Part shown: positions 1 to 64,000 of the stretch, one piece after another
Numbering within the stretch: position 1 is the first letter of the stretch
How the letters are laid out: each line of letters begins with the position of its first letter
Assembly: GCF_003334305.1 (NCBI RefSeq)
Contig: NZ_QOWS01000001.1
Length of the DNA: 64,000 bases
Source: Escherichia coli
GTDB taxonomy: Bacteria > Pseudomonadota > Gammaproteobacteria > Enterobacterales > Enterobacteriaceae
Strand: one strand, 5' to 3'
Translations under genes and position numbers: made by a program
The notes under the pieces: generated by a model
The model's database searches: none
What the model was told of the DNA's origin: nothing
The model's input: only the letters and a program-made list of their open reading frames with translations

Positions 1-101
1 AACTCACCTTCCAGATCCCACCAGCGGGAGGCGACGGCTTCAAATTTAGCGATCTCTTCGTGGTCTACGTTATGGTTTACCGGCGATTTTTCGGCATTCA
101 T
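1..101 (-). CDS. ubiG: ubiG, 5' end only (bifunctional 3-demethylubiquinone/2-polyprenyl-6-hydroxyphenol O-methyltransferase); gene continues beyond window start
   Basis: Reverse complement of 1-101 translates to [34 protein letters not shown], the UbiG N-terminus as I recall it; divergent from gyrA as in E. coli. Confidence 0.8.
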
Positions 102-247
102 TAGCACTTCTACTCCGTAATTGGCAAGACAAACGAGTATATCAGGCATTGGATGTGAATAAAGCGTATAGGTTTACCTCAAACTGCGCGGCTGTGTTAT
201 AATTTGCGACCTTTGAATCCGGGATACAGTAGAGGGATAGCGGTTAG
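102..247. promoter_or_regulatory. Divergent ubiG/gyrA promoter region
   Basis: 146-bp gap between the two divergent start codons; individual promoter elements not mapped. Confidence 0.4.
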
Positions 248-2875
248 ATGAGCGACCTTGCGAGAGAAATTACACCGGTCAACATTGAGGAAGAGCTGAA
301 GAGCTCCTATCTGGATTATGCGATGTCGGTCATTGTTGGCCGTGCGCTGCCAGATGTCCGAGATGGCCTGAAGCCGGTACACCGTCGCGTACTTTACGCC
401 ATGAACGTACTAGGCAATGACTGGAACAAAGCCTATAAAAAATCTGCCCGTGTCGTTGGTGACGTAATCGGTAAATACCATCCCCATGGTGACTCGGCGG
501 TTTATGACACGATCGTCCGTATGGCGCAGCCATTCTCGCTGCGTTACATGCTGGTAGACGGTCAGGGTAACTTCGGTTCCATCGACGGCGACTCTGCGGC
601 GGCAATGCGTTATACGGAAATCCGTCTGGCGAAAATTGCCCATGAACTGATGGCCGATCTCGAAAAAGAGACGGTCGATTTCGTTGATAACTATGACGGC
701 ACGGAAAAAATTCCCGACGTCATGCCAACCAAAATTCCTAACCTGCTGGTGAACGGTTCTTCCGGTATCGCCGTAGGTATGGCAACCAACATCCCGCCGC
801 ACAACCTGACGGAAGTCATCAACGGTTGTCTGGCGTATATCGATGATGAAGACATCAGCATTGAAGGGCTGATGGAACACATCCCGGGGCCGGACTTCCC
901 GACGGCGGCAATCATTAACGGTCGTCGCGGTATTGAAGAAGCTTACCGTACCGGTCGCGGCAAGGTGTATATCCGCGCTCGCGCAGAAGTGGAAGTTGAC
1001 GCCAAAACCGGTCGTGAAACCATTATCGTCCACGAAATTCCGTATCAGGTAAACAAAGCGCGCCTGATCGAGAAGATTGCGGAACTGGTAAAAGAAAAAC
1101 GCGTGGAAGGCATCAGCGCGCTGCGTGACGAGTCTGACAAAGACGGTATGCGCATCGTGATTGAAGTGAAACGCGATGCGGTCGGTGAAGTTGTGCTCAA
1201 CAACCTCTACTCCCAGACCCAGTTGCAGGTTTCTTTCGGTATCAACATGGTGGCATTGCACCATGGTCAGCCGAAGATCATGAACCTGAAAGACATCATC
1301 GCGGCGTTTGTTCGTCACCGCCGTGAAGTGGTGACCCGTCGTACTATTTTCGAACTGCGTAAAGCTCGCGATCGTGCTCATATCCTTGAAGCATTAGCCG
1401 TGGCGCTGGCGAACATCGACCCGATCATCGAACTGATCCGTCATGCGCCGACGCCTGCAGAAGCGAAAACTGCGCTGGTTGCTAATCCGTGGCAGCTGGG
1501 CAACGTTGCCGCGATGCTCGAACGTGCTGGCGACGATGCTGCGCGTCCGGAATGGCTGGAGCCAGAGTTCGGCGTGCGTGATGGTCTGTACTACCTGACC
1601 GAACAGCAAGCTCAGGCGATTCTGGATCTGCGTTTGCAGAAACTGACCGGCCTTGAGCACGAAAAACTGCTCGACGAATACAAAGAGCTGCTGGATCAGA
1701 TCGCGGAACTGTTGCGTATTCTTGGTAGCGCCGATCGTTTGATGGAAGTGATCCGTGAAGAGCTGGAGCTGGTTCGTGAACAGTTCGGTGACAAACGTCG
1801 TACTGAAATCACCGCCAACAGCGCAGACATCAACCTGGAAGATCTGATCACTCAGGAAGATGTGGTAGTGACGCTCTCTCACCAGGGCTACGTTAAGTAT
1901 CAGCCGCTTTCTGAATACGAAGCGCAGCGTCGTGGCGGGAAAGGTAAATCTGCCGCACGTATTAAAGAAGAAGACTTTATCGACCGACTGCTGGTGGCGA
2001 ACACTCACGACCATATTCTGTGCTTCTCCAGCCGTGGTCGCGTCTATTCGATGAAAGTTTATCAGTTGCCGGAAGCCACTCGTGGCGCGCGCGGTCGTCC
2101 GATCGTCAACCTGCTGCCGCTGGAGCAGGACGAACGTATCACTGCGATCCTGCCAGTGACCGAGTTTGAAGAAGGCGTGAAAGTCTTCATGGCGACCGCT
2201 AACGGTACCGTGAAGAAAACTGTCCTCACCGAGTTCAACCGTCTGCGTACCGCCGGTAAAGTGGCGATCAAACTGGTTGACGGCGATGAGCTGATCGGCG
2301 TTGACCTGACCAGCGGCGAAGACGAAGTAATGCTGTTCTCCGCTGAAGGTAAAGTGGTGCGCTTTAAAGAGTCTTCTGTCCGTGCGATGGGCTGCAACAC
2401 CACCGGTGTTCGCGGTATTCGCTTAGGTGAAGGCGATAAAGTCGTCTCTCTGATCGTGCCTCGTGGCGATGGCGCAATCCTCACCGCAACGCAAAACGGT
2501 TACGGTAAACGTACCGCAGTGGCGGAATACCCAACCAAGTCGCGTGCGACGAAAGGGGTTATCTCCATCAAGGTTACCGAACGTAACGGTTTAGTTGTTG
2601 GCGCGGTACAGGTAGATGACTGCGACCAGATCATGATGATCACCGATGCCGGTACGCTGGTACGTACTCGCGTTTCGGAAATCAGCATCGTAGGCCGTAA
2701 CACCCAGGGCGTGATCCTCATCCGTACTGCGGAAGATGAAAACGTAGTGGGTCTGCAACGTGTTGCTGAACCGGTTGACGAGGAAGATCTGGATACCATC
2801 GATGGCAGTGCCGCGGAAGGGGACGATGAAATCGCTCCGGAAGTGGACGTTGACGACGAGCCAGAAGAAGAATAA
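248..2875 (+). CDS. gyrA: DNA gyrase subunit A
   Basis: 875-aa ORF with N-terminus [47 protein letters not shown] and acidic C-terminal tail; quinolone-resistance region reads [11 protein letters not shown]. Confidence 0.98.
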
Positions 2876-3023
2876 TTTTACTTCTTCATGCCAAAAGGGA
2901 GCTATCTCCCTTGTTTGAATTGAAAAGTCCAGGCTGCAAAGTCTGGGCTTTTGTCGTATTAGGGCACGGTAAAGTTTGGCTGTGCCCGTAAAAAATGGCT
3001 GGCTATACACAAGGAATGTGGCA

Positions 3024-9870
<6,847 letters not shown>

Positions 9871-11520
9871 GTGAACTGGCGCAGAATCGTCTGGCTATTG
9901 GCGTTGGTTACTCTGCCAACGCTTGCGGAGGAGACGCCGTTACAACTGGTGCTGCGCGGTGCGCAGCACGATCAACTGTATCAGCTGTCGTCATCAGGCG
10001 TGACCAAAGTCTCAGCATTACCTGACTCGCTCACCACGCCGTTAGGGAGTTTGTGGAAACTGTATGTTTACGCCTGGCTGGAGGATACCCATCAACCGGA
10101 GCAGCCCTACCAGTGTCGCGGAAACTCCCCGGAAGAGGTTTATTGTTGTCAGGCTGGGGAGAGCATAACGCGCGATACCGCGCTGGTACGTTCCTGTGGG
10201 CTCTATTTTGCGCCGCAGCGGTTGCATATTGGCGCAGATGTGTGGGGGCAATACTGGCAACAGCGTCAGGCACCTGCGTGGTTAGCGTCTCTGCCTACGC
10301 TGAAGCCAGAAACCTCGGTAACGGTTAAATCGCTGCTTGATTCATTAGCGACGTTACCCGCGCAAAACAAAGCTCAGGAAGTCTTACTGGATGTGGTGCT
10401 GGACGAGGCGAAAATCGGTGTCGCATCCATGCTCGGTAGTCGGGTACGGGTGAAAACCTGGAGCTGGTTTGCCGATGATAAACAGGAAATCCGTCAGGGT
10501 GGTTTTGCTGGCTGGTTAACCGATGGTACACCGCTGTGGGTTACTGGCAGTGGCACCAGCAAAACGGTACTAACCCGTTATGCGACGGTGCTTAATCGGG
10601 TTTTGCCAGTGCCGACGCAGGTTGCCAGTGGGCAATGTGTAGAGGTGGAGCTGTTTGCCCGCTATCCGCTGAAGAAAATCACAGCGGAGAAGAGTACGAC
10701 GGCAGTAAAACCCGGCGTACTTAATGGGCGCTATCGTGTGACGTTTACCAATGGTAACCACATTACGTTTGTCAGCCACGGTGAGACGACCTTACTGAGC
10801 GAAAAGAGCAAACTGAAATTGCAGTCGCATCTCGATCGTGAAGAGTACGTTGCCAGAGTTCTGGATCGCGAGGCGAAAAGTACGCCCCCTGAGGCAGCGA
10901 AAGCCATGACCGTGGCGATTCGCACTTTTTTACAGCAAAACGCCAATCGGGAAGGCGATTGCCTGACCATCCCCGACAGCAGCGCCACGCAGCGTGTTTC
11001 TGCTTCGCCAGCGACCACGGGGGCGCGAACGATGACCGCCTGGACGCAGGATCTCATCTATGCAGGCGATCCGGTTCATTATCATGGCAGTCGCGCTACC
11101 GAAGGGACACTTTCCTGGCGGCAAGCCACGGCCCAGGCGGGGCAGGGGGAGCGTTACGACCAGATACTCGCGTTTGCTTATCCCGACAACAGCCTTAGCC
11201 GCTGGGGAGCGCCACGCTCAACCTGCCAGTTATTACCCAAAGCGAAAGCCTGGCTGGCGAAAAAAATGCCGCAGTGGCGGCGTATATTACAAGCTGAGAC
11301 GGGGTACAACGAACCAGACGTGTTTGCGGTTTGCCGTTTAGTCTCAGGTTTCCCCTATACCGATCGGCAGCAGAAACGGCTGTTTATTCGTAACTTCTTT
11401 ACGCTTCAGGATCGGCTGGATTTAACCCATGAGTATCTGCACCTGGCCTTTGATGGTTATCCCACCGGGCTTGATGAGAACTATATCGAAACGCTGACCC
11501 GACAATTATTAATGGACTAA
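9871..11520 (+). CDS. yfaQ: YfaQ, DUF2300-family exported protein
   Basis: 549-aa ORF with GTG start immediately after the yfaS TAA; signal-peptide-like N-terminus MNWRRIVWLLALVTLPTLAEE. Confidence 0.85.
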   Translation: MNWRRIVWLLALVTLPTLAEETPLQLVLRGAQHDQLYQLSSSGVTKVSALPDSLTTPLGSLWKLYVYAWLEDTHQPEQPYQCRGNSPEEVYCCQAGESITRDTALVRSCGLYFAPQRLHIGADVWGQYWQQRQAPAWLASLPTLKPETSVTVKSLLDSLATLPAQNKAQEVLLDVVLDEAKIGVASMLGSRVRVKTWSWFADDKQEIRQGGFAGWLTDGTPLWVTGSGTSKTVLTRYATVLNRVLPVPTQVASGQCVEVELFARYPLKKITAEKSTTAVKPGVLNGRYRVTFTNGNHITFVSHGETTLLSEKSKLKLQSHLDREEYVARVLDREAKSTPPEAAKAMTVAIRTFLQQNANREGDCLTIPDSSATQRVSASPATTGARTMTAWTQDLIYAGDPVHYHGSRATEGTLSWRQATAQAGQGERYDQILAFAYPDNSLSRWGAPRSTCQLLPKAKAWLAKKMPQWRRILQAETGYNEPDVFAVCRLVSGFPYTDRQQKRLFIRNFFTLQDRLDLTHEYLHLAFDGYPTGLDENYIETLTRQLLMD

Positions 11521-11524
11521 TGCT

Positions 11525-12301
11525 ATGCGAAAGATTTTTCTTCCGTTGTTACTGGTGGCACTTTCGCCTGTCGTTCACAGTGAAGGTGTGCAGGAAGTCG
11601 AGATTGACGCACCGCTCTCTGGCTGGCATCCGGCAGAGGGCGAAGATGCCAGTTTTTCACAATCGATCAATTACCCGGCGTCGTCCGTCAACATGGCAGA
11701 TGATCAAAATATCTCAGCGCAGATCCGCGGCAAAATAAAGAATTATGCTGCGGCGGGTAAAGTTCAGCAGGGCCGGCTGGTGGTCAACGGTGCCAGTATG
11801 CCGCAGAGAGTTGAATCCGATGGTTCATTTGCACGCCCTTATATTTTCACTGAAGGCAGCAACAGCGTGCAGGTCATCAGCCCGGATGGGCAAAGCCGAC
11901 AAAAAATGCAGTTTTACTCAATGCCGGGTACAGGAACGATTCGTGCACGTTTACGGCTAGTTCTCTCGTGGGATACGGACAATACCGATCTCGATCTCCA
12001 TGTTGTCACGCCCGATGGCGAACACGCCTGGTACGGTAACACCGTGCTGAAAAACAGTGGTGCACTGGATATGGATGTCACGACGGGGTACGGACCCGAG
12101 ATTTTCGCCATGCCAGCACCAGTTCACGGGCGCTATCAGGTGTATATCAACTACTATGGTGGGCGCAGCGAAACGGAATTGACGACCGCCCAACTGACGC
12201 TGATCACCGATGAAGGATCGGTCAATGAGAAACAGGAAACATTTATTGTACCGATGCGTAATGCTGGCGAGCTGACGCTGGTGAAAAGTTTTGACTGGTG
12301 A
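11525..12301 (+). CDS. yfaP: YfaP, DUF2135-family exported protein
   Basis: 258-aa ORF starting 4 nt after the yfaQ stop; signal-peptide-like N-terminus MRKIFLPLLLVALSPVVHSEG. Confidence 0.85.
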   Translation: MRKIFLPLLLVALSPVVHSEGVQEVEIDAPLSGWHPAEGEDASFSQSINYPASSVNMADDQNISAQIRGKIKNYAAAGKVQQGRLVVNGASMPQRVESDGSFARPYIFTEGSNSVQVISPDGQSRQKMQFYSMPGTGTIRARLRLVLSWDTDNTDLDLHVVTPDGEHAWYGNTVLKNSGALDMDVTTGYGPEIFAMPAPVHGRYQVYINYYGGRSETELTTAQLTLITDEGSVNEKQETFIVPMRNAGELTLVKSFDW

Positions 12302-12353
12302 TCCATCCCTTCACACAACCTGGCTCTCTCTTTTTTCAGATAAGACTGCTGGG

Positions 12354-12400
12354 CGATCTGCCGACGCCAGGATATAACCATTAACAAGCGTCGGCAGATT
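12354..12400 (+). terminator. Stem-loop downstream of yfaP (possible terminator)
   Basis: Perfect 12-bp inverted repeat ATCTGCCGACGC / GCGTCGGCAGAT with ~20-nt loop, followed by T-rich TTTCTTATTTTT. Confidence 0.35.
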
Positions 12401-12575
12401 GGTCATTTCTTATTTTTCGTACTGAGAACTGTCCATCTACTCCGGCTTTCCTGGTTAAGGCAATGGTTTCTAAGCGATACGCATTATTGCAATGGTGACA
12501 GAACATTGCGGTAACACGCTTTTACCGCTACCTTAACCACACTCCATCGGTCACCTGAGGCGGAGCTTCGCCCCT

Positions 12576-15414
12576 TTGAAATACCTTGCTTCTTTTCGTA
12601 CAACCCTGAAAGCCTCGCGCTACATGTTCAGAGCATTGGCGTTAGTGCTCTGGCTGTTGATTGCTTTTTCATCCGTTTTTTACATCGTTAATGCGTTACA
12701 TCAGCGAGAATCGGAAATTCGTCAGGAATTTAATCTGAGTTCCGATCAGGCTCAGCGCTTTATTCAACGCACCTCTGATGTGATGAAAGAGCTGAAGTAC
12801 ATCGCCGAAAATCGCTTATCGGCAGAAAACGGTGTGCTTTCCCCGCGTGGACGAGAAACGCAGGCGGATGTGCCTGCGTTTGAACCGCTGTTTGCCGACT
12901 CCGATTGTTCCGCAATGAGTAACACCTGGCGAGGTTCTCTGGAGTCATTGGCGTGGTTTATGCGCTACTGGCGCGATAATTTTTCTGCGGCTTACGATCT
13001 CAACCGGGTATTTTTAATCGGCAGTGATAACCTCTGCATGGCCAATTTCGGTCTGCGTGATATGCCAGTGGAACGCGATACCGCGTTGAAAGCTTTGCAT
13101 GAACGCATCAATAAATATCGAAATGCACCACAAGATGATAGCGGCAGTAACCTCTACTGGATCAGCGAAGGTCCGCGCCCTGGCGTCGGGTATTTTTACG
13201 CGTTGACGCCAGTTTATCTGGCGAACCGGTTGCAGGCGCTTTTGGGTGTCGAGCAGACCATCCGGATGGAGAACTTTTTCTTACCGGGTACGTTGCCGAT
13301 GGGGGTTACCATTCTTGATGAAAATGGTCATACCCTGATTTCGCTTACCGGACCAGAAAGTAAAATTAAGGGCGATCCTCGCTGGATGCAGGAACGCTCC
13401 TGGTTTGGCTATACGGAAGGGTTCCGGGAGCTGGTGCTGAAGAAAAATCTGCCACCCTCATCGCTAAGCATCGTGTATTCGGTGCCGGTTGATAAGGTGC
13501 TGGAACGCATTCGCATGTTGATCCTTAACGCAATTTTGCTGAATGTGCTTGCCGGAGCTGCATTGTTTACTCTCGCACGGATGTACGAGCGACGTATTTT
13601 CATTCCGGCGGAAAGCGACGCCCTGCGACTGGAAGAACATGAGCAGTTCAATCGCAAGATTGTCGCCTCCGCGCCAGTGGGTATCTGCATTTTGCGTACC
13701 GCTGATGGCGTCAATATTTTAAGTAACGAACTGGCGCATACCTATCTCAATATGCTTACGCATGAGGACCGCCAACGACTGACGCAAATTATCTGTGGGC
13801 AGCAGGTCAATTTTGTTGATGTCCTGACCAGCAACAATACCAATCTGCAAATCAGCTTCGTCCATTCGCGCTATCGTAATGAAAACGTGGCCATTTGTGT
13901 GCTGGTGGATGTTTCTTCGCGCGTGAAGATGGAAGAGTCGTTGCAGGAGATGGCACAAGCAGCGGAACAGGCGAGCCAGTCAAAATCGATGTTCCTTGCC
14001 ACCGTCAGTCATGAGCTGCGAACGCCGCTGTATGGCATTATCGGTAACCTGGATCTGTTGCAAACCAAAGAGTTACCGAAAGGCGTCGATCGGCTGGTGA
14101 CGGCAATGAACAACTCTTCCAGCCTGTTGTTGAAAATTATCAGCGATATTCTCGATTTCTCGAAGATTGAATCGGAACAGTTGAAGATCGAACCGCGTGA
14201 GTTTTCACCGCGTGAAGTGATGAACCACATCACCGCCAACTATTTACCGCTGGTGGTACGCAAGCAGTTAGGCTTGTACTGCTTTATTGAACCGGATGTG
14301 CCAGTGGCCTTAAATGGCGACCCGATGCGTTTACAGCAGGTCATCTCCAACCTGTTGAGTAACGCCATAAAATTCACCGATACCGGCTGTATAGTTTTGC
14401 ATGTCCGCGCTGATGGCGATTATCTCTCTATCCGTGTTCGCGATACCGGCGTGGGGATTCCGGCGAAAGAAGTGGTGCGCTTGTTTGATCCCTTCTTCCA
14501 GGTCGGAACGGGCGTACAGCGAAACTTCCAGGGGACCGGTCTGGGTCTGGCGATTTGTGAAAAACTGATCAGCATGATGGACGGCGATATCTCGGTAGAT
14601 TCAGAACCGGGAATGGGCAGCCAGTTTACCGTGCGTATTCCGTTGTACGGCGCTCAGTACCCGCAGAAAAAAGGCGTGGAAGGGTTGAGTGGTAAACGCT
14701 GCTGGCTGGCGGTCCGCAATGCGTCGCTCTGTCAGTTCCTGGAAACCAGTTTGCAGCGCAGCGGCATCGTCGTTACAACATACGAAGGGCAGGAACCGAC
14801 TCCCGAAGATGTGTTAATTACTGACGAGGTAGTGAGTAAAAAATGGCAGGGTAGAGCGGTAGTGACCTTCTGTCGTCGCCATATTGGTATTCCGCTGGAG
14901 AAAGCGCCAGGGGAGTGGGTACACAGTGTGGCTGCCCCGCATGAGCTACCGGCATTGTTGGCGCGTATTTATTTGATCGAGATGGAGAGCGACGATCCTG
15001 CTAACGCTCTGCCGTCGACGGACAAAGCGGTCAGCGATAATGACGATATGATGATTCTGGTCGTGGATGATCATCCGATTAACCGACGTCTGCTGGCAGA
15101 TCAGTTGGGATCGTTGGGCTATCAATGTAAAACCGCGAATGATGGTGTCGATGCGCTTAATGTACTTAGCAAGAATCATATTGATATCGTGCTTAGCGAC
15201 GTCAACATGCCAAATATGGATGGTTACCGCTTGACGCAACGCATTCGTCAGTTGGGACTGACGTTGCCGGTAATCGGAGTAACTGCTAATGCGTTGGCTG
15301 AAGAGAAGCAGCGGTGTCTGGAGTCCGGTATGGACAGCTGCCTGTCGAAGCCGGTAACGCTGGATGTGATAAAACAGACGCTGACGGTATATGCCGAGAG
15401 GGTCAGGAAATCGC

Positions 15415-15425
<11 letters not shown>
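12576..15425 (+). CDS. rcsC: Rcs phosphorelay hybrid sensor histidine kinase RcsC
   Basis: 949-aa ORF starting MKYLASFRTTLK on a TTG codon; contains histidine-kinase H-box (SHELRTP) and C-terminal receiver domain (VVDDHPINRR...). Confidence 0.95.
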
Positions 15426-15620
<195 letters not shown>

Positions 15621-15624
15621 GTGA

Positions 15625-16275
15625 TTAGTCTTTATCTGCCGGACTTAACGTCACAGAAGAGAGATAATTCAGCAGGGCGATATCGTTCTCGACACCCAGC
15701 TTCATCATCGCAGATTTCTTCTGGCTACTGATGGTTTTAATACTGCGGTTCAGCTTTTTAGCGATCTCGGTCACCAGGAAGCCTTCCGCAAACAGGCGCA
15801 GAACTTCACTCTCTTTTGGCGAGAGACGCTTGTCACCGTAACCACCAGCACTGATTTTTTCCAACAGGCGAGAAACGCTTTCCGGGGTAAATTTCTTCCC
15901 TTTCTGCAGCGCGGCGAGAGCTTTCGGCAGATCGGTCGGTGCACCTTGTTTCAGCACGATCCCTTCGATATCCAGATCCAATACCGCACTAAGAATCGCC
16001 GGGTTGTTGTTCATGGTCAGAACAATAATCGACAGGCTTGGGAAATGGCGCTTGATGTACTTGATTAAGGTAATGCCATCGCCGTACTTATCGCCAGGCA
16101 TGGAGAGATCGGTAATCAACACATGCGCATCCAGTTTCGGCAGGTTGTTGATCAGTGCTGTAGAGTCTTCAAATTCGCCGACAACATTCACCCACTCAAT
16201 TTGCTCAAGTGATTTGCGAATACCGAACAAGACTATCGGATGGTCATCGGCAATAATTACGTTCATATTGTTCAT
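15625..16275 (-). CDS. rcsB: Rcs phosphorelay response regulator RcsB
   Basis: Start taken at MNNMNVIIADDHPIVLFGIRK within ORF 15625-16320, giving 216 aa; receiver domain plus LuxR-type C-terminus. Confidence 0.95.
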   Translation of the reverse strand: MNNMNVIIADDHPIVLFGIRKSLEQIEWVNVVGEFEDSTALINNLPKLDAHVLITDLSMPGDKYGDGITLIKYIKRHFPSLSIIVLTMNNNPAILSAVLDLDIEGIVLKQGAPTDLPKALAALQKGKKFTPESVSRLLEKISAGGYGDKRLSPKESEVLRLFAEGFLVTEIAKKLNRSIKTISSQKKSAMMKLGVENDIALLNYLSSVTLSPADKD

Positions 16276-16291
16276 GTAATAGGCTACCTTG

Positions 16292-18964
16292 CTACAGCAA
16301 GCTCTTGACATAACTGTCAATGTCGCTGATGTATTTTTCTATTCCTGGAACATCCTTCTCACGAATCAGATGTTCCAGCGTTTCACATAACTGCTTGCCG
16401 GGTACCAGATTTAGCATGGCAAATACGCCTTTAAGACGATGAGCCGTTTGGGCTAACGCAGCAAAGTCACTGGTTGCTGCTTCAGTATACAGCCTCTTAA
16501 CATCATCCGGTACTGTGTCTACAAAGAGCGCATAATAGCCGCTGGCATGGAGTTGCGCATTTTCATCTCCGCCCAGAGGCGATTCTGTCACCTCTTCCTG
16601 CGCCAGTTGCACTTCAATTAATTGTAAGACCGCTTCCTGCATAGCGTTGCTCATATTGAAGTTGACGCACAATTGACCAGGCCCAATTTCCCGTACGCCA
16701 GACTCATCATCGCTTAAAAGCAAGCCAGAGGCAGTAAGATTAGACGGATTATCCGTTAAAAAGATATCATAATCTTGACTAATTAATCTTTCATCGGGTG
16801 TGATACAGGTTGCACCCCAATTTTCTAACTGGCGAGTGACAATATTCCGAATTTCTGCCGAAGTAACATCCACCATTACGCAGACATCATCCAGTAAACG
16901 CTCTTCTTCCTCTTCAACTTCCGGGTCAGCGGCGAGCATTTTGATATGCACAGAGTAGCGTGTACCAAGCCCATCCCGCGTTTTGATGTTTAAATGACCG
17001 CCCAGTTTACGCGCCAGTTGATCGCTCAGCCAGAATGCCAGCGGGTCCGCCTTGCCATAGCGATCGTTTTGGGTCTGGTTGATAAACGGGAAGTGCAAAT
17101 TATCCATTTCATGAATACTTACGCCTTCTCCGGTGTCCAGAATGCGGAATGTCAGGCGGTCTTCAGAGGACTCATCCTGATCAACCTCAAGGGTGATTTT
17201 TCCCAATTGCGTTGAGGTCACGGCATATTGCATCAGTAGCAGCAAAATACGTCGTAAGGCATCGCGATCGCCGCGGCGCATATCGTGTGCTTTCAGATGA
17301 TTGTTAATCAGCAGTTGCAGACCTTTACGCTTGATGGCAGGCAACACTGAAGGCACAACTTCATCAATTAAATCCTGCACGGAGAACAGCACCGTCTCAC
17401 TTTTCCAGCTATCATCCGCAAGCATGTTCGCTAACTGTATTTCATCAACCAGCCGCACCAGCACATCTGCCTGATTCGCCAGTTGTTTGCTTTCCGGGGC
17501 GTTGAGTTTAGCCGCGCTCTCCGCCAGGGACTGTGCAGGTTCTTTCAGCGCATCGCCAATGTTTTTCATAAAGGTCATCCGGCCCTGCTGGTTTTTCTCA
17601 TACAGACGCTGCGCCTGCTTGAGTTTCTTGTTTACCAGCACTTCGCGATCCTGATCGCGAATAATGAAAATTTGTGTGCGCGGCGCGACCTGGCTGCGGA
17701 ACATGCGGATCTCATACAGCTCGTTATTGATCGTCGCCTGAATAATCCCCTGATGCTGTTCCGCCATGGTGGTGATGTTTTGCAGATTCAAATGCGGCAG
17801 CAAATGATCGGCAATTTTGTTACTTATGACAGTGCGGTTCGATTCCTGATCGTGAACCAGCAGGCCGAGCGGCAGCAGTGAGACTATCTCTTCATTAATT
17901 GCCCGTAAAATGCGCAATTCGTTATTGACCGCCGTGCTGGGTAGACTTTCTGTACTGCGGCTGGAGAAATGGCGGAATGTGGTATAGCCAAATAACGCCA
18001 GCGCCAGCAAACCGATGTTCAGCAGCAGTGGCAGCAGAATGTTTTGCAACGTATCCAGCAATAAGGTGCCATAAGGAACCTGCCAGACCAGGCGCATATC
18101 GGTAGAGTTGAGTGCCGAGGAGATTTCAATCTTCGTACTGTTAAAGTGGATACTGACGCTATCCGTCCCTTCTTTCTCATTATCATTGTTTCCCGTTGCC
18201 GTCGCGTCTGGCTCAAGGCGGAAACTGTCCAGCGGCATACCCGGTGGGATCAAATCATTAATCGGCAGATCAAAAGCCACGACCGTTGCCAGATGTCCTG
18301 GCTGGTTAAAGGTAGTACGCAAGGTAAAGTAATGACCGTTCTGCCAGGCCAGGCGGCGCATGTTAGAAAAGCTTTCGCGTTCATCGAGGGCGTTGGCCTG
18401 TTGCAACATCTCTGCACGACGTGAATCAACAATGTCGCTGACGGTCGATTCTTTAAATCCGGAGGTGAGATCTTTAAGGGGTAGGGTTGAGATCAGCACC
18501 AGACTGTTATCCTGACCATTCAGGTAATACATCGACCACGGTACATTTTCTGCGCCCCACAATGTATCCAGATAAGTGGACATCCGCTGAGTCATCTCAA
18601 GCGTTGAGTTGTCGTGAGAGCCAAAGATTAACGCTTCCGTTTTGCGGCGTGGTTTCTCCAGATAGTAGACATCCTGTTTCAGGCGCGTCTCTTGTAAACC
18701 TTCGCCGGAGGAGGGGGAGGTCGTCGCGGCAATGTTGTCGTAGATCTGCCAGGTCACGTAACGCCAGTTATCGACGCGCTTTTGGATAGCATGGGTAATG
18801 TCGACAATCTGGTAACTTTTATCTTTCAGCCAGGCGTTAACGGCGCTTTGTACCATTACACCCATCGTCACCAGTAACACAATGATCAACAGTAAAAAGA
18901 AGCGGGTAATGCTCCTCGGTAGGAGTGAAAAGCGGGTCGTGGCCGTTGTCTCTTTCTGACGCAT
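16292..18964 (-). CDS. rcsD: Rcs phosphotransfer protein RcsD (YojN)
   Basis: 890-aa ORF directly upstream of rcsB on the same strand with a 16-nt gap; N-terminal membrane segment and C-terminal HPt-like region. Confidence 0.95.
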   Translation of the reverse strand: MRQKETTATTRFSLLPRSITRFFLLLIIVLLVTMGVMVQSAVNAWLKDKSYQIVDITHAIQKRVDNWRYVTWQIYDNIAATTSPSSGEGLQETRLKQDVYYLEKPRRKTEALIFGSHDNSTLEMTQRMSTYLDTLWGAENVPWSMYYLNGQDNSLVLISTLPLKDLTSGFKESTVSDIVDSRRAEMLQQANALDERESFSNMRRLAWQNGHYFTLRTTFNQPGHLATVVAFDLPINDLIPPGMPLDSFRLEPDATATGNNDNEKEGTDSVSIHFNSTKIEISSALNSTDMRLVWQVPYGTLLLDTLQNILLPLLLNIGLLALALFGYTTFRHFSSRSTESLPSTAVNNELRILRAINEEIVSLLPLGLLVHDQESNRTVISNKIADHLLPHLNLQNITTMAEQHQGIIQATINNELYEIRMFRSQVAPRTQIFIIRDQDREVLVNKKLKQAQRLYEKNQQGRMTFMKNIGDALKEPAQSLAESAAKLNAPESKQLANQADVLVRLVDEIQLANMLADDSWKSETVLFSVQDLIDEVVPSVLPAIKRKGLQLLINNHLKAHDMRRGDRDALRRILLLLMQYAVTSTQLGKITLEVDQDESSEDRLTFRILDTGEGVSIHEMDNLHFPFINQTQNDRYGKADPLAFWLSDQLARKLGGHLNIKTRDGLGTRYSVHIKMLAADPEVEEEEERLLDDVCVMVDVTSAEIRNIVTRQLENWGATCITPDERLISQDYDIFLTDNPSNLTASGLLLSDDESGVREIGPGQLCVNFNMSNAMQEAVLQLIEVQLAQEEVTESPLGGDENAQLHASGYYALFVDTVPDDVKRLYTEAATSDFAALAQTAHRLKGVFAMLNLVPGKQLCETLEHLIREKDVPGIEKYISDIDSYVKSLL

Positions 18965-19275
18965 TCGTGTTTATGACCTGTTAAAACTTCGCGAAGTGAT
19001 AGGGCAGTATAAAGGGTACAGTGTGAAATTCCAGACTCTTACCTGATTGATGATTCTCTATTCTCCCGTGATATTTATCATCCTGCATTGGGGGAAATAG
19101 ATGTACAAGCGCCATTTTGCTGTACAAATAACCTACAAAAATCCCAACAAAAATAATTGCAAATAAACAAAGATTGCTGGAAATTATGCGGATGTTAATT
19201 ATTTGTGAAATAGTTAACAAGCGTTATAGTTTTTCTGTGGTAGCACAGAATAATGAAAAGTGTGTAAAGAAGGGT

Positions 19276-19368
19276 AAAAAAAACCGAATGCGAGGCATCC
19301 GGTTGAAATAGGGGTAAACAGACATTCAGAAATGAATGACGGTAATAAATAAAGTTAATGATGATAGC
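19276..19368 (-). ncRNA. micF: MicF antisense small RNA
   Basis: Reverse complement of 19276-19368 reads GCTATCATCATTAACTTTATTTATTACCGTCATTCATTTCTGAATGTCTGTTTACCCC...GGATGCCTCGCATTCGGTTTTTTTT, ending in a hairpin plus U-tract; divergent from ompC. Confidence 0.9.
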
Positions 19369-19524
19369 GGGAGTTATTCTAGTTGCGAGTGAAGGTTTTG
19401 TTTTGACATTCAGTGCTGTCAAATACTTAAGAATAAGTTATTGATTTTAACCTTGAATTATTATTGCTTGATGTTAGGTGCTTATTTCGCCATTCCGCAA
19501 TAATCTTAAAAAGTTCCCTTGCAT

Positions 19525-19564
19525 TTACATTTTGAAACATCTATAGCGATAAATGAAACATCTT
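19525..19564 (+). promoter_or_regulatory. ompC upstream OmpR-binding region
   Basis: TTTACATTTTGAAACATCTA at 19525-19544, and a second TGAAACATCT copy 21 bp downstream (19554-19564); matches OmpR box sequence as I recall it. Confidence 0.6.
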
Positions 19565-19687
19565 AAAAGTTTTAGTATCATATTCGTGTTGGATTATTCT
19601 GCATTTTTGGGGAGAATGGACTTGCCGACTGATTAATGAGGGTTAATCAGTATGCAGTGGCATAAAAAAGCAAATAAAGGCATATAA

Positions 19688-20806
<1,119 letters not shown>

Positions 20807-20825
20807 TCTCGATTGATATCGAACA

Positions 20826-20848
20826 AAGGGCCTGCGGGCCCTTTTTTC
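20826..20848 (+). terminator. ompC rho-independent terminator
   Basis: GGGCCTGCGGGCCC hairpin followed by TTTTTT, about 20 nt after the ompC stop. Confidence 0.8.
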
Positions 20849-20917
20849 ATTGTTTTCAGCGTACAAACACAGTTTTTTGGTGTACTCTTGCGACCGTTCG
20901 CATGAGGATAATCACGT

Positions 20918-21973
20918 ATGGAAATAAGCTTTACCCGCGTGGCACTGCTGGCTGCCGCGCTCTTCTTTGTTGGTTGCGATCAAAAACCACAACCCGCCAA
21001 AACCCACGCTACTGAAGTTACCGTTCTTGAAGGCAAAACCATGGGTACCTTCTGGCGTGCCAGCATCCCGGGCATTGACGCCAAACGCAGTGCCGAACTT
21101 AAAGAAAAGATTCAGACCCAGCTGGATGCCGACGATCAGCTGCTTTCGACCTATAAAAAAGATTCCGCGCTGATGCGCTTTAACGACTCGCAAAGTTTGT
21201 CGCCGTGGCCGGTAAGTGAAGCGATGGCCGATATCGTCACCACCTCGCTGCGCATTGGCGCAAGGACCGATGGTGCGATGGATATAACCGTCGGGCCGCT
21301 GGTGAATCTGTGGGGCTTTGGCCCGGAACAACAGCCGGTTCAAATTCCGAGCCAGGAACAGATCGATGCGATGAAAGCCAAAACCGGCTTACAGCACCTG
21401 ACGGTCATCAATCAGTCGCATCAGCAATATCTGCAAAAAGACCTGCCGGATTTATATGTCGATCTCTCCACCGTCGGTGAAGGTTATGCGGCGGATCACC
21501 TGGCACGCTTGATGGAGCAGGAAGGGATTTCCCGCTATCTGGTGTCGGTGGGCGGCGCGCTGAACAGCCGTGGTATGAACGGTGAAGGCCAGCCGTGGCG
21601 GGTAGCGATTCAAAAACCAACCGATAAAGAAAACGCGGTTCAGGCTGTGGTGGATATCAACGGTCATGGGATTAGCACCTCTGGCAGCTACCGTAACTAT
21701 TACGAACTGGACGGCAAACGTCTTTCCCATGTTATCGATCCGCAAACCGGGCGTCCCATCGAACACAATCTGGTATCCGTGACGGTGATTGCTCCGACGG
21801 CGCTGGAAGCCGATGCCTGGGATACTGGCTTGATGGTACTCGGGCCGGAGAAAGCCAAAGAGGTTGTTCGCCGGGAAGGGCTGGCGGTTTATATGATCAC
21901 CAAAGAAGGCGATAGCTTTAAAACCTGGATGTCACCACAGTTTAAAAGCTTCCTTGTCAGCGAAAAAAATTAA
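20918..21973 (+). CDS. apbE: FAD:protein FMN transferase ApbE (lipoprotein)
   Basis: 351-aa ORF; lipobox-like FFVGC in the signal sequence. Confidence 0.92.
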   Translation: MEISFTRVALLAAALFFVGCDQKPQPAKTHATEVTVLEGKTMGTFWRASIPGIDAKRSAELKEKIQTQLDADDQLLSTYKKDSALMRFNDSQSLSPWPVSEAMADIVTTSLRIGARTDGAMDITVGPLVNLWGFGPEQQPVQIPSQEQIDAMKAKTGLQHLTVINQSHQQYLQKDLPDLYVDLSTVGEGYAADHLARLMEQEGISRYLVSVGGALNSRGMNGEGQPWRVAIQKPTDKENAVQAVVDINGHGISTSGSYRNYYELDGKRLSHVIDPQTGRPIEHNLVSVTVIAPTALEADAWDTGLMVLGPEKAKEVVRREGLAVYMITKEGDSFKTWMSPQFKSFLVSEKN

Positions 21974-22046
21974 AGCGCAAGATTGTTGGTTTTTGCGTGA
22001 TGGTGACCGGGCAGACTAAAGGCTATCCTTAACCAGGGAGCTGATT

Positions 22047-23111
22047 ATGAAAAACGCCACATGCTTAGCTGACGATCAACGCTGGCAATCTGTCTTAGCC
22101 CGCGACCCGAATGCCGACGGCGAATTCGTTTTCGCCGTGCGCACCACAGGCATCTTTTGCCGTCCGTCTTGCCGCGCCAGACATGCCTTGCGGGAAAATG
22201 TCTCCTTCTACGCAAATGCCAGCGAGGCACTCGCCGCCGGATTTCGCCCCTGCAAACGCTGCCAACCTGATAAAGCCAATGCCCAGCAACATCGGTTGGA
22301 TAAAATCACCCACGCGTGTCGACTGCTGGAACAGGAAACGCCTGTAACGTTGGAAGCCTTAGCCGACCAGGTGGCGATGAGTCCATTTCATCTACATCGG
22401 TTGTTTAAAGCGACTACCGGAATGACGCCTAAAGCCTGGCAACAGGCCTGGCGCGCTCGCCGTTTGCGCGAATCGCTGGCGAAAGGGGAGAGCGTGACGA
22501 CGTCTATTCTTAACGCCGGATTCCCCGACAGCAGCAGTTACTACCGCAAAGCCGATGAAACGCTGGGCATGACGGCTAAACAATTCCGTCACGGTGGCGA
22601 AAATCTGGCGGTGCGTTACGCGCTGGCTGATTGTGCGCTGGGTCGTTGCCTGGTGGCAGAAAGCGAGCGGGGGATTTGCGCGATATTGCTGGGCGATGAT
22701 GACGCGACACTAATCAGCGAGTTGCAGCAGATGTTTCCCGCTGCCGACAACGCGCCTGCCGATCTGATGTTTCAGCAACATGTGCGTGAAGTGATCGCCA
22801 GCCTCAATCAACGCGATACGCCGCTGACGTTACCGCTGGACATTCGCGGCACTGCTTTTCAGCAACAAGTCTGGCAGGCACTGCGCACGATACCTTGCGG
22901 TGAAACCGTCAGTTATCAGCAACTGGCTAACGCCATCGGCAAACCGAAAGCGGTACGGGCCGTTGCCAGCGCCTGTGCCGCCAACAAGCTGGCTATCATA
23001 ATACCCTGTCATCGGGTGGTCCGTGGTGATGGCACACTTTCCGGTTACCGCTGGGGCGTGTCGCGTAAAGCGCAACTGCTGCGCCGCGAAGCTGAAAATG
23101 AGGAGAGGTAA
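22047..23111 (+). CDS. ada: Ada bifunctional regulator / O6-methylguanine-DNA methyltransferase
   Basis: 354-aa ORF; N-terminal Cys cluster (FCRPSCRARHA...CKRC) and C-terminal PCHRV active-site motif. Confidence 0.95.
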   Translation: MKNATCLADDQRWQSVLARDPNADGEFVFAVRTTGIFCRPSCRARHALRENVSFYANASEALAAGFRPCKRCQPDKANAQQHRLDKITHACRLLEQETPVTLEALADQVAMSPFHLHRLFKATTGMTPKAWQQAWRARRLRESLAKGESVTTSILNAGFPDSSSYYRKADETLGMTAKQFRHGGENLAVRYALADCALGRCLVAESERGICAILLGDDDATLISELQQMFPAADNAPADLMFQQHVREVIASLNQRDTPLTLPLDIRGTAFQQQVWQALRTIPCGETVSYQQLANAIGKPKAVRAVASACAANKLAIIIPCHRVVRGDGTLSGYRWGVSRKAQLLRREAENEER

Positions 23112-23761
23112 TGTTGGATCTGTTTGCCGATGCTGAACCGTGGCAAGAGCCACTGGCGGCTGGAGCGGTAATTTTGCACCGTTTTGCTTTTAACGCTGCG
23201 GAGCAACTAATCCGCGATATTAATGACGTTGCCAGCCAGTCGCCGTTTCGCCAGATGGTCACCCCCGGGGGATATACCATGTCGGTGGCGATGACCAATT
23301 GTGGGCATCTGGGCTGGACGAGCCATCGGCAAGGTTATCTCTATTCGCCCATTGATCCGCAAACAAATAAACCGTGGCCCGCCATGCCACAGAGTTTTCA
23401 TAATTTATGTCAACGTGCGGCTACGGCGGCGGGCTATCCAGATTTCCAGCCAGATGCTTGTCTTATCAACCGCTACGCTCCTGGCGCGAAACTGTCGCTG
23501 CATCAGGATAAAGACGAACCGGATCTGCGCGCGCCAATTGTTTCTGTTTCTCTGGGCTTACCCGCGATTTTTCAATTTGGTGGCCTGAAACGTAATGATC
23601 CGCTCAAACGTTTGTTGTTGGAACATGGCGATGTGGTGGTATGGGGCGGTGAATCGCGGCTGTTTTATCACGGCATTCAACCGCTGAAAGCGGGGTTTCA
23701 TCCACTCACCGGCGACTGCCGCTACAACCTGACATTCCGTCAGGCAGGTAAAAAAGAATAA
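23111..23761 (+). CDS. alkB: AlkB Fe(II)/2-oxoglutarate-dependent DNA/RNA demethylase
   Basis: 216-aa ORF whose ATG overlaps the ada stop (TAATG). Confidence 0.95.
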   Translation: MLDLFADAEPWQEPLAAGAVILHRFAFNAAEQLIRDINDVASQSPFRQMVTPGGYTMSVAMTNCGHLGWTSHRQGYLYSPIDPQTNKPWPAMPQSFHNLCQRAATAAGYPDFQPDACLINRYAPGAKLSLHQDKDEPDLRAPIVSVSLGLPAIFQFGGLKRNDPLKRLLLEHGDVVVWGGESRLFYHGIQPLKAGFHPLTGDCRYNLTFRQAGKKE

Positions 23762-23836
23762 AAATAAGAATTATTATTGCTGTGCGCGCGAAGATGTTTA
23801 AACTGCGGGCTGTAATTCATTGTCCGGGTTTTCTGC

Positions 23837-25480
23837 ATGGAACTTCTTGTACTTGTCTGGCGGCAGTATCGCTGGCCATTTATCAGTGTGATGGCGCTAA
23901 GCCTCGCCAGTGCGGCATTAGGCATTGGCTTAATTGCTTTTATCAATCAGCGCCTTATCGAAACGGCGGATACCAGTCTGCTGGTATTGCCGGAGTTTCT
24001 GGGATTATTGCTGCTGTTGATGGCAGTCACTCTCGGATCGCAACTGGCGCTCACCACTTTGGGGCATCACTTCGTTTACCGACTGCGTAGTGAATTTATC
24101 AAGCGGATTCTGGATACCAACGTCGAGCGCATTGAACAACTCGGTAGCGCCTCGTTGCTGGCGGGATTAACCAGCGATGTGCGCAATATCACCATTGCTT
24201 TTGTGCGTCTTCCGGAACTGGTGCAGGGGATCATTCTCACTATCGGTTCCGCGGCGTATCTGTGGATGCTGTCGGGCAAAATGTTGCTGGTAACGGCTAT
24301 CTGGATGGCGATCACCATCTGGGGTGGTTTTGTACTGGTGGCGCGGGTGTACAAACATATGGCGACCCTGCGTGAAACCGAAGACAAGCTGTACACGGAT
24401 TTTCAAACCGTACTCGAAGGGCGCAAAGAGCTGACTCTGAACCGGGAACGCGCCGAGTATGTGTTTAACAACCTCTACATCCCCGATGCGCAAGAGTATC
24501 GCCATCATATTATTCGCGCAGACACCTTCCATCTTAGCGCCGTGAACTGGTCAAACATCATGATGCTGGGCGCTATCGGCCTGGTGTTCTGGATGGCGAA
24601 CAGTCTCGGTTGGGCTGATACCAACGTTGCTGCGACCTATTCGTTGACGCTGTTATTCCTGCGTACGCCGCTGCTTTCGGCGGTTGGCGCATTGCCGACG
24701 CTGCTGACGGCGCAGGTGGCGTTTAACAAGCTGAACAAATTCGCGCTCGCGCCTTTCAAAGCTGAGTTTCCGCGCCCGCAGGCTTTTCCCAACTGGCAAA
24801 CGCTGGAGCTGCGTAACGTGACGTTTAGCTATCAGGATAACGCGTTTTCCGTTGGGCCGATTAACCTCACCATTAAACGTGGCGAGCTGCTGTTTCTGAT
24901 TGGTGGCAACGGTAGTGGAAAATCGACGCTGGCGATGTTGCTGACGGGCTTGTACCAGCCACAAAGCGGCGAAATCTTGCTGGATGGCAAACCTGTCAGT
25001 GGCGAACAACCGGAAGATTATCGCAAACTGTTTTCGGCAGTGTTTACCGATGTCTGGCTGTTTGATCAACTGCTGGGGCCGGAGGGTAAACCCGCTAACC
25101 CGCAACTGGTTGAGAAGTGGCTGGCGCAGCTGAAAATGGCTCATAAGCTTGAGTTAAGCAACGGGCGTATTGTTAACCTGAAGTTATCAAAAGGGCAGAA
25201 AAAACGCGTGGCGCTGTTGCTGGCGCTGGCAGAAGAACGCGATATTATCCTGCTGGATGAATGGGCGGCGGATCAGGATCCACACTTCCGTCGTGAGTTT
25301 TATCAGGTGTTGCTGCCGCTGATGCAGGAGATGGGTAAAACTATTTTCGCTATCAGTCATGATGATCATTACTTTATCCACGCCGACCGCCTGCTGGAAA
25401 TGCGCAATGGGCAACTTAGCGAGCTGACGGGCGAAGAGCGCGATGCCGCTTCGCGTGATGCCGTTGCCCGGACGGCATAA
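23837..25480 (+). CDS. yojI: ABC transporter YojI (fused permease/ATPase; microcin J25 efflux)
   Basis: 547-aa ORF; N-terminal transmembrane region, C-terminal Walker [10 protein letters not shown] and signature LSKGQKKR. Confidence 0.9.
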
Positions 25481-25685
25481 TATTACGACGCTGACCTGGC
25501 GGACTGCTGCCGTCAGGTCAATATGCTAAAAATCCCTTCATTTCTAATAACCCTATAATTAATCAACGAAATTATAATGTTTCTAAAATTAGAATATAAT
25601 TTATAAACATTATTTAAATGTTGTTACTTAAGTGTTACCGTTGATGCCGCGCAAATCTCACCTGCAATAAAGCGACTAAAAGTAA

Positions 25686-27344
<1,659 letters not shown>

Positions 27345-27345
27345 T

Positions 27346-27478
27346 GATGTGCCACATCCGGCATGGTATGCCGGATGTGGCGTATGCTGATAAGACGCGC
27401 CAGCGTCGCATCAGGCACCGGCTCGGGCGTTAGATGTCGGATGCGGCGTGACCGCCTTATTCGGCCTACGGGGTGCCG
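27346..27478. repeat. Cluster of three REP-type palindromic units between convergent mqo and eco
   Basis: GCCACATCCGGCATGGTATGCCGGATGTGGC (perfect palindrome), then ...GATAAGACGCGCCAGCGTCGCATCAGG..., then GATGTCGGATGCGGCGTGACCGCCTTATTCGGCCTAC. Confidence 0.8.
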
Positions 27479-27492
27479 CACTTCACAGCATT

Positions 27493-27981
27493 TTAGCGAA
27501 CTACCGCGTTGTCAATTTTCTCTTCCGCCTTCCAGACGCGGTACTTCACATCTACATTGTCTGGCGTATACACCACGATCGGCAGCTTGCTGTTGTAACG
27601 CAGCATTCCAGCATCGCCCAGATACGCGGTGACAAATTTCTTCTCTTTCTTGCCATCCGGGCAGGCCATCATCGTCGAAACCGGGGAACTGACTTTATCA
27701 AAGACATAATAATCATAGCCCCAGCCTTCCAGCGTTTTGTTTTCCAGCTTCCCGCCGAGACGATGCAAATTGCAATCGACTTCCAGCGTCTGACCGATTA
27801 ACAGTTCTACTTTCAGGGTAGATTCATCTTCTTGCGGGGTTAACTGAATCACCTGACGCTTCATCCCTTTTTCAGCTTGTGGATAAGGCGCGATTTTTTC
27901 CAGTGGCTGGACGCTTTCTGCCGCCCAGGCGGAAGTGGTAGCGAAAGCGGCAAACAATACTGCAGGTAGAATGGTCTTCAT
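27493..27981 (-). CDS. eco: Ecotin, periplasmic serine-protease inhibitor
   Basis: Start taken at [20 protein letters not shown] within ORF 27493-28002, giving 162 aa. Confidence 0.93.
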
Positions 27982-28259
27982 TTTTTTGCTTTCCTTCTTC
28001 ATTTATAGGTTTTCACCGATGATGTCGCTGAAGGTTAACATATTCATCAGATTTATTAATTTGCTTTATGAATAACTTAAAGAACATTCAGACAATTTTA
28101 CCTGCTCTTTTAGTGTTAAATTCTAATGAGAGAGCAAACCAGCAGAAATATCTCTGGTGAATTAATCGCTATATAAATATATTTATAACCATTTGAAATG
28201 TGAGCAAAAGCCCGTTTTTGCCACGCTTCCCGCCACTCTTTTGATCCTGCTACAGGTTT

Positions 28260-28275
28260 TACCCCGATCGGGGTA
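28260..28275. promoter_or_regulatory. Perfect 16-bp palindrome in the napF promoter (NarP/NarL 7-2-7-type site)
   Basis: TACCCCGATCGGGGTA about 115 bp upstream of the napF start; matches the heptamer-pair arrangement I recall for NarP/NarL. Confidence 0.6.
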
Positions 28276-28388
28276 TGCATCTTTGACACATCCTTTAATA
28301 TCTTAGCGGCTATAAAAATGGCTTATTAATTATGCGGTTTATTTGGTCGCTCTCAATTTTCAGAGCGCGTTAATGATGGAAGGTCAAT

Positions 28389-28883
28389 GTGAAGATTGAT
28401 GCATCCCGTCGGGGCATACTCACTGGTCGCTGGCGCAAAGCCAGTAACGGTATCCGTCCGCCCTGGTCCGGTGATGAATCTCATTTTCTGACCCATTGCA
28501 CCCGCTGCGACGCCTGTATTAATGCTTGTGAAAACAACATTCTGCAACGCGGCGCGGGCGGCTATCCGAGCGTTAATTTCAAAAATAACGAGTGCAGCTT
28601 CTGTTACGACTGCGCGCAGGCTTGCCCCGAATCGCTATTTTCTCCGCGCCACACCAGGGCCTGGGATTTGCAGTTCACCATTGGGGACGCGTGCCTGGCG
28701 TATCAGTCTGTTGAATGCCGCCGCTGTCAGGATAGCTGTGAGCCAATGGCAATTATCTTTCGCCCGACGCTCTCCGGGATCTACCAGCCGCAACTTAATA
28801 GCCAACTTTGCAACGGATGTGGAGCATGTGCAGCCAGCTGTCCGGTATCAGCCATAACTGCGGAGTATCTCCATGCACACTAA
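28389..28883 (+). CDS. napF: NapF ferredoxin-type protein
   Basis: 164-aa ORF with GTG start; several CxxCxxCxxxCP clusters. Confidence 0.93.
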   Translation: MKIDASRRGILTGRWRKASNGIRPPWSGDESHFLTHCTRCDACINACENNILQRGAGGYPSVNFKNNECSFCYDCAQACPESLFSPRHTRAWDLQFTIGDACLAYQSVECRRCQDSCEPMAIIFRPTLSGIYQPQLNSQLCNGCGACAASCPVSAITAEYLHAH

Positions 28884-29136
28884 CTGGCAAGTTTGCAGCC
28901 TGGTCGTGCAGGCCAAAAGCGAACGAATTTCAGACATCAGCACCCAACTGAACGCCTTTCCCGGCTGTGAAGTTGCTGTCAGCGACGCGCCGAGCGGTCA
29001 GTTGATTGTGGTGGTGGAAGCAGAAGACAGCGAAACGCTGATCCAAACCATTGAGTCAGTACGCAACGTAGAGGGCGTGCTGGCGGTGTCGCTGGTTTAT
29101 CACCAGCAGGAAGAGCAAGGTGAGGAAACACCATGA
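28873..29136 (+). CDS. napD: NapD chaperone for NapA
   Basis: 87-aa ORF overlapping napF end and napA start. Confidence 0.93.
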
Positions 29137-31619
29137 AACTCAGTCGTCGTAGCTTTATGAAAGCTAACGCCGTTGCGGCCGCTGCGGCGGCTGCCGGTCT
29201 CAGCGTGCCGGGCGTTGCCCGCGCCGTTGTTGGTCAGCAGGAAGCCATCAAATGGGATAAAGCGCCGTGCCGTTTCTGCGGTACTGGTTGCGGCGTTCTG
29301 GTCGGAACGCAGCAGGGGCGTGTGGTGGCCTGTCAGGGCGACCCGGACGCACCGGTTAACCGTAGCCTGAACTGCATTAAGGGCTATTTCCTGCCCAAGA
29401 TCATGTACGGTAAAGACCGTTTGACGCAGCCGCTGTTGCGTATGAAAAACGGTAAATATGACAAAGAAGGCGAATTTACCCCAATCACCTGGGATCAGGC
29501 CTTCGATGTGATGGAAGAGAAATTCAAAACCGCCCTGAAAGAAAAAGGACCGGAATCGATCGGTATGTTCGGTTCTGGTCAGTGGACTATCTGGGAAGGT
29601 TATGCCGCGTCCAAGCTGTTCAAAGCGGGCTTCCGTTCGAACAACATCGACCCGAACGCACGTCACTGTATGGCGTCGGCAGTAGTTGGCTTTATGCGTA
29701 CCTTTGGTATGGATGAGCCGATGGGCTGCTATGACGACATCGAGCAGGCTGACGCGTTTGTGCTGTGGGGCGCTAACATGGCGGAGATGCACCCGATCCT
29801 CTGGTCACGCATCACTAACCGTCGTCTCTCTAACCAGAACGTCACCGTGGCGGTGCTTTCTACCTACCAGCATCGTAGCTTCGAGCTGGCGGATAACGGC
29901 ATCATCTTTACGCCGCAATCTGACCTGGTGATCCTGAACTACATCGCCAACTATATCATTCAAAACAATGCGATAAATCAGGACTTCTTCAGCAAGCACG
30001 TTAACCTGCGCAAAGGGGCGACGGACATCGGCTACGGTTTACGTCCGACCCATCCGCTGGAAAAAGCAGCGAAGAATCCGGGTTCTGACGCCTCCGAACC
30101 GATGAGCTTTGAAGATTACAAAGCCTTCGTTGCTGAGTATACGCTGGAAAAAACCGCTGAAATGACCGGCGTGCCGAAAGACCAGTTAGAACAACTGGCG
30201 CAGCTGTATGCCGATCCGAACAAGAAAGTCATCTCCTACTGGACGATGGGCTTCAACCAGCATACCCGTGGTGTGTGGGCCAACAACCTGGTCTACAACC
30301 TGCACCTGCTGACCGGCAAAATTTCCCAGCCGGGTTGCGGTCCGTTCTCCCTGACCGGGCAGCCTTCTGCGTGTGGTACTGCGCGTGAAGTGGGCACCTT
30401 TGCTCACCGTCTGCCTGCGGACATGGTGGTGACTAACGAGAAACATCGTGATATCTGCGAGAAGAAGTGGAATATCCCGGGCGGCACCATTCCGGCAAAA
30501 ATCGGTCTGCACGCGGTGGCACAAGACCGTGCGCTGAAAGACGGCAAGCTGAATGTTTACTGGACCATGTGTACCAACAACATGCAGGCCGGGCCGAACA
30601 TCAATGAAGAGCGTATGCCAGGCTGGCGCGATCCGCGCAACTTCATCATCGTCTCCGATCCGTATCCGACAGTCAGTGCGCTGGCCGCCGACTTGATCCT
30701 GCCGACCGCAATGTGGGTAGAGAAAGAGGGCGCTTACGGTAACGCCGAACGCCGTACTCAGTTCTGGCGTCAGCAGGTACAGGCGCCAGGCGAAGCGAAA
30801 TCGGATCTCTGGCAGTTAGTCCAGTTCTCCCGCCGCTTCAAAACTGAAGAAGTATGGCCGGAAGAGCTGCTGGCGAAGAAACCGGAACTGCGTGGCAAAA
30901 CGCTGTACGAAGTTCTGTATGCCACCCCCGAAGTGAGCAAATTCCCGGTATCCGAACTGGCGGAAGATCAGCTGAACGATGAATCCCGCGAGCTGGGCTT
31001 CTATCTGCAAAAAGGGCTGTTCGAAGAGTACGCATGGTTTGGTCGCGGTCACGGTCACGATCTCGCGCCGTTCGATGACTACCACAAAGCGCGCGGTCTG
31101 CGCTGGCCGGTGGTGAACGGTAAAGAAACACAGTGGCGTTACAGCGAAGGTAACGACCCGTACGTGAAAGCGGGCGAAGGCTATAAGTTCTACGGTAAAC
31201 CGGATGGCAAAGCGGTGATCTTCGCACTGCCGTTCGAACCGGCGGCGGAAGCACCGGATGAAGAGTACGACCTGTGGCTCTCTACCGGACGCGTTCTGGA
31301 GCACTGGCACACCGGCAGTATGACTCGCCGTGTGCCGGAACTGCACCGCGCCTTCCCGGAAGCGGTCTTGTTTATTCACCCGCTGGATGCGAAAGCGCGC
31401 GATCTGCGCCGTGGCGACAAAGTGAAAGTGGTTTCTCGCCGTGGCGAAGTGATCTCGATTGTTGAAACGCGCGGTCGTAACCGTCCGCCACAGGGCCTGG
31501 TGTACATGCCGTTCTTCGACGCCGCACAGCTGGTTAACAAACTGACGCTGGATGCGACCGATCCGCTCTCGAAAGAGACGGACTTCAAGAAGTGCGCAGT
31601 CAAACTGGAGAAGGTGTAA
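29133..31619 (+). CDS. napA: Periplasmic nitrate reductase catalytic subunit NapA
   Basis: 828-aa ORF; twin-arginine signal SRRSFMK...ARA and N-terminal Cys cluster CRFCGTGCG. Confidence 0.97.
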
Positions 31620-31625
31620 GCCATT

Positions 31626-32321
31626 ATGTCCCGGTCAGCGAAACCTCAAAATGGTCGCCGCCGCTTTCTGCGCGATGTCGTTCGCACAGCAGGCGGGCTG
31701 GCTGCCGTGGGTGTGGCGCTGGGGTTACAACAGCAAACCGCACGCGCATCTGGCGTGCGGTTGCGCCCGCCCGGAGCCATAAACGAGAACGCCTTTGCCA
31801 GTGCCTGTGTGCGTTGCGGTCAGTGTGTTCAGGCTTGCCCTTACGACACCTTAAAACTGGCGACGCTGGCCTCTGGTCTGTCGGCGGGCACGCCATATTT
31901 TGTCGCACGGGATATTCCTTGCGAAATGTGTGAGGACATTCCGTGCGCCAAAGTGTGCCCAAGCGGTGCGCTGGATCGTGAGATTGAATCGATCGACGAC
32001 GCGCGGATGGGGCTGGCGGTACTGGTGGACCAGGAAAACTGTCTCAACTTTCAGGGGCTGCGCTGCGATGTTTGTTATCGCGAATGCCCGAAAATTGATG
32101 AGGCCATCACCCTGGAGCTGGAGCGCAACACGCGTACCGGTAAGCACGCCCGCTTTCTGCCGACGGTTCACAGCGACGCCTGTACCGGTTGCGGTAAGTG
32201 CGAAAAAGTATGCGTGCTGGAACAACCGGCAATCAAGGTGTTACCGCTGTCACTGGCGAAAGGGGAGTTAGGTCACCATTACCGCTTCGGTTGGCTGGAG
32301 GGGAACAATGGCAAATCGTAA
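31626..32321 (+). CDS. napG: NapG ferredoxin-type protein
   Basis: 231-aa ORF; Tat-like RRRFLRD motif and multiple 4Fe-4S Cys clusters. Confidence 0.93.
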
Positions 32322-33171
32322 ACGTGACGCCGGGCGCGAGGCGCTGGAGAAAAAAGGCTGGTGGCGCAGTCACCGTTGGCTGGTGTTACGTCGCCTTTGT
32401 CAGTTCTTCGTGCTGGGGATGTTTTTGAGCGGTCCATGGTTTGGTGTGTGGATCTTGCACGGCAACTACAGCAGTAGCCTGTTATTCGACACCGTTCCGC
32501 TGACCGATCCGCTGATGACGCTGCAAAGTCTTGCCAGTGGTCATCTGCCTGCCACGGTGGCGTTGACCGGTGCGGTGATTATCACCGTGCTCTACGCCCT
32601 GGCGGGAAAGCGATTATTTTGCAGCTGGGTCTGCCCGCTGAACCCGATTACCGACTTAGCGAACTGGTTACGCAGGCGCTTTGACCTCAATCAGTCTGCG
32701 ACGATCCCTCGCCACATTCGCTACGTGCTGTTGGTGGTCATTCTGCTGGGATCGGCCTTAACTGGCACGCTCATCTGGGAATGGATCAACCCCGTATCTC
32801 TGATGGGGCGCAGCCTGGTAATGGGCTTCGGCAGCGGCGCGCTGCTTATTCTCGCGCTGTTTTTATTTGATCTACTGGTCGTTGAACACGGCTGGTGCGG
32901 GCACATTTGTCCGGTTGGCGCGCTGTATGGCGTGCTGGGTAGCAAAGGTGTGATTACCGTTGCGGCCACCGATCGGCAGAAATGTAACCGCTGTATGGAT
33001 TGTTTTCATGTTTGCCCGGAACCGCATGTGCTACGTGCCCCGGTGCTGGATGAACAAAGCCCGGTGCAGGTCACCAGCCGCGATTGCATGACGTGCGGTC
33101 GCTGCGTGGATGTCTGTTCTGAGGATGTATTTACAATAACTACACGATGGAGTTCGGGAGCGAAATCATGA
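32308..33171 (+). CDS. napH: NapH membrane-bound ferredoxin-type protein
   Basis: 287-aa ORF; transmembrane segments plus C-terminal CxxCxxCxxxCP motifs. Confidence 0.93.
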
Positions 33172-33617
33172 AAAGCCATGACCTGAAGAAAGCGCTGTGT
33201 CAATGGACGGCGATGCTGGCCCTGGTGGTAAGCGGCGCGGTTTGGGCGGCTAATGGCGTCGATTTTAGCCAGTCGCCGGAAGTATCCGGGACACAGGAAG
33301 GGGCCATTCGGATGCCAAAAGAGCAGGAACGGATGCCGCTGAACTATGTGAATCAGCCGCCAATGATCCCGCATAGCGTTGAAGGTTATCAGGTAACGAC
33401 CAATACCAACCGCTGCTTGCAGTGCCACGGTGTCGAAAGTTATCGCACCACTGGCGCGCCGCGTATCAGTCCTACTCACTTTATGGACAGCGACGGCAAA
33501 GTGGGCGCGGAAGTGGCTCCGCGTCGTTATTTCTGTCTGCAATGTCACGTACCGCAGGCCGATACCGCGCCAATCGTGGGGAATACCTTTACCCCATCAA
33601 AAGGTTACGGGAAATAA
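33168..33617 (+). CDS. napB: NapB diheme cytochrome c
   Basis: Start taken at [10 protein letters not shown] within ORF 33147-33617, giving 149 aa; two CxxCH motifs (CLQCH, CLQCH). Confidence 0.93.
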   Translation: MKSHDLKKALCQWTAMLALVVSGAVWAANGVDFSQSPEVSGTQEGAIRMPKEQERMPLNYVNQPPMIPHSVEGYQVTTNTNRCLQCHGVESYRTTGAPRISPTHFMDSDGKVGAEVAPRRYFCLQCHVPQADTAPIVGNTFTPSKGYGK

Positions 33618-33626
33618 GAGGTTATT

Positions 33627-34229
33627 ATGGGAAATTCTGACCGTAAGCCTGGTCTGATTAAGCGCCTGTGGAAATGGTGGCGTACCCCCAGCCGTCTGGC
33701 GCTGGGGACGCTGCTGTTGATCGGTTTTGTTGGCGGCATCGTCTTCTGGGGTGGCTTTAACACCGGGATGGAAAAAGCCAATACCGAAGAGTTCTGCATT
33801 AGCTGCCACGAAATGCGCAACACGGTGTATCAGGAATACATGGATTCCGTGCACTACAACAACCGTAGCGGCGTCCGTGCGACCTGTCCGGATTGTCACG
33901 TTCCGCACGAGTTTGTGCCGAAGATGATACGCAAGCTCAAAGCAAGTAAAGAGCTGTATGGTAAAATTTTTGGCGTTATTGACACGCCGCAGAAATTTGA
34001 AGCTCATCGTCTGACGATGGCACAGAATGAGTGGCGGCGCATGAAGGACAATAACTCGCAGGAGTGCCGTAACTGTCACAACTTCGAGTATATGGATACA
34101 ACCGCCCAGAAATCGGTTGCCGCGAAGATGCATGACCAGGCGGTGAAAGATGGGCAAACCTGTATTGATTGCCATAAAGGGATAGCGCACAAGCTGCCCG
34201 ATATGCGTGAAGTCGAGCCAGGTTTTTAA
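33627..34229 (+). CDS. napC: NapC tetraheme cytochrome c
   Basis: 200-aa ORF; N-terminal membrane anchor and four CxxCH motifs. Confidence 0.95.
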   Translation: MGNSDRKPGLIKRLWKWWRTPSRLALGTLLLIGFVGGIVFWGGFNTGMEKANTEEFCISCHEMRNTVYQEYMDSVHYNNRSGVRATCPDCHVPHEFVPKMIRKLKASKELYGKIFGVIDTPQKFEAHRLTMAQNEWRRMKDNNSQECRNCHNFEYMDTTAQKSVAAKMHDQAVKDGQTCIDCHKGIAHKLPDMREVEPGF

Positions 34230-34241
34230 CAGGGTTATTGC

Positions 34242-34865
34242 GTGGGTATGCTTGAAGCCAGAGAGTTACTTTGTGAGCGGGATGAACGAACCTTATTTAG
34301 TGGCTTGTCATTTACGCTGAACGCAGGAGAGTGGGTACAAATCACCGGTAGCAACGGCGCGGGGAAGACAACGCTTCTCCGTTTGCTGACTGGGTTGTCT
34401 CGCCCTGACGCTGGCGAGGTTCTCTGGCAAGGGCAGCCCTTGCATCAGGTACGCGACAGCTACCATCAAAACCTGTTATGGATAGGCCATCAGCCGGGGA
34501 TCAAAACCCGGCTGACGGCGTTAGAAAATCTGCACTTTTATCATCGCGATGGCGATGCCGCACAATGTCTGGAAGCCCTGGCGCAGGCCGGGCTTGCCGG
34601 ATTCGAAGATATTCCGGTAAATCAACTTTCTGCCGGGCAACAACGCCGCGTCGCTTTAGCGCGTCTGTGGCTGACCCGTGCCACGTTATGGATCCTCGAC
34701 GAGCCTTTTACCGCGATTGACGTTAACGGCGTCGATCGTCTGACCCAGCGTATGGCGCAGCATACGGAGCAGGGGGGGATTGTGATTCTGACTACCCACC
34801 AGCCGCTCAACGTTGCTGAAAGTAAAATTCGCCGCATTTCACTGACGCAAACGGGGGCCGCATGA
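34242..34865 (+). CDS. ccmA: CcmA, cytochrome c maturation ABC ATPase
   Basis: 207-aa ORF, GTG start; Walker [10 protein letters not shown]. Confidence 0.93.
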
Positions 34866-35524
34866 TGTTCTGGCGCATTTTCCGTCTTGAGCTGCGCGTA
34901 GCGTTTCGCCATAGCGCCGAAATCGCCAACCCGCTGTGGTTCTTCCTGATTGTAATTACCCTTTTTCCGCTCAGTATCGGTCCGGAGCCGCAACTGCTGG
35001 CGCGTATTGCACCGGGCATTATCTGGGTTGCTGCGCTGCTTTCATCCTTGCTGGCGCTGGAACGACTGTTCCGTGACGATTTGCAGGACGGCAGTCTTGA
35101 ACAATTGATGTTGTTGCCGTTACCCTTGCCCGCCGTTGTGCTGGCGAAGGTGATGGCGCACTGGATGGTAACCGGTCTGCCGTTACTCATCCTTTCGCCA
35201 CTGGTAGCAATGCTACTGGGAATGGATGTTTATGGCTGGCAAGTGATGGCGCTGACGCTGCTGCTGGGAACGCCTACGCTTGGCTTTCTCGGTGCACCGG
35301 GTGTGGCGTTGACTGTGGGACTTAAGCGCGGTGGTGTGCTGCTCAGCATACTGGTGTTACCGCTGACTATCCCATTACTCATCTTTGCCACCGCCGCGAT
35401 GGACGCGGCTTCCATGCATTTGCCCGTTGACGGGTATCTGGCAATTTTAGGCGCGTTGCTGGCAGGCACCGCGACATTAAGTCCTTTTGCGACGGCGGCA
35501 GCGTTACGAATCAGCATTCAATAA
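34862..35524 (+). CDS. ccmB: CcmB, heme exporter permease
   Basis: 220-aa hydrophobic ORF; start overlaps ccmA stop. Confidence 0.93.
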
Positions 35525-35565
35525 CGCTGGATTACTGATTTTTGTTCGAGTCTGGTATCGAAACT

Positions 35566-36303
35566 ATGTGGAAAACACTGCATCAACTGGCGATCCCACC
35601 ACGGCTGTATCAAATCTGTGGCTGGTTTATACCGTGGCTGGCAATTGCCAGTGTGGTCGTGCTTACCGTCGGCTGGATCTGGGGATTCGGCTTTGCTCCG
35701 GCTGATTATCAGCAGGGAAATAGCTACCGCATTATCTACCTGCATGTGCCTGCGGCGATCTGGTCGATGGGCATTTATGCATCAATGGCGGTGGCGGCTT
35801 TTATTGGCCTTGTCTGGCAGATGAAAATGGCCAACCTGGCGGTGGCGGCGATGGCCCCCATTGGTGCCGTGTTTACCTTTATTGCCCTGGTTACCGGCTC
35901 TGCATGGGGAAAACCGATGTGGGGCACCTGGTGGGTATGGGATGCACGTCTGACTTCTGAACTGGTGCTGCTGTTTTTGTATGTGGGTGTGATTGCCCTG
36001 TGGCACGCCTTCGACGACCGCCGTCTGGCGGGCCGTGCGGCAGGTATCCTGGTGCTGATTGGCGTGGTGAATCTGCCGATTATTCATTACTCCGTGGAGT
36101 GGTGGAACACCCTGCATCAGGGATCAACGCGGATGCAGCAAAGTATCGATCCGGCGATGCGTTCGCCGCTGCGCTGGTCGATTTTTGGCTTCCTGCTGCT
36201 GTCTGCCACGCTGACGCTGATGCGGATGCGTAATTTGATTTTGCTGATGGAAAAACGCCGTCCGTGGGTGAGTGAACTGATACTGAAAAGAGGCCGTAAA
36301 TGA
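35566..36303 (+). CDS. ccmC: CcmC, heme exporter
   Basis: Start taken at MWKTLHQLAIPPRLYQ within ORF 35542-36303, giving 245 aa; WGxxWxWD tryptophan-rich motif present. Confidence 0.92.
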   Translation: MWKTLHQLAIPPRLYQICGWFIPWLAIASVVVLTVGWIWGFGFAPADYQQGNSYRIIYLHVPAAIWSMGIYASMAVAAFIGLVWQMKMANLAVAAMAPIGAVFTFIALVTGSAWGKPMWGTWWVWDARLTSELVLLFLYVGVIALWHAFDDRRLAGRAAGILVLIGVVNLPIIHYSVEWWNTLHQGSTRMQQSIDPAMRSPLRWSIFGFLLLSATLTLMRMRNLILLMEKRRPWVSELILKRGRK

Positions 36304-36509
36304 CCCCTGCATTTGCTTCCTGGAATGAATTTTTCGCAATGGGCGGTTACGCCTTTTTTGTCTGGCTGGCGGTGGTGATGACCGTTATTCCGCTGGTGGT
36401 TTTGGTCGTGCACTCGGTGATGCAGCATCGCGCAATTCTGCGTGGTGTGGCGCAACAGCGGGCGCGTGAGGCGCGTTTACGTGCTGCGCAACAGCAGGAG
36501 GCTGCATGA
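36300..36509 (+). CDS. ccmD: CcmD
   Basis: 69-aa ORF overlapping ccmC stop and ccmE start. Confidence 0.9.
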
Positions 36510-36985
36510 ATATTCGCCGTAAAAACCGCTTGTGGATTGCCTGTGCCGTGTTGGCAGGGCTGGCGCTGACTATCGGTCTGGTGCTATATGCGCTGCGCTC
36601 GAATATCGATCTCTTTTATACGCCGGGGGAAATTCTCTACGGCAAGCGTGAAACTCAGCAAATGCCGGAAGTCGGGCAGCGTCTGCGCGTTGGCGGGATG
36701 GTGATGCCGGGTAGTGTGCAGCGCGATCCCAATTCGCTGAAAGTGACCTTCACTATTTACGATGCTGAAGGCTCAGTGGATGTCTCTTACCAAGGCATTT
36801 TGCCGGATCTGTTCCGTGAAGGGCAGGGCGTTGTGGTGCAGGGCGAGCTGGAAAAAGGCAATCATATCCTCGCGAAAGAAGTGCTGGCGAAACACGACGA
36901 AAACTACACGCCGCCAGAAGTTGAGAAAGCGATGGAAGCTAACCACCGTCGCCCGGCGAGTGTTTATAAGGACCCAGCATCATGA
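36506..36985 (+). CDS. ccmE: CcmE heme chaperone
   Basis: 159-aa ORF with N-terminal membrane anchor. Confidence 0.93.
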
Positions 36986-38925
36986 TGCCGGAAATTGGAA
37001 ACGGGCTGCTGTGCCTGGCGTTAGGGATTGCGCTGCTGCTGTCCGTGTATCCGCTATGGGGCGTGGCGCGCGGAGATGCGCGCATGATGGCGTCTTCCCG
37101 CTTGTTTGCCTGGCTGCTGTTTATGTCTGTGGCTGGCGCATTTCTGGTGCTGGTCAATGCTTTCGTGGTCAACGACTTTACCGTCACCTATGTTGCCAGC
37201 AACTCCAATACCCAGCTTCCGGTGTGGTATCGCGTGGCGGCTACCTGGGGCGCGCATGAAGGCTCGCTCCTGCTGTGGGTGCTGCTGATGAGCGGCTGGA
37301 CCTTTGCGGTGGCGATTTTTAGTCAGCGTATTCCGCTGGATATTGTGGCCCGCGTACTGGCGATAATGGGGATGGTCAGCGTCGGCTTTTTGCTGTTCAT
37401 TCTCTTTACCTCTAACCCATTCTCACGCACGCTGCCGAACTTCCCGATTGAAGGGCGCGATCTTAACCCGCTGTTACAGGATCCGGGGCTGATCTTCCAT
37501 CCGCCTCTGCTTTATATGGGGTACGTGGGTTTCTCGGTGGCGTTTGCTTTTGCCATTGCTTCTTTGTTGTGCGGGCGTCTGGACAGCACTTATGCGCGTT
37601 TTACTCGTCCGTGGACGCTGGCGGCGTGGATCTTCTTGACGCTCGGCATTGTGCTCGGTTCCGCATGGGCCTATTACGAACTCGGCTGGGGCGGCTGGTG
37701 GTTCTGGGATCCGGTAGAAAACGCCTCGTTTATGCCGTGGCTGGTGGGGACTGCGCTGATGCACTCACTGGCGGTCACTGAACAACGCGCCAGCTTCAAA
37801 GCGTGGACATTACTGCTGGCAATCAGTGCCTTCTCGTTGTGTCTGCTGGGGACTTTCCTGGTGCGTTCCGGCGTGCTGGTATCGGTACACGCGTTTGCCT
37901 CTGATCCGGCACGCGGTATGTTTATCCTCGCCTTTATGGTACTGGTGATTGGTGGTTCGCTGCTGCTGTTTGCCGCGCGTGGACACAAAGTTCGCTCACG
38001 CGTAAACAATGCGCTGTGGTCGCGGGAATCTCTGCTGTTAGCGAACAACGTTTTGCTGGTCGCCGCGATGCTGGTGGTATTACTGGGGACGCTGCTGCCG
38101 CTGGTGCACAAGCAACTGGGACTGGGCAGTATTTCGATTGGCGAACCGTTCTTCAACACCATGTTTACCTGGCTGATGGTGCCGTTTGCGCTGCTGCTTG
38201 GTGTCGGTCCTCTGGTGCGCTGGGGGCGCGATCGCCCACGTAAAATCCGCAATTTATTGATTATCGCCTTCATCTCAACGCTGGTGCTGTCGCTGCTGCT
38301 GCCGTGGCTGTTCGAAAGCAAAGTTGTGGCGATGACGGTGCTCGGCCTGGCAATGGCCTGCTGGATTGCTGTGCTGGCAATTGCGGAAGCTGCGCTGCGT
38401 ATTTCACGTGGCACGAAAACCACCTTCAGTTATTGGGGAATGGTGGCGGCTCACCTGGGGCTGGCAGTGACAATTGTTGGCATTGCTTTTAGCCAGAACT
38501 ATAGCGTTGAGCGTGATGTGCGCATGAAGTCCGGCGATAGCGTCGATATTCATGAATATCGCTTCACCTTCCGTGATGTCAAAGAGGTGACTGGCCCGAA
38601 CTGGCGTGGCGGTGTGGCGACTATCGGCGTAACGCGCGATGGCAAGCCGGAAACGGTGCTGTATGCGGAAAAACGTTATTACAACACTGCCGGGTCGATG
38701 ATGACCGAAGCGGCAATTGACGGCGGCATCACGCGTGACCTGTACGCCGCGCTCGGTGAAGAGCTGGAAAACGGCGCGTGGGCCGTGCGTCTTTACTACA
38801 AACCATTTGTTCGCTGGATTTGGGCGGGCGGGCTGATGATGGCGTTGGGCGGACTACTGTGTCTGTTTGATCCTCGCTATCGTAAGCGCGTGAGTCCGCA
38901 AAAAACTGCGCCGGAGGCCGTATGA
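36982..38925 (+). CDS. ccmF: CcmF, cytochrome c heme lyase subunit
   Basis: 647-aa polytopic membrane ORF with tryptophan-rich WGGWWFWD motif. Confidence 0.95.
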
Positions 38926-39479
38926 AGCGCAAAGTATTGTTAATTCCGTTGATTATCTTCCTGGCGATTGCCGCGGCGCTGCTGTGGCAGCTGGCGCGTA
39001 ATGCCGAAGGGGATGATCCGACCAATCTGGAATCGGCGCTCATTGGCAAGCCTGTGCCGAAGTTTCGTCTCGAATCACTGGACAATCCGGGGCAGTTTTA
39101 TCAGGCGGATGTGCTGACTCAGGGCAAACCAGTGCTGCTTAACGTCTGGGCGACCTGGTGTCCGACCTGCCGTGCGGAACATCAATATCTGAATCAGCTT
39201 TCAGCGCAGGGCATTCGCGTGGTCGGCATGAACTATAAAGACGATCGCCAGAAGGCAATCAGCTGGCTGAAAGAGCTGGGCAATCCTTACGCGCTAAGCC
39301 TGTTTGATGGCGACGGCATGTTAGGGCTGGATCTCGGTGTCTATGGCGCGCCAGAAACCTTCCTTATTGACGGCAACGGTATCATTCGCTATCGCCATGC
39401 GGGCGATCTCAATCCTCGCGTCTGGGAAGAAGAGATCAAGCCGCTGTGGGAGAAATACAGTAAGGAGGCCGCACAATGA
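38922..39479 (+). CDS. ccmG: CcmG/DsbE thiol:disulfide oxidoreductase
   Basis: 185-aa ORF with thioredoxin motif WCPTC. Confidence 0.95.
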   Translation: MKRKVLLIPLIIFLAIAAALLWQLARNAEGDDPTNLESALIGKPVPKFRLESLDNPGQFYQADVLTQGKPVLLNVWATWCPTCRAEHQYLNQLSAQGIRVVGMNYKDDRQKAISWLKELGNPYALSLFDGDGMLGLDLGVYGAPETFLIDGNGIIRYRHAGDLNPRVWEEEIKPLWEKYSKEAAQ

Positions 39480-40528
39480 GGTTTTTATTGGGCGTGCTGA
39501 TGCTGATGATCTCCGGCTCAGCACTGGCGACCATCGACGTGTTGCAGTTTAAAGATGAAGCACAGGAACAACAGTTCCGTCAGCTCACTGAAGAACTGCG
39601 CTGCCCGAAATGCCAGAACAACAGCATTGCCGATTCCAACTCGATGATTGCCACCGACCTGCGTCAGAAAGTGTATGAACTGATGCAGGAAGGTAAAAGT
39701 AAAAAAGAGATTGTCGATTATATGGTGGCGCGTTACGGCAACTTCGTCACTTACGATCCGCCGTTAACGCCGCTGACCGTGCTGCTGTGGGTGCTTCCGG
39801 TAGTGGCTATTGGCATTGGCGGTTGGGTCATATACGCCCGCTCGCGGCGTCGGGTACGCGTAGTGCCGGAAGCGTTTCCTGAACAAAGCGTGCAGGAAGG
39901 TAAGCGTGCCGGATATATTGTTTATTTGCCGGGCATTGTGGTGGCGTTAATTGTGGCTGGCGTCAGCTACTACCAGACCGGAAATTATCAGCAGGTGAAA
40001 ATCTGGCAGCAGGCCACGGCACAGGCTCCGGCGTTGCTGGACAGGGCGCTGGATCCGAAAGCCGATCCGCTCAACGAAGAAGAGATGTCGCGTCTTGCGC
40101 TGGGGATGCGTACTCAACTGCAAAAAAATCCGGGAGATATAGAAGGCTGGATTATGTTGGGCCGCGTTGGCATGGCGCTGGGTAACGCTAGTATCGCCAC
40201 CGATGCATACGCTACTGCGTATCGCCTCGATCCGAAAAACAGCGATGCCGCACTGGGTTATGCTGAAGCGTTGACACGTTCATCTGATCCCAACGACAAC
40301 CGCCTCGGTGGTGAACTGCTGCGCCAGTTGGTGAGAAGCGACCACAGCAATATCCGTGTGTTAAGCATGTATGCGTTTAATGCCTTTGAGCAGCAGCGAT
40401 TTGGCGAAGCCGTTGCCGCGTGGGAGATGATGTTGAAACTCTTACCTGCCAACGATACTCGCCGTGCGGTGATTGAACGTAGTATCGCGCAGGCGATGCA
40501 ACATTTGTCGCCGCAGGAGAGTAAATAA
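39476..40528 (+). CDS. ccmH: CcmH
   Basis: 350-aa ORF with CPKC motif; last gene of the nap-ccm cluster. Confidence 0.93.
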   Translation: MRFLLGVLMLMISGSALATIDVLQFKDEAQEQQFRQLTEELRCPKCQNNSIADSNSMIATDLRQKVYELMQEGKSKKEIVDYMVARYGNFVTYDPPLTPLTVLLWVLPVVAIGIGGWVIYARSRRRVRVVPEAFPEQSVQEGKRAGYIVYLPGIVVALIVAGVSYYQTGNYQQVKIWQQATAQAPALLDRALDPKADPLNEEEMSRLALGMRTQLQKNPGDIEGWIMLGRVGMALGNASIATDAYATAYRLDPKNSDAALGYAEALTRSSDPNDNRLGGELLRQLVRSDHSNIRVLSMYAFNAFEQQRFGEAVAAWEMMLKLLPANDTRRAVIERSIAQAMQHLSPQESK

Positions 40529-40565
40529 AAAGAGGCCCGATGGTGATGCCATCGGGCTATTTTTA
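40524..40565. terminator. Bidirectional rho-independent terminator between convergent ccmH and narP
   Basis: A-tract, GCCCGATGG-TGATG-CCATCGGGC hairpin, then T-tract; T-tract overlaps the narP stop codon. Confidence 0.8.
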
Positions 40566-41210
40566 TTGTGCCCCGCGTTGTTGCAGGAACAGAATGGTGG
40601 CTGCCACGCGTGAGCGGACATTGAGTTTGCGCAGCAGATTGCGAATATGTACTTTTACTGTCTGCTCTGAAATATTCAACACCGAGGCAATCTGTTTATT
40701 TGACAGCCCCTGTGCCAGCTCGTGCAGAACATCCAGCTCGCGCTCCGTCAGCACGCTGAAGGGATCTTCTTCCGCGCCAAACATTTCACGTTCACGTAAG
40801 TACTGATTGACGCGTTCGCTAAAGACTTTGCTGCCTTTCGCTCCAGCACGAATTGCTTCCAGCAATACTTCCGGGTCGCTGTCTTTCAACAGATAACCGT
40901 CTGCGCCTGCGTCTATCAGTGCAAAGACATCGCTGGAGGCATCTGATACGGTCAGGATAATAATTTGCGCGGTAACGCCATCCCTGCGCAAGGCATTGAG
41001 GGTATCCAGGCCACTCATACCTTTCATATTGAGATCCAGCAAGATCACGTCGATATCCAGTCTATTCGCCAGATCGATCGCGCTCGCGCCGTCGCCCGCT
41101 TCGGCGACCACTTCAAAGCCAGGATCAAGCTCCAGTAACTGACGAACACCGCGTCGCATAAGTGGATGATCATCCACAATCATCACCTGAAAAGGCGTTG
41201 CTTCAGGCAT
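40563..41210 (-). CDS. narP: Nitrate/nitrite response regulator NarP
   Basis: Start taken at MPEATPFQVMIVDDHPLMRRG within ORF 40563-41240, giving 215 aa; receiver plus LuxR-type helix-turn-helix. Confidence 0.93.
   Translation of the reverse strand: MPEATPFQVMIVDDHPLMRRGVRQLLELDPGFEVVAEAGDGASAIDLANRLDIDVILLDLNMKGMSGLDTLNALRRDGVTAQIIILTVSDASSDVFALIDAGADGYLLKDSDPEVLLEAIRAGAKGSKVFSERVNQYLREREMFGAEEDPFSVLTERELDVLHELAQGLSNKQIASVLNISEQTVKVHIRNLLRKLNVRSRVAATILFLQQRGAQ

Positions 41211-64000: not shown

Follow-up and report, generated by a model that had tools for sequence, protein, structure and literature searches.

Fluoroquinolones engage gyrase through the chelation of Mg2+ by the C3/C4 keto-acid of the drug, with two of the waters of the metal ion hydrogen bonding to residues Ser83 and Asp87 of GyrA (PMC9917921). 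Both residues serve as anchors in the E. coli enzyme, where the bridge chiefly positions the drug, with ciprofloxacin-induced cleavage lost in the S83L, D87N, and double mutants (PMC9917921). The quinolone resistance-determining region (QRDR) of ParC (Ser80/Glu84) contains the homologous helix-4 motif HPHGDS and forms the same water-metal-ion bridge as GyrA, however ParC is a paralogue with its own locus elsewhere in the chromosome and has no GyrA box.

The ciprofloxacin MIC rises by a median of 24 fold with S83L alone, and by ~1,500–2,000 fold in the gyrA S83L/D87N plus parC S80I triple mutant, while G81D and D82G are gyrA changes with small effects (bioRxiv 10.1101/372086). Mutated gyrA was found in 194 of 195 (99%) ciprofloxacin-resistant clinical E. 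coli, and the trajectory to resistance begins with gyrA mutation (PMC5400412). Non-target mechanisms in combination can raise the MIC by up to ~250 fold without gyrA or parC mutations, and qnrB and qnrS are inversely correlated with mutations in these two genes (bioRxiv 10.1101/372086).

The gyrA gene of K-12 MG1655 (b2231) is the quinolone-susceptible reference. The window, which is the whole 64-kb stretch of E. coli DNA analysed here, has the same GyrA protein, QRDR, and flanking genes (ubiG and yfaA) as MG1655, from which its gyrA differs by 12 synonymous changes, 3 of them in the QRDR (codons 85, 91, and 100). Several other strains, including A7 (NZ_CP028767.1) and H15 (NZ_CP010178.1), with the protein WP_001281242.1, show 100% nucleotide identity to the window over the gyrA region. 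Resistant clinical gyrA alleles (S83L, and S83L with D87N) are versions of the same gene, often on the same GTT codon 85 (GTT85) background as the window, however they carry TTG at codon 83 either alone (at least 485 of 5,426 complete genomes) or together with AAC at codon 87 (at least 1,702 of 5,426), in contrast to the TCG and GAC of the window.

Results

Identity and setting of the gyrA gene

The gyrA gene lies close to the start of the window, where the following features were assigned:

248..2875 (+): gyrA coding sequence, DNA gyrase subunit A, 875 codons and a TAA stop (open reading frame list and translation)
611..613 (+): active-site Tyr122, codon TAT (residue present in the translation)
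1925..1945 (+): GyrA box QRRGGKG, residues 560–566, of the C-terminal DNA-wrapping (beta-pinwheel) domain (motif search)
2771..2872 (+): acidic C-terminal tail, residues 842–875, the same as in K-12 (translation)
195..203 (+): TGTTATAAT, similar to an extended -10 element, upstream of gyrA (read from the sequence)
2895..2912 (+): terminator-like hairpin, 20 nt past the gyrA stop (predicted, consensus scan only)

The 875-residue product of 248–2875 (+) shows 100% amino acid identity to MG1655 b2231 (NP_416734.1), and over the whole protein scores 1310 bits against the NCBIfam GyrA equivalog model TIGR01063 (cut-off 877) and 1259 against NF004043 (cut-off 902), whereas its scores against the ParC models TIGR01062 (580 bits, cut-off 629) and TIGR01061 (694, cut-off 813) fall below the thresholds. 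Among PDB structures it matches best to E. coli gyrase A in 6RKS/6RKW. Across its first 3 kb, the window has a match of at least 95% identity in every complete E. coli genome searched (5,426), several at 100%, with the region annotated as gyrA and adjoining ubiG in the matching records listed. Synteny is that of K-12, with ubiG upstream and divergent, followed by gyrA and then yfaA, yfaT, yfaS, yfaQ, and yfaP, and the peptide HPHGD appears a single time when the window is translated in all six frames.

Tyr122 forms the covalent link to DNA, a catalytic role known from type IIA topoisomerases, and the QRRGGKG sequence is what we take to be the gyrase-specific, family-defining motif that tells gyrase from topoisomerase IV. 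The features tested for membership of the GyrA family, namely the equivalog score, Tyr122, the GyrA box, and the chromosomal position, are all present. A first-pass annotation of this DNA had named the gene gyrA and numbered its codons to match, and both assignments are borne out by the translation, the identity to b2231, and the TIGR01063 score. ATP-dependent negative supercoiling together with GyrB is expected of this protein because the characterised K-12 GyrA and the chains of 6RKS/6RKW have the identical sequence.

Upstream of the gene, TGTTATAAT at 195–203 is the probable core promoter of gyrA as judged from its sequence; a consensus promoter scan did not call the element, for want of a good -35. 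The 247 nt upstream of gyrA, including the 146-nt ubiG-gyrA spacer, hold a single difference from K-12 at position 103, which adjoins the start of ubiG and lies ~95 nt from the element at 195–203. An upstream change altering gyrA expression was considered and set aside, with this sole base difference appearing irrelevant to the -10 element.

The QRDR and codons 83 and 87

The limits of the QRDR (Ala67–Gln106) were adopted from bioRxiv 10.1101/372086, and the features within it are as follows:

446..565 (+): QRDR, codons 67–106, all 40 residues the same as in K-12
485..508 (+): hot-spot segment, codons 80–87, HGDSAVYD (direct reading and translation)
494..496 (+): codon 83, TCG, Ser, wild type, an anchor of the water-Mg2+ bridge (direct reading; role from PMC9917921)
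506..508 (+): codon 87, GAC, Asp, wild type, the other residue anchoring the water-Mg2+ bridge (direct reading; role from PMC9917921)
502..502 (+): synonymous difference in codon 85, GTT here and GTC in K-12 (comparison with MG1655)

Positions 485–508 read CATGGTGACTCGGCGGTTTATGAC, which translates to HGDSAVYD. All 12 of the nucleotide differences between this gyrA and that of MG1655 are synonymous, leaving 0 amino acid differences over 875 residues, and those within the QRDR other than that of codon 85 lie at positions 520 (codon 91, CGC in K-12 and CGT in the window) and 547 (codon 100, TAT in K-12 and TAC in the window). Non-synonymous change at codon 83 and/or 87, the mark of the S83L/W/A and D87N/G/Y alleles, is absent from the gyrA of the window, and comparison of all 875 residues with MG1655 found no GyrA substitutions outside these codons or outside the QRDR. 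Residues 51, 67, 81, 82, 84, 106, 119, and 196 were checked individually and are wild type, with the identity of the whole protein to K-12 thus excluding the rarer gyrA changes (A51, A67, G81, D82, A84, Q106, A119, and A196).

The first-pass annotation had reported Ser83 as TCG at 494–496 and Asp87 as GAC at 506–508, and direct reading and translation agree with it on both codons. Its wild-type call for the gyrA QRDR proves stronger than was claimed, the entire GyrA being identical to that of MG1655, and the codons it associated with resistance (TTG or TGG at 83, and AAC, GGC, or TAC at 87) are the right ones for S83L/W and D87N/G/Y. The 11-residue motif that it placed at 485–508 contains the correct codons, however the motif in fact spans 479–511 (codons 78–88), which is a trivial mismatch in coordinates. 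The segment is almost certainly the hot-spot portion of the QRDR (helix alpha-4 region) in a wild-type, chromosomal E. coli gyrA, and the gyrase should be fully drug-sensitive. No feature of the sequence speaks against this reading.

Frequency of gyrA alleles in complete genomes

The identity bands of a whole-region similarity search were too coarse for allele counts, and six exact 30-mers covering codons 80–89 were therefore searched for in the 5,426 complete genomes of E. coli. The megablast search required a 28-nt exact word, such that a match in the census always has the queried triplets at codons 83 and 87. The 30-mers for the mutant alleles are distinct from the segment in the window. 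The numbers of genomes, with GTT or GTC at codon 85 (GTT85 or GTC85), were:

Wild type: GTT85 2,014; GTC85 639; total 2,653 (48.9%)
S83L alone: GTT85 413; GTC85 72; total 485 (8.9%)
S83L with D87N: GTT85 1,371; GTC85 331; total 1,702 (31.4%)
None of the six 30-mers: 586 genomes (10.8%)

S83L, with or without D87N, is present in at least 40% of the 5,426 genomes, a collection biased towards clinical and resistant isolates, and the 586 unmatched genomes may have different substitutions or further synonymous changes. About half of the genomes carry the wild-type segment, and the wild-type call is therefore informative rather than universal, discriminating between strains. The codon 85 variant of the window is the commoner background among the genomes counted (3,798 with GTT85 against 1,042 with GTC85). 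The GTT85/CGT91/TAC100 background is without effect on the protein, and matters only for probe- or melt-curve-based QRDR assays.

One gyrA copy in the public collection that matches the 30-mer for S83L with D87N sits in a record classed as plasmid, and the gyrA region has matches at two places in some genomes; a replicon given the wrong type, or a duplication, may explain this. As resistance alleles of gyrA are normally recessive to sensitive ones, a copy on a plasmid would be odd.

Comparison with the nearest genomes

The 64-kb window is colinear with H15 (11 SNPs) and with A7 (1 SNP), the latter, from orangutan faeces in the USA, being the nearest genome. The ParC of A7 is the same as that of K-12, with Ser80 and Glu84 intact, and the ParE of A7 differs from that of K-12 only by V147M, away from residues 416–460 and I529. 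These proteins of a close relative lend circumstantial support to the view that the source strain may likewise have a wild-type topoisomerase IV. The first-pass annotation had advised inspection of parC and parE elsewhere in the genome; both genes lie outside the window, and in the close relative A7 ParC matches K-12 and the ParE QRDR is unchanged.

Discussion

A wild-type gyrA QRDR of this kind, in one of the most thoroughly studied drug-target regions of bacteria, is already known textbook biology and nothing new, and its reading amounts to a routine genotypic susceptibility call, with the value for annotation lying in the statement that the first-step mutation of nearly all ciprofloxacin-resistant E. 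coli is missing. By the published mechanism, the Mg2+-water bridge holds the drug in the gyrase-DNA cleavage complex near the catalytic Tyr122 and traps the broken DNA. With both anchors intact in a protein identical to that of K-12, the encoded gyrase, as the primary target, would be expected to be drug-sensitive, and from the gyrA genotype we infer that the source strain is susceptible to fluoroquinolones. Since 194 of 195 resistant clinical isolates carried mutated gyrA, the wild-type gene argues strongly against high-level resistance.

The most durable alternative accepts the wild-type gyrA and places the source of fluoroquinolone non-susceptibility elsewhere in the strain, in target protection by qnr, in aac(6')-Ib-cr or qepA/oqxAB, in mutations of the efflux regulators marR/acrR/soxR, or in rare changes of gyrB or parE. 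The rise in MIC of up to ~250 fold brought about by combined non-target mechanisms and the inverse correlation of qnrB and qnrS with gyrA/parC mutations give this reading some substance, and its candidate loci all lie outside the window, with gene maps placing none of parC, parE, gyrB, marR, acrR, and soxR, nor any of the plasmid genes qnr, aac(6')-Ib-cr, qepA, and oqxAB, within the 64 kb. Against this, all but 1 of the 195 resistant clinical isolates had a mutated gyrA, and A7, as the nearest complete genome, has the K-12 ParC and no change in the ParE QRDR. We regard this alternative as unlikely, and it is in any case not in conflict with a finding that concerned gyrA only. Nothing in the window points to gyrA-independent reduced susceptibility; bcr, yojI, ompC, and micF are present, however in their wild-type state they are not recognised ciprofloxacin determinants. 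Reduced susceptibility despite a wild-type GyrA and probably a wild-type ParC, through, for example, qnr together with efflux de-repression, would be an uncommon gyrA-independent case and is distinctly unlikely. The window is a consensus sequence, in which a resistant sub-population would be invisible.

The first-pass annotation had limited its prediction of fluoroquinolone susceptibility with the words "as far as gyrA is concerned". The K-12-identical GyrA supports the prediction, and the qualifier was both needed and apt, being exactly right given that the remaining resistance loci are all located outside the window.

A resistance-conferring change elsewhere in gyrA, away from codons 83 and 87 or beyond the QRDR, would make a two-codon check misleading, and the small effects of G81D and D82G in the literature, together with the fact that the first reading checked those two codons only, lend the idea a certain plausibility. 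However, it is refuted by the match of 875 of 875 residues to MG1655, and the upstream region is one base off K-12, at 145 nt before the gyrA start codon, such that the probability left to this explanation is negligible.

That the segment comes from parC or another type IIA paralogue with an HPHGDS-like motif, to which the gyrA numbering would not apply, recalls the near-identical motif in the ParC of A7 (a 14-residue stretch), however it is ruled out to the point of virtual impossibility by scores below the TIGR01062 and TIGR01061 cut-offs and far above that of the GyrA model, by the GyrA box and acidic tail, by synteny and the position beside ubiG, and by the identity to b2231.

Other features of the window

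The gene order of the window is ubiG, gyrA, yfaA-yfaP, rcsCBD, micF/ompC, apbE, ada-alkB, yojI, mqo, eco, nap, ccm, narP, yejO, proL, yejM, bcr, yejABEF, pdeN, mepS, lpxT, yeiR, and yeiQ. RNA features were taken as Rfam matches at the gathering score:

15425–15501 and 15539–15615 (+): two naRNA4/REP-type elements between rcsC and rcsB
19276–19369 (-): MicF sRNA, upstream of ompC
44228–44301 (-): tRNA-Pro
48017–48042 (-): L25 (rplY) ribosomal-protein leader

All of these are expected for this region of E. coli.

The atoSCDAEB operon, which occupies ~7.4 kb between rcsC and yfaP in MG1655, is absent from the window, where yfaP and rcsC are separated at 12303–12499 by just 197 nt with no match in K-12, and H15 and A7 are arranged alike. 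The yfaS-type alpha-2-macroglobulin gene at 5251–9870 (+) is an intact long open reading frame, corresponding to a 4,515-nt coding sequence in H15 and A7 and to a pseudogene in MG1655. The autotransporter gene yejO (~41530–44121, +) is free of IS5K, the element by which the MG1655 copy is disrupted; the near-identical genomes H15 and A7 still have it annotated as a pseudogene, one with an internal stop. The eco-mqo spacer at 27387–27489 contains one copy of a ~103-nt unit, with MG1655 having five tandem copies of ~113 nt (91–94% identity among copies), making this a variable-copy intergenic repeat.

One of the 11 differences from H15, a SNP at 51156, falls inside bcr (50752–51942), which encodes a multidrug MFS efflux protein that is no recognised fluoroquinolone determinant, and the accession of the Bcr protein differs between H15 and A7. 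The sole difference from A7 in the 64 kb lies at position 29364, where the window has A and the other three (A7, H15, and K-12) have G. This private SNP is non-synonymous, replacing Gly (GGC) with Ser (AGC) at codon 78 of napA, which encodes the periplasmic nitrate reductase.

Follow-up and report, generated by a model that had tools for sequence, protein, structure and literature searches.

The 274 bp that separate yfaP from rcsC in the window (the 64-kb stretch of Escherichia coli DNA that we analyzed) are very probably an old deletion allele of the atoSC-atoDAEB locus. In the ancestor, yfaP and its terminator would have been followed by atoB-E-A-D-C-S on the opposite strand and then by rcsC. 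One deletion would have removed everything from just past the stop codon of yfaP to about codon 50 of atoS, and it would have left behind a spacer of about 24 bp, an 80-bp fragment from the 5' part of atoS, and the former atoS-rcsC intergenic region. This leftover DNA, presumably free of selection, would then have diverged far past the normal variation of E. coli, while the flanks, through continued recombination within the species, would have remained about 99% identical to K-12. The allele now appears to segregate in about 28% of complete E. coli genomes and to be shared with Escherichia whittamii. Finally, a hairpin and a T-rich run that arose within the atoS fragment may have taken over the termination of yfa transcripts.

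What remains of ato between yfaP and rcsC

The first-pass annotation of this DNA had described a non-coding gap of 274 bp and had placed the ato genes of K-12 between rcsC and yfaP. Both statements hold. In the window, 274 bp lie between the last base of yfaP (12301) and the first base of rcsC (12576), and there is no ORF of 60 or more amino acids wholly within the gap. The annotation of K-12 MG1655 has the order yfaQ, yfaP, atoB-atoE-atoA-atoD-atoC-atoS (on the opposite strand), and rcsC. YfaP from the window is 98.5% identical to K-12 YfaP, its gene is annotated as yfaP in E. coli strain A7, and RcsC is 99.7% identical to K-12 RcsC. (Positions 11500-13400 of the window are 100% identical to strain A7.) There is no IS element at the yfaP-rcsC junction. 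By protein-level comparison, we did not find ato genes anywhere in the 64-kb window: the only matches to Ato proteins are the paralogous kinase and receiver domains of rcsC and its neighbors.

The first-pass annotation had also proposed aligning the interval to K-12, and this gives the boundaries of the deletion as 12302/12303 and 12499/12500. In a pairwise alignment, identity with K-12 ends one base past the yfaP stop codon and comes back 76 bp before the start of rcsC. Between these points, K-12 has a segment of 7411 bp (about 7.4 kb), versus 197 bp in the window. The block just upstream of rcsC, where the alignment resumes, is identical to K-12 at 76 of 76 positions, to E. whittamii at 73 of 76, and to Citrobacter at 58-61 of 76. 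The spacer at the other end aligns poorly to E. whittamii (12 of 24 positions are identical without gaps). Table 1 lists the features of the locus.

Table 1. Features of the yfaP-rcsC locus, in coordinates of the window
Feature	Position	Strand	Details
yfaP	11525..12301	+	ORF, 258 aa; last gene of the yfaS-yfaQ-yfaP run (alpha-2-macroglobulin gene cluster)
Allele-specific spacer with the left end of the putative old deletion	12303..12326	.	Alignment to K-12
atoS pseudogene fragment, AtoS codons ~23-49	12327..12406	-	60/80 identical to K-12 atoS
Perfect 12-bp inverted repeat	12356..12399	+	Arms 12356-12367 ATCTGCCGACGC and 12388-12399 GCGTCGGCAGAT, 20 nt apart
T-rich run after the hairpin, candidate U-tract of a non-canonical yfa terminator	12404..12419	+	ATTTCTTATTTTTCGT
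Diverged atoS-rcsC intergenic remains, formerly the promoter side of atoS	12407..12499	.	57% identical to K-12, 83% to E. whittamii
Conserved block upstream of rcsC, presumed promoter and 5' UTR	12500..12575	+	K-12 identity resumes
rcsC, sensor kinase of the Rcs phosphorelay	12576..15425	+	ORF, 949 aa, TTG start

Another statement of the first-pass annotation, that no remnant of ato was left in the gap, was mistaken. Positions 12327-12406 match nucleotides 67-145 of K-12 atoS with 60 identities out of 80 and a single 1-nt indel (E = 1e-11). On the minus strand, this piece translates as MTNLPTLVNGYILASADRPAVLSEK up to a frameshift, after which there is a stop, and all of the functional AtoS proteins have MVIVPTLTIGYIVETEGRSAVLSEKEKKL at the homologous position. 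The reading frame is broken by a 1-nt insertion, and a stop comes after 31 codons. We considered whether this 31-codon ORF might encode a small protein, and we dropped the idea: in our alignment, the E. whittamii copy of the remnant contains an in-frame TAG.

The synteny and orientation of the remnant are as in the intact loci, with the 5' end of atoS toward rcsC and divergent from it. In a multiple alignment, the DNA from the remnant through rcsC is collinear with K-12, Escherichia sp. E1V33, and Citrobacter. Compared to the alleles that have ato, the former intergenic DNA (12407-12499) lacks 64 columns, which correspond to atoS codons 1-22, and, separately, 11 bp; both of these deletions are also found in E. 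whittamii. Within this region, 12453-12476 matches the K-12 DNA between atoS and rcsC at 79% identity. The remnant matches atoS at 67-79% identity in 24 of the loci that we searched, including other Escherichia as well as Citrobacter, and among 80 Enterobacteriaceae loci, we did not find any closer donor (none was above about 79%; the range was 67-79%). It appears that the remnant has no specific donor and sits on a long branch, and we take it to be a decayed atoS within a deletion allele of the ato operon. We did not find any literature that describes the atoS remnant or the yfaP-rcsC junction: the papers mention only the ato genes of the LAA island and a scoring of AtoSC as not present in three of four Shigella columns.

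The window differs from K-12 in several other places. A unit of about 113 bp is present as a single copy (27387-27489). In K-12, about five copies of it are arrayed in tandem between mqo and eco (positions 3060137-3060589 of the K-12 record); this is an intergenic repeat whose copy number varies. The yfaS gene (alpha-2-macroglobulin family; 5251-9870) is one intact ORF of 1539 aa, and the annotation of K-12 has it as a pseudogene that contains an internal stop. The IS5 element (about 1.2 kb) of K-12 yejO is absent (41593-41596), and the autotransporter gene yejO has no IS5 interruption. There is also a small indel at 40535-40559, where about 150 bp of K-12 sequence between narP and ccmH (about 3046802-3046954 in the record) is missing. 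Last, ompC (20100-20700) has 51, 149, and 96 mismatches to K-12 in consecutive 200-bp bins, versus 0-6 elsewhere, in an ungapped comparison whose counts may be inflated by an indel offset. This divergent stretch is the expected hypervariable region of the surface loops.

Loss or gain, and the age and frequency of the ato-less allele

The first-pass annotation suggested looking for short direct repeats on either side of ato, and the borders of ato in K-12 turned out to have neither direct nor inverted repeats of at least 7 bp. Such a check presupposes an insertion. We dropped the insertion model because these repeats are missing, and synteny in outgroups implies that ato is ancestral and that the window has the deletion. 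We scanned one genome per species with the N-terminus of RcsC and obtained 80 loci. The scan did not pick up E. albertii, E. fergusonii, E. marmotae, or E. ruysiae, and the picture for the genus as a whole therefore has gaps. In 17 of the 80 loci, a complete or nearly complete run from atoS to atoB lies directly upstream of rcsC, as in K-12; nearly all of these are labeled as Citrobacter. In a few further Citrobacter loci, the ato-rcsC arrangement is truncated by the ends of contigs, and in one Buttiauxella locus all of the ato genes are present beside rcsC. Because Citrobacter and Buttiauxella share the arrangement of K-12, we argue that ato next to rcsC is ancestral, and from these comparisons the gap in the window appears to be a deletion of ato and not an empty insertion site.

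Could the ato-less state nevertheless be the ancestral one, with strains of the K-12 type having gained ato as an island? The ato genes can be mobile, as the LAA island at pheV carries atoSC-atoDAEB (PMC5539235), and the boundaries of identity with K-12 are sharp, as they would be for an insertion. But the “empty” site holds a fragment of atoS, which has the position and orientation expected from synteny, and atoS adjoins rcsC in both Citrobacter and Buttiauxella. Besides lacking repeats, the native K-12 locus has no annotated integrase, tRNA, IS, or other mobility gene. A gain of ato as an island is therefore very unlikely.

The deletion also appears to be old. The left flank has 64 mismatches to K-12 in 4587 bp, and the right flank has 0-6 mismatches per 200 bp through rcsC; that is, the flanks are 98.6-99.5% identical to K-12, or about 1% different. 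In contrast, the remnant is just 65-72% identical to every functional atoS; over these columns, the functional genes share 85-93% identity among themselves. The former intergenic DNA is even less similar to its K-12 counterpart (57%) than the K-12 sequence is to that of Citrobacter (65-68%). Furthermore, E. whittamii has the same junction, the same remnant, the same loss of 64 columns, and the same 11-bp deletion, with 88% identity over the whole gap. Because the remnant is so diverged, the flanks are about 99% identical, and the same scar is present in E. whittamii, it seems that the scar is far older than the diversity of E. coli. This estimate of age depends on 80-197 sites that are poorly alignable, and part of the divergence could be due not to time but to a single multi-base event, such as a template switch that made a quasi-palindrome perfect.

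The identity to K-12 changes abruptly at 12302/12303 and at 12499/12500, and we infer that this is because the flanks recombine while the leftover DNA diverges. Recombination should homogenize the flanks of an old indel, but it should not be able to mix two cores that are not homologous. The locus would then be a small and clean case of a frozen indel core, in which an old coalescence is kept and the flanks are homogenized by recombination.

The locus was described in the first pass as strain-variable, and counts across genomes agree. Among 5426 complete E. coli genomes, 1541 (28%) have a contiguous, ato-less yfaP-rcsC junction, including O157:H7 and O55:H7 strains, and ato is present in 3932 (nearly complete in 3899), including K-12, BL21(DE3), and S88. 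CFT073 and an ST131 strain have the split, ato-type junction. The 197-bp core is full-length in 1537 genomes, and these are found only among the genomes with a contiguous junction. The core is chromosomal, with no copies on plasmids, and there is usually one copy per genome (the median is 1 and the highest is 2). Its identity is at least 99% in 1032 records and 95-99% in 509; the listed O157:H7 and O55:H7 strains are at 99.0%.

These counts also bear on whether the deletion might have happened recently in the strain or clone that the window came from, for example via an IS element or microhomology. Young and independent losses do exist, as in PCP06171 (where IS1 is associated with a loss from yfaQ' to atoS') and in MOD1-EC7003, both of which are discussed below. 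Here, however, there is no IS, and the remnant is 28-35% diverged from all atoS genes while the flanks are about 1% diverged from K-12. The identical scar is found in the 1541 genomes, which represent at least two distant lineages and include O157:H7 as well as near-identical strains, and it is found in E. whittamii. A recent event thus seems highly improbable, and the old deletion remains our explanation.

At the level of gene content, the presence or absence of ato is already visible in the literature, because a table in a review scores AtoS and AtoC as not present in three of four columns for Shigella (PMC9496106) and because ato is reported in papers on LAA. The allele in the window is an ordinary gene-content polymorphism of a kind that is already known, the loss of a catabolic operon, and it leaves current understanding unchanged.

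A hairpin within the atoS fragment

A perfect 12-bp inverted repeat and a T-rich run after it had been noticed in the first pass, and both are present (Table 1). The inverted repeat lies wholly inside the atoS remnant, and both of its arms align column by column with the coding sequence of atoS. By an arithmetic estimate, about 5e-4 perfect 12-mer repeats with loops of up to 30 nt would be expected by chance in 274 bp. When 12296-12430 is folded as RNA, z = -3.98, and none of 200 shuffled sequences fold equally well. The stem is GC-rich and reaches from about 12350 to about 12405, with the 12 perfect pairs extended to at least 14. The predicted stability of the hairpin is -29.7 kcal/mol in E. 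coli and -20.4 kcal/mol in E. whittamii, as compared to -6.8 to -14 kcal/mol in functional atoS genes, which already form a weak hairpin at this position. The T-rich run begins 4-5 nt past the stem, and it is weaker or degraded in E. whittamii and in strain MB51.

In principle, the inverted repeat might instead be a copy of a dispersed element (REP or MITE) or a recombinase or operator site that has nothing to do with ato. Perfect palindromic arms in an intergenic region would suit such an element, and there are REP elements at the equivalent junction of MOD1-EC7003. But it would be hard to reconcile this with arms that align to atoS along their entire length, or with a 197-bp core that is single-copy (with a median of one place per genome) and is not on plasmids. 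A scan of metagenomes with a 21-mer from the loop found two E. coli-like contigs from this locus and one isolated exact match that has no other similarity to it. We give almost no credence to a dispersed repeat or an unrelated site, and we consider the hairpin to be derived from atoS.

Relative to atoS, the arms have changed more than the loop: 6 of 12 positions differ in the first arm and 4 of 12 in the second, versus 5 of 20 in the loop. In the alignment, three adjacent changes in the first arm (TTT to ACG) give complementarity to the second arm. The atoS-derived segment of E. coli matches that of E. whittamii at 76 of 80 positions, as compared to 88 of 116 for the other allele-specific DNA (Fisher p = 3e-4). 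Given the strong divergence from atoS and the close match to E. whittamii, it appears that the hairpin segment changed a lot and then changed little. The perfect repeat is not strictly maintained, because E. coli THO-010 has two mutations in the arms, which weaken its fold to -22.9 kcal/mol.

The orientation of the hairpin and the T-rich run would suit the termination of yfa transcripts before rcsC. We tentatively suggest that they may now end the transcripts of the yfa operon, and that they may shield rcsC and replace the yfaP/atoB terminator that was lost. Several observations speak against a strictly functional hairpin: its loop is 20 nt, versus 3-8 nt in typical intrinsic terminators, the T-rich run is set off from the stem and is degraded in E. 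whittamii and MB51, THO-010 has its two arm mutations, and covariance models from Rfam 15 had no matches in 12100-12800 at E ≤ 1. A scan of 12000-12900 for consensus terminators and promoters made no call at the hairpin, whose loop is above 8 nt, and found no promoters. Because the same scan also missed the clear terminator hairpin between yfaP and atoB in K-12, we attach little weight to its silence.

We are more doubtful about a broader claim, that the atoS fragment was exapted: that the hairpin was acquired after the deletion and was selected as a terminator or insulator between yfa and rcsC, within an ato-less allele that is older than E. coli and is common to E. whittamii. If this did occur, then the gain of the hairpin was possibly a template-switch “correction” of a weak quasi-palindrome in atoS.

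The similarity between the hairpins of the two species might have another cause. If the allele did not persist within E. coli but introgressed between E. coli and lineages like E. whittamii after these had split, then the similarity would reflect recent ancestry and not function. The allele-specific DNA is 83-95% identical between the species, versus 69-77% for the third codon positions of the adjacent genes (77% for yfaP and 69% for rcsC), as would be expected if the allele had moved. On the other hand, the similarity is uneven within just 200 bp (about 50% in the spacer, 95% in the remnant, and 83% in the distal intergenic part), which would not be expected for a single transferred tract, and the flanking genes do not show a dip in divergence beside the junction. 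We consider introgression to be somewhat unlikely.

Other ato loci and comparison with known systems

The old deletion is not the only change to ato at this position. In Escherichia sp. MOD1-EC7003 (L006 9246-10000), there is a separate, young deletion of ato: what is left is 300 bp of K-12-like atoS' (97% identical), a fragment of atoB, and a REP element. In E. coli PCP06171 (L005 3763-5417), an IS1 lies between a truncated yfaQ and a truncated atoS, and yfaP has been lost as well. In both of these, as in the window, ato was lost from this locus and a 5' fragment of atoS remains beside rcsC. In contrast to the window, these are young events with different endpoints, and the atoS' of MOD1-EC7003 includes codons 1-22. 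A different sort of variation is found in Escherichia sp. E1V33 (L009 1-4682), which has ato at the native position with AtoS, AtoC, and RcsC that are 82%, 88%, and 97% identical to those of K-12. Judging from these identities, the ato of E1V33 is a third haplotype of the locus within the genus, and a strongly diverged one. All told, ato has been lost at least three separate times at this locus, and it has been regained on an island.

The island in question is the LAA pathogenicity island, whose module I includes atoSC-atoDAEB as ORF6-11 (Montero et al. 2017, PMC5539235). For example, E. coli O178:H19 2012C-4431 has a complete atoSC-atoDAEB (L004 7001-14251; chromosome 4796289-4803539) that is 98.2% identical to K-12, and its neighbors are a tyrosine integrase, iha, and remnants of IS66. 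It is part of an island at tRNA-Phe that corresponds to module I of the LAA island. The island-type atoS junction, with ato at tRNA-Phe (pheV), is found in 49 complete E. coli genomes. From the counts above, at least 47 genomes should have both the ato-less junction and ato (1541 + 3932 - 5426 = 47). If we set this bound against the 49 that were observed, it appears that essentially all of the island copies of ato are in genomes whose native locus lacks ato.

Strains with the ato-less allele, including O157:H7 and O55:H7, would be expected to lack AtoSC signaling and the catabolism of acetoacetate and short-chain fatty acids (butyrate), unless they carry LAA. This should be kept in mind when interpreting phenotypes that relate to metabolism in the gut. 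Also, in surveys that score ato as “LAA module I” (PMC6113874, PMC10562709), native ato may pass for a partial island.

How does the window compare to the known ato systems? Like the atoSC-atoDAEB locus of K-12, it has its allele between yfaP and rcsC, and it keeps DNA homologous to atoS codons ~23-49 and to the intergenic region between atoS and rcsC. Unlike K-12, it has none of the six genes, and what is left over is 28-43% diverged and non-coding. Module I of the LAA island has the same six genes as the native K-12 locus, but it is located at tRNA-Phe with an integrase, iha, and IS remnants rather than between yfaP and rcsC, and it is absent from the window.

As for the hairpin, the closest comparison is the bidirectional terminator in the yfaP/atoB intergenic region of K-12 (L001 4620-4665), which is a hairpin of -33.6 kcal/mol, preceded by an A-tract and followed by a U-tract, and which lies inside the deleted segment. 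The hairpin in the window also has a GC-rich stem and a T-rich stretch downstream of the last gene of an operon, and its stability is comparable (-29.7 versus -33.6 kcal/mol). It differs from rho-independent terminators in that its loop is 20 nt, its T-run is set off from the stem, and it originated from coding sequence; we view it as a candidate terminator.

Follow-up and report, generated by a model that had tools for sequence, protein, structure and literature searches.

Translation of rcsC in Escherichia coli starts at a UUG codon (12576-12578) and gives a product of 949 residues, and this codon, together with the AAA that follows it, is invariant in all the orthologs sampled, which span at least three Enterobacterales families, whereas the Shine-Dalgarno (SD) sequence and the synonymous sites around it drift. 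The start itself is the standard annotation, with peptide and Ribo-RET support, and is hence already known; the invariance of the two codons is the new element reported here. The best explanation of the available data, very probable as a whole, joins this start at UUG to a probable role of the codon as a limiter, setting the synthesis of RcsC at a low level. The feature is ordinary and of little importance beyond annotation hygiene, but its invariance raises the question of how tightly the dosage of RcsC must be held for Rcs signalling.

Reading frame and annotation of rcsC

The window analysed is a stretch of 64,000 nucleotides from E. coli (RefSeq assembly GCF_003334305.1, contig NZ_QOWS01000001.1), in which yfaQ, yfaP and rcsC are found in this order, rcsC lying on the + strand (Table 1). 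Translated from 12516, the sequence reads TLLPLP, a stop, and then PHSIGHLRRSFAP-L-KYLASFRTTLKASRYMFRAL..., the stop being followed by the rcsC frame. The 13 codons separating the TAA from the TTG include no ATG, GTG or TTG and only two near-cognates, ATC at 12546 and CTG at 12555, and the TTG is the first canonical start downstream of the in-frame stop. The initial annotation had the rcsC frame opening at this TTG, with the first in-frame ATG 16 codons downstream (12624-12626) and an N-terminus given as MKYLASFRTTLK. The translated frame matches this N-terminus and confirms the position of the ATG, and the opening at TTG is borne out by the 949-codon reading frame, by the RefSeq start and by the NCBIfam alignment.

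The RefSeq record NZ_AP018808.1 matches the query with 100% identity, and its rcsC CDS (2850 nt, WP_000876007.1) begins at locus position 1777, which corresponds to 12576 in the window. The 949-residue product scores 1841.6 bits against the RcsC equivalog model of NCBIfam (NF008099, cut-off 920), a value showing that this reading frame is not due to chance. Residues 1-948 align to profile positions 1-948 of 949; the alignment thus starts at the first residue, meaning that the curated family model takes in the 16 disputed residues. By inspection, residues 20-41 are hydrophobic and lie behind this 16-residue basic tail.

Table 1. Location in the window of the rcsC features and of the elements preceding them
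Feature	Position	Strand	Basis
rcsC coding sequence, 949 codons plus stop	12576..15425	+	ORF listing, NCBIfam NF008099, RefSeq name
TTG (UUG) initiation codon of rcsC, read as Met	12576..12578	+	RefSeq CDS start; TTG in 171/171
TAA, in-frame upstream bound of the rcsC ORF	12534..12536	+	ORF listing and translation
rcsC codon 2, AAA (Lys), third base also invariant	12579..12581	+	0 changes, 171 sequences
rcsC codons 2-16, KYLASFRTTLKASRY, basic N-terminal tail omitted by the old Met17 annotation	12579..12623	+	codon conservation
ATG, rcsC codon 17 (Met17), internal codon rather than start	12624..12626	+	comparative and anti-SD
Shine-Dalgarno-like GAGGCGGAG (GAGG 12557-12560, GGAG 12562-12565)	12557..12565	+	10 nt from GGAG to TTG
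Conserved block, possible weak promoter: TTGCGG (12506-12511), 17 nt, TACCTT (12529-12534)	12506..12534	+	comparative

Published evidence on the start site

The TRAINSPOTTER study (Nucleic Acids Res 2026, PMC13245402) applied deformylation-assisted N-terminomics to an E. coli K-12 tolC strain and confirmed a total of 10 TTG database start sites. Row 477 of its Table S1 describes b2218 rcsC (UniProt P0DMC5, 949 aa) as a dbTIS with start codon TTG, on the basis of the N-terminal peptide MKYLASFR, covering residues 1-8 with M as first residue, and adds "Ribo-RET (BL21)" support and the elongation evidence "REPARATION" (PMC13245402). The 60-nt context provided in this row, ATCGGTCACCTGAGGCGGAGCTTCGCCCCTTTGAAATACC..., is the same as window positions 12546-12605, and its SD scoring reports two SD cores with a best spacing of 11 (PMC13245402). 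N-terminal proteomics and ribosome profiling with initiation inhibitors had been put forward in the initial annotation as means to check the start, and published data of both kinds are thus at hand, the former with a peptide arising from the TTG and the latter with Ribo-RET support at the same codon. A Met17 N-terminal peptide of RcsC is absent among the Table S1 rows listed, where b2218 occupies a single row (PMC13245402). Annotation, family model, published experiments and the comparative data presented below therefore agree on a start at TTG and not at Met17.

A literature search associating rcsC with TTG or UUG retrieved no paper on the start codon of rcsC, the UUG matches concerning Yersinia rcsD, and no paper was found discussing the order-wide invariance of the rcsC TTG. 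A genome announcement of 2023 still gives 933 amino acids for the rcsC product of MG1655. As 933 equals 949 minus 16, this figure presumably reflects an older annotation in which ATG 12624 was used as start. The data confirm the gene model in which RcsC has 949 residues and starts at TTG, and the Met17 version of 933 residues, which still appears in places, should be abandoned.

Conservation of the TTG start codon among Enterobacterales

Orthologs were collected by searching proteins with residues 1-300 of RcsC. The N-terminus MKYL[AV]SFRTTLK[VI]SRYLFRAL is kept in Salmonella, Klebsiella, Kluyvera, Erwinia, Pantoea and Sodalis, with mostly Leu at residue 17, and K2, Y3, S6, T10, S14, R15 and Y16 are invariant over 21 RcsC orthologs. 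The corresponding DNA was gathered from three sources: 80 species-representative Enterobacteriaceae genomes, which make 82 loci with two E. coli records; seven distant or named orthologs obtained by exact-protein look-up, including Erwinia, Pantoea, Sodalis praecaptivus and Salmonella; and 107 metagenome stretches retrieved with a degenerate DNA pattern on codons 2-19, blind to codon 1. The homologous start codon is TTG in all 82 loci, in the seven distant orthologs and in the 107 metagenome matches, the pattern used for the latter demanding Ile13 and Leu17 and thereby leaving the most divergent orthologs outside the sample.

Codon 17 displays a very different distribution. Among the 82 loci it is ATG in only nine, all from Escherichia and the Superficieibacter clade and two of them being the E. 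coli records; elsewhere it encodes Leu (CTG, CTT, TTA, CTC or CTA, 72 loci) or Phe (TTT, one locus), so that most genera have no Met17 to start from. Over 87 sequences, codons 2-16 carry the signature of a translated segment, with first and second positions conserved at 0.8-1.0 and third positions at 0.29-0.90, whereas the 60 nt preceding the TTG present no three-base periodicity, the coding signature beginning at codon 1. In several orthologs the TTG is preceded at a distance of only 1-7 codons by an in-frame stop, and the interval contains no other start. An upstream near-cognate start, at CTG 12555 or ATC 12546, was considered and ruled out on account of these close stops and of the lack of upstream coding periodicity.

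After removal of duplicates, 171 distinct sequences covering nucleotides 1-234 of the CDS were retained, and changes were counted by Fitch parsimony on a neighbour-joining tree. TTG is the start codon in all of them, with 0, 0 and 0 changes at its three positions. By comparison, the Fitch minimum over the same sequences ranges from 13 to 26 changes at the four strictly four-fold sites (mean 21) and averages 26 over all third positions, and the invariant Leu11 and Leu21 are written with six and five synonymous codons, respectively. Were TTG, ATG and GTG interchangeable, around 14 switches to ATG or GTG, be they transient or lasting, would be predicted (two-thirds of about 21 changes) and none is seen. 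The neutral expectation used here comes from just four strictly four-fold sites, and the tree was inferred from the very 234 nt that were scored. The second codon behaves as the first one, the third base of AAA being the only degenerate third position without variation in codons 2-78. Within E. coli, a 601-nt stretch around the rcsC start has a match of at least 95% identity in 5423 of 5426 complete genomes; 5410 of these 5423 are identical from -30 to +31 of the start, and a search for ATG or GTG in an otherwise identical start context gave no perfect match among the 5423.

The invariance of the TTG argues for selection on the identity of the codon. Since AAA is equally invariant, the constrained unit appears to be TTGAAA, and the AAA may have a role of its own in the initiation context.

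Shine-Dalgarno sequence and structure of the leader

According to Belinky et al., AUG is in general the start codon favoured by selection, and genes with a sub-optimal start tend to compensate for it with a stronger SD. The anti-SD duplex was computed for 112 distinct contexts upstream of the rcsC TTG. The Escherichia-type context of GAGGCGGAG, computed on a locus (L003) that has the same 25 upstream nt as the window, provides the strongest duplex of the whole set with -7.6 kcal/mol, for a median of -3.1 and a weakest value of -1.5 kcal/mol. The GGAG leader motif, whose GGA lies at 12562-12564 in the E. coli SD, is present in 34 of the 112 contexts. The SD of rcsC is thus not conserved, and its sub-optimal TTG is not compensated as a general rule. 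Upstream of ATG 12624, the anti-SD duplex amounts to -0.1 kcal/mol.

Folding of 12516-12635 gave -18.2 kcal/mol (z = +0.81 relative to shuffled sequences), indicating no stable RNA structure at the start, and an Rfam search of 12250-12750 at E <= 1 returned no match. Two candidate hairpins were dropped, one formed by GGCGGAGCTTCGCC, whose stem is disrupted without compensation by the Klebsiella-type and Kosakonia-type variants, and one located at 12508-12528 in E. coli, whose left arm is not conserved.

Region upstream of rcsC

The conserved TTGCGG/TACCTT block ends 41 nt before the TTG. Its pattern, TTGC[GA]N, 17 nt, TA[CT]C[TC]T, is shared by 69 distinct upstream regions, including 63 of the 83 genome-derived ones, with a spacer that is always of 17 nt. 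A scan with the sigma-70 consensus found no promoter upstream of rcsC, the block remaining below threshold, and the literature searched on the promoter and transcription start of rcsC yielded only unrelated "PrCSC" papers. Judging from its conservation, the block may be a weak rcsC promoter. Within its 17-nt spacer, TTTACCGC is strongly conserved.

The neighbourhood of rcsC differs among E. coli genomes. In the window, the ato operon is absent from 11525-12500 and yfaP, ending at 12301, is directly upstream of rcsC. In 3881 of the 5423 genomes, K-12-type included, no match reaches 80% coverage of the 601-nt query; among the matches listed for these genomes, similarity does not start before about 12497-12500, and atoS is divergent from rcsC in the K-12-type record inspected. 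The two upstream arrangements share only about 78 nt before the TTG. A 14-codon upstream reading frame, MVTEHCGNTLLPLP (ATG 12492 to TAA 12536), shares the frame of rcsC and stops 39 nt before the TTG. It is probably non-functional and was not retained as a conserved feature, since the segment shared with the K-12-type genomes does not reach its ATG.

Other observations on Rcs and two-component genes

Some laboratory lineages of K-12 have an rcsC that is split into two places or carries a pseudogene annotation (NZ_CP084898.2 and NZ_CP045457.1). In the genome-reduced strain DGF-298, the IS2 that split rcsC in the reference genome was reported to have been deleted, restoring an intact gene. Concerning rcsB (15625-16320, - strand), an internal alternative start, AAG, figures in row 476 of the TRAINSPOTTER table with the peptide MRLSPKESEVLR; it yields a C-terminal proteoform of 68 residues, for which the row gives no Ribo-seq support (PMC13245402). 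The longest reading frame of the rcsB locus opens at a TTG and has 231 codons; the start of the 216-residue RcsB is located downstream of this TTG. A TTG start has also been described for the response-regulator gene sirA (uvrY) of Salmonella, a second two-component gene with this feature.

A possible low set-point of RcsC synthesis

In E. coli, the ribosome is placed by the GAGG/GGAG SD 10-11 nt upstream of the start, on an unstructured leader and in front of an AAA second codon, and the initiator tRNA decodes the UUG at 12576-12578 as Met, leading to a 949-residue hybrid sensor kinase whose first 16 residues (MKYLASFRTTLKASRY) form a basic tail before a presumed first membrane span (residues 20-41). 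Initiation at UUG would usually be several-fold below that at AUG, and in most lineages the SD is weak as well. The UUG would then probably act as a fixed low set-point of RcsC synthesis, maintained by selection across Enterobacterales because the amount of this kinase/phosphatase would set the basal output of the Rcs system. A TTG associated with a weak SD in most lineages is what would be expected if low output were the selected state. The initial annotation regarded the weak start as a possible translational control point. By analogy with genes in which start codons have been exchanged, we infer that the UUG keeps RcsC scarce. A static limiter appears likelier than a switch, since IF3 treats UUG as canonical, which favours a fixed set-point over a regulated one.

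Published values for the cost of a UUG start are spread over a wide range. UUG, GUG and AUG give 1:2:6 in cyaA, whose UUG is conserved in Enterobacterales, and replacement by GUG or UUG causes a two- to three-fold drop in lacZ. In the reporter series of Hecht et al. (preprint), UUG yields anywhere from 10 to 100% of AUG, and with an optimised initiation region in vitro, between 20 and 40 C, a UUG mRNA behaves like an AUG mRNA. This in vitro parity, the wide reporter range and the fairly strong SD of E. coli count against a function of limiter. As for the amount of RcsC, it is 1.3-1.9-fold higher in a csrB csrC mutant of Salmonella, a post-transcriptional modulation for which a putative CsrA site in the rcsC leader was advanced as a proposal only. 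In Salmonella, RcsB activity depends on how much RcsC is present, and an rcsC mutant has a higher RcsB activity in low osmolarity, credited by the authors to the phosphatase activity of RcsC. The dosage of RcsC plausibly matters.

A stronger formulation, which we consider possible though somewhat short of probable, holds that the UUG and the invariant AAA form together a selected governor of RcsC expression, unchanged across Enterobacterales, and that an AUG at this place would cost fitness. If true, an AUG would lead to an excess of the bifunctional RcsC and displace the basal set-point of the envelope-stress response governed by Rcs; in a bolder version, the UUG would couple RcsC synthesis to the state of the translation apparatus. 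The contrast between an invariant TTG and a freely drifting SD provides a neat natural case of selection favouring a sub-optimal start codon in a signalling protein.

Alternative explanations

The invariance of the TTG could be unrelated to low expression, and due either to an overlapping DNA or RNA signal at TTGAAA or to a condition-dependent response of UUG to nutrient state, ppGpp, initiation-factor levels or CsrA. We consider this unlikely, while giving it more weight than the other alternatives. An AAA as invariant as the TTG itself is consistent with an overlapping signal, against which stand the lack of an Rfam family and of a stable structure around the start (z = +0.81). A conditional response would agree with the different behaviour of non-AUG starts under nutrient limitation and ppGpp in vitro, and with the effect of CsrB/CsrC on RcsC amounts in Salmonella, where the putative CsrA leader site was proposed; the GGAG motif is found in only 34 of 112 contexts, as opposed to a universal TTG, which would speak against this reading.

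Initiation in Escherichia might also be dual, taking place mostly at UUG and to some extent at the ATG of codon 17, which would produce a minor isoform deprived of the basic tail. The presence of an ATG 16 codons past a sub-optimal start in Escherichia and the Superficieibacter clade would allow it, and TRAINSPOTTER describes proteoforms with a short N-terminal truncation as common in E. coli (PMC13245402). Dual initiation is nevertheless very improbable, as no SD precedes this ATG and a Leu (CTG) to Met substitution explains its presence more simply; in addition, no such b2218 site figures among the TRAINSPOTTER rows listed, a proteomic absence that is by nature weak evidence (PMC13245402).

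A protein starting exclusively at ATG 12624, with 933 residues and the first 16 codons as an untranslated leader, would be in line with ATG being the commonest start codon and with the length quoted in 2023, but has practically no chance of being correct considering the Leu or Phe at codon 17 in 73 of the 82 loci, the protein-coding conservation across codons 2-16, the lack of SD before this ATG (-0.1 kcal/mol), the choice of TTG by both RefSeq and NCBIfam, and the reported N-terminal peptide MKYLASFR (PMC13245402).

Comparison with known systems

The earlier 933-residue annotation of RcsC concerns the same gene and the same frame, and differs from the current RefSeq, UniProt P0DMC5 and NCBIfam entries, which use the TTG and 949 residues. 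Among genes with a comparable start, rpsT encodes the ribosomal protein S20, is highly expressed and is under autogenous translational control. Both rpsT and rcsC belong to the 10 TTG starts confirmed by a peptide in TRAINSPOTTER, with Ribo-RET support (PMC13245402). The likeness is limited to the start, since the rcsC product is a membrane kinase that is presumably scarce, and the literature examined reports no autoregulation for it.

The AUU start of infC, through which IF3 autoregulates its own synthesis, similarly represents a non-AUG start used on a regulatory gene as a translational control point. It belongs to the AUU, AUC and AUA starts, is non-canonical and is discriminated against by IF3, whereas the start codon of rcsC is UUG, which is canonical to IF3, and the infC mechanism is therefore not transferable to rcsC.

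The closest likeness is with cyaA (adenylate cyclase), also a regulatory or signalling gene with a UUG conserved in Enterobacterales, thought to hold its synthesis low. The effect of exchanging the start codon was measured in cyaA, while a limiter role in rcsC would follow by extension, and the conservation of the rcsC codon in 171 of 171 sequences comes from our own tally and not from a published table. Like that of cyaA, the UUG of rcsC is conserved; in rcsC, the neutral sites around it turn over.

Follow-up and report, generated by a model that had tools for sequence, protein, structure and literature searches.

The small RNA gene micF in the ompC-rcsD spacer of a non-K-12 Escherichia coli strain

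The stretch of Escherichia coli DNA analyzed here (64,000 nucleotides, referred to in full as the window) contains, in the spacer between ompC and rcsD, a 93-nt segment on the minus strand that ends in a hairpin and a run of U. The question raised by this locus was whether the segment encodes a functional regulatory RNA, a small protein, or mainly a transcriptional barrier ahead of rcsD. The segment was assigned, with a probability of about 98%, to the known E. coli gene micF, transcribed away from ompC, ending at its own Rho-independent terminator, and repressing ompF in trans. No evidence against this identity was found in the analysis. The locus is an already known one, and on sequence grounds the copy appears to hold no novelty, being identical to the gene of the laboratory strain. 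Through OmpF, MicF ties the permeability of the outer membrane to signals of osmotic, oxidative, and antibiotic stress. Its description in 1984 was the first of any trans-acting regulatory RNA encoded on a chromosome (as cited in PMC5745476).

Identity of the RNA gene between ompC and rcsD

The entire 64-kb window was scanned with 4,227 Rfam families at their gathering thresholds, and MicF was the best of the five matches obtained. The MicF model (RF00033) matched positions 19276 to 19369 on the minus strand with 114.4 bits (E = 2.8e-17), 35 bits above its gathering score of 79, and the match spanned model positions 1 to 94 of 94 with a posterior probability of 1.00 throughout. The mature RNA begins at the second position of the Rfam model, so the 93-nt coordinates in Table 1 are exact. 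Read on the minus strand, the gene has the sequence GCUAUCAUCAUUAACUUUAUUUAUUACCGUCAUUCAUUUCUGAAUGUCUGUUUACCCCUAUUUCAACCGGAUGCCUCGCAUUCGGUUUUUUUU. It was identical at 93 of 93 positions to micF of K-12 MG1655 (b4439; NC_000913.3, positions 2313084 to 2313176), which is annotated as "small regulatory RNA MicF." The curated K-12 record places this noncoding RNA (ncRNA) between ompC (b2215) and rcsD (b2216) and contains no coding sequence (CDS) there. An earlier note, made from the letters of the window, had recognized a 93-nt MicF on the minus strand and had named a covariance-model search as the check; the full-length match, at 114.4 bits against a threshold of 79, and the complete identity to K-12 micF both bear that recognition out. 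Elsewhere in the ompC-rcsD spacer, no Rfam match was found at gathering thresholds, and when the spacer was scanned by itself at a low threshold, the one match apart from MicF was a fragment of tmRNA attributable to chance (9.8 bits, E = 0.12).

Table 1. Features of the ompC-micF-rcsD locus (window coordinates)
Feature	Position	Strand	Basis
micF, 93-nt small regulatory RNA	19276..19368	-	Rfam RF00033, full length; 93/93 identical to K-12 b4439
micF ends	transcription start 19368; last U 19276	-	Correspondence to K-12
MicF 5' target-binding region, about nt 1-33, unpaired	19336..19368	-	Minimum free energy (MFE) and centroid folds
MicF stem-loop 1, nt 31-46; 6-bp stem, 4-nt loop, few flanking pairs	19323..19338	-	Rfam and fold
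Rho-independent terminator; 10-bp stem (nt 65-74 with 78-87), 3-nt loop, eight U (nt 86-93)	19276..19304	-	Terminator scan and fold
ompC, outer-membrane porin C, 367 aa	19703-20806	+	NCBIfam NF007841 "porin OmpC," 771.6 bits (cutoff, 484); RefSeq annotation of identical DNA
rcsD, phosphotransferase RcsD	16292-18964	-	NCBIfam NF007907, 1566.9 bits (cutoff, 634); RefSeq annotation
Putative OmpR-binding site C1, ompC promoter	19515..19550	+	Includes first GAAACATCT (19534-19542); exact 36-nt match to published oligonucleotide
Second GAAACATCT box, C2 by position	19555..19563	+	21 bp downstream of the first
Probable micF -10 hexamer TAGAAT, -13 to -8	19376..19381	-	Read from sequence; assignment inferred
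mar/sox/rob-box-like site, -51 to -33, overlapping the micF -35 region	19401..19419	-	18/19 positions of AYNGCACNNWNNRYYAAAY

The start of micF and the ATG of ompC are separated by 334 bp and lie on opposite strands, in agreement with the divergent micF/ompC pair that had been described from the sequence, and rcsD, which has the same orientation as micF, follows 311 bp downstream of it. Against the ORF assigned to ompC, the OmpF and PhoE models scored below their cutoffs. The 93 nucleotides of micF were present in 5,375 of 5,426 complete E. coli genomes, essentially once per genome, and a 761-bp region around them was found in 5,377 of the 5,426, always on the chromosome; in about half of E. 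coli genomes, this region was only 95 to 99% identical. Among the records compared, micF was named only in the curated K-12 record. In eight complete E. coli genomes among the matches listed, RefSeq/PGAP annotation left the micF stretch without any feature, and across the wider spacer in twelve genomes among the matches listed, only rcsD and ompC were annotated, plus IS1 in three. A sequence-only reading or a covariance-model scan thus adds annotation that is missing from standard records.

The gene might be micF by descent and yet a silent or nonfunctional relic in the source strain, as rearrangements near the locus in other E. coli genomes (for example, the IS1 insertions carried by strains 5444, EC-07, and 4848 in the ompC leader) could suggest. 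The comparison with K-12, in which a functional micF is expressed, speaks against this. From the ompC control region through the sequence upstream of micF to the gene itself, every base matched K-12, and this stretch takes in the OmpR sites, the mar-box-like element, and the -10 element. Across the 738-bp ompC-rcsD spacer, a single base difference was found (window position 19142), with no insertion or deletion, and it lies 134 bp beyond the micF terminator, between the terminator and rcsD. A relic is therefore considered very improbable, and the window holds a normal E. coli ompC-micF-rcsD locus. Expression of MicF in the source strain, its requirement for Hfq, and its activation by OmpR, SoxS, and MarA would be expected by inference from the literature. 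For the K-12 RNA of identical sequence, expression, Hfq binding, and repression of OmpF synthesis are established (PMC5745476, PMC5175337). At position 19142, the window has T on the plus strand (A in the micF sense), and K-12 has C in the micF sense.

Secondary structure and conservation among enterobacteria

The predicted fold of MicF leaves nt 1 to 25 unpaired at the 5' end and continues with an internal hairpin, a 10-bp terminator hairpin, and a U tail. Its free energy was -18.5 kcal/mol, compared to -7.2 ± 2.0 kcal/mol for dinucleotide shuffles (z = -5.6), and none of 200 shuffles was as stable. A consensus terminator scan independently placed a 10-pair stem with five G-C pairs and a loop of 3 at 19304 to 19282 on the minus strand, followed by the T run. 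The terminator hairpin and U-tract noted earlier at the 3' end were thus recovered by scan and fold alike, as a stem with eight U.

Homologues were collected with an exact pattern comprising the 5' 28 nt of MicF, with three positions left free, in one genome per species. The search yielded at least 120 loci, and those listed include loci from Escherichia, Salmonella, Citrobacter, Enterobacter, Klebsiella, Raoultella, Kosakonia, Cedecea, Atlantibacter, Buttiauxella, and other genera. The alignment contained 101 distinct sequences from other enterobacterial species, among the matches listed; conservation of nt 1 to 28 in it is a product of the search pattern and is not independent evidence. Nucleotides 29 to 35, which the pattern left free, were nearly invariant in the 101 homologues. 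Across these sequences, 98.2% of structure cells were paired, compared to 20 to 38% when partners were slid by one to three columns. Changes on both sides were found in seven pairs, six of which are among the ten pairs of the terminator; one covarying pair was G-C in 50 sequences, A-U in 32, and G-U in 19. In stem-loop 1, 99.7% of cells were paired and five of the six pairs were invariant. Because this stem is almost invariant, covariation neither supports nor refutes it, and the covariation support for stem-loop 1 is best regarded as weak.

The gene order was conserved as well. Among the matches listed, a divergent OmpC-like gene was found upstream in 102 of 102 loci with enough flanking sequence, and rcsD was found downstream on the same strand in 88 of 88.

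The same alignment bears on the possibility that the product of the segment is a small protein and not an RNA. Two ORFs in the six-frame list overlap micF, one on the minus strand (19195 to 19422; 75 aa) and one on the plus strand (19174 to 19311; 45 aa), but both begin with TTG. Both between the hairpins and within them, the alignment is interrupted by gaps one or two columns wide (columns 54, 56 to 57, 64 to 65, and 80 to 81). These shift any frame and so rule out a conserved reading frame, and the substitutions in the 3' half are compensatory pairs that keep the helices, with no codon-position pattern. Frame-shifting gaps and compensatory pairs together effectively refute a coding reading of these ORFs. 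With the RNA-family score also well over its curated threshold and an ncRNA rather than a CDS in the curated K-12 record, a protein-coding segment is scarcely credible.

Complementarity to ompF mRNA and the control region shared with ompC

In the literature, MicF is a 93-nt transcript running divergently from ompC; by annealing to ompF mRNA over its ribosome-binding site and start codon, it prevents translation initiation (PMC5745476). Deletion of micF abolishes posttranscriptional repression of ompF upon overproduction of OmpR (PMC5175337). The ompF gene of the source strain lies outside the window, and the K-12 ompF leader was used as a stand-in. In the decisive duplex prediction, the unpaired 5' 33 nt of MicF were run against ompF positions -60 to +30. 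MicF nt 1 to 33 formed 25 bp with K-12 ompF mRNA positions -16 to +10, a stretch that includes the GAGG Shine-Dalgarno sequence and the AUG, at -27.1 kcal/mol. The average for 1,000 shuffles was -12.35 ± 2.77 kcal/mol, and none of the 1,000 reached the observed energy. The computed pairing agrees with the published account of MicF (PMC5745476) and with the micF-deletion genetics (PMC5175337), and the complementarity to the K-12 ompF translation start region fits the function that had been assigned to the RNA, that of an antisense regulator of ompF. A duplex of all 93 nt with a 180-nt ompF region was also computed (-40.1 kcal/mol; matched by 22 of 200 shuffles) and was uninformative because long inputs permit huge interior loops.

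Within the window, the 5' 33 nt of MicF were predicted to pair slightly better with positions ~25348 to 25380 on the minus strand (-29.0 kcal/mol) than with ompF. This stretch was the best of 2,842 tiles, aside from the antisense of micF itself. It is antisense to the yojI coding sequence (23837 to 25480, plus strand), and no known mRNA carries it; the pairing is most likely due to chance.

The hairpin and U-tract could also be viewed mainly as an insulator or attenuator ahead of rcsD, with the RNA incidental. The presence of rcsD on the same strand downstream, in 88 of 88 loci among the matches listed, is compatible with such a role, and some read-through is conceivable. This view nevertheless leaves unexplained both the near-invariance of the 5' end beyond the bases fixed by the search pattern and the 25-bp complementarity to ompF that no shuffle reached, and genetics show that MicF acts on ompF (PMC5175337). 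As an account of what the segment is, it is assigned next to no probability; insulation would at most be an additional role of micF and not a rival identity.

Under the preferred assignment to micF, leftward transcription, directed away from ompC, would yield a 93-nt RNA that ends at its own Rho-independent terminator. The single-stranded 5' end of this RNA (about nt 1 to 33) would pair in trans with ompF mRNA, encoded elsewhere on the chromosome, and by covering the Shine-Dalgarno sequence and start codon would block ribosome binding and reduce synthesis of OmpF. The 334-bp control region would be shared by micF and ompC, such that OmpR bound at sites C1 to C3 would raise transcription of both at high osmolarity, with OmpC increasing and OmpF decreasing. 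Regulators of the response to antibiotic and oxidative stress may act likewise through the mar/sox/rob-type box over the micF -35 region.

Several sequence elements in the control region are consistent with this arrangement. The motif GAAACATCT occurred exactly twice near ompC, at 19534 to 19542 and 19555 to 19563 on the plus strand, 21 bp (two helical turns) apart, and three times in the whole window, compared to 0.53 copies expected by chance. Both exact boxes were present in 30 of 113 homologous loci among the matches listed, with a spacing of 21 bp in all 30. Each of these two boxes is presumably the half-site nearer the promoter, the first in C1 and the second in C2, the latter named by its position. 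A third OmpR site, C3, which we take to lie at about 19564 to 19583, would fall just beyond the range 19525 to 19564. The presumed hexamers of the ompC promoter, TTGGAT (19589 to 19594) and GAGAAT (19612 to 19617), are present in the sequence, 17 bp apart. The 36 nucleotides at 19515 to 19550 are exactly those of an oligonucleotide used in published work for C1, an OmpR site of the ompC promoter (PMC2586830). The earlier note had placed tandem OmpR-type boxes within 19525 to 19564, and the two copies of GAAACATCT found there are tied to a published site through this match (PMC2586830). Compared with the known arrangement of C1 to C3, no difference was detected, C2 and C3 being named by position.

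At the position of the probable micF -10 element, TAAAAT or TAGAAT was found in 92 of 113 homologous loci, and in most of the others, the hexamer was shifted by one base. A generic sigma-70 promoter scan called neither the micF nor the ompC promoter. The micF promoter escaped the scan because its -35 region is poor, a feature that is compatible with an activator-dependent promoter but does not by itself point to one. The two plus-strand hits of that scan (19203 to 19230 and 19553 to 19581) compare with 2.9 expected from shuffles and were left uninterpreted. The mar-box consensus AYNGCACNNWNNRYYAAAY had four matches in the window, compared to 1.45 expected, and the match at 19401 to 19419 is not significant alone. 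Because the match count alone is weak, the call of a mar-box-like site there rests on position and conservation; the distance of the GCAC...AAAA core is unchanged in most homologous loci among the matches listed. MicF is reported to be activated in response to high osmolarity through EnvZ-OmpR, to oxidative stress through SoxS, and to antibiotic stress through MarA, and to be repressed through H-NS (PMC5745476).

Relative to K-12 micF (b4439) and RF00033, the locus has the same 93 nt, control region, position between ompC and rcsD, two-hairpin structure, and complementarity to ompF. No difference was found inside the gene, and the host is another E. coli strain with a different OmpC allele. 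A parallel can be drawn with the micC-ompN pair of E. coli, in which an Hfq-dependent small RNA is likewise encoded divergently from one porin gene and, by pairing near the ribosome-binding site, represses translation of another porin (PMC5745476). Unlike MicF, MicC is 109 nt long, has its own Rfam family and a different locus, targets ompC, and is regulated by OmpR in the opposite direction. No MicC match was found in the Rfam scan of the 64-kb window.

Strain background and other features of the window

The window corresponds to the reverse complement of K-12 positions ~2,268,000 to 2,333,000 and is 98.5 to 98.8% identical to it, which identifies the source as a non-K-12 E. coli strain. Nucleotide identity to K-12 was 94.4% for the ompC allele, 99.4% for rcsD, and 99.9% for the spacer. 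Of 371 aligned OmpC residues, 356 were identical to those of K-12, and there were two 4-residue indels that look like they sit in surface loops. The single base difference in the spacer, set against the 94.4% identity of ompC and the ~98.7% identity of the window, raised the idea that the spacer has another functional element, so far unannotated, in addition to micF and the known sites for protein binding; the 311 bp before rcsD would be one place for it. This is very improbable; the low divergence would be explained more simply by a shared recent haplotype, as rcsD is also close to its K-12 counterpart and about half of E. coli genomes are only 95 to 99% identical over this region.

Several differences in gene content from K-12 were observed. 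The atoS-atoC-atoDAEB genes (~7.4 kb; K-12 positions 2319952 to 2327366) are absent, and the yfaP and rcsC sides are connected by ~200 bp at window positions 12302 to 12500; the absence probably reflects ordinary variation in gene content between strains. At ~41593 to 41596, the window lacks the IS5K element that splits yejO, a pseudogene in K-12 (the alignment jumps from K-12 position 2290114 to 2288918), so yejO is uninterrupted at that site. Colinearity with K-12 also breaks between eco and mqo (~27387 to 27489), where ~460 bp of K-12 (2304500 to 2304962) have no counterpart and two alignment pieces overlap by ~100 bp, which suggests a repeat-mediated length difference.

The remaining RNA features of the window lie away from micF. 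Two Rfam matches to naRNA4 (CssrE, of the REP-element type) on the plus strand, at 15425 to 15501 (62.9 bits) and 15539 to 15615 (76.0 bits; gathering score, 59.5), lie in the convergent gap between rcsC (12576 to 15425, plus strand) and rcsB (about 15625 to 16275, minus strand). A tRNA-Pro(GGG) at 44225 to 44301 on the minus strand is the counterpart of K-12 proL, and an L25 ribosomal-protein leader was matched upstream of rplY at 48017 to 48042 on the minus strand (46.9 bits; gathering score, 34.1). Among the genomes listed, strains 5444, EC-07, and 4848 carried IS1 between the promoter region and the start codon of ompC, and altered expression of ompC would be expected in these strains. In strain 5444 (NZ_CP103515.1), micF was intact, and the position of IS1 corresponded to ~19640 to 19650 of the window.

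Follow-up and report, generated by a model that had tools for sequence, protein, structure and literature searches.

Genetic context of the yojI-mqo junction

The DNA analyzed here, a 64,000-nucleotide stretch of Escherichia coli contig NZ_QOWS01000001.1 that we call the window, carries ada, alkB, yojI, and mqo in this order, all on the + strand, in a region that is E. coli K-12-like. Coordinates of the genes and of the features discussed below are collected in Table 1. The names yojI and mqo, which a preliminary description had given to the two genes flanking the site of interest, are correct according to the ORF list and the RefSeq annotation of the identical sequence. A 341-nt query across the hairpin site was 100% identical to K-12-type strains and had a single occurrence in 5422 of 5426 complete genomes. 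In MNNG tiling arrays, ada, alkB, and yojI form one induced transcript, and mqo is not named with them (PMC6505713).

Table 1. Genes and features around the yojI-mqo junction (positions in the window)
Feature	Position	Strand	Basis or remark
ada	22047-23111	+	ORF list and RefSeq annotation of identical sequence
alkB	23111-23761	+	ORF list and RefSeq annotation of identical sequence
yojI CDS (microcin J25 efflux ABC transporter, 547 aa)	23837-25480	+	ORF list and RefSeq annotation
yojI stop codon, TAA	25478-25480	+	
5' arm of hairpin, TGACCTGGCGG	25492-25502	+	Sequence, folding, repeat finder
Loop, ACTGCTG	25503-25509	+	RNAfold adds the pair C25504-G25509, leaving a 4-nt loop
3' arm of hairpin, CCGTCAGGTCA	25510-25520	+	T25513 makes a G·U wobble
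Steady-state 3'-end peak of the yojI transcript	25521-25531, dominant 25528	+	RNAtag-seq sheets of the TRS supplements (PMC10687069)
AT-rich, strongly G-depleted untranslated stretch	25526-25603	+	12 C, 3 G; C/G 4.0, top 0.01% of 78-nt windows
mqo CDS, next same-strand gene	25698-27344	+	ORF list and RefSeq; about 177-178 nt past the hairpin

A stable hairpin directly follows yojI

Immediately after yojI, positions 25492-25520 read TGACCTGGCGG-ACTGCTG-CCGTCAGGTCA, and the repeat finder reported two 11-nt arms that are 91% complementary and 7 nt apart. The sole mismatch between the arms, G25499/T25513, is a G·U wobble in + strand RNA, and therefore all 11 stem positions pair in this RNA. The preliminary description had presented the element as an imperfect 11-bp stem-loop that starts 12 nt past the yojI stop; both points hold, with 11 nt lying between the TAA and the stem. 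The + strand RNA folded at -19.5 kcal/mol, compared to -7.9 ± 2.2 kcal/mol for shuffled sequences (z = -5.35), with 0 of 200 shuffles as good, whereas the fold on the - strand reached -14.4 kcal/mol, because the wobble there turns into a C·A mismatch. Counting both strands, the window holds 17 hairpins with at least 11 uninterrupted pairs, compared to 0.83 ± 1.0 in dinucleotide shuffles, and stems as long as that of yojI are about 20-fold more common in the window than in the shuffles. Since these counts lie far above those of the shuffles, the element is not a chance inverted repeat.

Other structures are present nearby and elsewhere in the window. A second hairpin of 8 pairs (AUGCCGUU/GACGGCAU) at 25458-25478 (+) lies in the last yojI codons and extends to the T of the TAA stop. 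It may simply reflect conservation of the codons for ...DAVARTA, and its tandem fold with the 25492-25520 hairpin reaches -32.5 kcal/mol. A switch in which 25464-25477, at the end of the yojI ORF, would pair with 25508-25521 was considered and rejected: with the 5' arm blocked, the fold drops to -17.1 kcal/mol, compared to -32.5 kcal/mol for the native one. A perfect 14-bp palindrome (GCCACATCCGGCAT...ATGCCGGATGTGGC, -26.3 kcal/mol) at 27351-27381, located 7 nt past the mqo stop at 27344 and followed by no T-tract, is probably the analogous 3' structure of mqo. Further long uninterrupted hairpins without T-tracts, with 11-16 pairs and energies of -16 to -27 kcal/mol, were seen at 6312-6341, 12856-12881, 15443-15481, 15583-15614, 34486-34519, and 62758-62784, and the pair near 15.5 kb looks REP-like.

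REP/BIME extragenic palindromes can act as 3' mRNA stabilizers, and the yojI hairpin shares with them its nature as an extragenic palindrome at a gene 3' end that is able to block exonucleases. Unlike them, it bears no REP consensus and is confined to this Escherichia locus. When a 55-nt hairpin query was run in a sensitive BLAST search (E ≤ 10, word size 11), it had exactly one match in each of 5419 E. coli genomes, and no second copy with up to 3 mismatches was found in the window. We therefore rejected membership in the REP/BIME family, whose elements occur in many dispersed copies. In a search of Rfam at a permissive E-value, the best overlapping matches scored 15.9-24.9 bits, compared to gathering scores of 48.6-80, and are chance matches below threshold; RefSeq annotates no feature under the hairpin.

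A published 3' end of the yojI transcript maps 8 nt past the stem

Mapping of transcript 3' ends had been named as the way to check the element, and a published end does exist at this position. In the RNAtag-seq sheets of the supplements to the TRS paper (Nat Commun 2023), for MG1655 in LB, yojI has a "Primary" 3' terminus on the - strand of the genome with a peak at 2306921-2306931 and a dominant position at 2306924, the adjusted p values in the three TRS libraries being 2.6e-22, 5.6e-28, and 1.9e-15 (PMC10687069). A second TRS table, based on earlier RNAtag-seq data, places the yojI terminus at 2306922-2306931 with the same dominant position, and there it is significant in two of three libraries (PMC10687069). 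As these sheets report steady-state RNA from MG1655, they do not prove the point of release.

Genome positions were converted as window position = 25480 + (2306972 - genome position), with the yojI CDS at 2306972-2308615 (-) in the TRS tables (PMC10687069). The dominant end thus corresponds to 25528, 8 nt beyond the last stem base, and the steady-state yojI RNA ends in ...GGUCAAUAUGCUA. Two cross-checks of the mapping agree on this position. A genome with K-12 numbering (H32) puts 25481-25535 at 2306971-2306917, and in the thrL attenuator row of the TRS table the fold sequence ends at the dominant position +1, with the "U-tract" sequence starting at the dominant position -10. The legend of Supplementary Data 3 of PMC10687069 gives spans of -40 to +10 for the fold sequence and -20 to +10 for the U-tract sequence, but the thrL row actually covers -50 to +1 and -10 to +20, respectively; this discrepancy matters for converting the table to coordinates.

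The TRS fold sequence for the yojI terminus includes exactly the 25492-25520 hairpin, and the maximum U-tract listed there is 3 (PMC10687069). The TRS table contains many primary termini that are U-poor and lie behind a stable hairpin, as at talB, mog, dnaJ, and folA (PMC10687069). The available supplement text of Adams 2021 has no entry for the yojI 3' locus, nor do the TERMITe and Booth 2013 supplements. A full-text literature search for yojI combined with terminator or Rho returned nothing specific to the locus.

The hairpin lacks the tail of a canonical intrinsic terminator

Intrinsic terminators combine a stable hairpin with a U-tract of about 7-8 nt, and their transcripts end about 7-9 nt past the stem. 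With canonical terminators, the yojI element shares a stable, G+C-containing stem-loop of typical size (11-12 pairs) and energy and, in the steady-state data of the TRS sheets, a 3' end 8 nt after position 25520. It differs from them in that no U-tract of 7-8 nt follows directly 3' of the stem, that the stem base contains A and U, its three pairs being U-A, G-C, and A-U, and that a terminator scan of 25300-25800 called nothing. Consistent with the earlier remark that no T-tract follows the hairpin, the tail (ATATGCTAAA, AUAUGCUA, ATATGCTAAAAA) contains 3 T (U) in its first 8 nt, none of them adjacent, and the sequence upstream of the stem, TATTACGACGC, has no A-tract. By a d'Aubenton-Carafa-type formula, the T-tract of this tail scored 0.93, compared to 4.3-5.3 for three canonical terminators located elsewhere in the window. 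With Sugimoto parameters, the RNA:DNA hybrid formed by the final 9 nt of the K-12 tail came to -9.2 kcal/mol, compared to -1.6 kcal/mol for U9, which ranks it at the 16th percentile of weakness among the 9-mers of the window; the ancestral tail, AAUAUUCUA, gave -6.6 kcal/mol, among the weakest 2-3% of window 9-mers.

One possible, if doubtful, explanation of the mapped end is that the hairpin works as a weak, non-canonical intrinsic terminator. Together with its A/U-rich tail (AAUAUGCUA in K-12; AAUAUUCUA in most Escherichia), it would free some polymerases 8 nt past the stem, perhaps assisted by NusA or NusG, and Rho or processing would handle the remaining polymerases. The position of the steady-state end, at the canonical distance of intrinsic release from the stem base, and the weak hybrid of the ancestral tail both speak for such release, and Dar & Sorek state that intermediates of this kind may exist (PMC6061677). 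Against it stand the three scattered U residues, the low T-tract score, and the rank of the K-12 hybrid, as well as a stem base that is not G+C-rich and the empty consensus scan.

The spacer downstream of the hairpin is AT-rich and G-depleted

In the RNA after the hairpin, each 60 nt contain 2-3 G, a count that falls under the 1st percentile, and the C/G ratio is 3.7-5.5 in 25520-25590. The spacer is about 85% A+T and is single-stranded in folds. In the 78-nt window at 25526, the C/G ratio of 4.0 comes with just 12 C (15% C) and with no regularly spaced chain of C residues, and the region right after the hairpin fails a RhoTermPredict-like spaced-C rule, which leaves the evidence for a rut mixed. 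The G-depleted stretch listed in Table 1 may serve for Rho loading or as an RNase E target. The hairpin, for which a role as a Rho-dependent signal had also been suggested, would not itself be that signal in any case, because in the known model the rut site lies downstream of the hairpin. The sole promoter-like consensus match in the spacer (25638-25609, - strand; GTAACA-18-AATAAT, 9 of 12 positions) is oriented antisense toward the yojI 3' end, and the count of such matches is at chance level.

The same composition bears on an explanation in which the yojI/mqo boundary has no dedicated terminator. Transcription would read through into mqo, RNase E would cut the AU-rich spacer, and exonucleases would trim the upstream fragment back to the hairpin, which would shield it just as it would a terminated transcript. 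We regard this as improbable: the A+T content of the spacer, its lack of structure in folds, and the weak rut evidence are in keeping with it, but the MNNG-induced ada-alkB-yojI transcript is not reported to reach mqo (PMC6505713).

The hairpin is specific to Escherichia and its stem is maintained

We compared 80 yojI loci across Enterobacteriaceae, using one genome per species. Among these loci, the hairpin is restricted to Escherichia (L002-L006), and mqo directly follows yojI only in Escherichia. Citrobacter youngae (L008, 4250-5686) has a gene for an MgtE-like transporter of 478 aa between yojI and mqo. The MgtE-like gene was also noted at L036, L045, L064, L076, L077, and L079, and in several genera it starts 30-45 nt past the yojI stop with no hairpin. 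Escherichia is without mgtE between yojI and mqo, and therefore both the yojI-mqo junction and the hairpin are lineage-specific. In many other genera, what comes after yojI is either a REP-like element or a hairpin that is unrelated to this one and carries a canonical T-tract. At about 30 of some 70 loci, the first 9 nt include 5 or more T; that orthologues so commonly carry a canonical hairpin and T-tract lends some weight to weak intrinsic release in Escherichia as well. By these comparisons, the 3' end of yojI has been re-equipped several times, a turnover that agrees with the observation of Dar & Sorek that terminators switch type easily (PMC6061677).

Within Escherichia, we aligned 13 sequences, each of which either has mqo after yojI or lies on a contig that stops short of where mqo would be seen. 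The loop occurs as ACTGCTG, ATCGCTG, CTCGCTG, GCTACTG, or ATCTATG, while the stem is kept and the 7-bp spacing is constant. Of the alignment columns, 5 of 7 vary in the loop, 5 of 22 in the stem, and 16 of 179 elsewhere in the spacer (loop versus spacer, P = 0.0002), the loop being the most variable segment of the yojI-mqo intergenic region. In yojI-sense RNA, the changes in the stem leave the bases able to pair: in the 3' arm, C became T three times independently, each time yielding G·U, and one compensatory double change converts G-C to A-U. A formal covariation test of the stem was not significant, with one compensatory pair and 102 of 500 shuffles reaching the observed score, and we therefore relied on the direction of the substitutions and on the contrast between loop and stem. 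These patterns suggest that stem evolution preserves pairing on the sense strand, which is supportive evidence and not proof.

The direction of the substitutions also bears on whether the palindrome acts at the level of DNA, as the operator of a dimeric mqo regulator or as a recombination or cruciform site, and not as an RNA structure. In its ancestral form, the element is an inverted repeat of 11 perfectly matched bp whose spacer is always 7 bp long, and it lies upstream of the mqo promoter region. The three one-sided stem substitutions, however, give G·U on the yojI-sense RNA and A·C on the other strand and break the DNA symmetry, the RNA 3' end in the TRS sheets maps directly behind the element, and the mqo start codon is 178 nt downstream of the site. 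The genome holds no other copy, RefSeq has no annotation there, and the palindrome is not known to match any motif. A DNA-level role is, in our estimate, very improbable.

Comparison with other Escherichia shows two K-12 alleles to be derived: T25513, which makes the stem wobble, and G25526 in the tail. Position 25513 is C in the outgroups and in about half of E. coli, and 2789 of 5419 E. coli genomes have the 55-nt sequence in its K-12 haplotype. T25513 weakens the stem and G25526 (T to G) weakens the tail, and both make the element less terminator-like. MG1655 carries this derived haplotype, yet its 3' end is still mapped there in the TRS sheets, which argues against weak intrinsic release.

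In L005 (Escherichia sp. MOD1-EC7003; 4185-6641), two stem pairs are broken (GGAAG), and similarity to the K-12 spacer ends right after the hairpin (...GGTCAA), where Rhs-type ORFs replace the spacer; these include the core-end motif ...YISPDPIGL, and short ORFs resembling toxin or immunity genes come after them; mqo is not found within 2.5 kb. In L088 (E. coli RIVM_C036569; 298-523), several 1-nt homopolymer indels, one of them an extra G in the 3' arm, were observed; these are probably assembly errors and not real variants.

Proposed role of the hairpin at the yojI 3' end

The hypothesis that 3' stem-loops protect Rho-dependent E. coli transcripts reportedly goes back to Peters et al. in 2012. 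Dar & Sorek described a class of Rho-terminated transcripts that have precise steady-state 3' ends just past stable stem-loops; these stem-loops have neither U-rich tails nor upstream A-tracts, C is enriched over G downstream of them, and once transcription has terminated diffusely farther downstream, they block PNPase and RNase II (PMC6061677). The yojI element shares with this class a stable stem soon after the stop codon, the absence of a U-rich tail and of an upstream A-tract, and, according to the TRS sheets, a precise end past the stem. Downstream of it, C also exceeds G, but the resemblance on this point is mixed, since C makes up just 15% of that sequence. It differs further in that for yojI we infer downstream termination, the involvement of Rho, and exonuclease trimming alike. 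By analogy, the hairpin best fits this established class, in which stem-loops without a U-tract fix the steady-state 3' end by stopping 3'-5' exonucleases. The suggestion in the preliminary description that the hairpin is an RNA stability element is thus supported, as a 3'-end-defining reading, by the direct published 3'-end data (PMC10687069) and by its fit to this class (PMC6061677).

We consider it reasonably probable, although far from certain, that the element is a protective 3'-end hairpin with termination downstream of it, most likely by Rho. Under this model, the hairpin would define and protect the 3' end of yojI mRNA, including that of ada-alkB-yojI read-through transcripts. The terminating ribosome would halt at the stop codon, 25478-25480, and the stem would fold just beyond the ribosome footprint. 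RNA polymerase would mostly pass the hairpin, because there is no U-tract for release, and transcription would end within the 177-nt untranslated, G-poor, AT-rich spacer ahead of mqo; Rho would be the most likely cause, with endonucleolytic cutting of read-through RNA as an alternative. The 3'-to-5' exonucleases PNPase and RNase II would then trim the tail until the 11-12-bp stem blocks them, which would leave the observed steady-state end 8 nt beyond the stem. We count in favor of this protective model the mapped end, the stable stem, the missing U-tract, the conservation of the stem, and the ada-alkB-yojI transcript without mqo. Counted against it are an end 8 nt past the stem, which is exactly the intrinsic release site, the C-poor putative rut, and the weak covariation. 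In all of the RNA-level models, the hairpin fixes and stabilizes the yojI 3' end.

In a far more speculative reading, to which we give very little credence, the hairpin would insulate mqo, a respiratory gene, from the ada-alkB-yojI transcript that alkylation induces, and would do so to a tunable degree: the polymorphisms common in E. coli (G·U or G-C in the stem; G or U in the tail) would set strain-specific read-through into mqo. If true, it would couple DNA-damage or microcin-efflux expression to the levels of a TCA-cycle enzyme.

The yojI hairpin is a real, functional-looking, and ordinary feature of the best-studied bacterial genome. The yojI 3' terminus and its fold are already known from the published TRS tables, and the class to which it is compared is well described. 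As one more clear example of a 3' hairpin without a U-tract, it has little importance beyond annotation; there, yojI and the ada-alkB-yojI transcription unit gain a defined 3' boundary at window position 25528, which is MG1655 position 2306924 in the TRS tables. It also offers an evolutionary contrast, in that orthologous yojI genes elsewhere often lead to canonical terminators or straight into mgtE, whereas Escherichia has a U-less hairpin of its own. The two K-12 alleles that weaken stem and tail could help to separate the contribution of the hairpin to termination from its contribution to stability.

What the first reader, a model, noticed from the sequence alone, without database searches (positions are those of the whole stretch)
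28003..28388. napF control region with a perfect 16-bp palindrome
The AT-rich 386-bp region between divergent eco and napF contains TACCCCGATCGGGGTA (28260-28275), a perfect inverted heptamer pair with 2-bp spacer, as expected for NarP/NarL control of the nap-ccm operon. I could not confidently place the Fnr site; TTGATCCTGCTACA at 28241-28254 is only a half-site match.
Basis: partly seen in the sequence, partly recalled or inferred. Interest (0 to 1): 0.3.

Follow-up and report, generated by a model that had tools for sequence, protein, structure and literature searches.

The report
Known NarP/NarL site of napF promoter
The 16-bp palindrome is the already well-characterised docking site for the nitrate/nitrite response regulators NarP and NarL in the E. 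coli napF (periplasmic nitrate reductase) promoter, and the "half-site" 20 bp upstream is the curated oxygen-sensor (Fnr) site, so the finding is correct but ordinary.

Summary
Confirmed and already known. TACCCCGATCGGGGTA sits at 28260-28275, between divergent eco and napF, in a 36% GC spacer. The window differs from E. coli K-12 MG1655 at one intergenic base, outside every site, so K-12 data transfer directly. A RegulonDB-derived table lists exactly these two heptamers as the napF NarL 7-2-7 pair. A NarL matrix built from curated sites without napF ranks the palindrome first in 64 kb by its weaker arm. An FNR matrix ranks the true Fnr box only 920th and prefers a non-conserved decoy at 28343. 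The published FNR ChIP peak falls about 6-9 bp from the centre of the upstream box. In 13 Enterobacterales napF regions, TTGAT and the TACC..GGG core are invariant and always 20.0 bp apart. The right half of the Fnr box drifts. Also present: a second perfect palindrome (28172-28187), a ModE-operator look-alike; a conserved Crp-like half-site; and overlapping -10 hexamers. The annotated yojO ORF over the site is not conserved. Mechanism: Fnr at -64.5 and phospho-NarP at -44.5 co-activate, and NarL competes for the same site. Interest is low.

The parts
28260..28275 (.). NarP/NarL 7-2-7 binding site, TACCCCG-AT-CGGGGTA. The dyad centre is at 28267.5, which is -44.5 relative to promoter P1.
   Evidence: Exact match. 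Identical to the curated napF NarL heptamer pair. Leave-napF-out NarL matrix: rank 1 of 63,985 by weaker arm, rank 2 by sum. TACC.C.A..GGG..A is invariant in 13 Enterobacterales. Unchanged in the most divergent E. coli core variant.
28241..28254 (.). Fnr site, TTGAT-CCTG-CTACA. The centre is at 28247.5, which is -64.5. The left half is consensus and the right half is degenerate.
   Evidence: Curated napF FNR site. The FNR ChIP peak centre 2301669 (U00096.2) maps to about window 28239-28242. TTGAT is invariant and always 20.0 bp from the NarP dyad in 13 species.
28296..28304 (+). Two overlapping -10 hexamers offset by 3 bp: TAATAT (28296-28301) and TATCTT (28299-28304). No usable -35 hexamer is present.
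   Evidence: Read from the sequence. AATATCTTA is invariant from Escherichia to Salmonella and Leclercia. The consensus promoter scan finds no + strand sigma-70 promoter, as expected for an activator-dependent promoter. Assigning the hexamers to P2 and P1 is an inference from the published 'dual overlapping promoters' title and my recollection of that paper.
28309..28312 (+). Inferred transcription starts: P1 at 28312 (MG1655 2303574) and P2 about 3 nt upstream.
   Evidence: Derived by placing the palindrome centre at -44.5, from the -40 to -49 range in PMC4549865. Coordinates mapped. Not measured here.
28167..28190 (.). ModE-operator-like element CGCTATAT-N7-TTTATAACC. It contains the perfect 16-bp palindrome TATAAATATATTTATA (28172-28187). 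The centre is at 28178.5, which is -133.5.
   Evidence: Second perfect palindrome in the spacer. Matches TATAT-N7-TAYAT with 1 mismatch. Aligns arm for arm with the MG1655 modA operator CGTTATAT-N7-TACATAACG. Citrobacter has CGTTATAT-N7-TATATAAC. ModE is listed as a napF regulator.
28196..28217 (.). Crp-like site AAATGTGA-GCAAAA-GCCCGTTT. The left half is good and the right half is poor. The centre is near -105.5.
   Evidence: The block TTGAAATGTGAGCAAAAGC is conserved in Escherichia and Citrobacter. A Crp site upstream of the Fnr and NarP sites is reported by Stewart et al. 2009, which is cited but was not readable here. The placement is my inference.
28389..28883 (+). napF, the first gene of napFDAGHBC-ccmABCDEFGH and the regulated target.
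   Evidence: ORF. RefSeq annotation. NapF homologs.
27493..27981 (-). eco (ecotin), the divergent upstream neighbour.
   Evidence: ORF and RefSeq annotation.
28116..28280 (-). Annotated small ORF yojO, which overlaps the ModE, Crp, Fnr and NarP sites. Probably not a real gene.
   Evidence: RefSeq annotation. The frame carries in-frame stop codons in another Escherichia lineage, E. albertii, Citrobacter, Leclercia and Salmonella, while the underlying regulatory motifs persist.
28343..28356 (.). Decoy Fnr-like match TTGGTCGCTCTCAA in the napF 5' UTR.
   Evidence: Best FNR-matrix hit in the spacer (8.53 bits; 2 mismatches). Not conserved even within Escherichia. About 108 bp from the ChIP peak.

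Best explanation
This is the control region of the E. coli napFDAGHBC-ccm operon, essentially identical to that of K-12. The palindrome is the single high-affinity 7-2-7 site for the nitrate/nitrite response regulators. A phospho-NarP dimer bound there is centred at -44.5 and takes the place of a -35 element. It activates transcription together with an Fnr dimer centred at -64.5 on TTGATCCTGCTACA, which is active only without oxygen. Phospho-NarL binds the same palindrome but is a poor activator, so it competes with NarP. The result is highest expression in anaerobiosis with nitrite or low nitrate, and reduced expression at high nitrate. ModE-molybdate (about -133.5) and probably Crp (about -105.5) add upstream inputs. 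Shown here: the sequence, its identity to the curated sites, matrix rank, fixed spacing and conservation. Taken from the literature: binding and regulation. Inferred: the exact start sites, the -10 assignment and the Crp placement.
For: The sequence is at the stated coordinates. The locus is eco/napF/napD/napA and is present in 5422 of 5426 complete E. coli genomes. There is only 1 intergenic mismatch to MG1655, at 28163, outside all sites. The curated NarL pair and the curated FNR site for b2208 are these very sequences. The napF 7-2-7 site is placed at -40 to -49. [quoted passage not shown] The FNR ChIP peak lies over TTGAT. The NarL matrix ranks the site top in the window. Heptamer positions 1-6 are identical on both arms to the engineered ideal NarL site TACCCCTAAAGGGGTA. 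TTGAT and the NarP core are invariant at 20.0 bp spacing in 13 Enterobacterales. Across 7 genera, identity is 1.00 for TTGAT and 0.76-0.84 for the heptamers, against 0.27-0.37 in the flanks. Two Citrobacter genomes carry a symmetric double change (G7A plus C10T) that keeps the palindrome perfect. The 76-bp core is identical in 4959 of 5422 E. coli genomes. The most divergent variant keeps both TTGAT and the palindrome.
Against: Nothing contradicts it. Caveats follow. The primary footprinting and in vitro transcription papers (Darwin 1998, Stewart 2003 and 2009, McNicholas 2002) are not in the held library. The -64.5, -133.5 and P1/P2 details therefore rest on my recollection plus internal consistency. 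Each heptamer departs from TACYYMT at position 7 (G, not T). The degenerate consensus is not significant window-wide. The Fnr box scores below the 10th percentile of curated FNR sites. The ChIP coordinate conversion assumes an offset of 1975-1978 bp between MG1655 versions.
Confidence: 0.95

Rival explanations
1. Fnr acts from the better-scoring box TTGGTCGCTCTCAA (28343-28356) in the 5' UTR, and the TTGAT at 28241 is incidental.
For: It is the top FNR-matrix hit in the spacer: 8.53 bits against 2.15, rank 42 against 920, with only 2 mismatches to the consensus.
Against: It is not conserved even in other Escherichia (TTGGTCGCTCTCTG) and is absent in Citrobacter. It lies about 108 bp from the FNR ChIP peak, whereas 28247.5 lies within about 9 bp of it. 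It sits at about +32 to +45, a position suited to repression rather than activation. The curated site is the upstream one. TTGAT at 28241 is invariant in 13 species at fixed spacing.
Confidence: 0.03
2. The palindrome is conserved because it encodes the N-terminus of the small protein YojO (MHTPIGV...), or acts as an RNA hairpin in a yojO or antisense transcript, rather than as a protein-binding DNA site.
For: RefSeq annotates yojO on the - strand over 28116-28280, so its first codons cover the palindrome.
Against: The yojO frame has in-frame stops by codon 16-22 in six of the eight relatives examined and by codon 45 in Salmonella and one Citrobacter, while the palindrome persists. The pattern of conservation (TAC/GTA ends, symmetric compensatory change, variable position 7) follows the NarL heptamer, not codon positions. 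No functional study of yojO was found. The same motif pair is conserved in genera with no eco or yojO neighbour: Pluralibacter, Pectobacterium and Buttiauxella.
Confidence: 0.01
3. It is a chance palindrome in AT-rich intergenic DNA with no function.
For: Eight perfect 7-N2-7 inverted repeats occur in the window against about 4.7 expected, so such repeats are not rare.
Against: It is GC-rich inside a 36% GC spacer. It matches the NarL heptamer on both arms. It is conserved across genera. It is the curated experimental site.
Confidence: 0.005

Closest known systems
E. coli K-12 napF (aeg-46.5) promoter: Fnr at -64.5 and NarP/NarL 7-2-7 at -44.5 (Darwin & Stewart 1995; Darwin et al. 1998; Stewart et al. 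2003)
   Same: It is the same locus. The whole eco-napF spacer differs from MG1655 at one base outside the sites. Both curated site sequences are identical to the window.
   Different: Nothing of substance. This is another E. coli strain.
Other NarP/NarL 7-2-7 sites (nirB, nrfA, fdnG, yeaR) and the engineered ideal site TACCCCTAAAGGGGTA
   Same: Inverted TACYYMT heptamers with a 2-bp spacer. Positions 1-6 on both arms are identical to the ideal site.
   Different: Position 7 is G rather than T. Here the site sits at -44.5 and NarP activates while NarL antagonises. At nirB and fdnG, as I recall, both regulators activate from further upstream.
Class I Fnr-dependent promoters with consensus TTGAT-N4-ATCAA
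   Same: The left half-site is a perfect TTGAT. The centre at -64.5 is on the same helical face as a -61.5-type class I position.
   Different: The right half matches 2 of 5 positions. The matrix score is below the 10th percentile of curated sites. ChIP occupancy was called by only 2 of 4 peak callers when nitrate was absent.
ModE operator of modABC (CGTTATAT-N7-TACATAACG)
   Same: The outer arms CGyTATAT and ATAAC and the 7-bp spacing are shared.
   Different: At modA, ModE represses and its site overlaps the promoter. At napF the site lies far upstream (about -133.5) and ModE is reported to activate.

Membership tests
NarL/NarP 7-2-7 response-regulator binding site | Two heptamers resembling TACYYMT in inverted orientation, separated by exactly 2 bp | tested here: met
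   TACCCCG-AT-CGGGGTA matches 6 of 7 on each arm. Leave-napF-out heptamer matrix gives 5.99 bits per arm, rank 1 by weaker arm and rank 2 of 63,985 by sum.
NarL/NarP 7-2-7 response-regulator binding site | Bound by NarP and NarL proteins | not testable with these tools
   Curated as the napF NarL 7-2-7' pair in RegulonDB/CoryneRegNet-derived tables. Reviews state that NarP-P activates and NarL-P competes. The footprint papers were not readable.
NarL/NarP 7-2-7 response-regulator binding site | Located in the promoter of a nitrate/nitrite-regulated operon at a position compatible with activation | tested here: met
   The site lies 121.5 bp upstream of the napF GTG. It is placed at -40 to -49 relative to the start. 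-10-like hexamers lie 21-29 bp downstream of the site.
NarL/NarP 7-2-7 response-regulator binding site | Conserved in orthologous promoters | tested here: met
   Present upstream of napF in 13 of 13 Enterobacterales examined, with an invariant TACC.C.A..GGG..A core.
Fnr (CRP/FNR-family) binding site | Inverted repeat TTGAT-N4-ATCAA | tested here: inconclusive
   The left half is perfect and the right half, CTACA, matches 2 of 5. The matrix score is 2.15 bits, rank 920 in the window. By sequence alone it would not be called.
Fnr (CRP/FNR-family) binding site | Occupied by Fnr in vivo and required for anaerobic activation | not testable with these tools
   The published FNR ChIP-seq/ChIP-chip peak maps to about 28239-28242. 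It is the curated napF FNR site.
Fnr (CRP/FNR-family) binding site | Fixed, helically phased position relative to the co-activator and promoter | tested here: met
   The centre-to-centre distance to the NarP dyad is 20.0 bp in all 13 Enterobacterales.
ModE operator | TATAT-N7-TAYAT core with CG..../....AAC outer arms, as at modA | tested here: met
   One mismatch to the core. The arms match the MG1655 modA operator. The Citrobacter orthologs fit better still. ModE binding itself was not testable. ModE is listed as a napF regulator.

The most novel reading that the evidence does not exclude
Across Enterobacterales the napF Fnr box is kept as one invariant TTGAT half-site, exactly 20 bp from the NarP dyad, while its other half drifts freely. 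This suggests selection for a deliberately weak, one-armed Fnr site. On that reading Fnr occupancy depends on NarP bound next to it, giving a conserved oxygen-AND-nitrate gate, rather than a decayed consensus site. The Fnr/NarP synergy itself is known. The evolutionary constancy of the half-site design may not have been described.
Probability: 0.3. Interest if true: 0.25.

Novelty: already known. Interest (0 to 1): 0.07.

Why it matters
It matters little as a discovery, because this is one of the textbook examples of combinatorial control by Fnr, NarP and NarL. The check is useful as a calibration. The NarP/NarL site can be found from sequence alone. The true Fnr site cannot: a standard matrix scan picks a non-conserved decoy 100 bp away. 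Only spacing, phylogenetic footprinting and ChIP data identify the weak real site. The overlapping yojO annotation also looks like an artefact of conserved regulatory DNA.

Tried and rejected
(1) I tried to read the primary papers (PMC107417, PMC193976, PMC2632075, PMC135098, PMC1251606). None is held.

(2) Full-text searches for '44.5' and '64.5' with napF returned only unrelated papers.

(3) No supplement was held for the PnapF -85..+19 fusion primers, which would have anchored the start site.

(4) The repeat finder with a minimum length of 10 did not report the 7-2-7 palindrome, because its arms are too short. It reported only an unrelated 13-nt repeat at 28035-28080.

(5) The sigma-70 consensus scan found no + strand promoter. 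That fits activator dependence but does not help place the promoter.

(6) The terminator-like hairpin at 28334-28350 and the 5' UTR fold were examined. The fold is no better than shuffled sequence (z = -0.26), so I rejected it as a structured element.

(7) The FNR consensus and matrix scans misplace the site.

(8) The other high 7-2-7 scores (19424, 19448, 45147, 41286) were examined. They are AT-rich rcsD-ompC spacer or coding sequence and do not compete.

(9) Pasteurella napF does not share the 20-bp architecture, so the footprint claim is limited to Enterobacterales.

(10) I did not attempt to place the IscR and BasR sites, which are listed as napF regulators.

Full report
**Observation.** The sequence TACCCCGATCGGGGTA is at window 28260-28275. 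It is unique in the 64-kb window even when three mismatches are allowed. It is a perfect 16-bp palindrome made of two inverted heptamers around an AT spacer. TTGATCCTGCTACA is at 28241-28254. The spacer is AT-rich, at 35.8% GC against 51.8% for the window. The flanking genes are eco (- strand) and napF (+ strand, GTG at 28389), followed by napD and napA. One correction: RefSeq starts eco at window 27981, not at the upstream ATG at 28002. The true spacer is therefore 27982-28388.

**Identity of the locus.** A 601-bp query across the spacer matches 5422 of 5426 complete E. coli genomes, always on the chromosome. Against K-12 MG1655, the eco-to-napF stretch has five mismatches. Only one is intergenic (28163 T/C), and it lies outside every site discussed here. 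The mapping is MG1655 coordinate = 2331886 minus window position. K-12 experimental data therefore apply directly.

**What the curated record says.** The primary papers are not in the held library, but open sources suffice.
- The MotifAdjuster supplement (PMC2718512) reproduces RegulonDB/CoryneRegNet sites. For b2208 (napF) it lists NarL sites GGTTTTACCCCGATCGG and CCGATCGGGGTATGCAT, flagged as a 7-2-7' pair.
- In its FNR set it lists CTCTTTTGATCCTGCTACAGGTTT. These are exactly window 28260-28275 and 28241-28254.
- PMC4549865 places the napF 7-2-7 site at -40 to -49, so its centre is at -44.5.
- PMC2718512 states that NarP binds only 7-2-7 sites and names napF among the four classical examples.
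- PMC9262595 summarises the regulation: induction by FNR and NarP-P, with NarL-P preventing NarP binding. It uses a -85..+19 fusion as a NarP reporter.
- PMC8139620 and the FNR ChIP study add ModE, IscR and BasR as regulators.

**Promoter geometry.** Placing the palindrome centre (28267.5) at -44.5 puts P1 at 28312 (MG1655 2303574). The centre of the TTGAT box (28247.5) then falls at -64.5. The centre of CGCTATATAAATATATTTATAACC (28167-28190) falls at -133.5. These are the positions I recall from Darwin et al. 1998 and McNicholas & Gunsalus 2002, and I mark them as recollection. The internal consistency is reassuring. Two -10-like hexamers, TAATAT (28296-28301) and TATCTT (28299-28304), overlap with a 3-bp offset. 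This fits the published 'dual overlapping promoters' (title cited). No -35 hexamer is recognisable, and the consensus scan finds no + strand promoter. That is expected for an activator-dependent promoter.

I built matrices from the curated sets with napF's own sites left out: 70 NarL heptamers and 48 FNR 14-mers.
- The 7-2-7 composite score of 28260 is 11.98 bits. That is rank 2 of 63,985 window positions, 0.01 bit behind a site inside a coding ORF. It is rank 1 when both arms must be good.
- The FNR matrix gives the curated box only 2.15 bits, rank 920. This is below the 10th percentile of curated sites.
- The FNR matrix prefers TTGGTCGCTCTCAA at 28343-28356, in the 5' UTR (8.53 bits, rank 42).
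- This agrees with the published PatSer ln(p) of -5.37 for the napF/yojO FNR peak, among the weakest in that table.

**Why the upstream box is nevertheless the real Fnr site.**
- The FNR ChIP peak centre is 2301669 in U00096.2. With an offset of 1975-1978 bp to the current MG1655 version, this maps to window 28239-28242. That is 6-9 bp from 28247.5 and about 108 bp from the decoy.
- The decoy is not conserved even in other Escherichia lineages.
- Phylogenetic footprinting also supports the upstream box, as described next.

**Phylogenetic footprint.** I collected napF upstream regions from:
- a second Escherichia lineage
- E. albertii
- four Citrobacter
- Leclercia
- Salmonella
- Trabulsiella
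- Buttiauxella
- Pluralibacter
- Pectobacterium

In all 13 Enterobacterales rows, the window included, the best 7-2-7 match is accompanied by a TTGAT whose 14-mer centre lies exactly 20.0 bp upstream of the dyad. An ungapped alignment anchored on the dyad shows TTGAT and TTTACC.C.A..GGG..AT invariant.

Taking one sequence per genus (7 genera), mean pairwise identity is:
- 1.00 for TTGAT
- 0.84 and 0.76 for the two heptamers
- 0.46 for the right half of the Fnr box
- 0.27-0.37 for the upstream flanks

Two Citrobacter genomes carry TACCCCAATTGGGGTA, a symmetric double substitution that keeps the palindrome perfect. Within E. coli, the 76-bp core 28236-28311 is identical in 4959 of 5422 genomes. 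The most divergent variant keeps TTGAT and the palindrome but changes the Fnr spacer and right half. Pasteurella has a different layout, so the claim is limited to Enterobacterales.

**Other elements in the spacer.**
- A second perfect 16-bp palindrome, TATAAATATATTTATA (28172-28187), lies 88 bp upstream. Only five perfect 16-bp palindromes occur in the window (1.3 expected), and two of them are in this spacer. Its wider context aligns arm for arm with the MG1655 modA operator. Citrobacter orthologs fit the TATAT-N7-TAYAT core perfectly. This is the ModE site.
- The conserved block AAATGTGAGCAAAAGC (28196-28211) has a good TGTGA half. It is my candidate for the Crp site reported by Stewart et al. 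2009. That paper is cited but was not readable, so the placement is inferred.

**Mechanism.**
- Shown in the literature: under anaerobiosis Fnr binds at -64.5. Nitrite or low nitrate, via NarQ, produces phospho-NarP, which binds the palindrome at -44.5 and co-activates P1. High nitrate, via NarX, produces phospho-NarL, which occupies the same palindrome and antagonises NarP. ModE couples expression to molybdate.
- Shown here: sequence identity to the curated sites, matrix rank, fixed spacing and selective conservation.
- Inferred: the exact starts, the assignment of the -10 hexamers to P1 and P2, and the Crp position.

**Rivals.** I considered three: Fnr acting at the decoy, the palindrome serving yojO, and chance. 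All are rejected. The yojO frame over the sites carries in-frame stops in every relative examined, while the DNA motifs persist. No functional work on yojO was found. The 5' UTR shows no significant structure.

**Verdict.** The feature is already known and interest is low. The only mildly new angle is that the one-armed Fnr box at a fixed 20-bp distance is conserved across Enterobacterales. That points to a selected weak site rather than a decayed one.

Noticed in passing
window 28172-28187 (context 28167-28190): A second perfect 16-bp palindrome, TATAAATATATTTATA, lies in the same spacer. Its flanks CGCTATAT...ATAACC match the modA ModE operator arm for arm.
   Followed up: yes
window 28116-28280 (- strand): The RefSeq-annotated small ORF yojO overlaps the ModE, Crp, Fnr and NarP sites. 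Its frame has in-frame stops in another Escherichia lineage, E. albertii, Citrobacter, Leclercia and Salmonella. It is probably a spurious ORF kept open in E. coli by conserved regulatory DNA. No functional literature was found.
   Followed up: partly
window 28343-28356: TTGGTCGCTCTCAA in the napF 5' UTR scores far better on an FNR matrix (8.53 bits) than the real site (2.15 bits). It is not conserved and lies about 108 bp from the ChIP peak. It is a decoy for matrix scans.
   Followed up: yes
window 28196-28217: The block AAATGTGAGCAAAAGC is conserved in Escherichia and Citrobacter and has a good CRP TGTGA half-site, centred about -105.5. It is probably the Crp site reported for napF catabolite control.
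   Followed up: partly
window 40563-41240 (- strand): narP, the gene for the regulator that binds the palindrome, lies in the same window about 12 kb downstream, just past ccmH. It is convergent with the nap-ccm operon.
   Followed up: partly
window 19424-19463: Two 7-2-7-like matches, TACTTAAGAATAAGTT and TAACCTTGAATTATTA, lie 24 bp apart in the AT-rich rcsD-ompC/micF spacer. They are probably an effect of AT-rich composition. The FNR ChIP study also lists a peak at ompC/micF.
   Followed up: no
whole window: Matches to TTGATNNNNATCAA with 2 mismatches or fewer are over-represented: 48 observed against 30.0 +/- 6.0 in shuffles, and none of 100 shuffles reaches 48. The cause is unknown and may be oligonucleotide or codon bias.
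   Followed up: no
window 27981 vs 28002: The longest eco ORF starts at 28002 (169 aa), but RefSeq starts ecotin at 27981 (162 aa, MKTILPAV...).
   Followed up: yes
L026, L027, L028, L009 (upstream of napF): The divergent neighbour of napF varies between genera. It is nrfA in Pluralibacter and a NarQ/NarX-type sensor kinase in Pectobacterium and Pasteurella. In Leclercia a tRNA-like 3' end lies upstream, and the ModE and Crp blocks are absent there.
   Followed up: no
L028 582-634 (Pasteurella multocida): Here a TTGATCTAGCACAA box lies about 38 bp upstream of TACTCAA-T-TTGGGTA, an inverted heptamer pair with an apparent 1-bp rather than 2-bp spacer. This differs from the enterobacterial 20-bp design.
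   Followed up: no
window 28035-28047 / 28068-28080: An imperfect inverted repeat, TTAACATATTCAT / ATGAATAACTTAA (85% complementary, 20 nt apart), lies on the eco-proximal side of the spacer. Its function is unknown.
   Followed up: no

Follow-up and report, generated by a model that had tools for sequence, protein, structure and literature searches.

Overlapping genes within, and probable co-transcription between, the nap and ccm modules of Escherichia coli

Results

A canonical nap-ccm locus

The 15 intact genes found on the + strand at positions 28389-40528 of the window (the whole 64,000-nt stretch of Escherichia coli DNA that was analyzed) are the canonical core-genome napFDAGHBC-ccmABCDEFGH locus (aeg-46.5), in which overlapping start and stop codons fall within modules only and nap is most likely linked to ccm by co-transcription only. 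Taken as a whole, it is very likely that this locus forms one unit running from napF to ccmH, whose within-module overlaps may couple translation and whose two halves are joined at the level of transcription alone.

Reading of the open reading frames revealed no internal stop in any of the genes, and in an E. coli chromosome matching at 100% identity the RefSeq CDS are the same 15 genes, bounded at the same positions (Table 1). The curated NCBIfam cutoffs were passed by 14/15 proteins, most of them over their full length, while CcmH was covered by Pfam; across the block proteins, the set of catalytic and cofactor motifs was complete. The nap half contains every component of a NapFDAGHBC-type periplasmic nitrate reductase, with a twin-arginine motif at the NapA N-terminus, the haem proteins NapB and NapC, and the accessory proteins NapD, NapF, NapG and NapH, every one of which scored above its equivalog cutoff, in the order F-D-A-G-H-B-C. 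The ccm half likewise shows all the features of System I CcmABCDEFGH, namely CcmAB together with the WWD proteins and CcmD, the CcmE histidine, and the CcmG/CcmH thiol branch; its eight genes encode the machinery of System I cytochrome c maturation.

Table 1. Genes, spacer, control sites and terminator of the nap-ccm block (window coordinates).
Feature	Coordinates	Strand	Evidence
ModE-like inverted repeat ATCGCTATATA-N-TATAAC, upstream of napF promoter	28165..28189	+	sequence reading
FNR-like site TTGATcctgCTACA	28241..28254	+	3 mismatches to TTGAT-N4-ATCAA
Perfect 16-bp palindrome TACCCCGATCGGGGTA, NarP/NarL 7-2-7 site	28260..28275	+	position and literature
napF, ferredoxin-type, GTG start	28389..28883	+	TIGR00402 equivalog, 247 bits vs cutoff 102; three CxxCxxCxxxC motifs; RefSeq CDS
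napD, NapA signal peptide chaperone	28873..29136	+	NF007840 equivalog, full length (1-87/87); 11-nt overlap with napF
napA, molybdoenzyme catalytic subunit	29133..31619	+	TIGR01706 equivalog, 1650 bits vs cutoff 930; ATGA with napD
napG, ferredoxin-type subunit	31626..32321	+	NF007012 equivalog, 416 bits; RRRF at residue 11; 6 nt past napA
napH, membrane quinol dehydrogenase ferredoxin subunit	32308..33171	+	NF007013 equivalog, 470 bits; 14-nt overlap with napG
napB, dihaem cytochrome c	33168..33617	+	NF008609 equivalog, 1-149/149; two CXXCH; RefSeq start; ATGA with napH
napC, tetrahaem quinol dehydrogenase	33627..34229	+	NF007906 equivalog, 1-200/200; four CXXCH; 9 nt past napB
napC/ccmA spacer, 12 nt, without hairpin	34230..34241	+	fold of 34180-34290, z = +0.79; no terminator-like site
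ccmA, ABC ATPase, GTG start, weak SD	34242..34865	+	NF010061 equivalog, 332 bits; Walker A GSNGAGKT; LSAGQ signature
ccmB, haem exporter permease	34862..35524	+	TIGR01190 equivalog, 317 bits; ATGA with ccmA
ccmC, haem-handling WWD protein, weak SD	35566..36303	+	TIGR01191, 282 bits; WGTWWVWD; 41 nt past ccmB
ccmD	36300..36509	+	TIGR03141 equivalog; ATGA with ccmC
ccmE, haem chaperone	36506..36985	+	NF009635 equivalog, 1-158/159; HDENY, His130 (HxxxY); ATGA with ccmD
ccmF, haem lyase	36982..38925	+	TIGR00353, 1015 bits; WGGWWFWD; ATGA with ccmE
ccmG/dsbE, thioredoxin-like reductant	38922..39479	+	NF011941 equivalog, 1-185/185; CPTC; ATGA with ccmF
ccmH, fused CcmH and CcmI-like TPR domains	39476..40528	+	Pfam CcmH, residues 7-142 (2e-50); TPR_CcmH_CycH, 173-330 (2e-60); CPKC; ATGA with ccmG
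Bidirectional intrinsic terminator between ccmH and convergent narP	40534..40558	.	11-bp stem with 7 G-C pairs; A-tract before and T-tract after, both strands

The block is carried by 5418/5426 complete genomes, and many E. coli chromosomes match it at 100%. In K-12, the aeg-46.5 region (b2208-b2194) has the same 15 genes in the same order with the same 14 intergenic distances, which are identical to those listed in the supplement of PMC10666635, and it shares with the window the flanking genes eco and yojO upstream and narP and yejO downstream; we found no substantial difference between the two, the 100% match figure referring to E. coli strains other than K-12. The original prediction had named these genes, their order and their common strand, and had called the locus known biology; the family matches and RefSeq CDS confirm the former, and the published K-12 distance list the latter, so that both the block and its junction distances are already known.

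It is very improbable that the overlaps are annotation artefacts arising from wrong start codons. Alternative upstream starts do exist, a TTG for ccmC at 35542 and an ATG for napB at 33147, and bear on two junctions. Against such an artefact, NapD, NapA, NapB, NapC, CcmE and CcmG match their equivalog families end to end, properly spaced Shine-Dalgarno (SD) sequences precede the annotated starts, and the curated K-12 list and Salmonella use the same starts.

Overlaps are frequent but confined to modules

From napF to ccmH, the 14 junction distances are −11, −4, +6, −14, −4, +9, +12, −4, +41, −4, −4, −4, −4 and −4 nt. Overlaps account for 10/14: eight are 4-nt ATGA junctions (napD/A, napH/B, ccmA/B, ccmC/D, ccmD/E, ccmE/F, ccmF/G and ccmG/H), one is of 11 nt (napF/D) and one of 14 nt (napG/H). 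Gaps separate napA/G (6 nt), napB/C (9 nt), napC/ccmA (12 nt) and ccmB/C (41 nt), and the overlaps fall only within the functional modules NapF-D-A, NapG-H-B, CcmA-B and CcmC-D-E-F-G-H. Every overlap listed in the original prediction was correct upon reading of the sequence, but napH/napB had been left out, which brings the count to ten rather than nine.

As the baseline for a chance test we used published E. coli data, in which 707/2987 co-directional pairs lie within −8 to +6 nt. Nine of the 14 junctions fell in this interval (eight at −4 and one at +6; binomial P = 1.4e-3 against all co-directional pairs); outside it lay two overlaps (−11 and −14) and three gaps (+9, +12 and +41). When only close E. 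coli pairs, spaced by at most 20 nt, served for comparison, enrichment in overlaps was not significant (P = 0.26). Overlaps are thus more common in the block than in the E. coli genome as a whole, but their frequency is ordinary for a tight bacterial operon.

ccm overlaps are kept where nap does not adjoin

Across species, the median distances of the ccm pairs are −4 or −1, with 195-464 species per tabulated pair, and the pairs with such medians are ccmA/B, C/D, D/E, E/F, F/G and G/H as well as napD/A (PMC10666635 COG-pair table). Xanthomonas and a Klebsiella IncF plasmid agree with this table and with the window in having −4/−1 at ccmA/B, C/D, D/E, F/G and G/H, although in both the ccm genes lie away from nap and encode CcmH and CcmI separately, as opposed to the E. 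coli fusion; on the plasmid, ccm stands beside torCA, with a NapC/NirT-family cytochrome gene and torA coming after the ccm copy. The overlaps also persist in the separate ccm operon of Vibrio natriegens (PMC10937671). Overlap is a general property of ccm operons, kept where nap does not adjoin.

Salmonella enterica shares with the window the synteny eco-napFDAGHBC-ccmABCDEFGH-narP and 10/14 junction distances, including all the ccm ATGA overlaps. Its napC/ccmA and ccmB/C gaps are 20 and 51 nt long, and its napH and napB are 115 nt apart with a structured insert between them. In Xanthomonas, ccmE and ccmF are 174 nt apart. Single overlaps are dispensable in relatives, as these napH/napB and ccmE/ccmF junctions illustrate.

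Probable translational coupling within modules

At an overlap, a ribosome ending the upstream gene could restart at the overlapping AUG (termination-reinitiation), aided by an SD sequence buried in the 3′ end of the upstream gene, and such reinitiation would keep the synthesis of partner proteins proportional. That the overlaps of the block couple translation can reasonably be inferred from other ATGA pairs of E. coli, since published tests showed 4/5 native pairs to be coupled, the uncoupled one being bioBF (PMC6728339). The coupled pairs hyfHI, astDB, ydbH/ynbE as well as menDH (Huber et al. 2019), for which coupling was established with reporter fusions, have the same 4-nt ATGA and the same SD inside the upstream gene as the nap and ccm pairs. 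For ccm, free CcmB in excess is harmful, and the order of the genes has been argued to secure stoichiometry (PMC11868835).

Pairing with the anti-SD was −5.8 kcal/mol or better at 13/15 starts, a value reached by the best 10% of random positions, and ranged from −5.8 to −12.1 kcal/mol at the ten overlapped starts, versus a background mean of −2.7. With internal SDs of this strength, independent initiation is also possible.

The overlaps might instead be a neutral by-product of operon compactness, ATGA being easily reached and each gene being initiated, uncoupled, at its own SD. We consider this unlikely. Several observations fit this explanation: overlaps are no denser than among E. coli pairs with close spacing, good SDs precede most downstream genes, the start sites within overlaps are predicted to be no more or less accessible than background, the bioBF pair is uncoupled, and the Salmonella napH/B and Xanthomonas ccmE/F overlaps were lost without apparent harm. 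It is countered by the −4 or −1 medians that recur at the aforementioned ccm pairs and at napD/A, where each tabulated pair covers 147-464 species, by the predominance of coupled pairs among those tested, and by published E. coli data in which short distances are 4.5-fold enriched for subunits of heteromeric complexes. We therefore retain within-module coupling as the probable role of the overlaps.

The nap/ccm boundary

The original prediction had extended coupling to nap with ccm, and this part is not supported as worded: all the overlaps are intra-module, and between napC and ccmA lie 12 nt of spacer, after which ccmA starts at a GTG with a weak SD. Because this junction has no overlap and such a start, the nap-ccm link is most likely co-transcription and not translational coupling. 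In published E. coli data, distances of +9 to +12 are typical of polycistronic pairs, but coupling at +11 to +20 varies in efficiency.

The ccmA SD pairing of −3.3 kcal/mol is the second-weakest of the block and is equalled or bettered by 39% of random positions; that of ccmC is −3.0 kcal/mol. The ccmA start also has a low predicted accessibility (0.29), and within the block only the ccmA and ccmC starts combine weak pairing with low predicted accessibility. One speculative and rather doubtful idea is that napC/ccmA and ccmB/ccmC act as "step-down valves", where inefficient reinitiation would set the Nap:Ccm and CcmAB:CcmCDEFGH ratios while ATGA would lock the ratios inside each sub-module. 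If so, the block would be a hard-wired stoichiometry program, beyond a compact operon.

A terminator between nap and ccm was searched for by a terminator scan and by folding, and none was found. The scan, which covered intrinsic terminators, detected no terminator-like site at napC/ccmA, and the fold of 34180-34290 was no more stable than shuffles. In the scanned region, 22 terminator-like sites were counted, within the shuffle expectation of 16.5 +/- 4.2; a single strong one lies directly 3′ of ccmH, before the convergently annotated narP (RefSeq), with a fold of −32.6 kcal/mol (z = −4.17; 0/200 shuffles as stable). Without a terminator-like structure at the boundary, RNA polymerase coming from napF can read into ccm. 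Consistent with this, PMC10666635 (supplementary file 4) and PMC2634741 list napFDAGHBCccmABCDEFGH as a polycistronic unit, and nap and ccm are stated to belong to one operon (PMC3893208).

Upstream of napF, the inverted repeat is presumably the ModE site of the published napF control region. A scan for the FNR consensus allowed two mismatches and so missed the FNR-like site; the center of this site is exactly 20 bp upstream of that of the palindrome, a spacing that matches the −64.5/−44.5 geometry of napF. NarP/NarL motifs were not more frequent in the window than expected by chance, and the assignment of TACCCCGATCGGGGTA therefore relies on its position and on the literature. A simple promoter scan of the + strand gave no σ70-like site upstream of napF or ccmA. 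According to published work, napF is activated by FNR and NarP, and NarL competes with NarP at its promoter (PMC9262595). Transcription of the block would begin upstream of napF, at a promoter under FNR/NarP control, and end at the strong bidirectional terminator 6 nt past ccmH.

It is possible, though somewhat unlikely, that nap and ccm are separate adjoining units, with ccm driven mainly by a promoter inside napC and the block being a historical juxtaposition in enterobacteria. Tanapongpipat et al. reportedly mapped in 1998 such a promoter, belonging to ccm and weaker, inside napC and before ccmA. The non-overlapping napC/ccmA junction with its GTG start and weak SD would suit separate units, as would the occurrence of ccm without nap in Xanthomonas, V. 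natriegens and, beside torCA, on the Klebsiella plasmid, and the requirement for Ccm by every c-type cytochrome, beyond Nap (PMC3893208; PMC12285233). By contrast, a terminator would not fit into the 12-nt spacer and is not predicted there, the read-through unit is listed in the literature, and the eco-nap-ccm-narP arrangement is conserved in Salmonella. The two explanations are compatible, as both promoters could feed ccm. Given the lack of a predicted terminator between the modules and the literature listings, we conclude that nap is most likely linked to ccm by co-transcription only.

Discussion

The value of this locus as a discovery is small: work on it goes back to the 1990s, and a genome-wide survey of gene overlaps already lists its junction distances. 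It serves as a positive control, showing that genes and junctions were identified accurately from sequence alone. The analysis also corrects a point of logic: the overlaps support coupling inside modules, not of nap with ccm. For c-type cytochrome expression, it may be worth retaining the native ccm overlaps, which Proteobacteria conserve, when the operon is refactored.

Gene content and junctions of the nap–ccm block

Fifteen consecutive co-directional ORFs filled the block in the ORF list for positions 27000–42000, and the RefSeq CDS of E. coli strain H15, the identical chromosome used for comparison (locus L001; window position = locus position + 24999), name them napF, napD, napA, napG, napH, napB, napC, ccmA, ccmB, ccmC, ccmD, ccmE, ccmF, dsbE (ccmG) and ccmH. 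The gene coordinates implied by the original prediction were exactly those of this annotation, which places eco and yojO upstream of the block and the convergent narP downstream. Beyond narP lies the autotransporter gene yejO, which the matching RefSeq record annotates as a pseudogene interrupted by an internal stop; the window contains a 788-aa ORF in this region.

Of the 15 translations, 14 scored above the curated cutoff of their NCBIfam family, and most aligned end to end (NapD, 1–87 of 87; NapB, 1–149 of 149; NapC, 1–200 of 200; CcmG, 1–185 of 185). Motif checks revealed a twin-arginine leader in NapA, CXXCH motifs in NapB (two) and NapC (four), ferredoxin cysteine clusters in NapF, NapG and NapH, a Walker A motif in CcmA, WWD motifs in CcmC and CcmF, His130 in CcmE, and CXXC in CcmG and CcmH. 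CcmH carried a Pfam CcmH domain (residues 7–142) and a CcmH/CycH TPR domain (173–330) and is the E. coli-type CcmH–CcmI fusion.

Direct reading of the junctions showed that 10 of the 14 overlap, eight of them by the 4-nt stop/start ATGA. Every overlap named in the original prediction was correct, but the napH/napB ATGA (33168–33171) had been left out. An in-frame ATG at 33147 would give napB a 25-nt overlap; the curated start is 33168. Huber et al. 2023 (PMC10666635, supplementary file 3) list the same 14 distances for E. coli K-12 b2194–b2208; the overlap observation is true and already published. Among E. coli co-directional pairs, 707 of 2987 lie within −8 to +6 nt (PMC10666635), a range that holds 9 of the 14 junctions of the block (binomial P = 1.4e-3). 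When pairs spaced ≤20 nt were used as a rough stand-in for the operonic population, the baseline rose to 52% and the same 9/14 gave P = 0.26. The block thus has more overlaps than the genome at large, but no more than is usual in a tight operon of interacting proteins.

Junction distances on the + strand of the block and cross-species medians from PMC10666635 (nt; negative, overlap; positive, gap)
Junction	Block	Median	Species
napF/D	−11
napD/A	−4	−4	147
napA/G	+6
napG/H	−14
napH/B	−4
napB/C	+9	+11	135
napC/ccmA	+12
ccmA/B	−4	−4	464
ccmB/C	+41
ccmC/D	−4	−1	238
ccmD/E	−4	−4	231
ccmE/F	−4	−1
ccmF/G	−4	−4	380
ccmG/H	−4	−4	373
ccmH/I		−4	362

Occurrence in E. coli

In a megablast of positions 28000–41000 against all complete E. 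coli genomes, many chromosomes were 100% identical across the full 13 kb, and at least 80% of the query was covered in 5418 of 5426 genomes, indicating that the block is core E. coli DNA. Coverage was below 80% in the other eight, and five matches among the complete assemblies fall on plasmid-labelled records. Within the window the block is present once, as judged by self-BLAST. In nearly all E. coli genomes, megablast also gave a partial match to the ccmF–ccmH stretch at another chromosomal site (median, two places per genome). The paralogous nrfEFG genes are the most likely source of this match, as CcmF reaches 712 bits against the NrfE model.

Translation starts within the modules

At all ten overlapped starts, the final 20 nt of the preceding gene gave anti-Shine–Dalgarno pairing of −5.8 to −12.1 kcal/mol, against a background mean of −2.7 kcal/mol. 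The poorest sites were those of ccmA (34242; −3.3 kcal/mol, GTG start, 12-nt spacer) and ccmC (35566; −3.0 kcal/mol, 41-nt spacer), the only genes of the block with a weak Shine–Dalgarno sequence, both at non-overlapping junctions, of which there are four. Predicted start-site accessibility was low for both (0.29 each) and did not split the overlapped and non-overlapped genes of the block cleanly.

Of five native E. coli ATGA pairs, four were shown to be coupled (Huber et al. 2019, PMC6728339), and genes for partners in heteromeric complexes are 4.5-fold enriched for short distances (Huber et al. 2023, PMC10666635). Moreover, CcmB on its own expels haem and is toxic, which its complex with CcmACD prevents (PMC11868835), so that a functional reason for strict Ccm ratios exists. 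Taken together, Shine–Dalgarno strength, published ATGA coupling, complex-subunit enrichment, the cross-species medians and CcmB toxicity make termination–reinitiation the best-supported mechanism by which translation would be coupled within the nap and ccm modules, and we consider such within-module coupling plausible.

Transcription of the block

Features of the nap–ccm region (window coordinates)
Feature	Position	Strand	Remarks
Control region	28000–28388		between eco and napF; AT-rich, GC 0.40
yojO	28116–28289	−	small annotated ORF
ModE-like repeat	28165–28189		upstream of napF
FNR-like site TTGATcctgCTACA	28241–28254		centre exactly 20 bp upstream of palindrome centre
Palindrome TACCCCGATCGGGGTA	28260–28275		perfect, 16 bp; upstream of napF
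nap–ccm block	28389–40528	+	15 genes
napB hairpin	33504–33525		rejected as terminator
FNR-consensus match TTGATTGCCATAAA	34165–34178		one mismatch; inside napC, 64 nt before ccmA
ccmF–ccmH stretch	36982–40528	+	second partial match in E. coli genomes
Bidirectional intrinsic terminator	40534–40558	both	11-bp G+C-rich stem, A-tract before, T-tract after
788-aa ORF	41530–43896		yejO region, downstream of narP

The spacing between the FNR-like site and the palindrome fits the −64.5/−44.5 layout of the napF promoter, for which −133.5 is a further position. The ORF yojO overlaps the ModE-like repeat, the FNR-like site and the NarP palindrome. A σ70 consensus scan found no + strand promoter-like site upstream of napF or ccmA, and the total of σ70-like sites was below shuffle expectation; promoter placement therefore rests on the geometry of the regulator sites and on the literature, according to which FNR and NarP activate the napF promoter and NarL antagonises (PMC9262595).

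The FNR-consensus match inside napC was rejected as a ccm control site: the matching bases are codons (tgt att gat tgc cat aaa) for C-I-D-C-H-K, the fourth haem motif of NapC, and the match would most simply be a coding coincidence. Tanapongpipat et al. 1998 reportedly located a weaker promoter for ccmA within the napC gene.

A terminator inside the block that would separate nap from ccm, named beforehand as evidence that would count against the original prediction, was looked for at napC/ccmA and none was found: the consensus scan (27400–41600) placed no terminator-like site in the 12-nt spacer, and the RNA fold around the junction was no better than shuffles (z = +0.79). Over its whole range the scan gave 22 terminator-like sites, inside the shuffle expectation of 16.5 ± 4.2. 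The one convincing terminator of the region is the hairpin 6 nt past the ccmH stop (z = −4.17; 0/200 shuffles as stable), which is predicted to be common to ccmH and the convergent narP and can serve both. The napB hairpin was marginal against shuffles (z = −1.49) and has a T-poor tail. The 41-nt ccmB/ccmC spacer showed no significant structure (z = −0.48), and no Rfam family passed its gathering threshold in 27400–41600.

The gaps at napB/C and napC/ccmA belong to a second, E. coli-specific peak at +9 to +12 nt, in which pairs are almost always polycistronic (194/201; PMC10666635). Secondary sources list the unit as napFDAGHBC–ccmABCDEFGH (PMC2634741, PMC3893208, PMC10937671, PMC10666635), and nap and ccm are likely co-transcribed.

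nap and ccm at other loci

Salmonella enterica keeps eco–nap–ccm–narP and all ccm ATGA overlaps as in E. coli but, unlike E. coli, has napH and napB parted by a 115-nt structured insert, and in Xanthomonas sacchari ccmE and ccmF are 174 nt apart instead of sharing an ATGA. These two cases show that individual overlaps are dispensable. The Salmonella insert (NZ_CP148876.1; positions 5536–5650 of locus L002) folds better than shuffles (z = −2.4), and its napB-proximal end retains the sequence with which napH ends in E. coli; we take it to resemble an ERIC/IRU enterobacterial repeat. NZ_CP148876.1 is a 499-kb, plasmid-labelled record, yet it looks like chromosomal DNA because it carries eco–nap–ccm–narP and SPI-2 effector genes.

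X. sacchari has no nap near its ccmC–I genes, whose junctions include −4 overlaps. On a conjugative IncFIB plasmid of Klebsiella sp. (pWP8-S18-ESBL-06_1; positions 5724–16228 of locus L004), a complete ccmABCDEFGHI operon with −4 and −1 overlaps precedes a gene for a NapC/NirT-family cytochrome and torA. Genes for an IS1 transposase and a recombinase flank this region, which appears to be a mobile module for TMAO respiration and cytochrome maturation. In Vibrio natriegens, ccm and nap lie on separate chromosomes (PMC10937671), and Ccm matures all c-type cytochromes, beyond NapB and NapC (PMC3893208, PMC12285233).

The overlaps had originally been read as translational coupling of the periplasmic nitrate reductase with cytochrome c maturation. 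No overlap joins nap to ccm, and that reading went too far because the ccm overlaps accompany ccm whatever its neighbour. In summary, the original interpretation is partly supported: co-transcription is likely and coupling within each module plausible, but nothing points to coupling of nap with ccm, and the block, already known, departs nowhere from the known E. coli locus.
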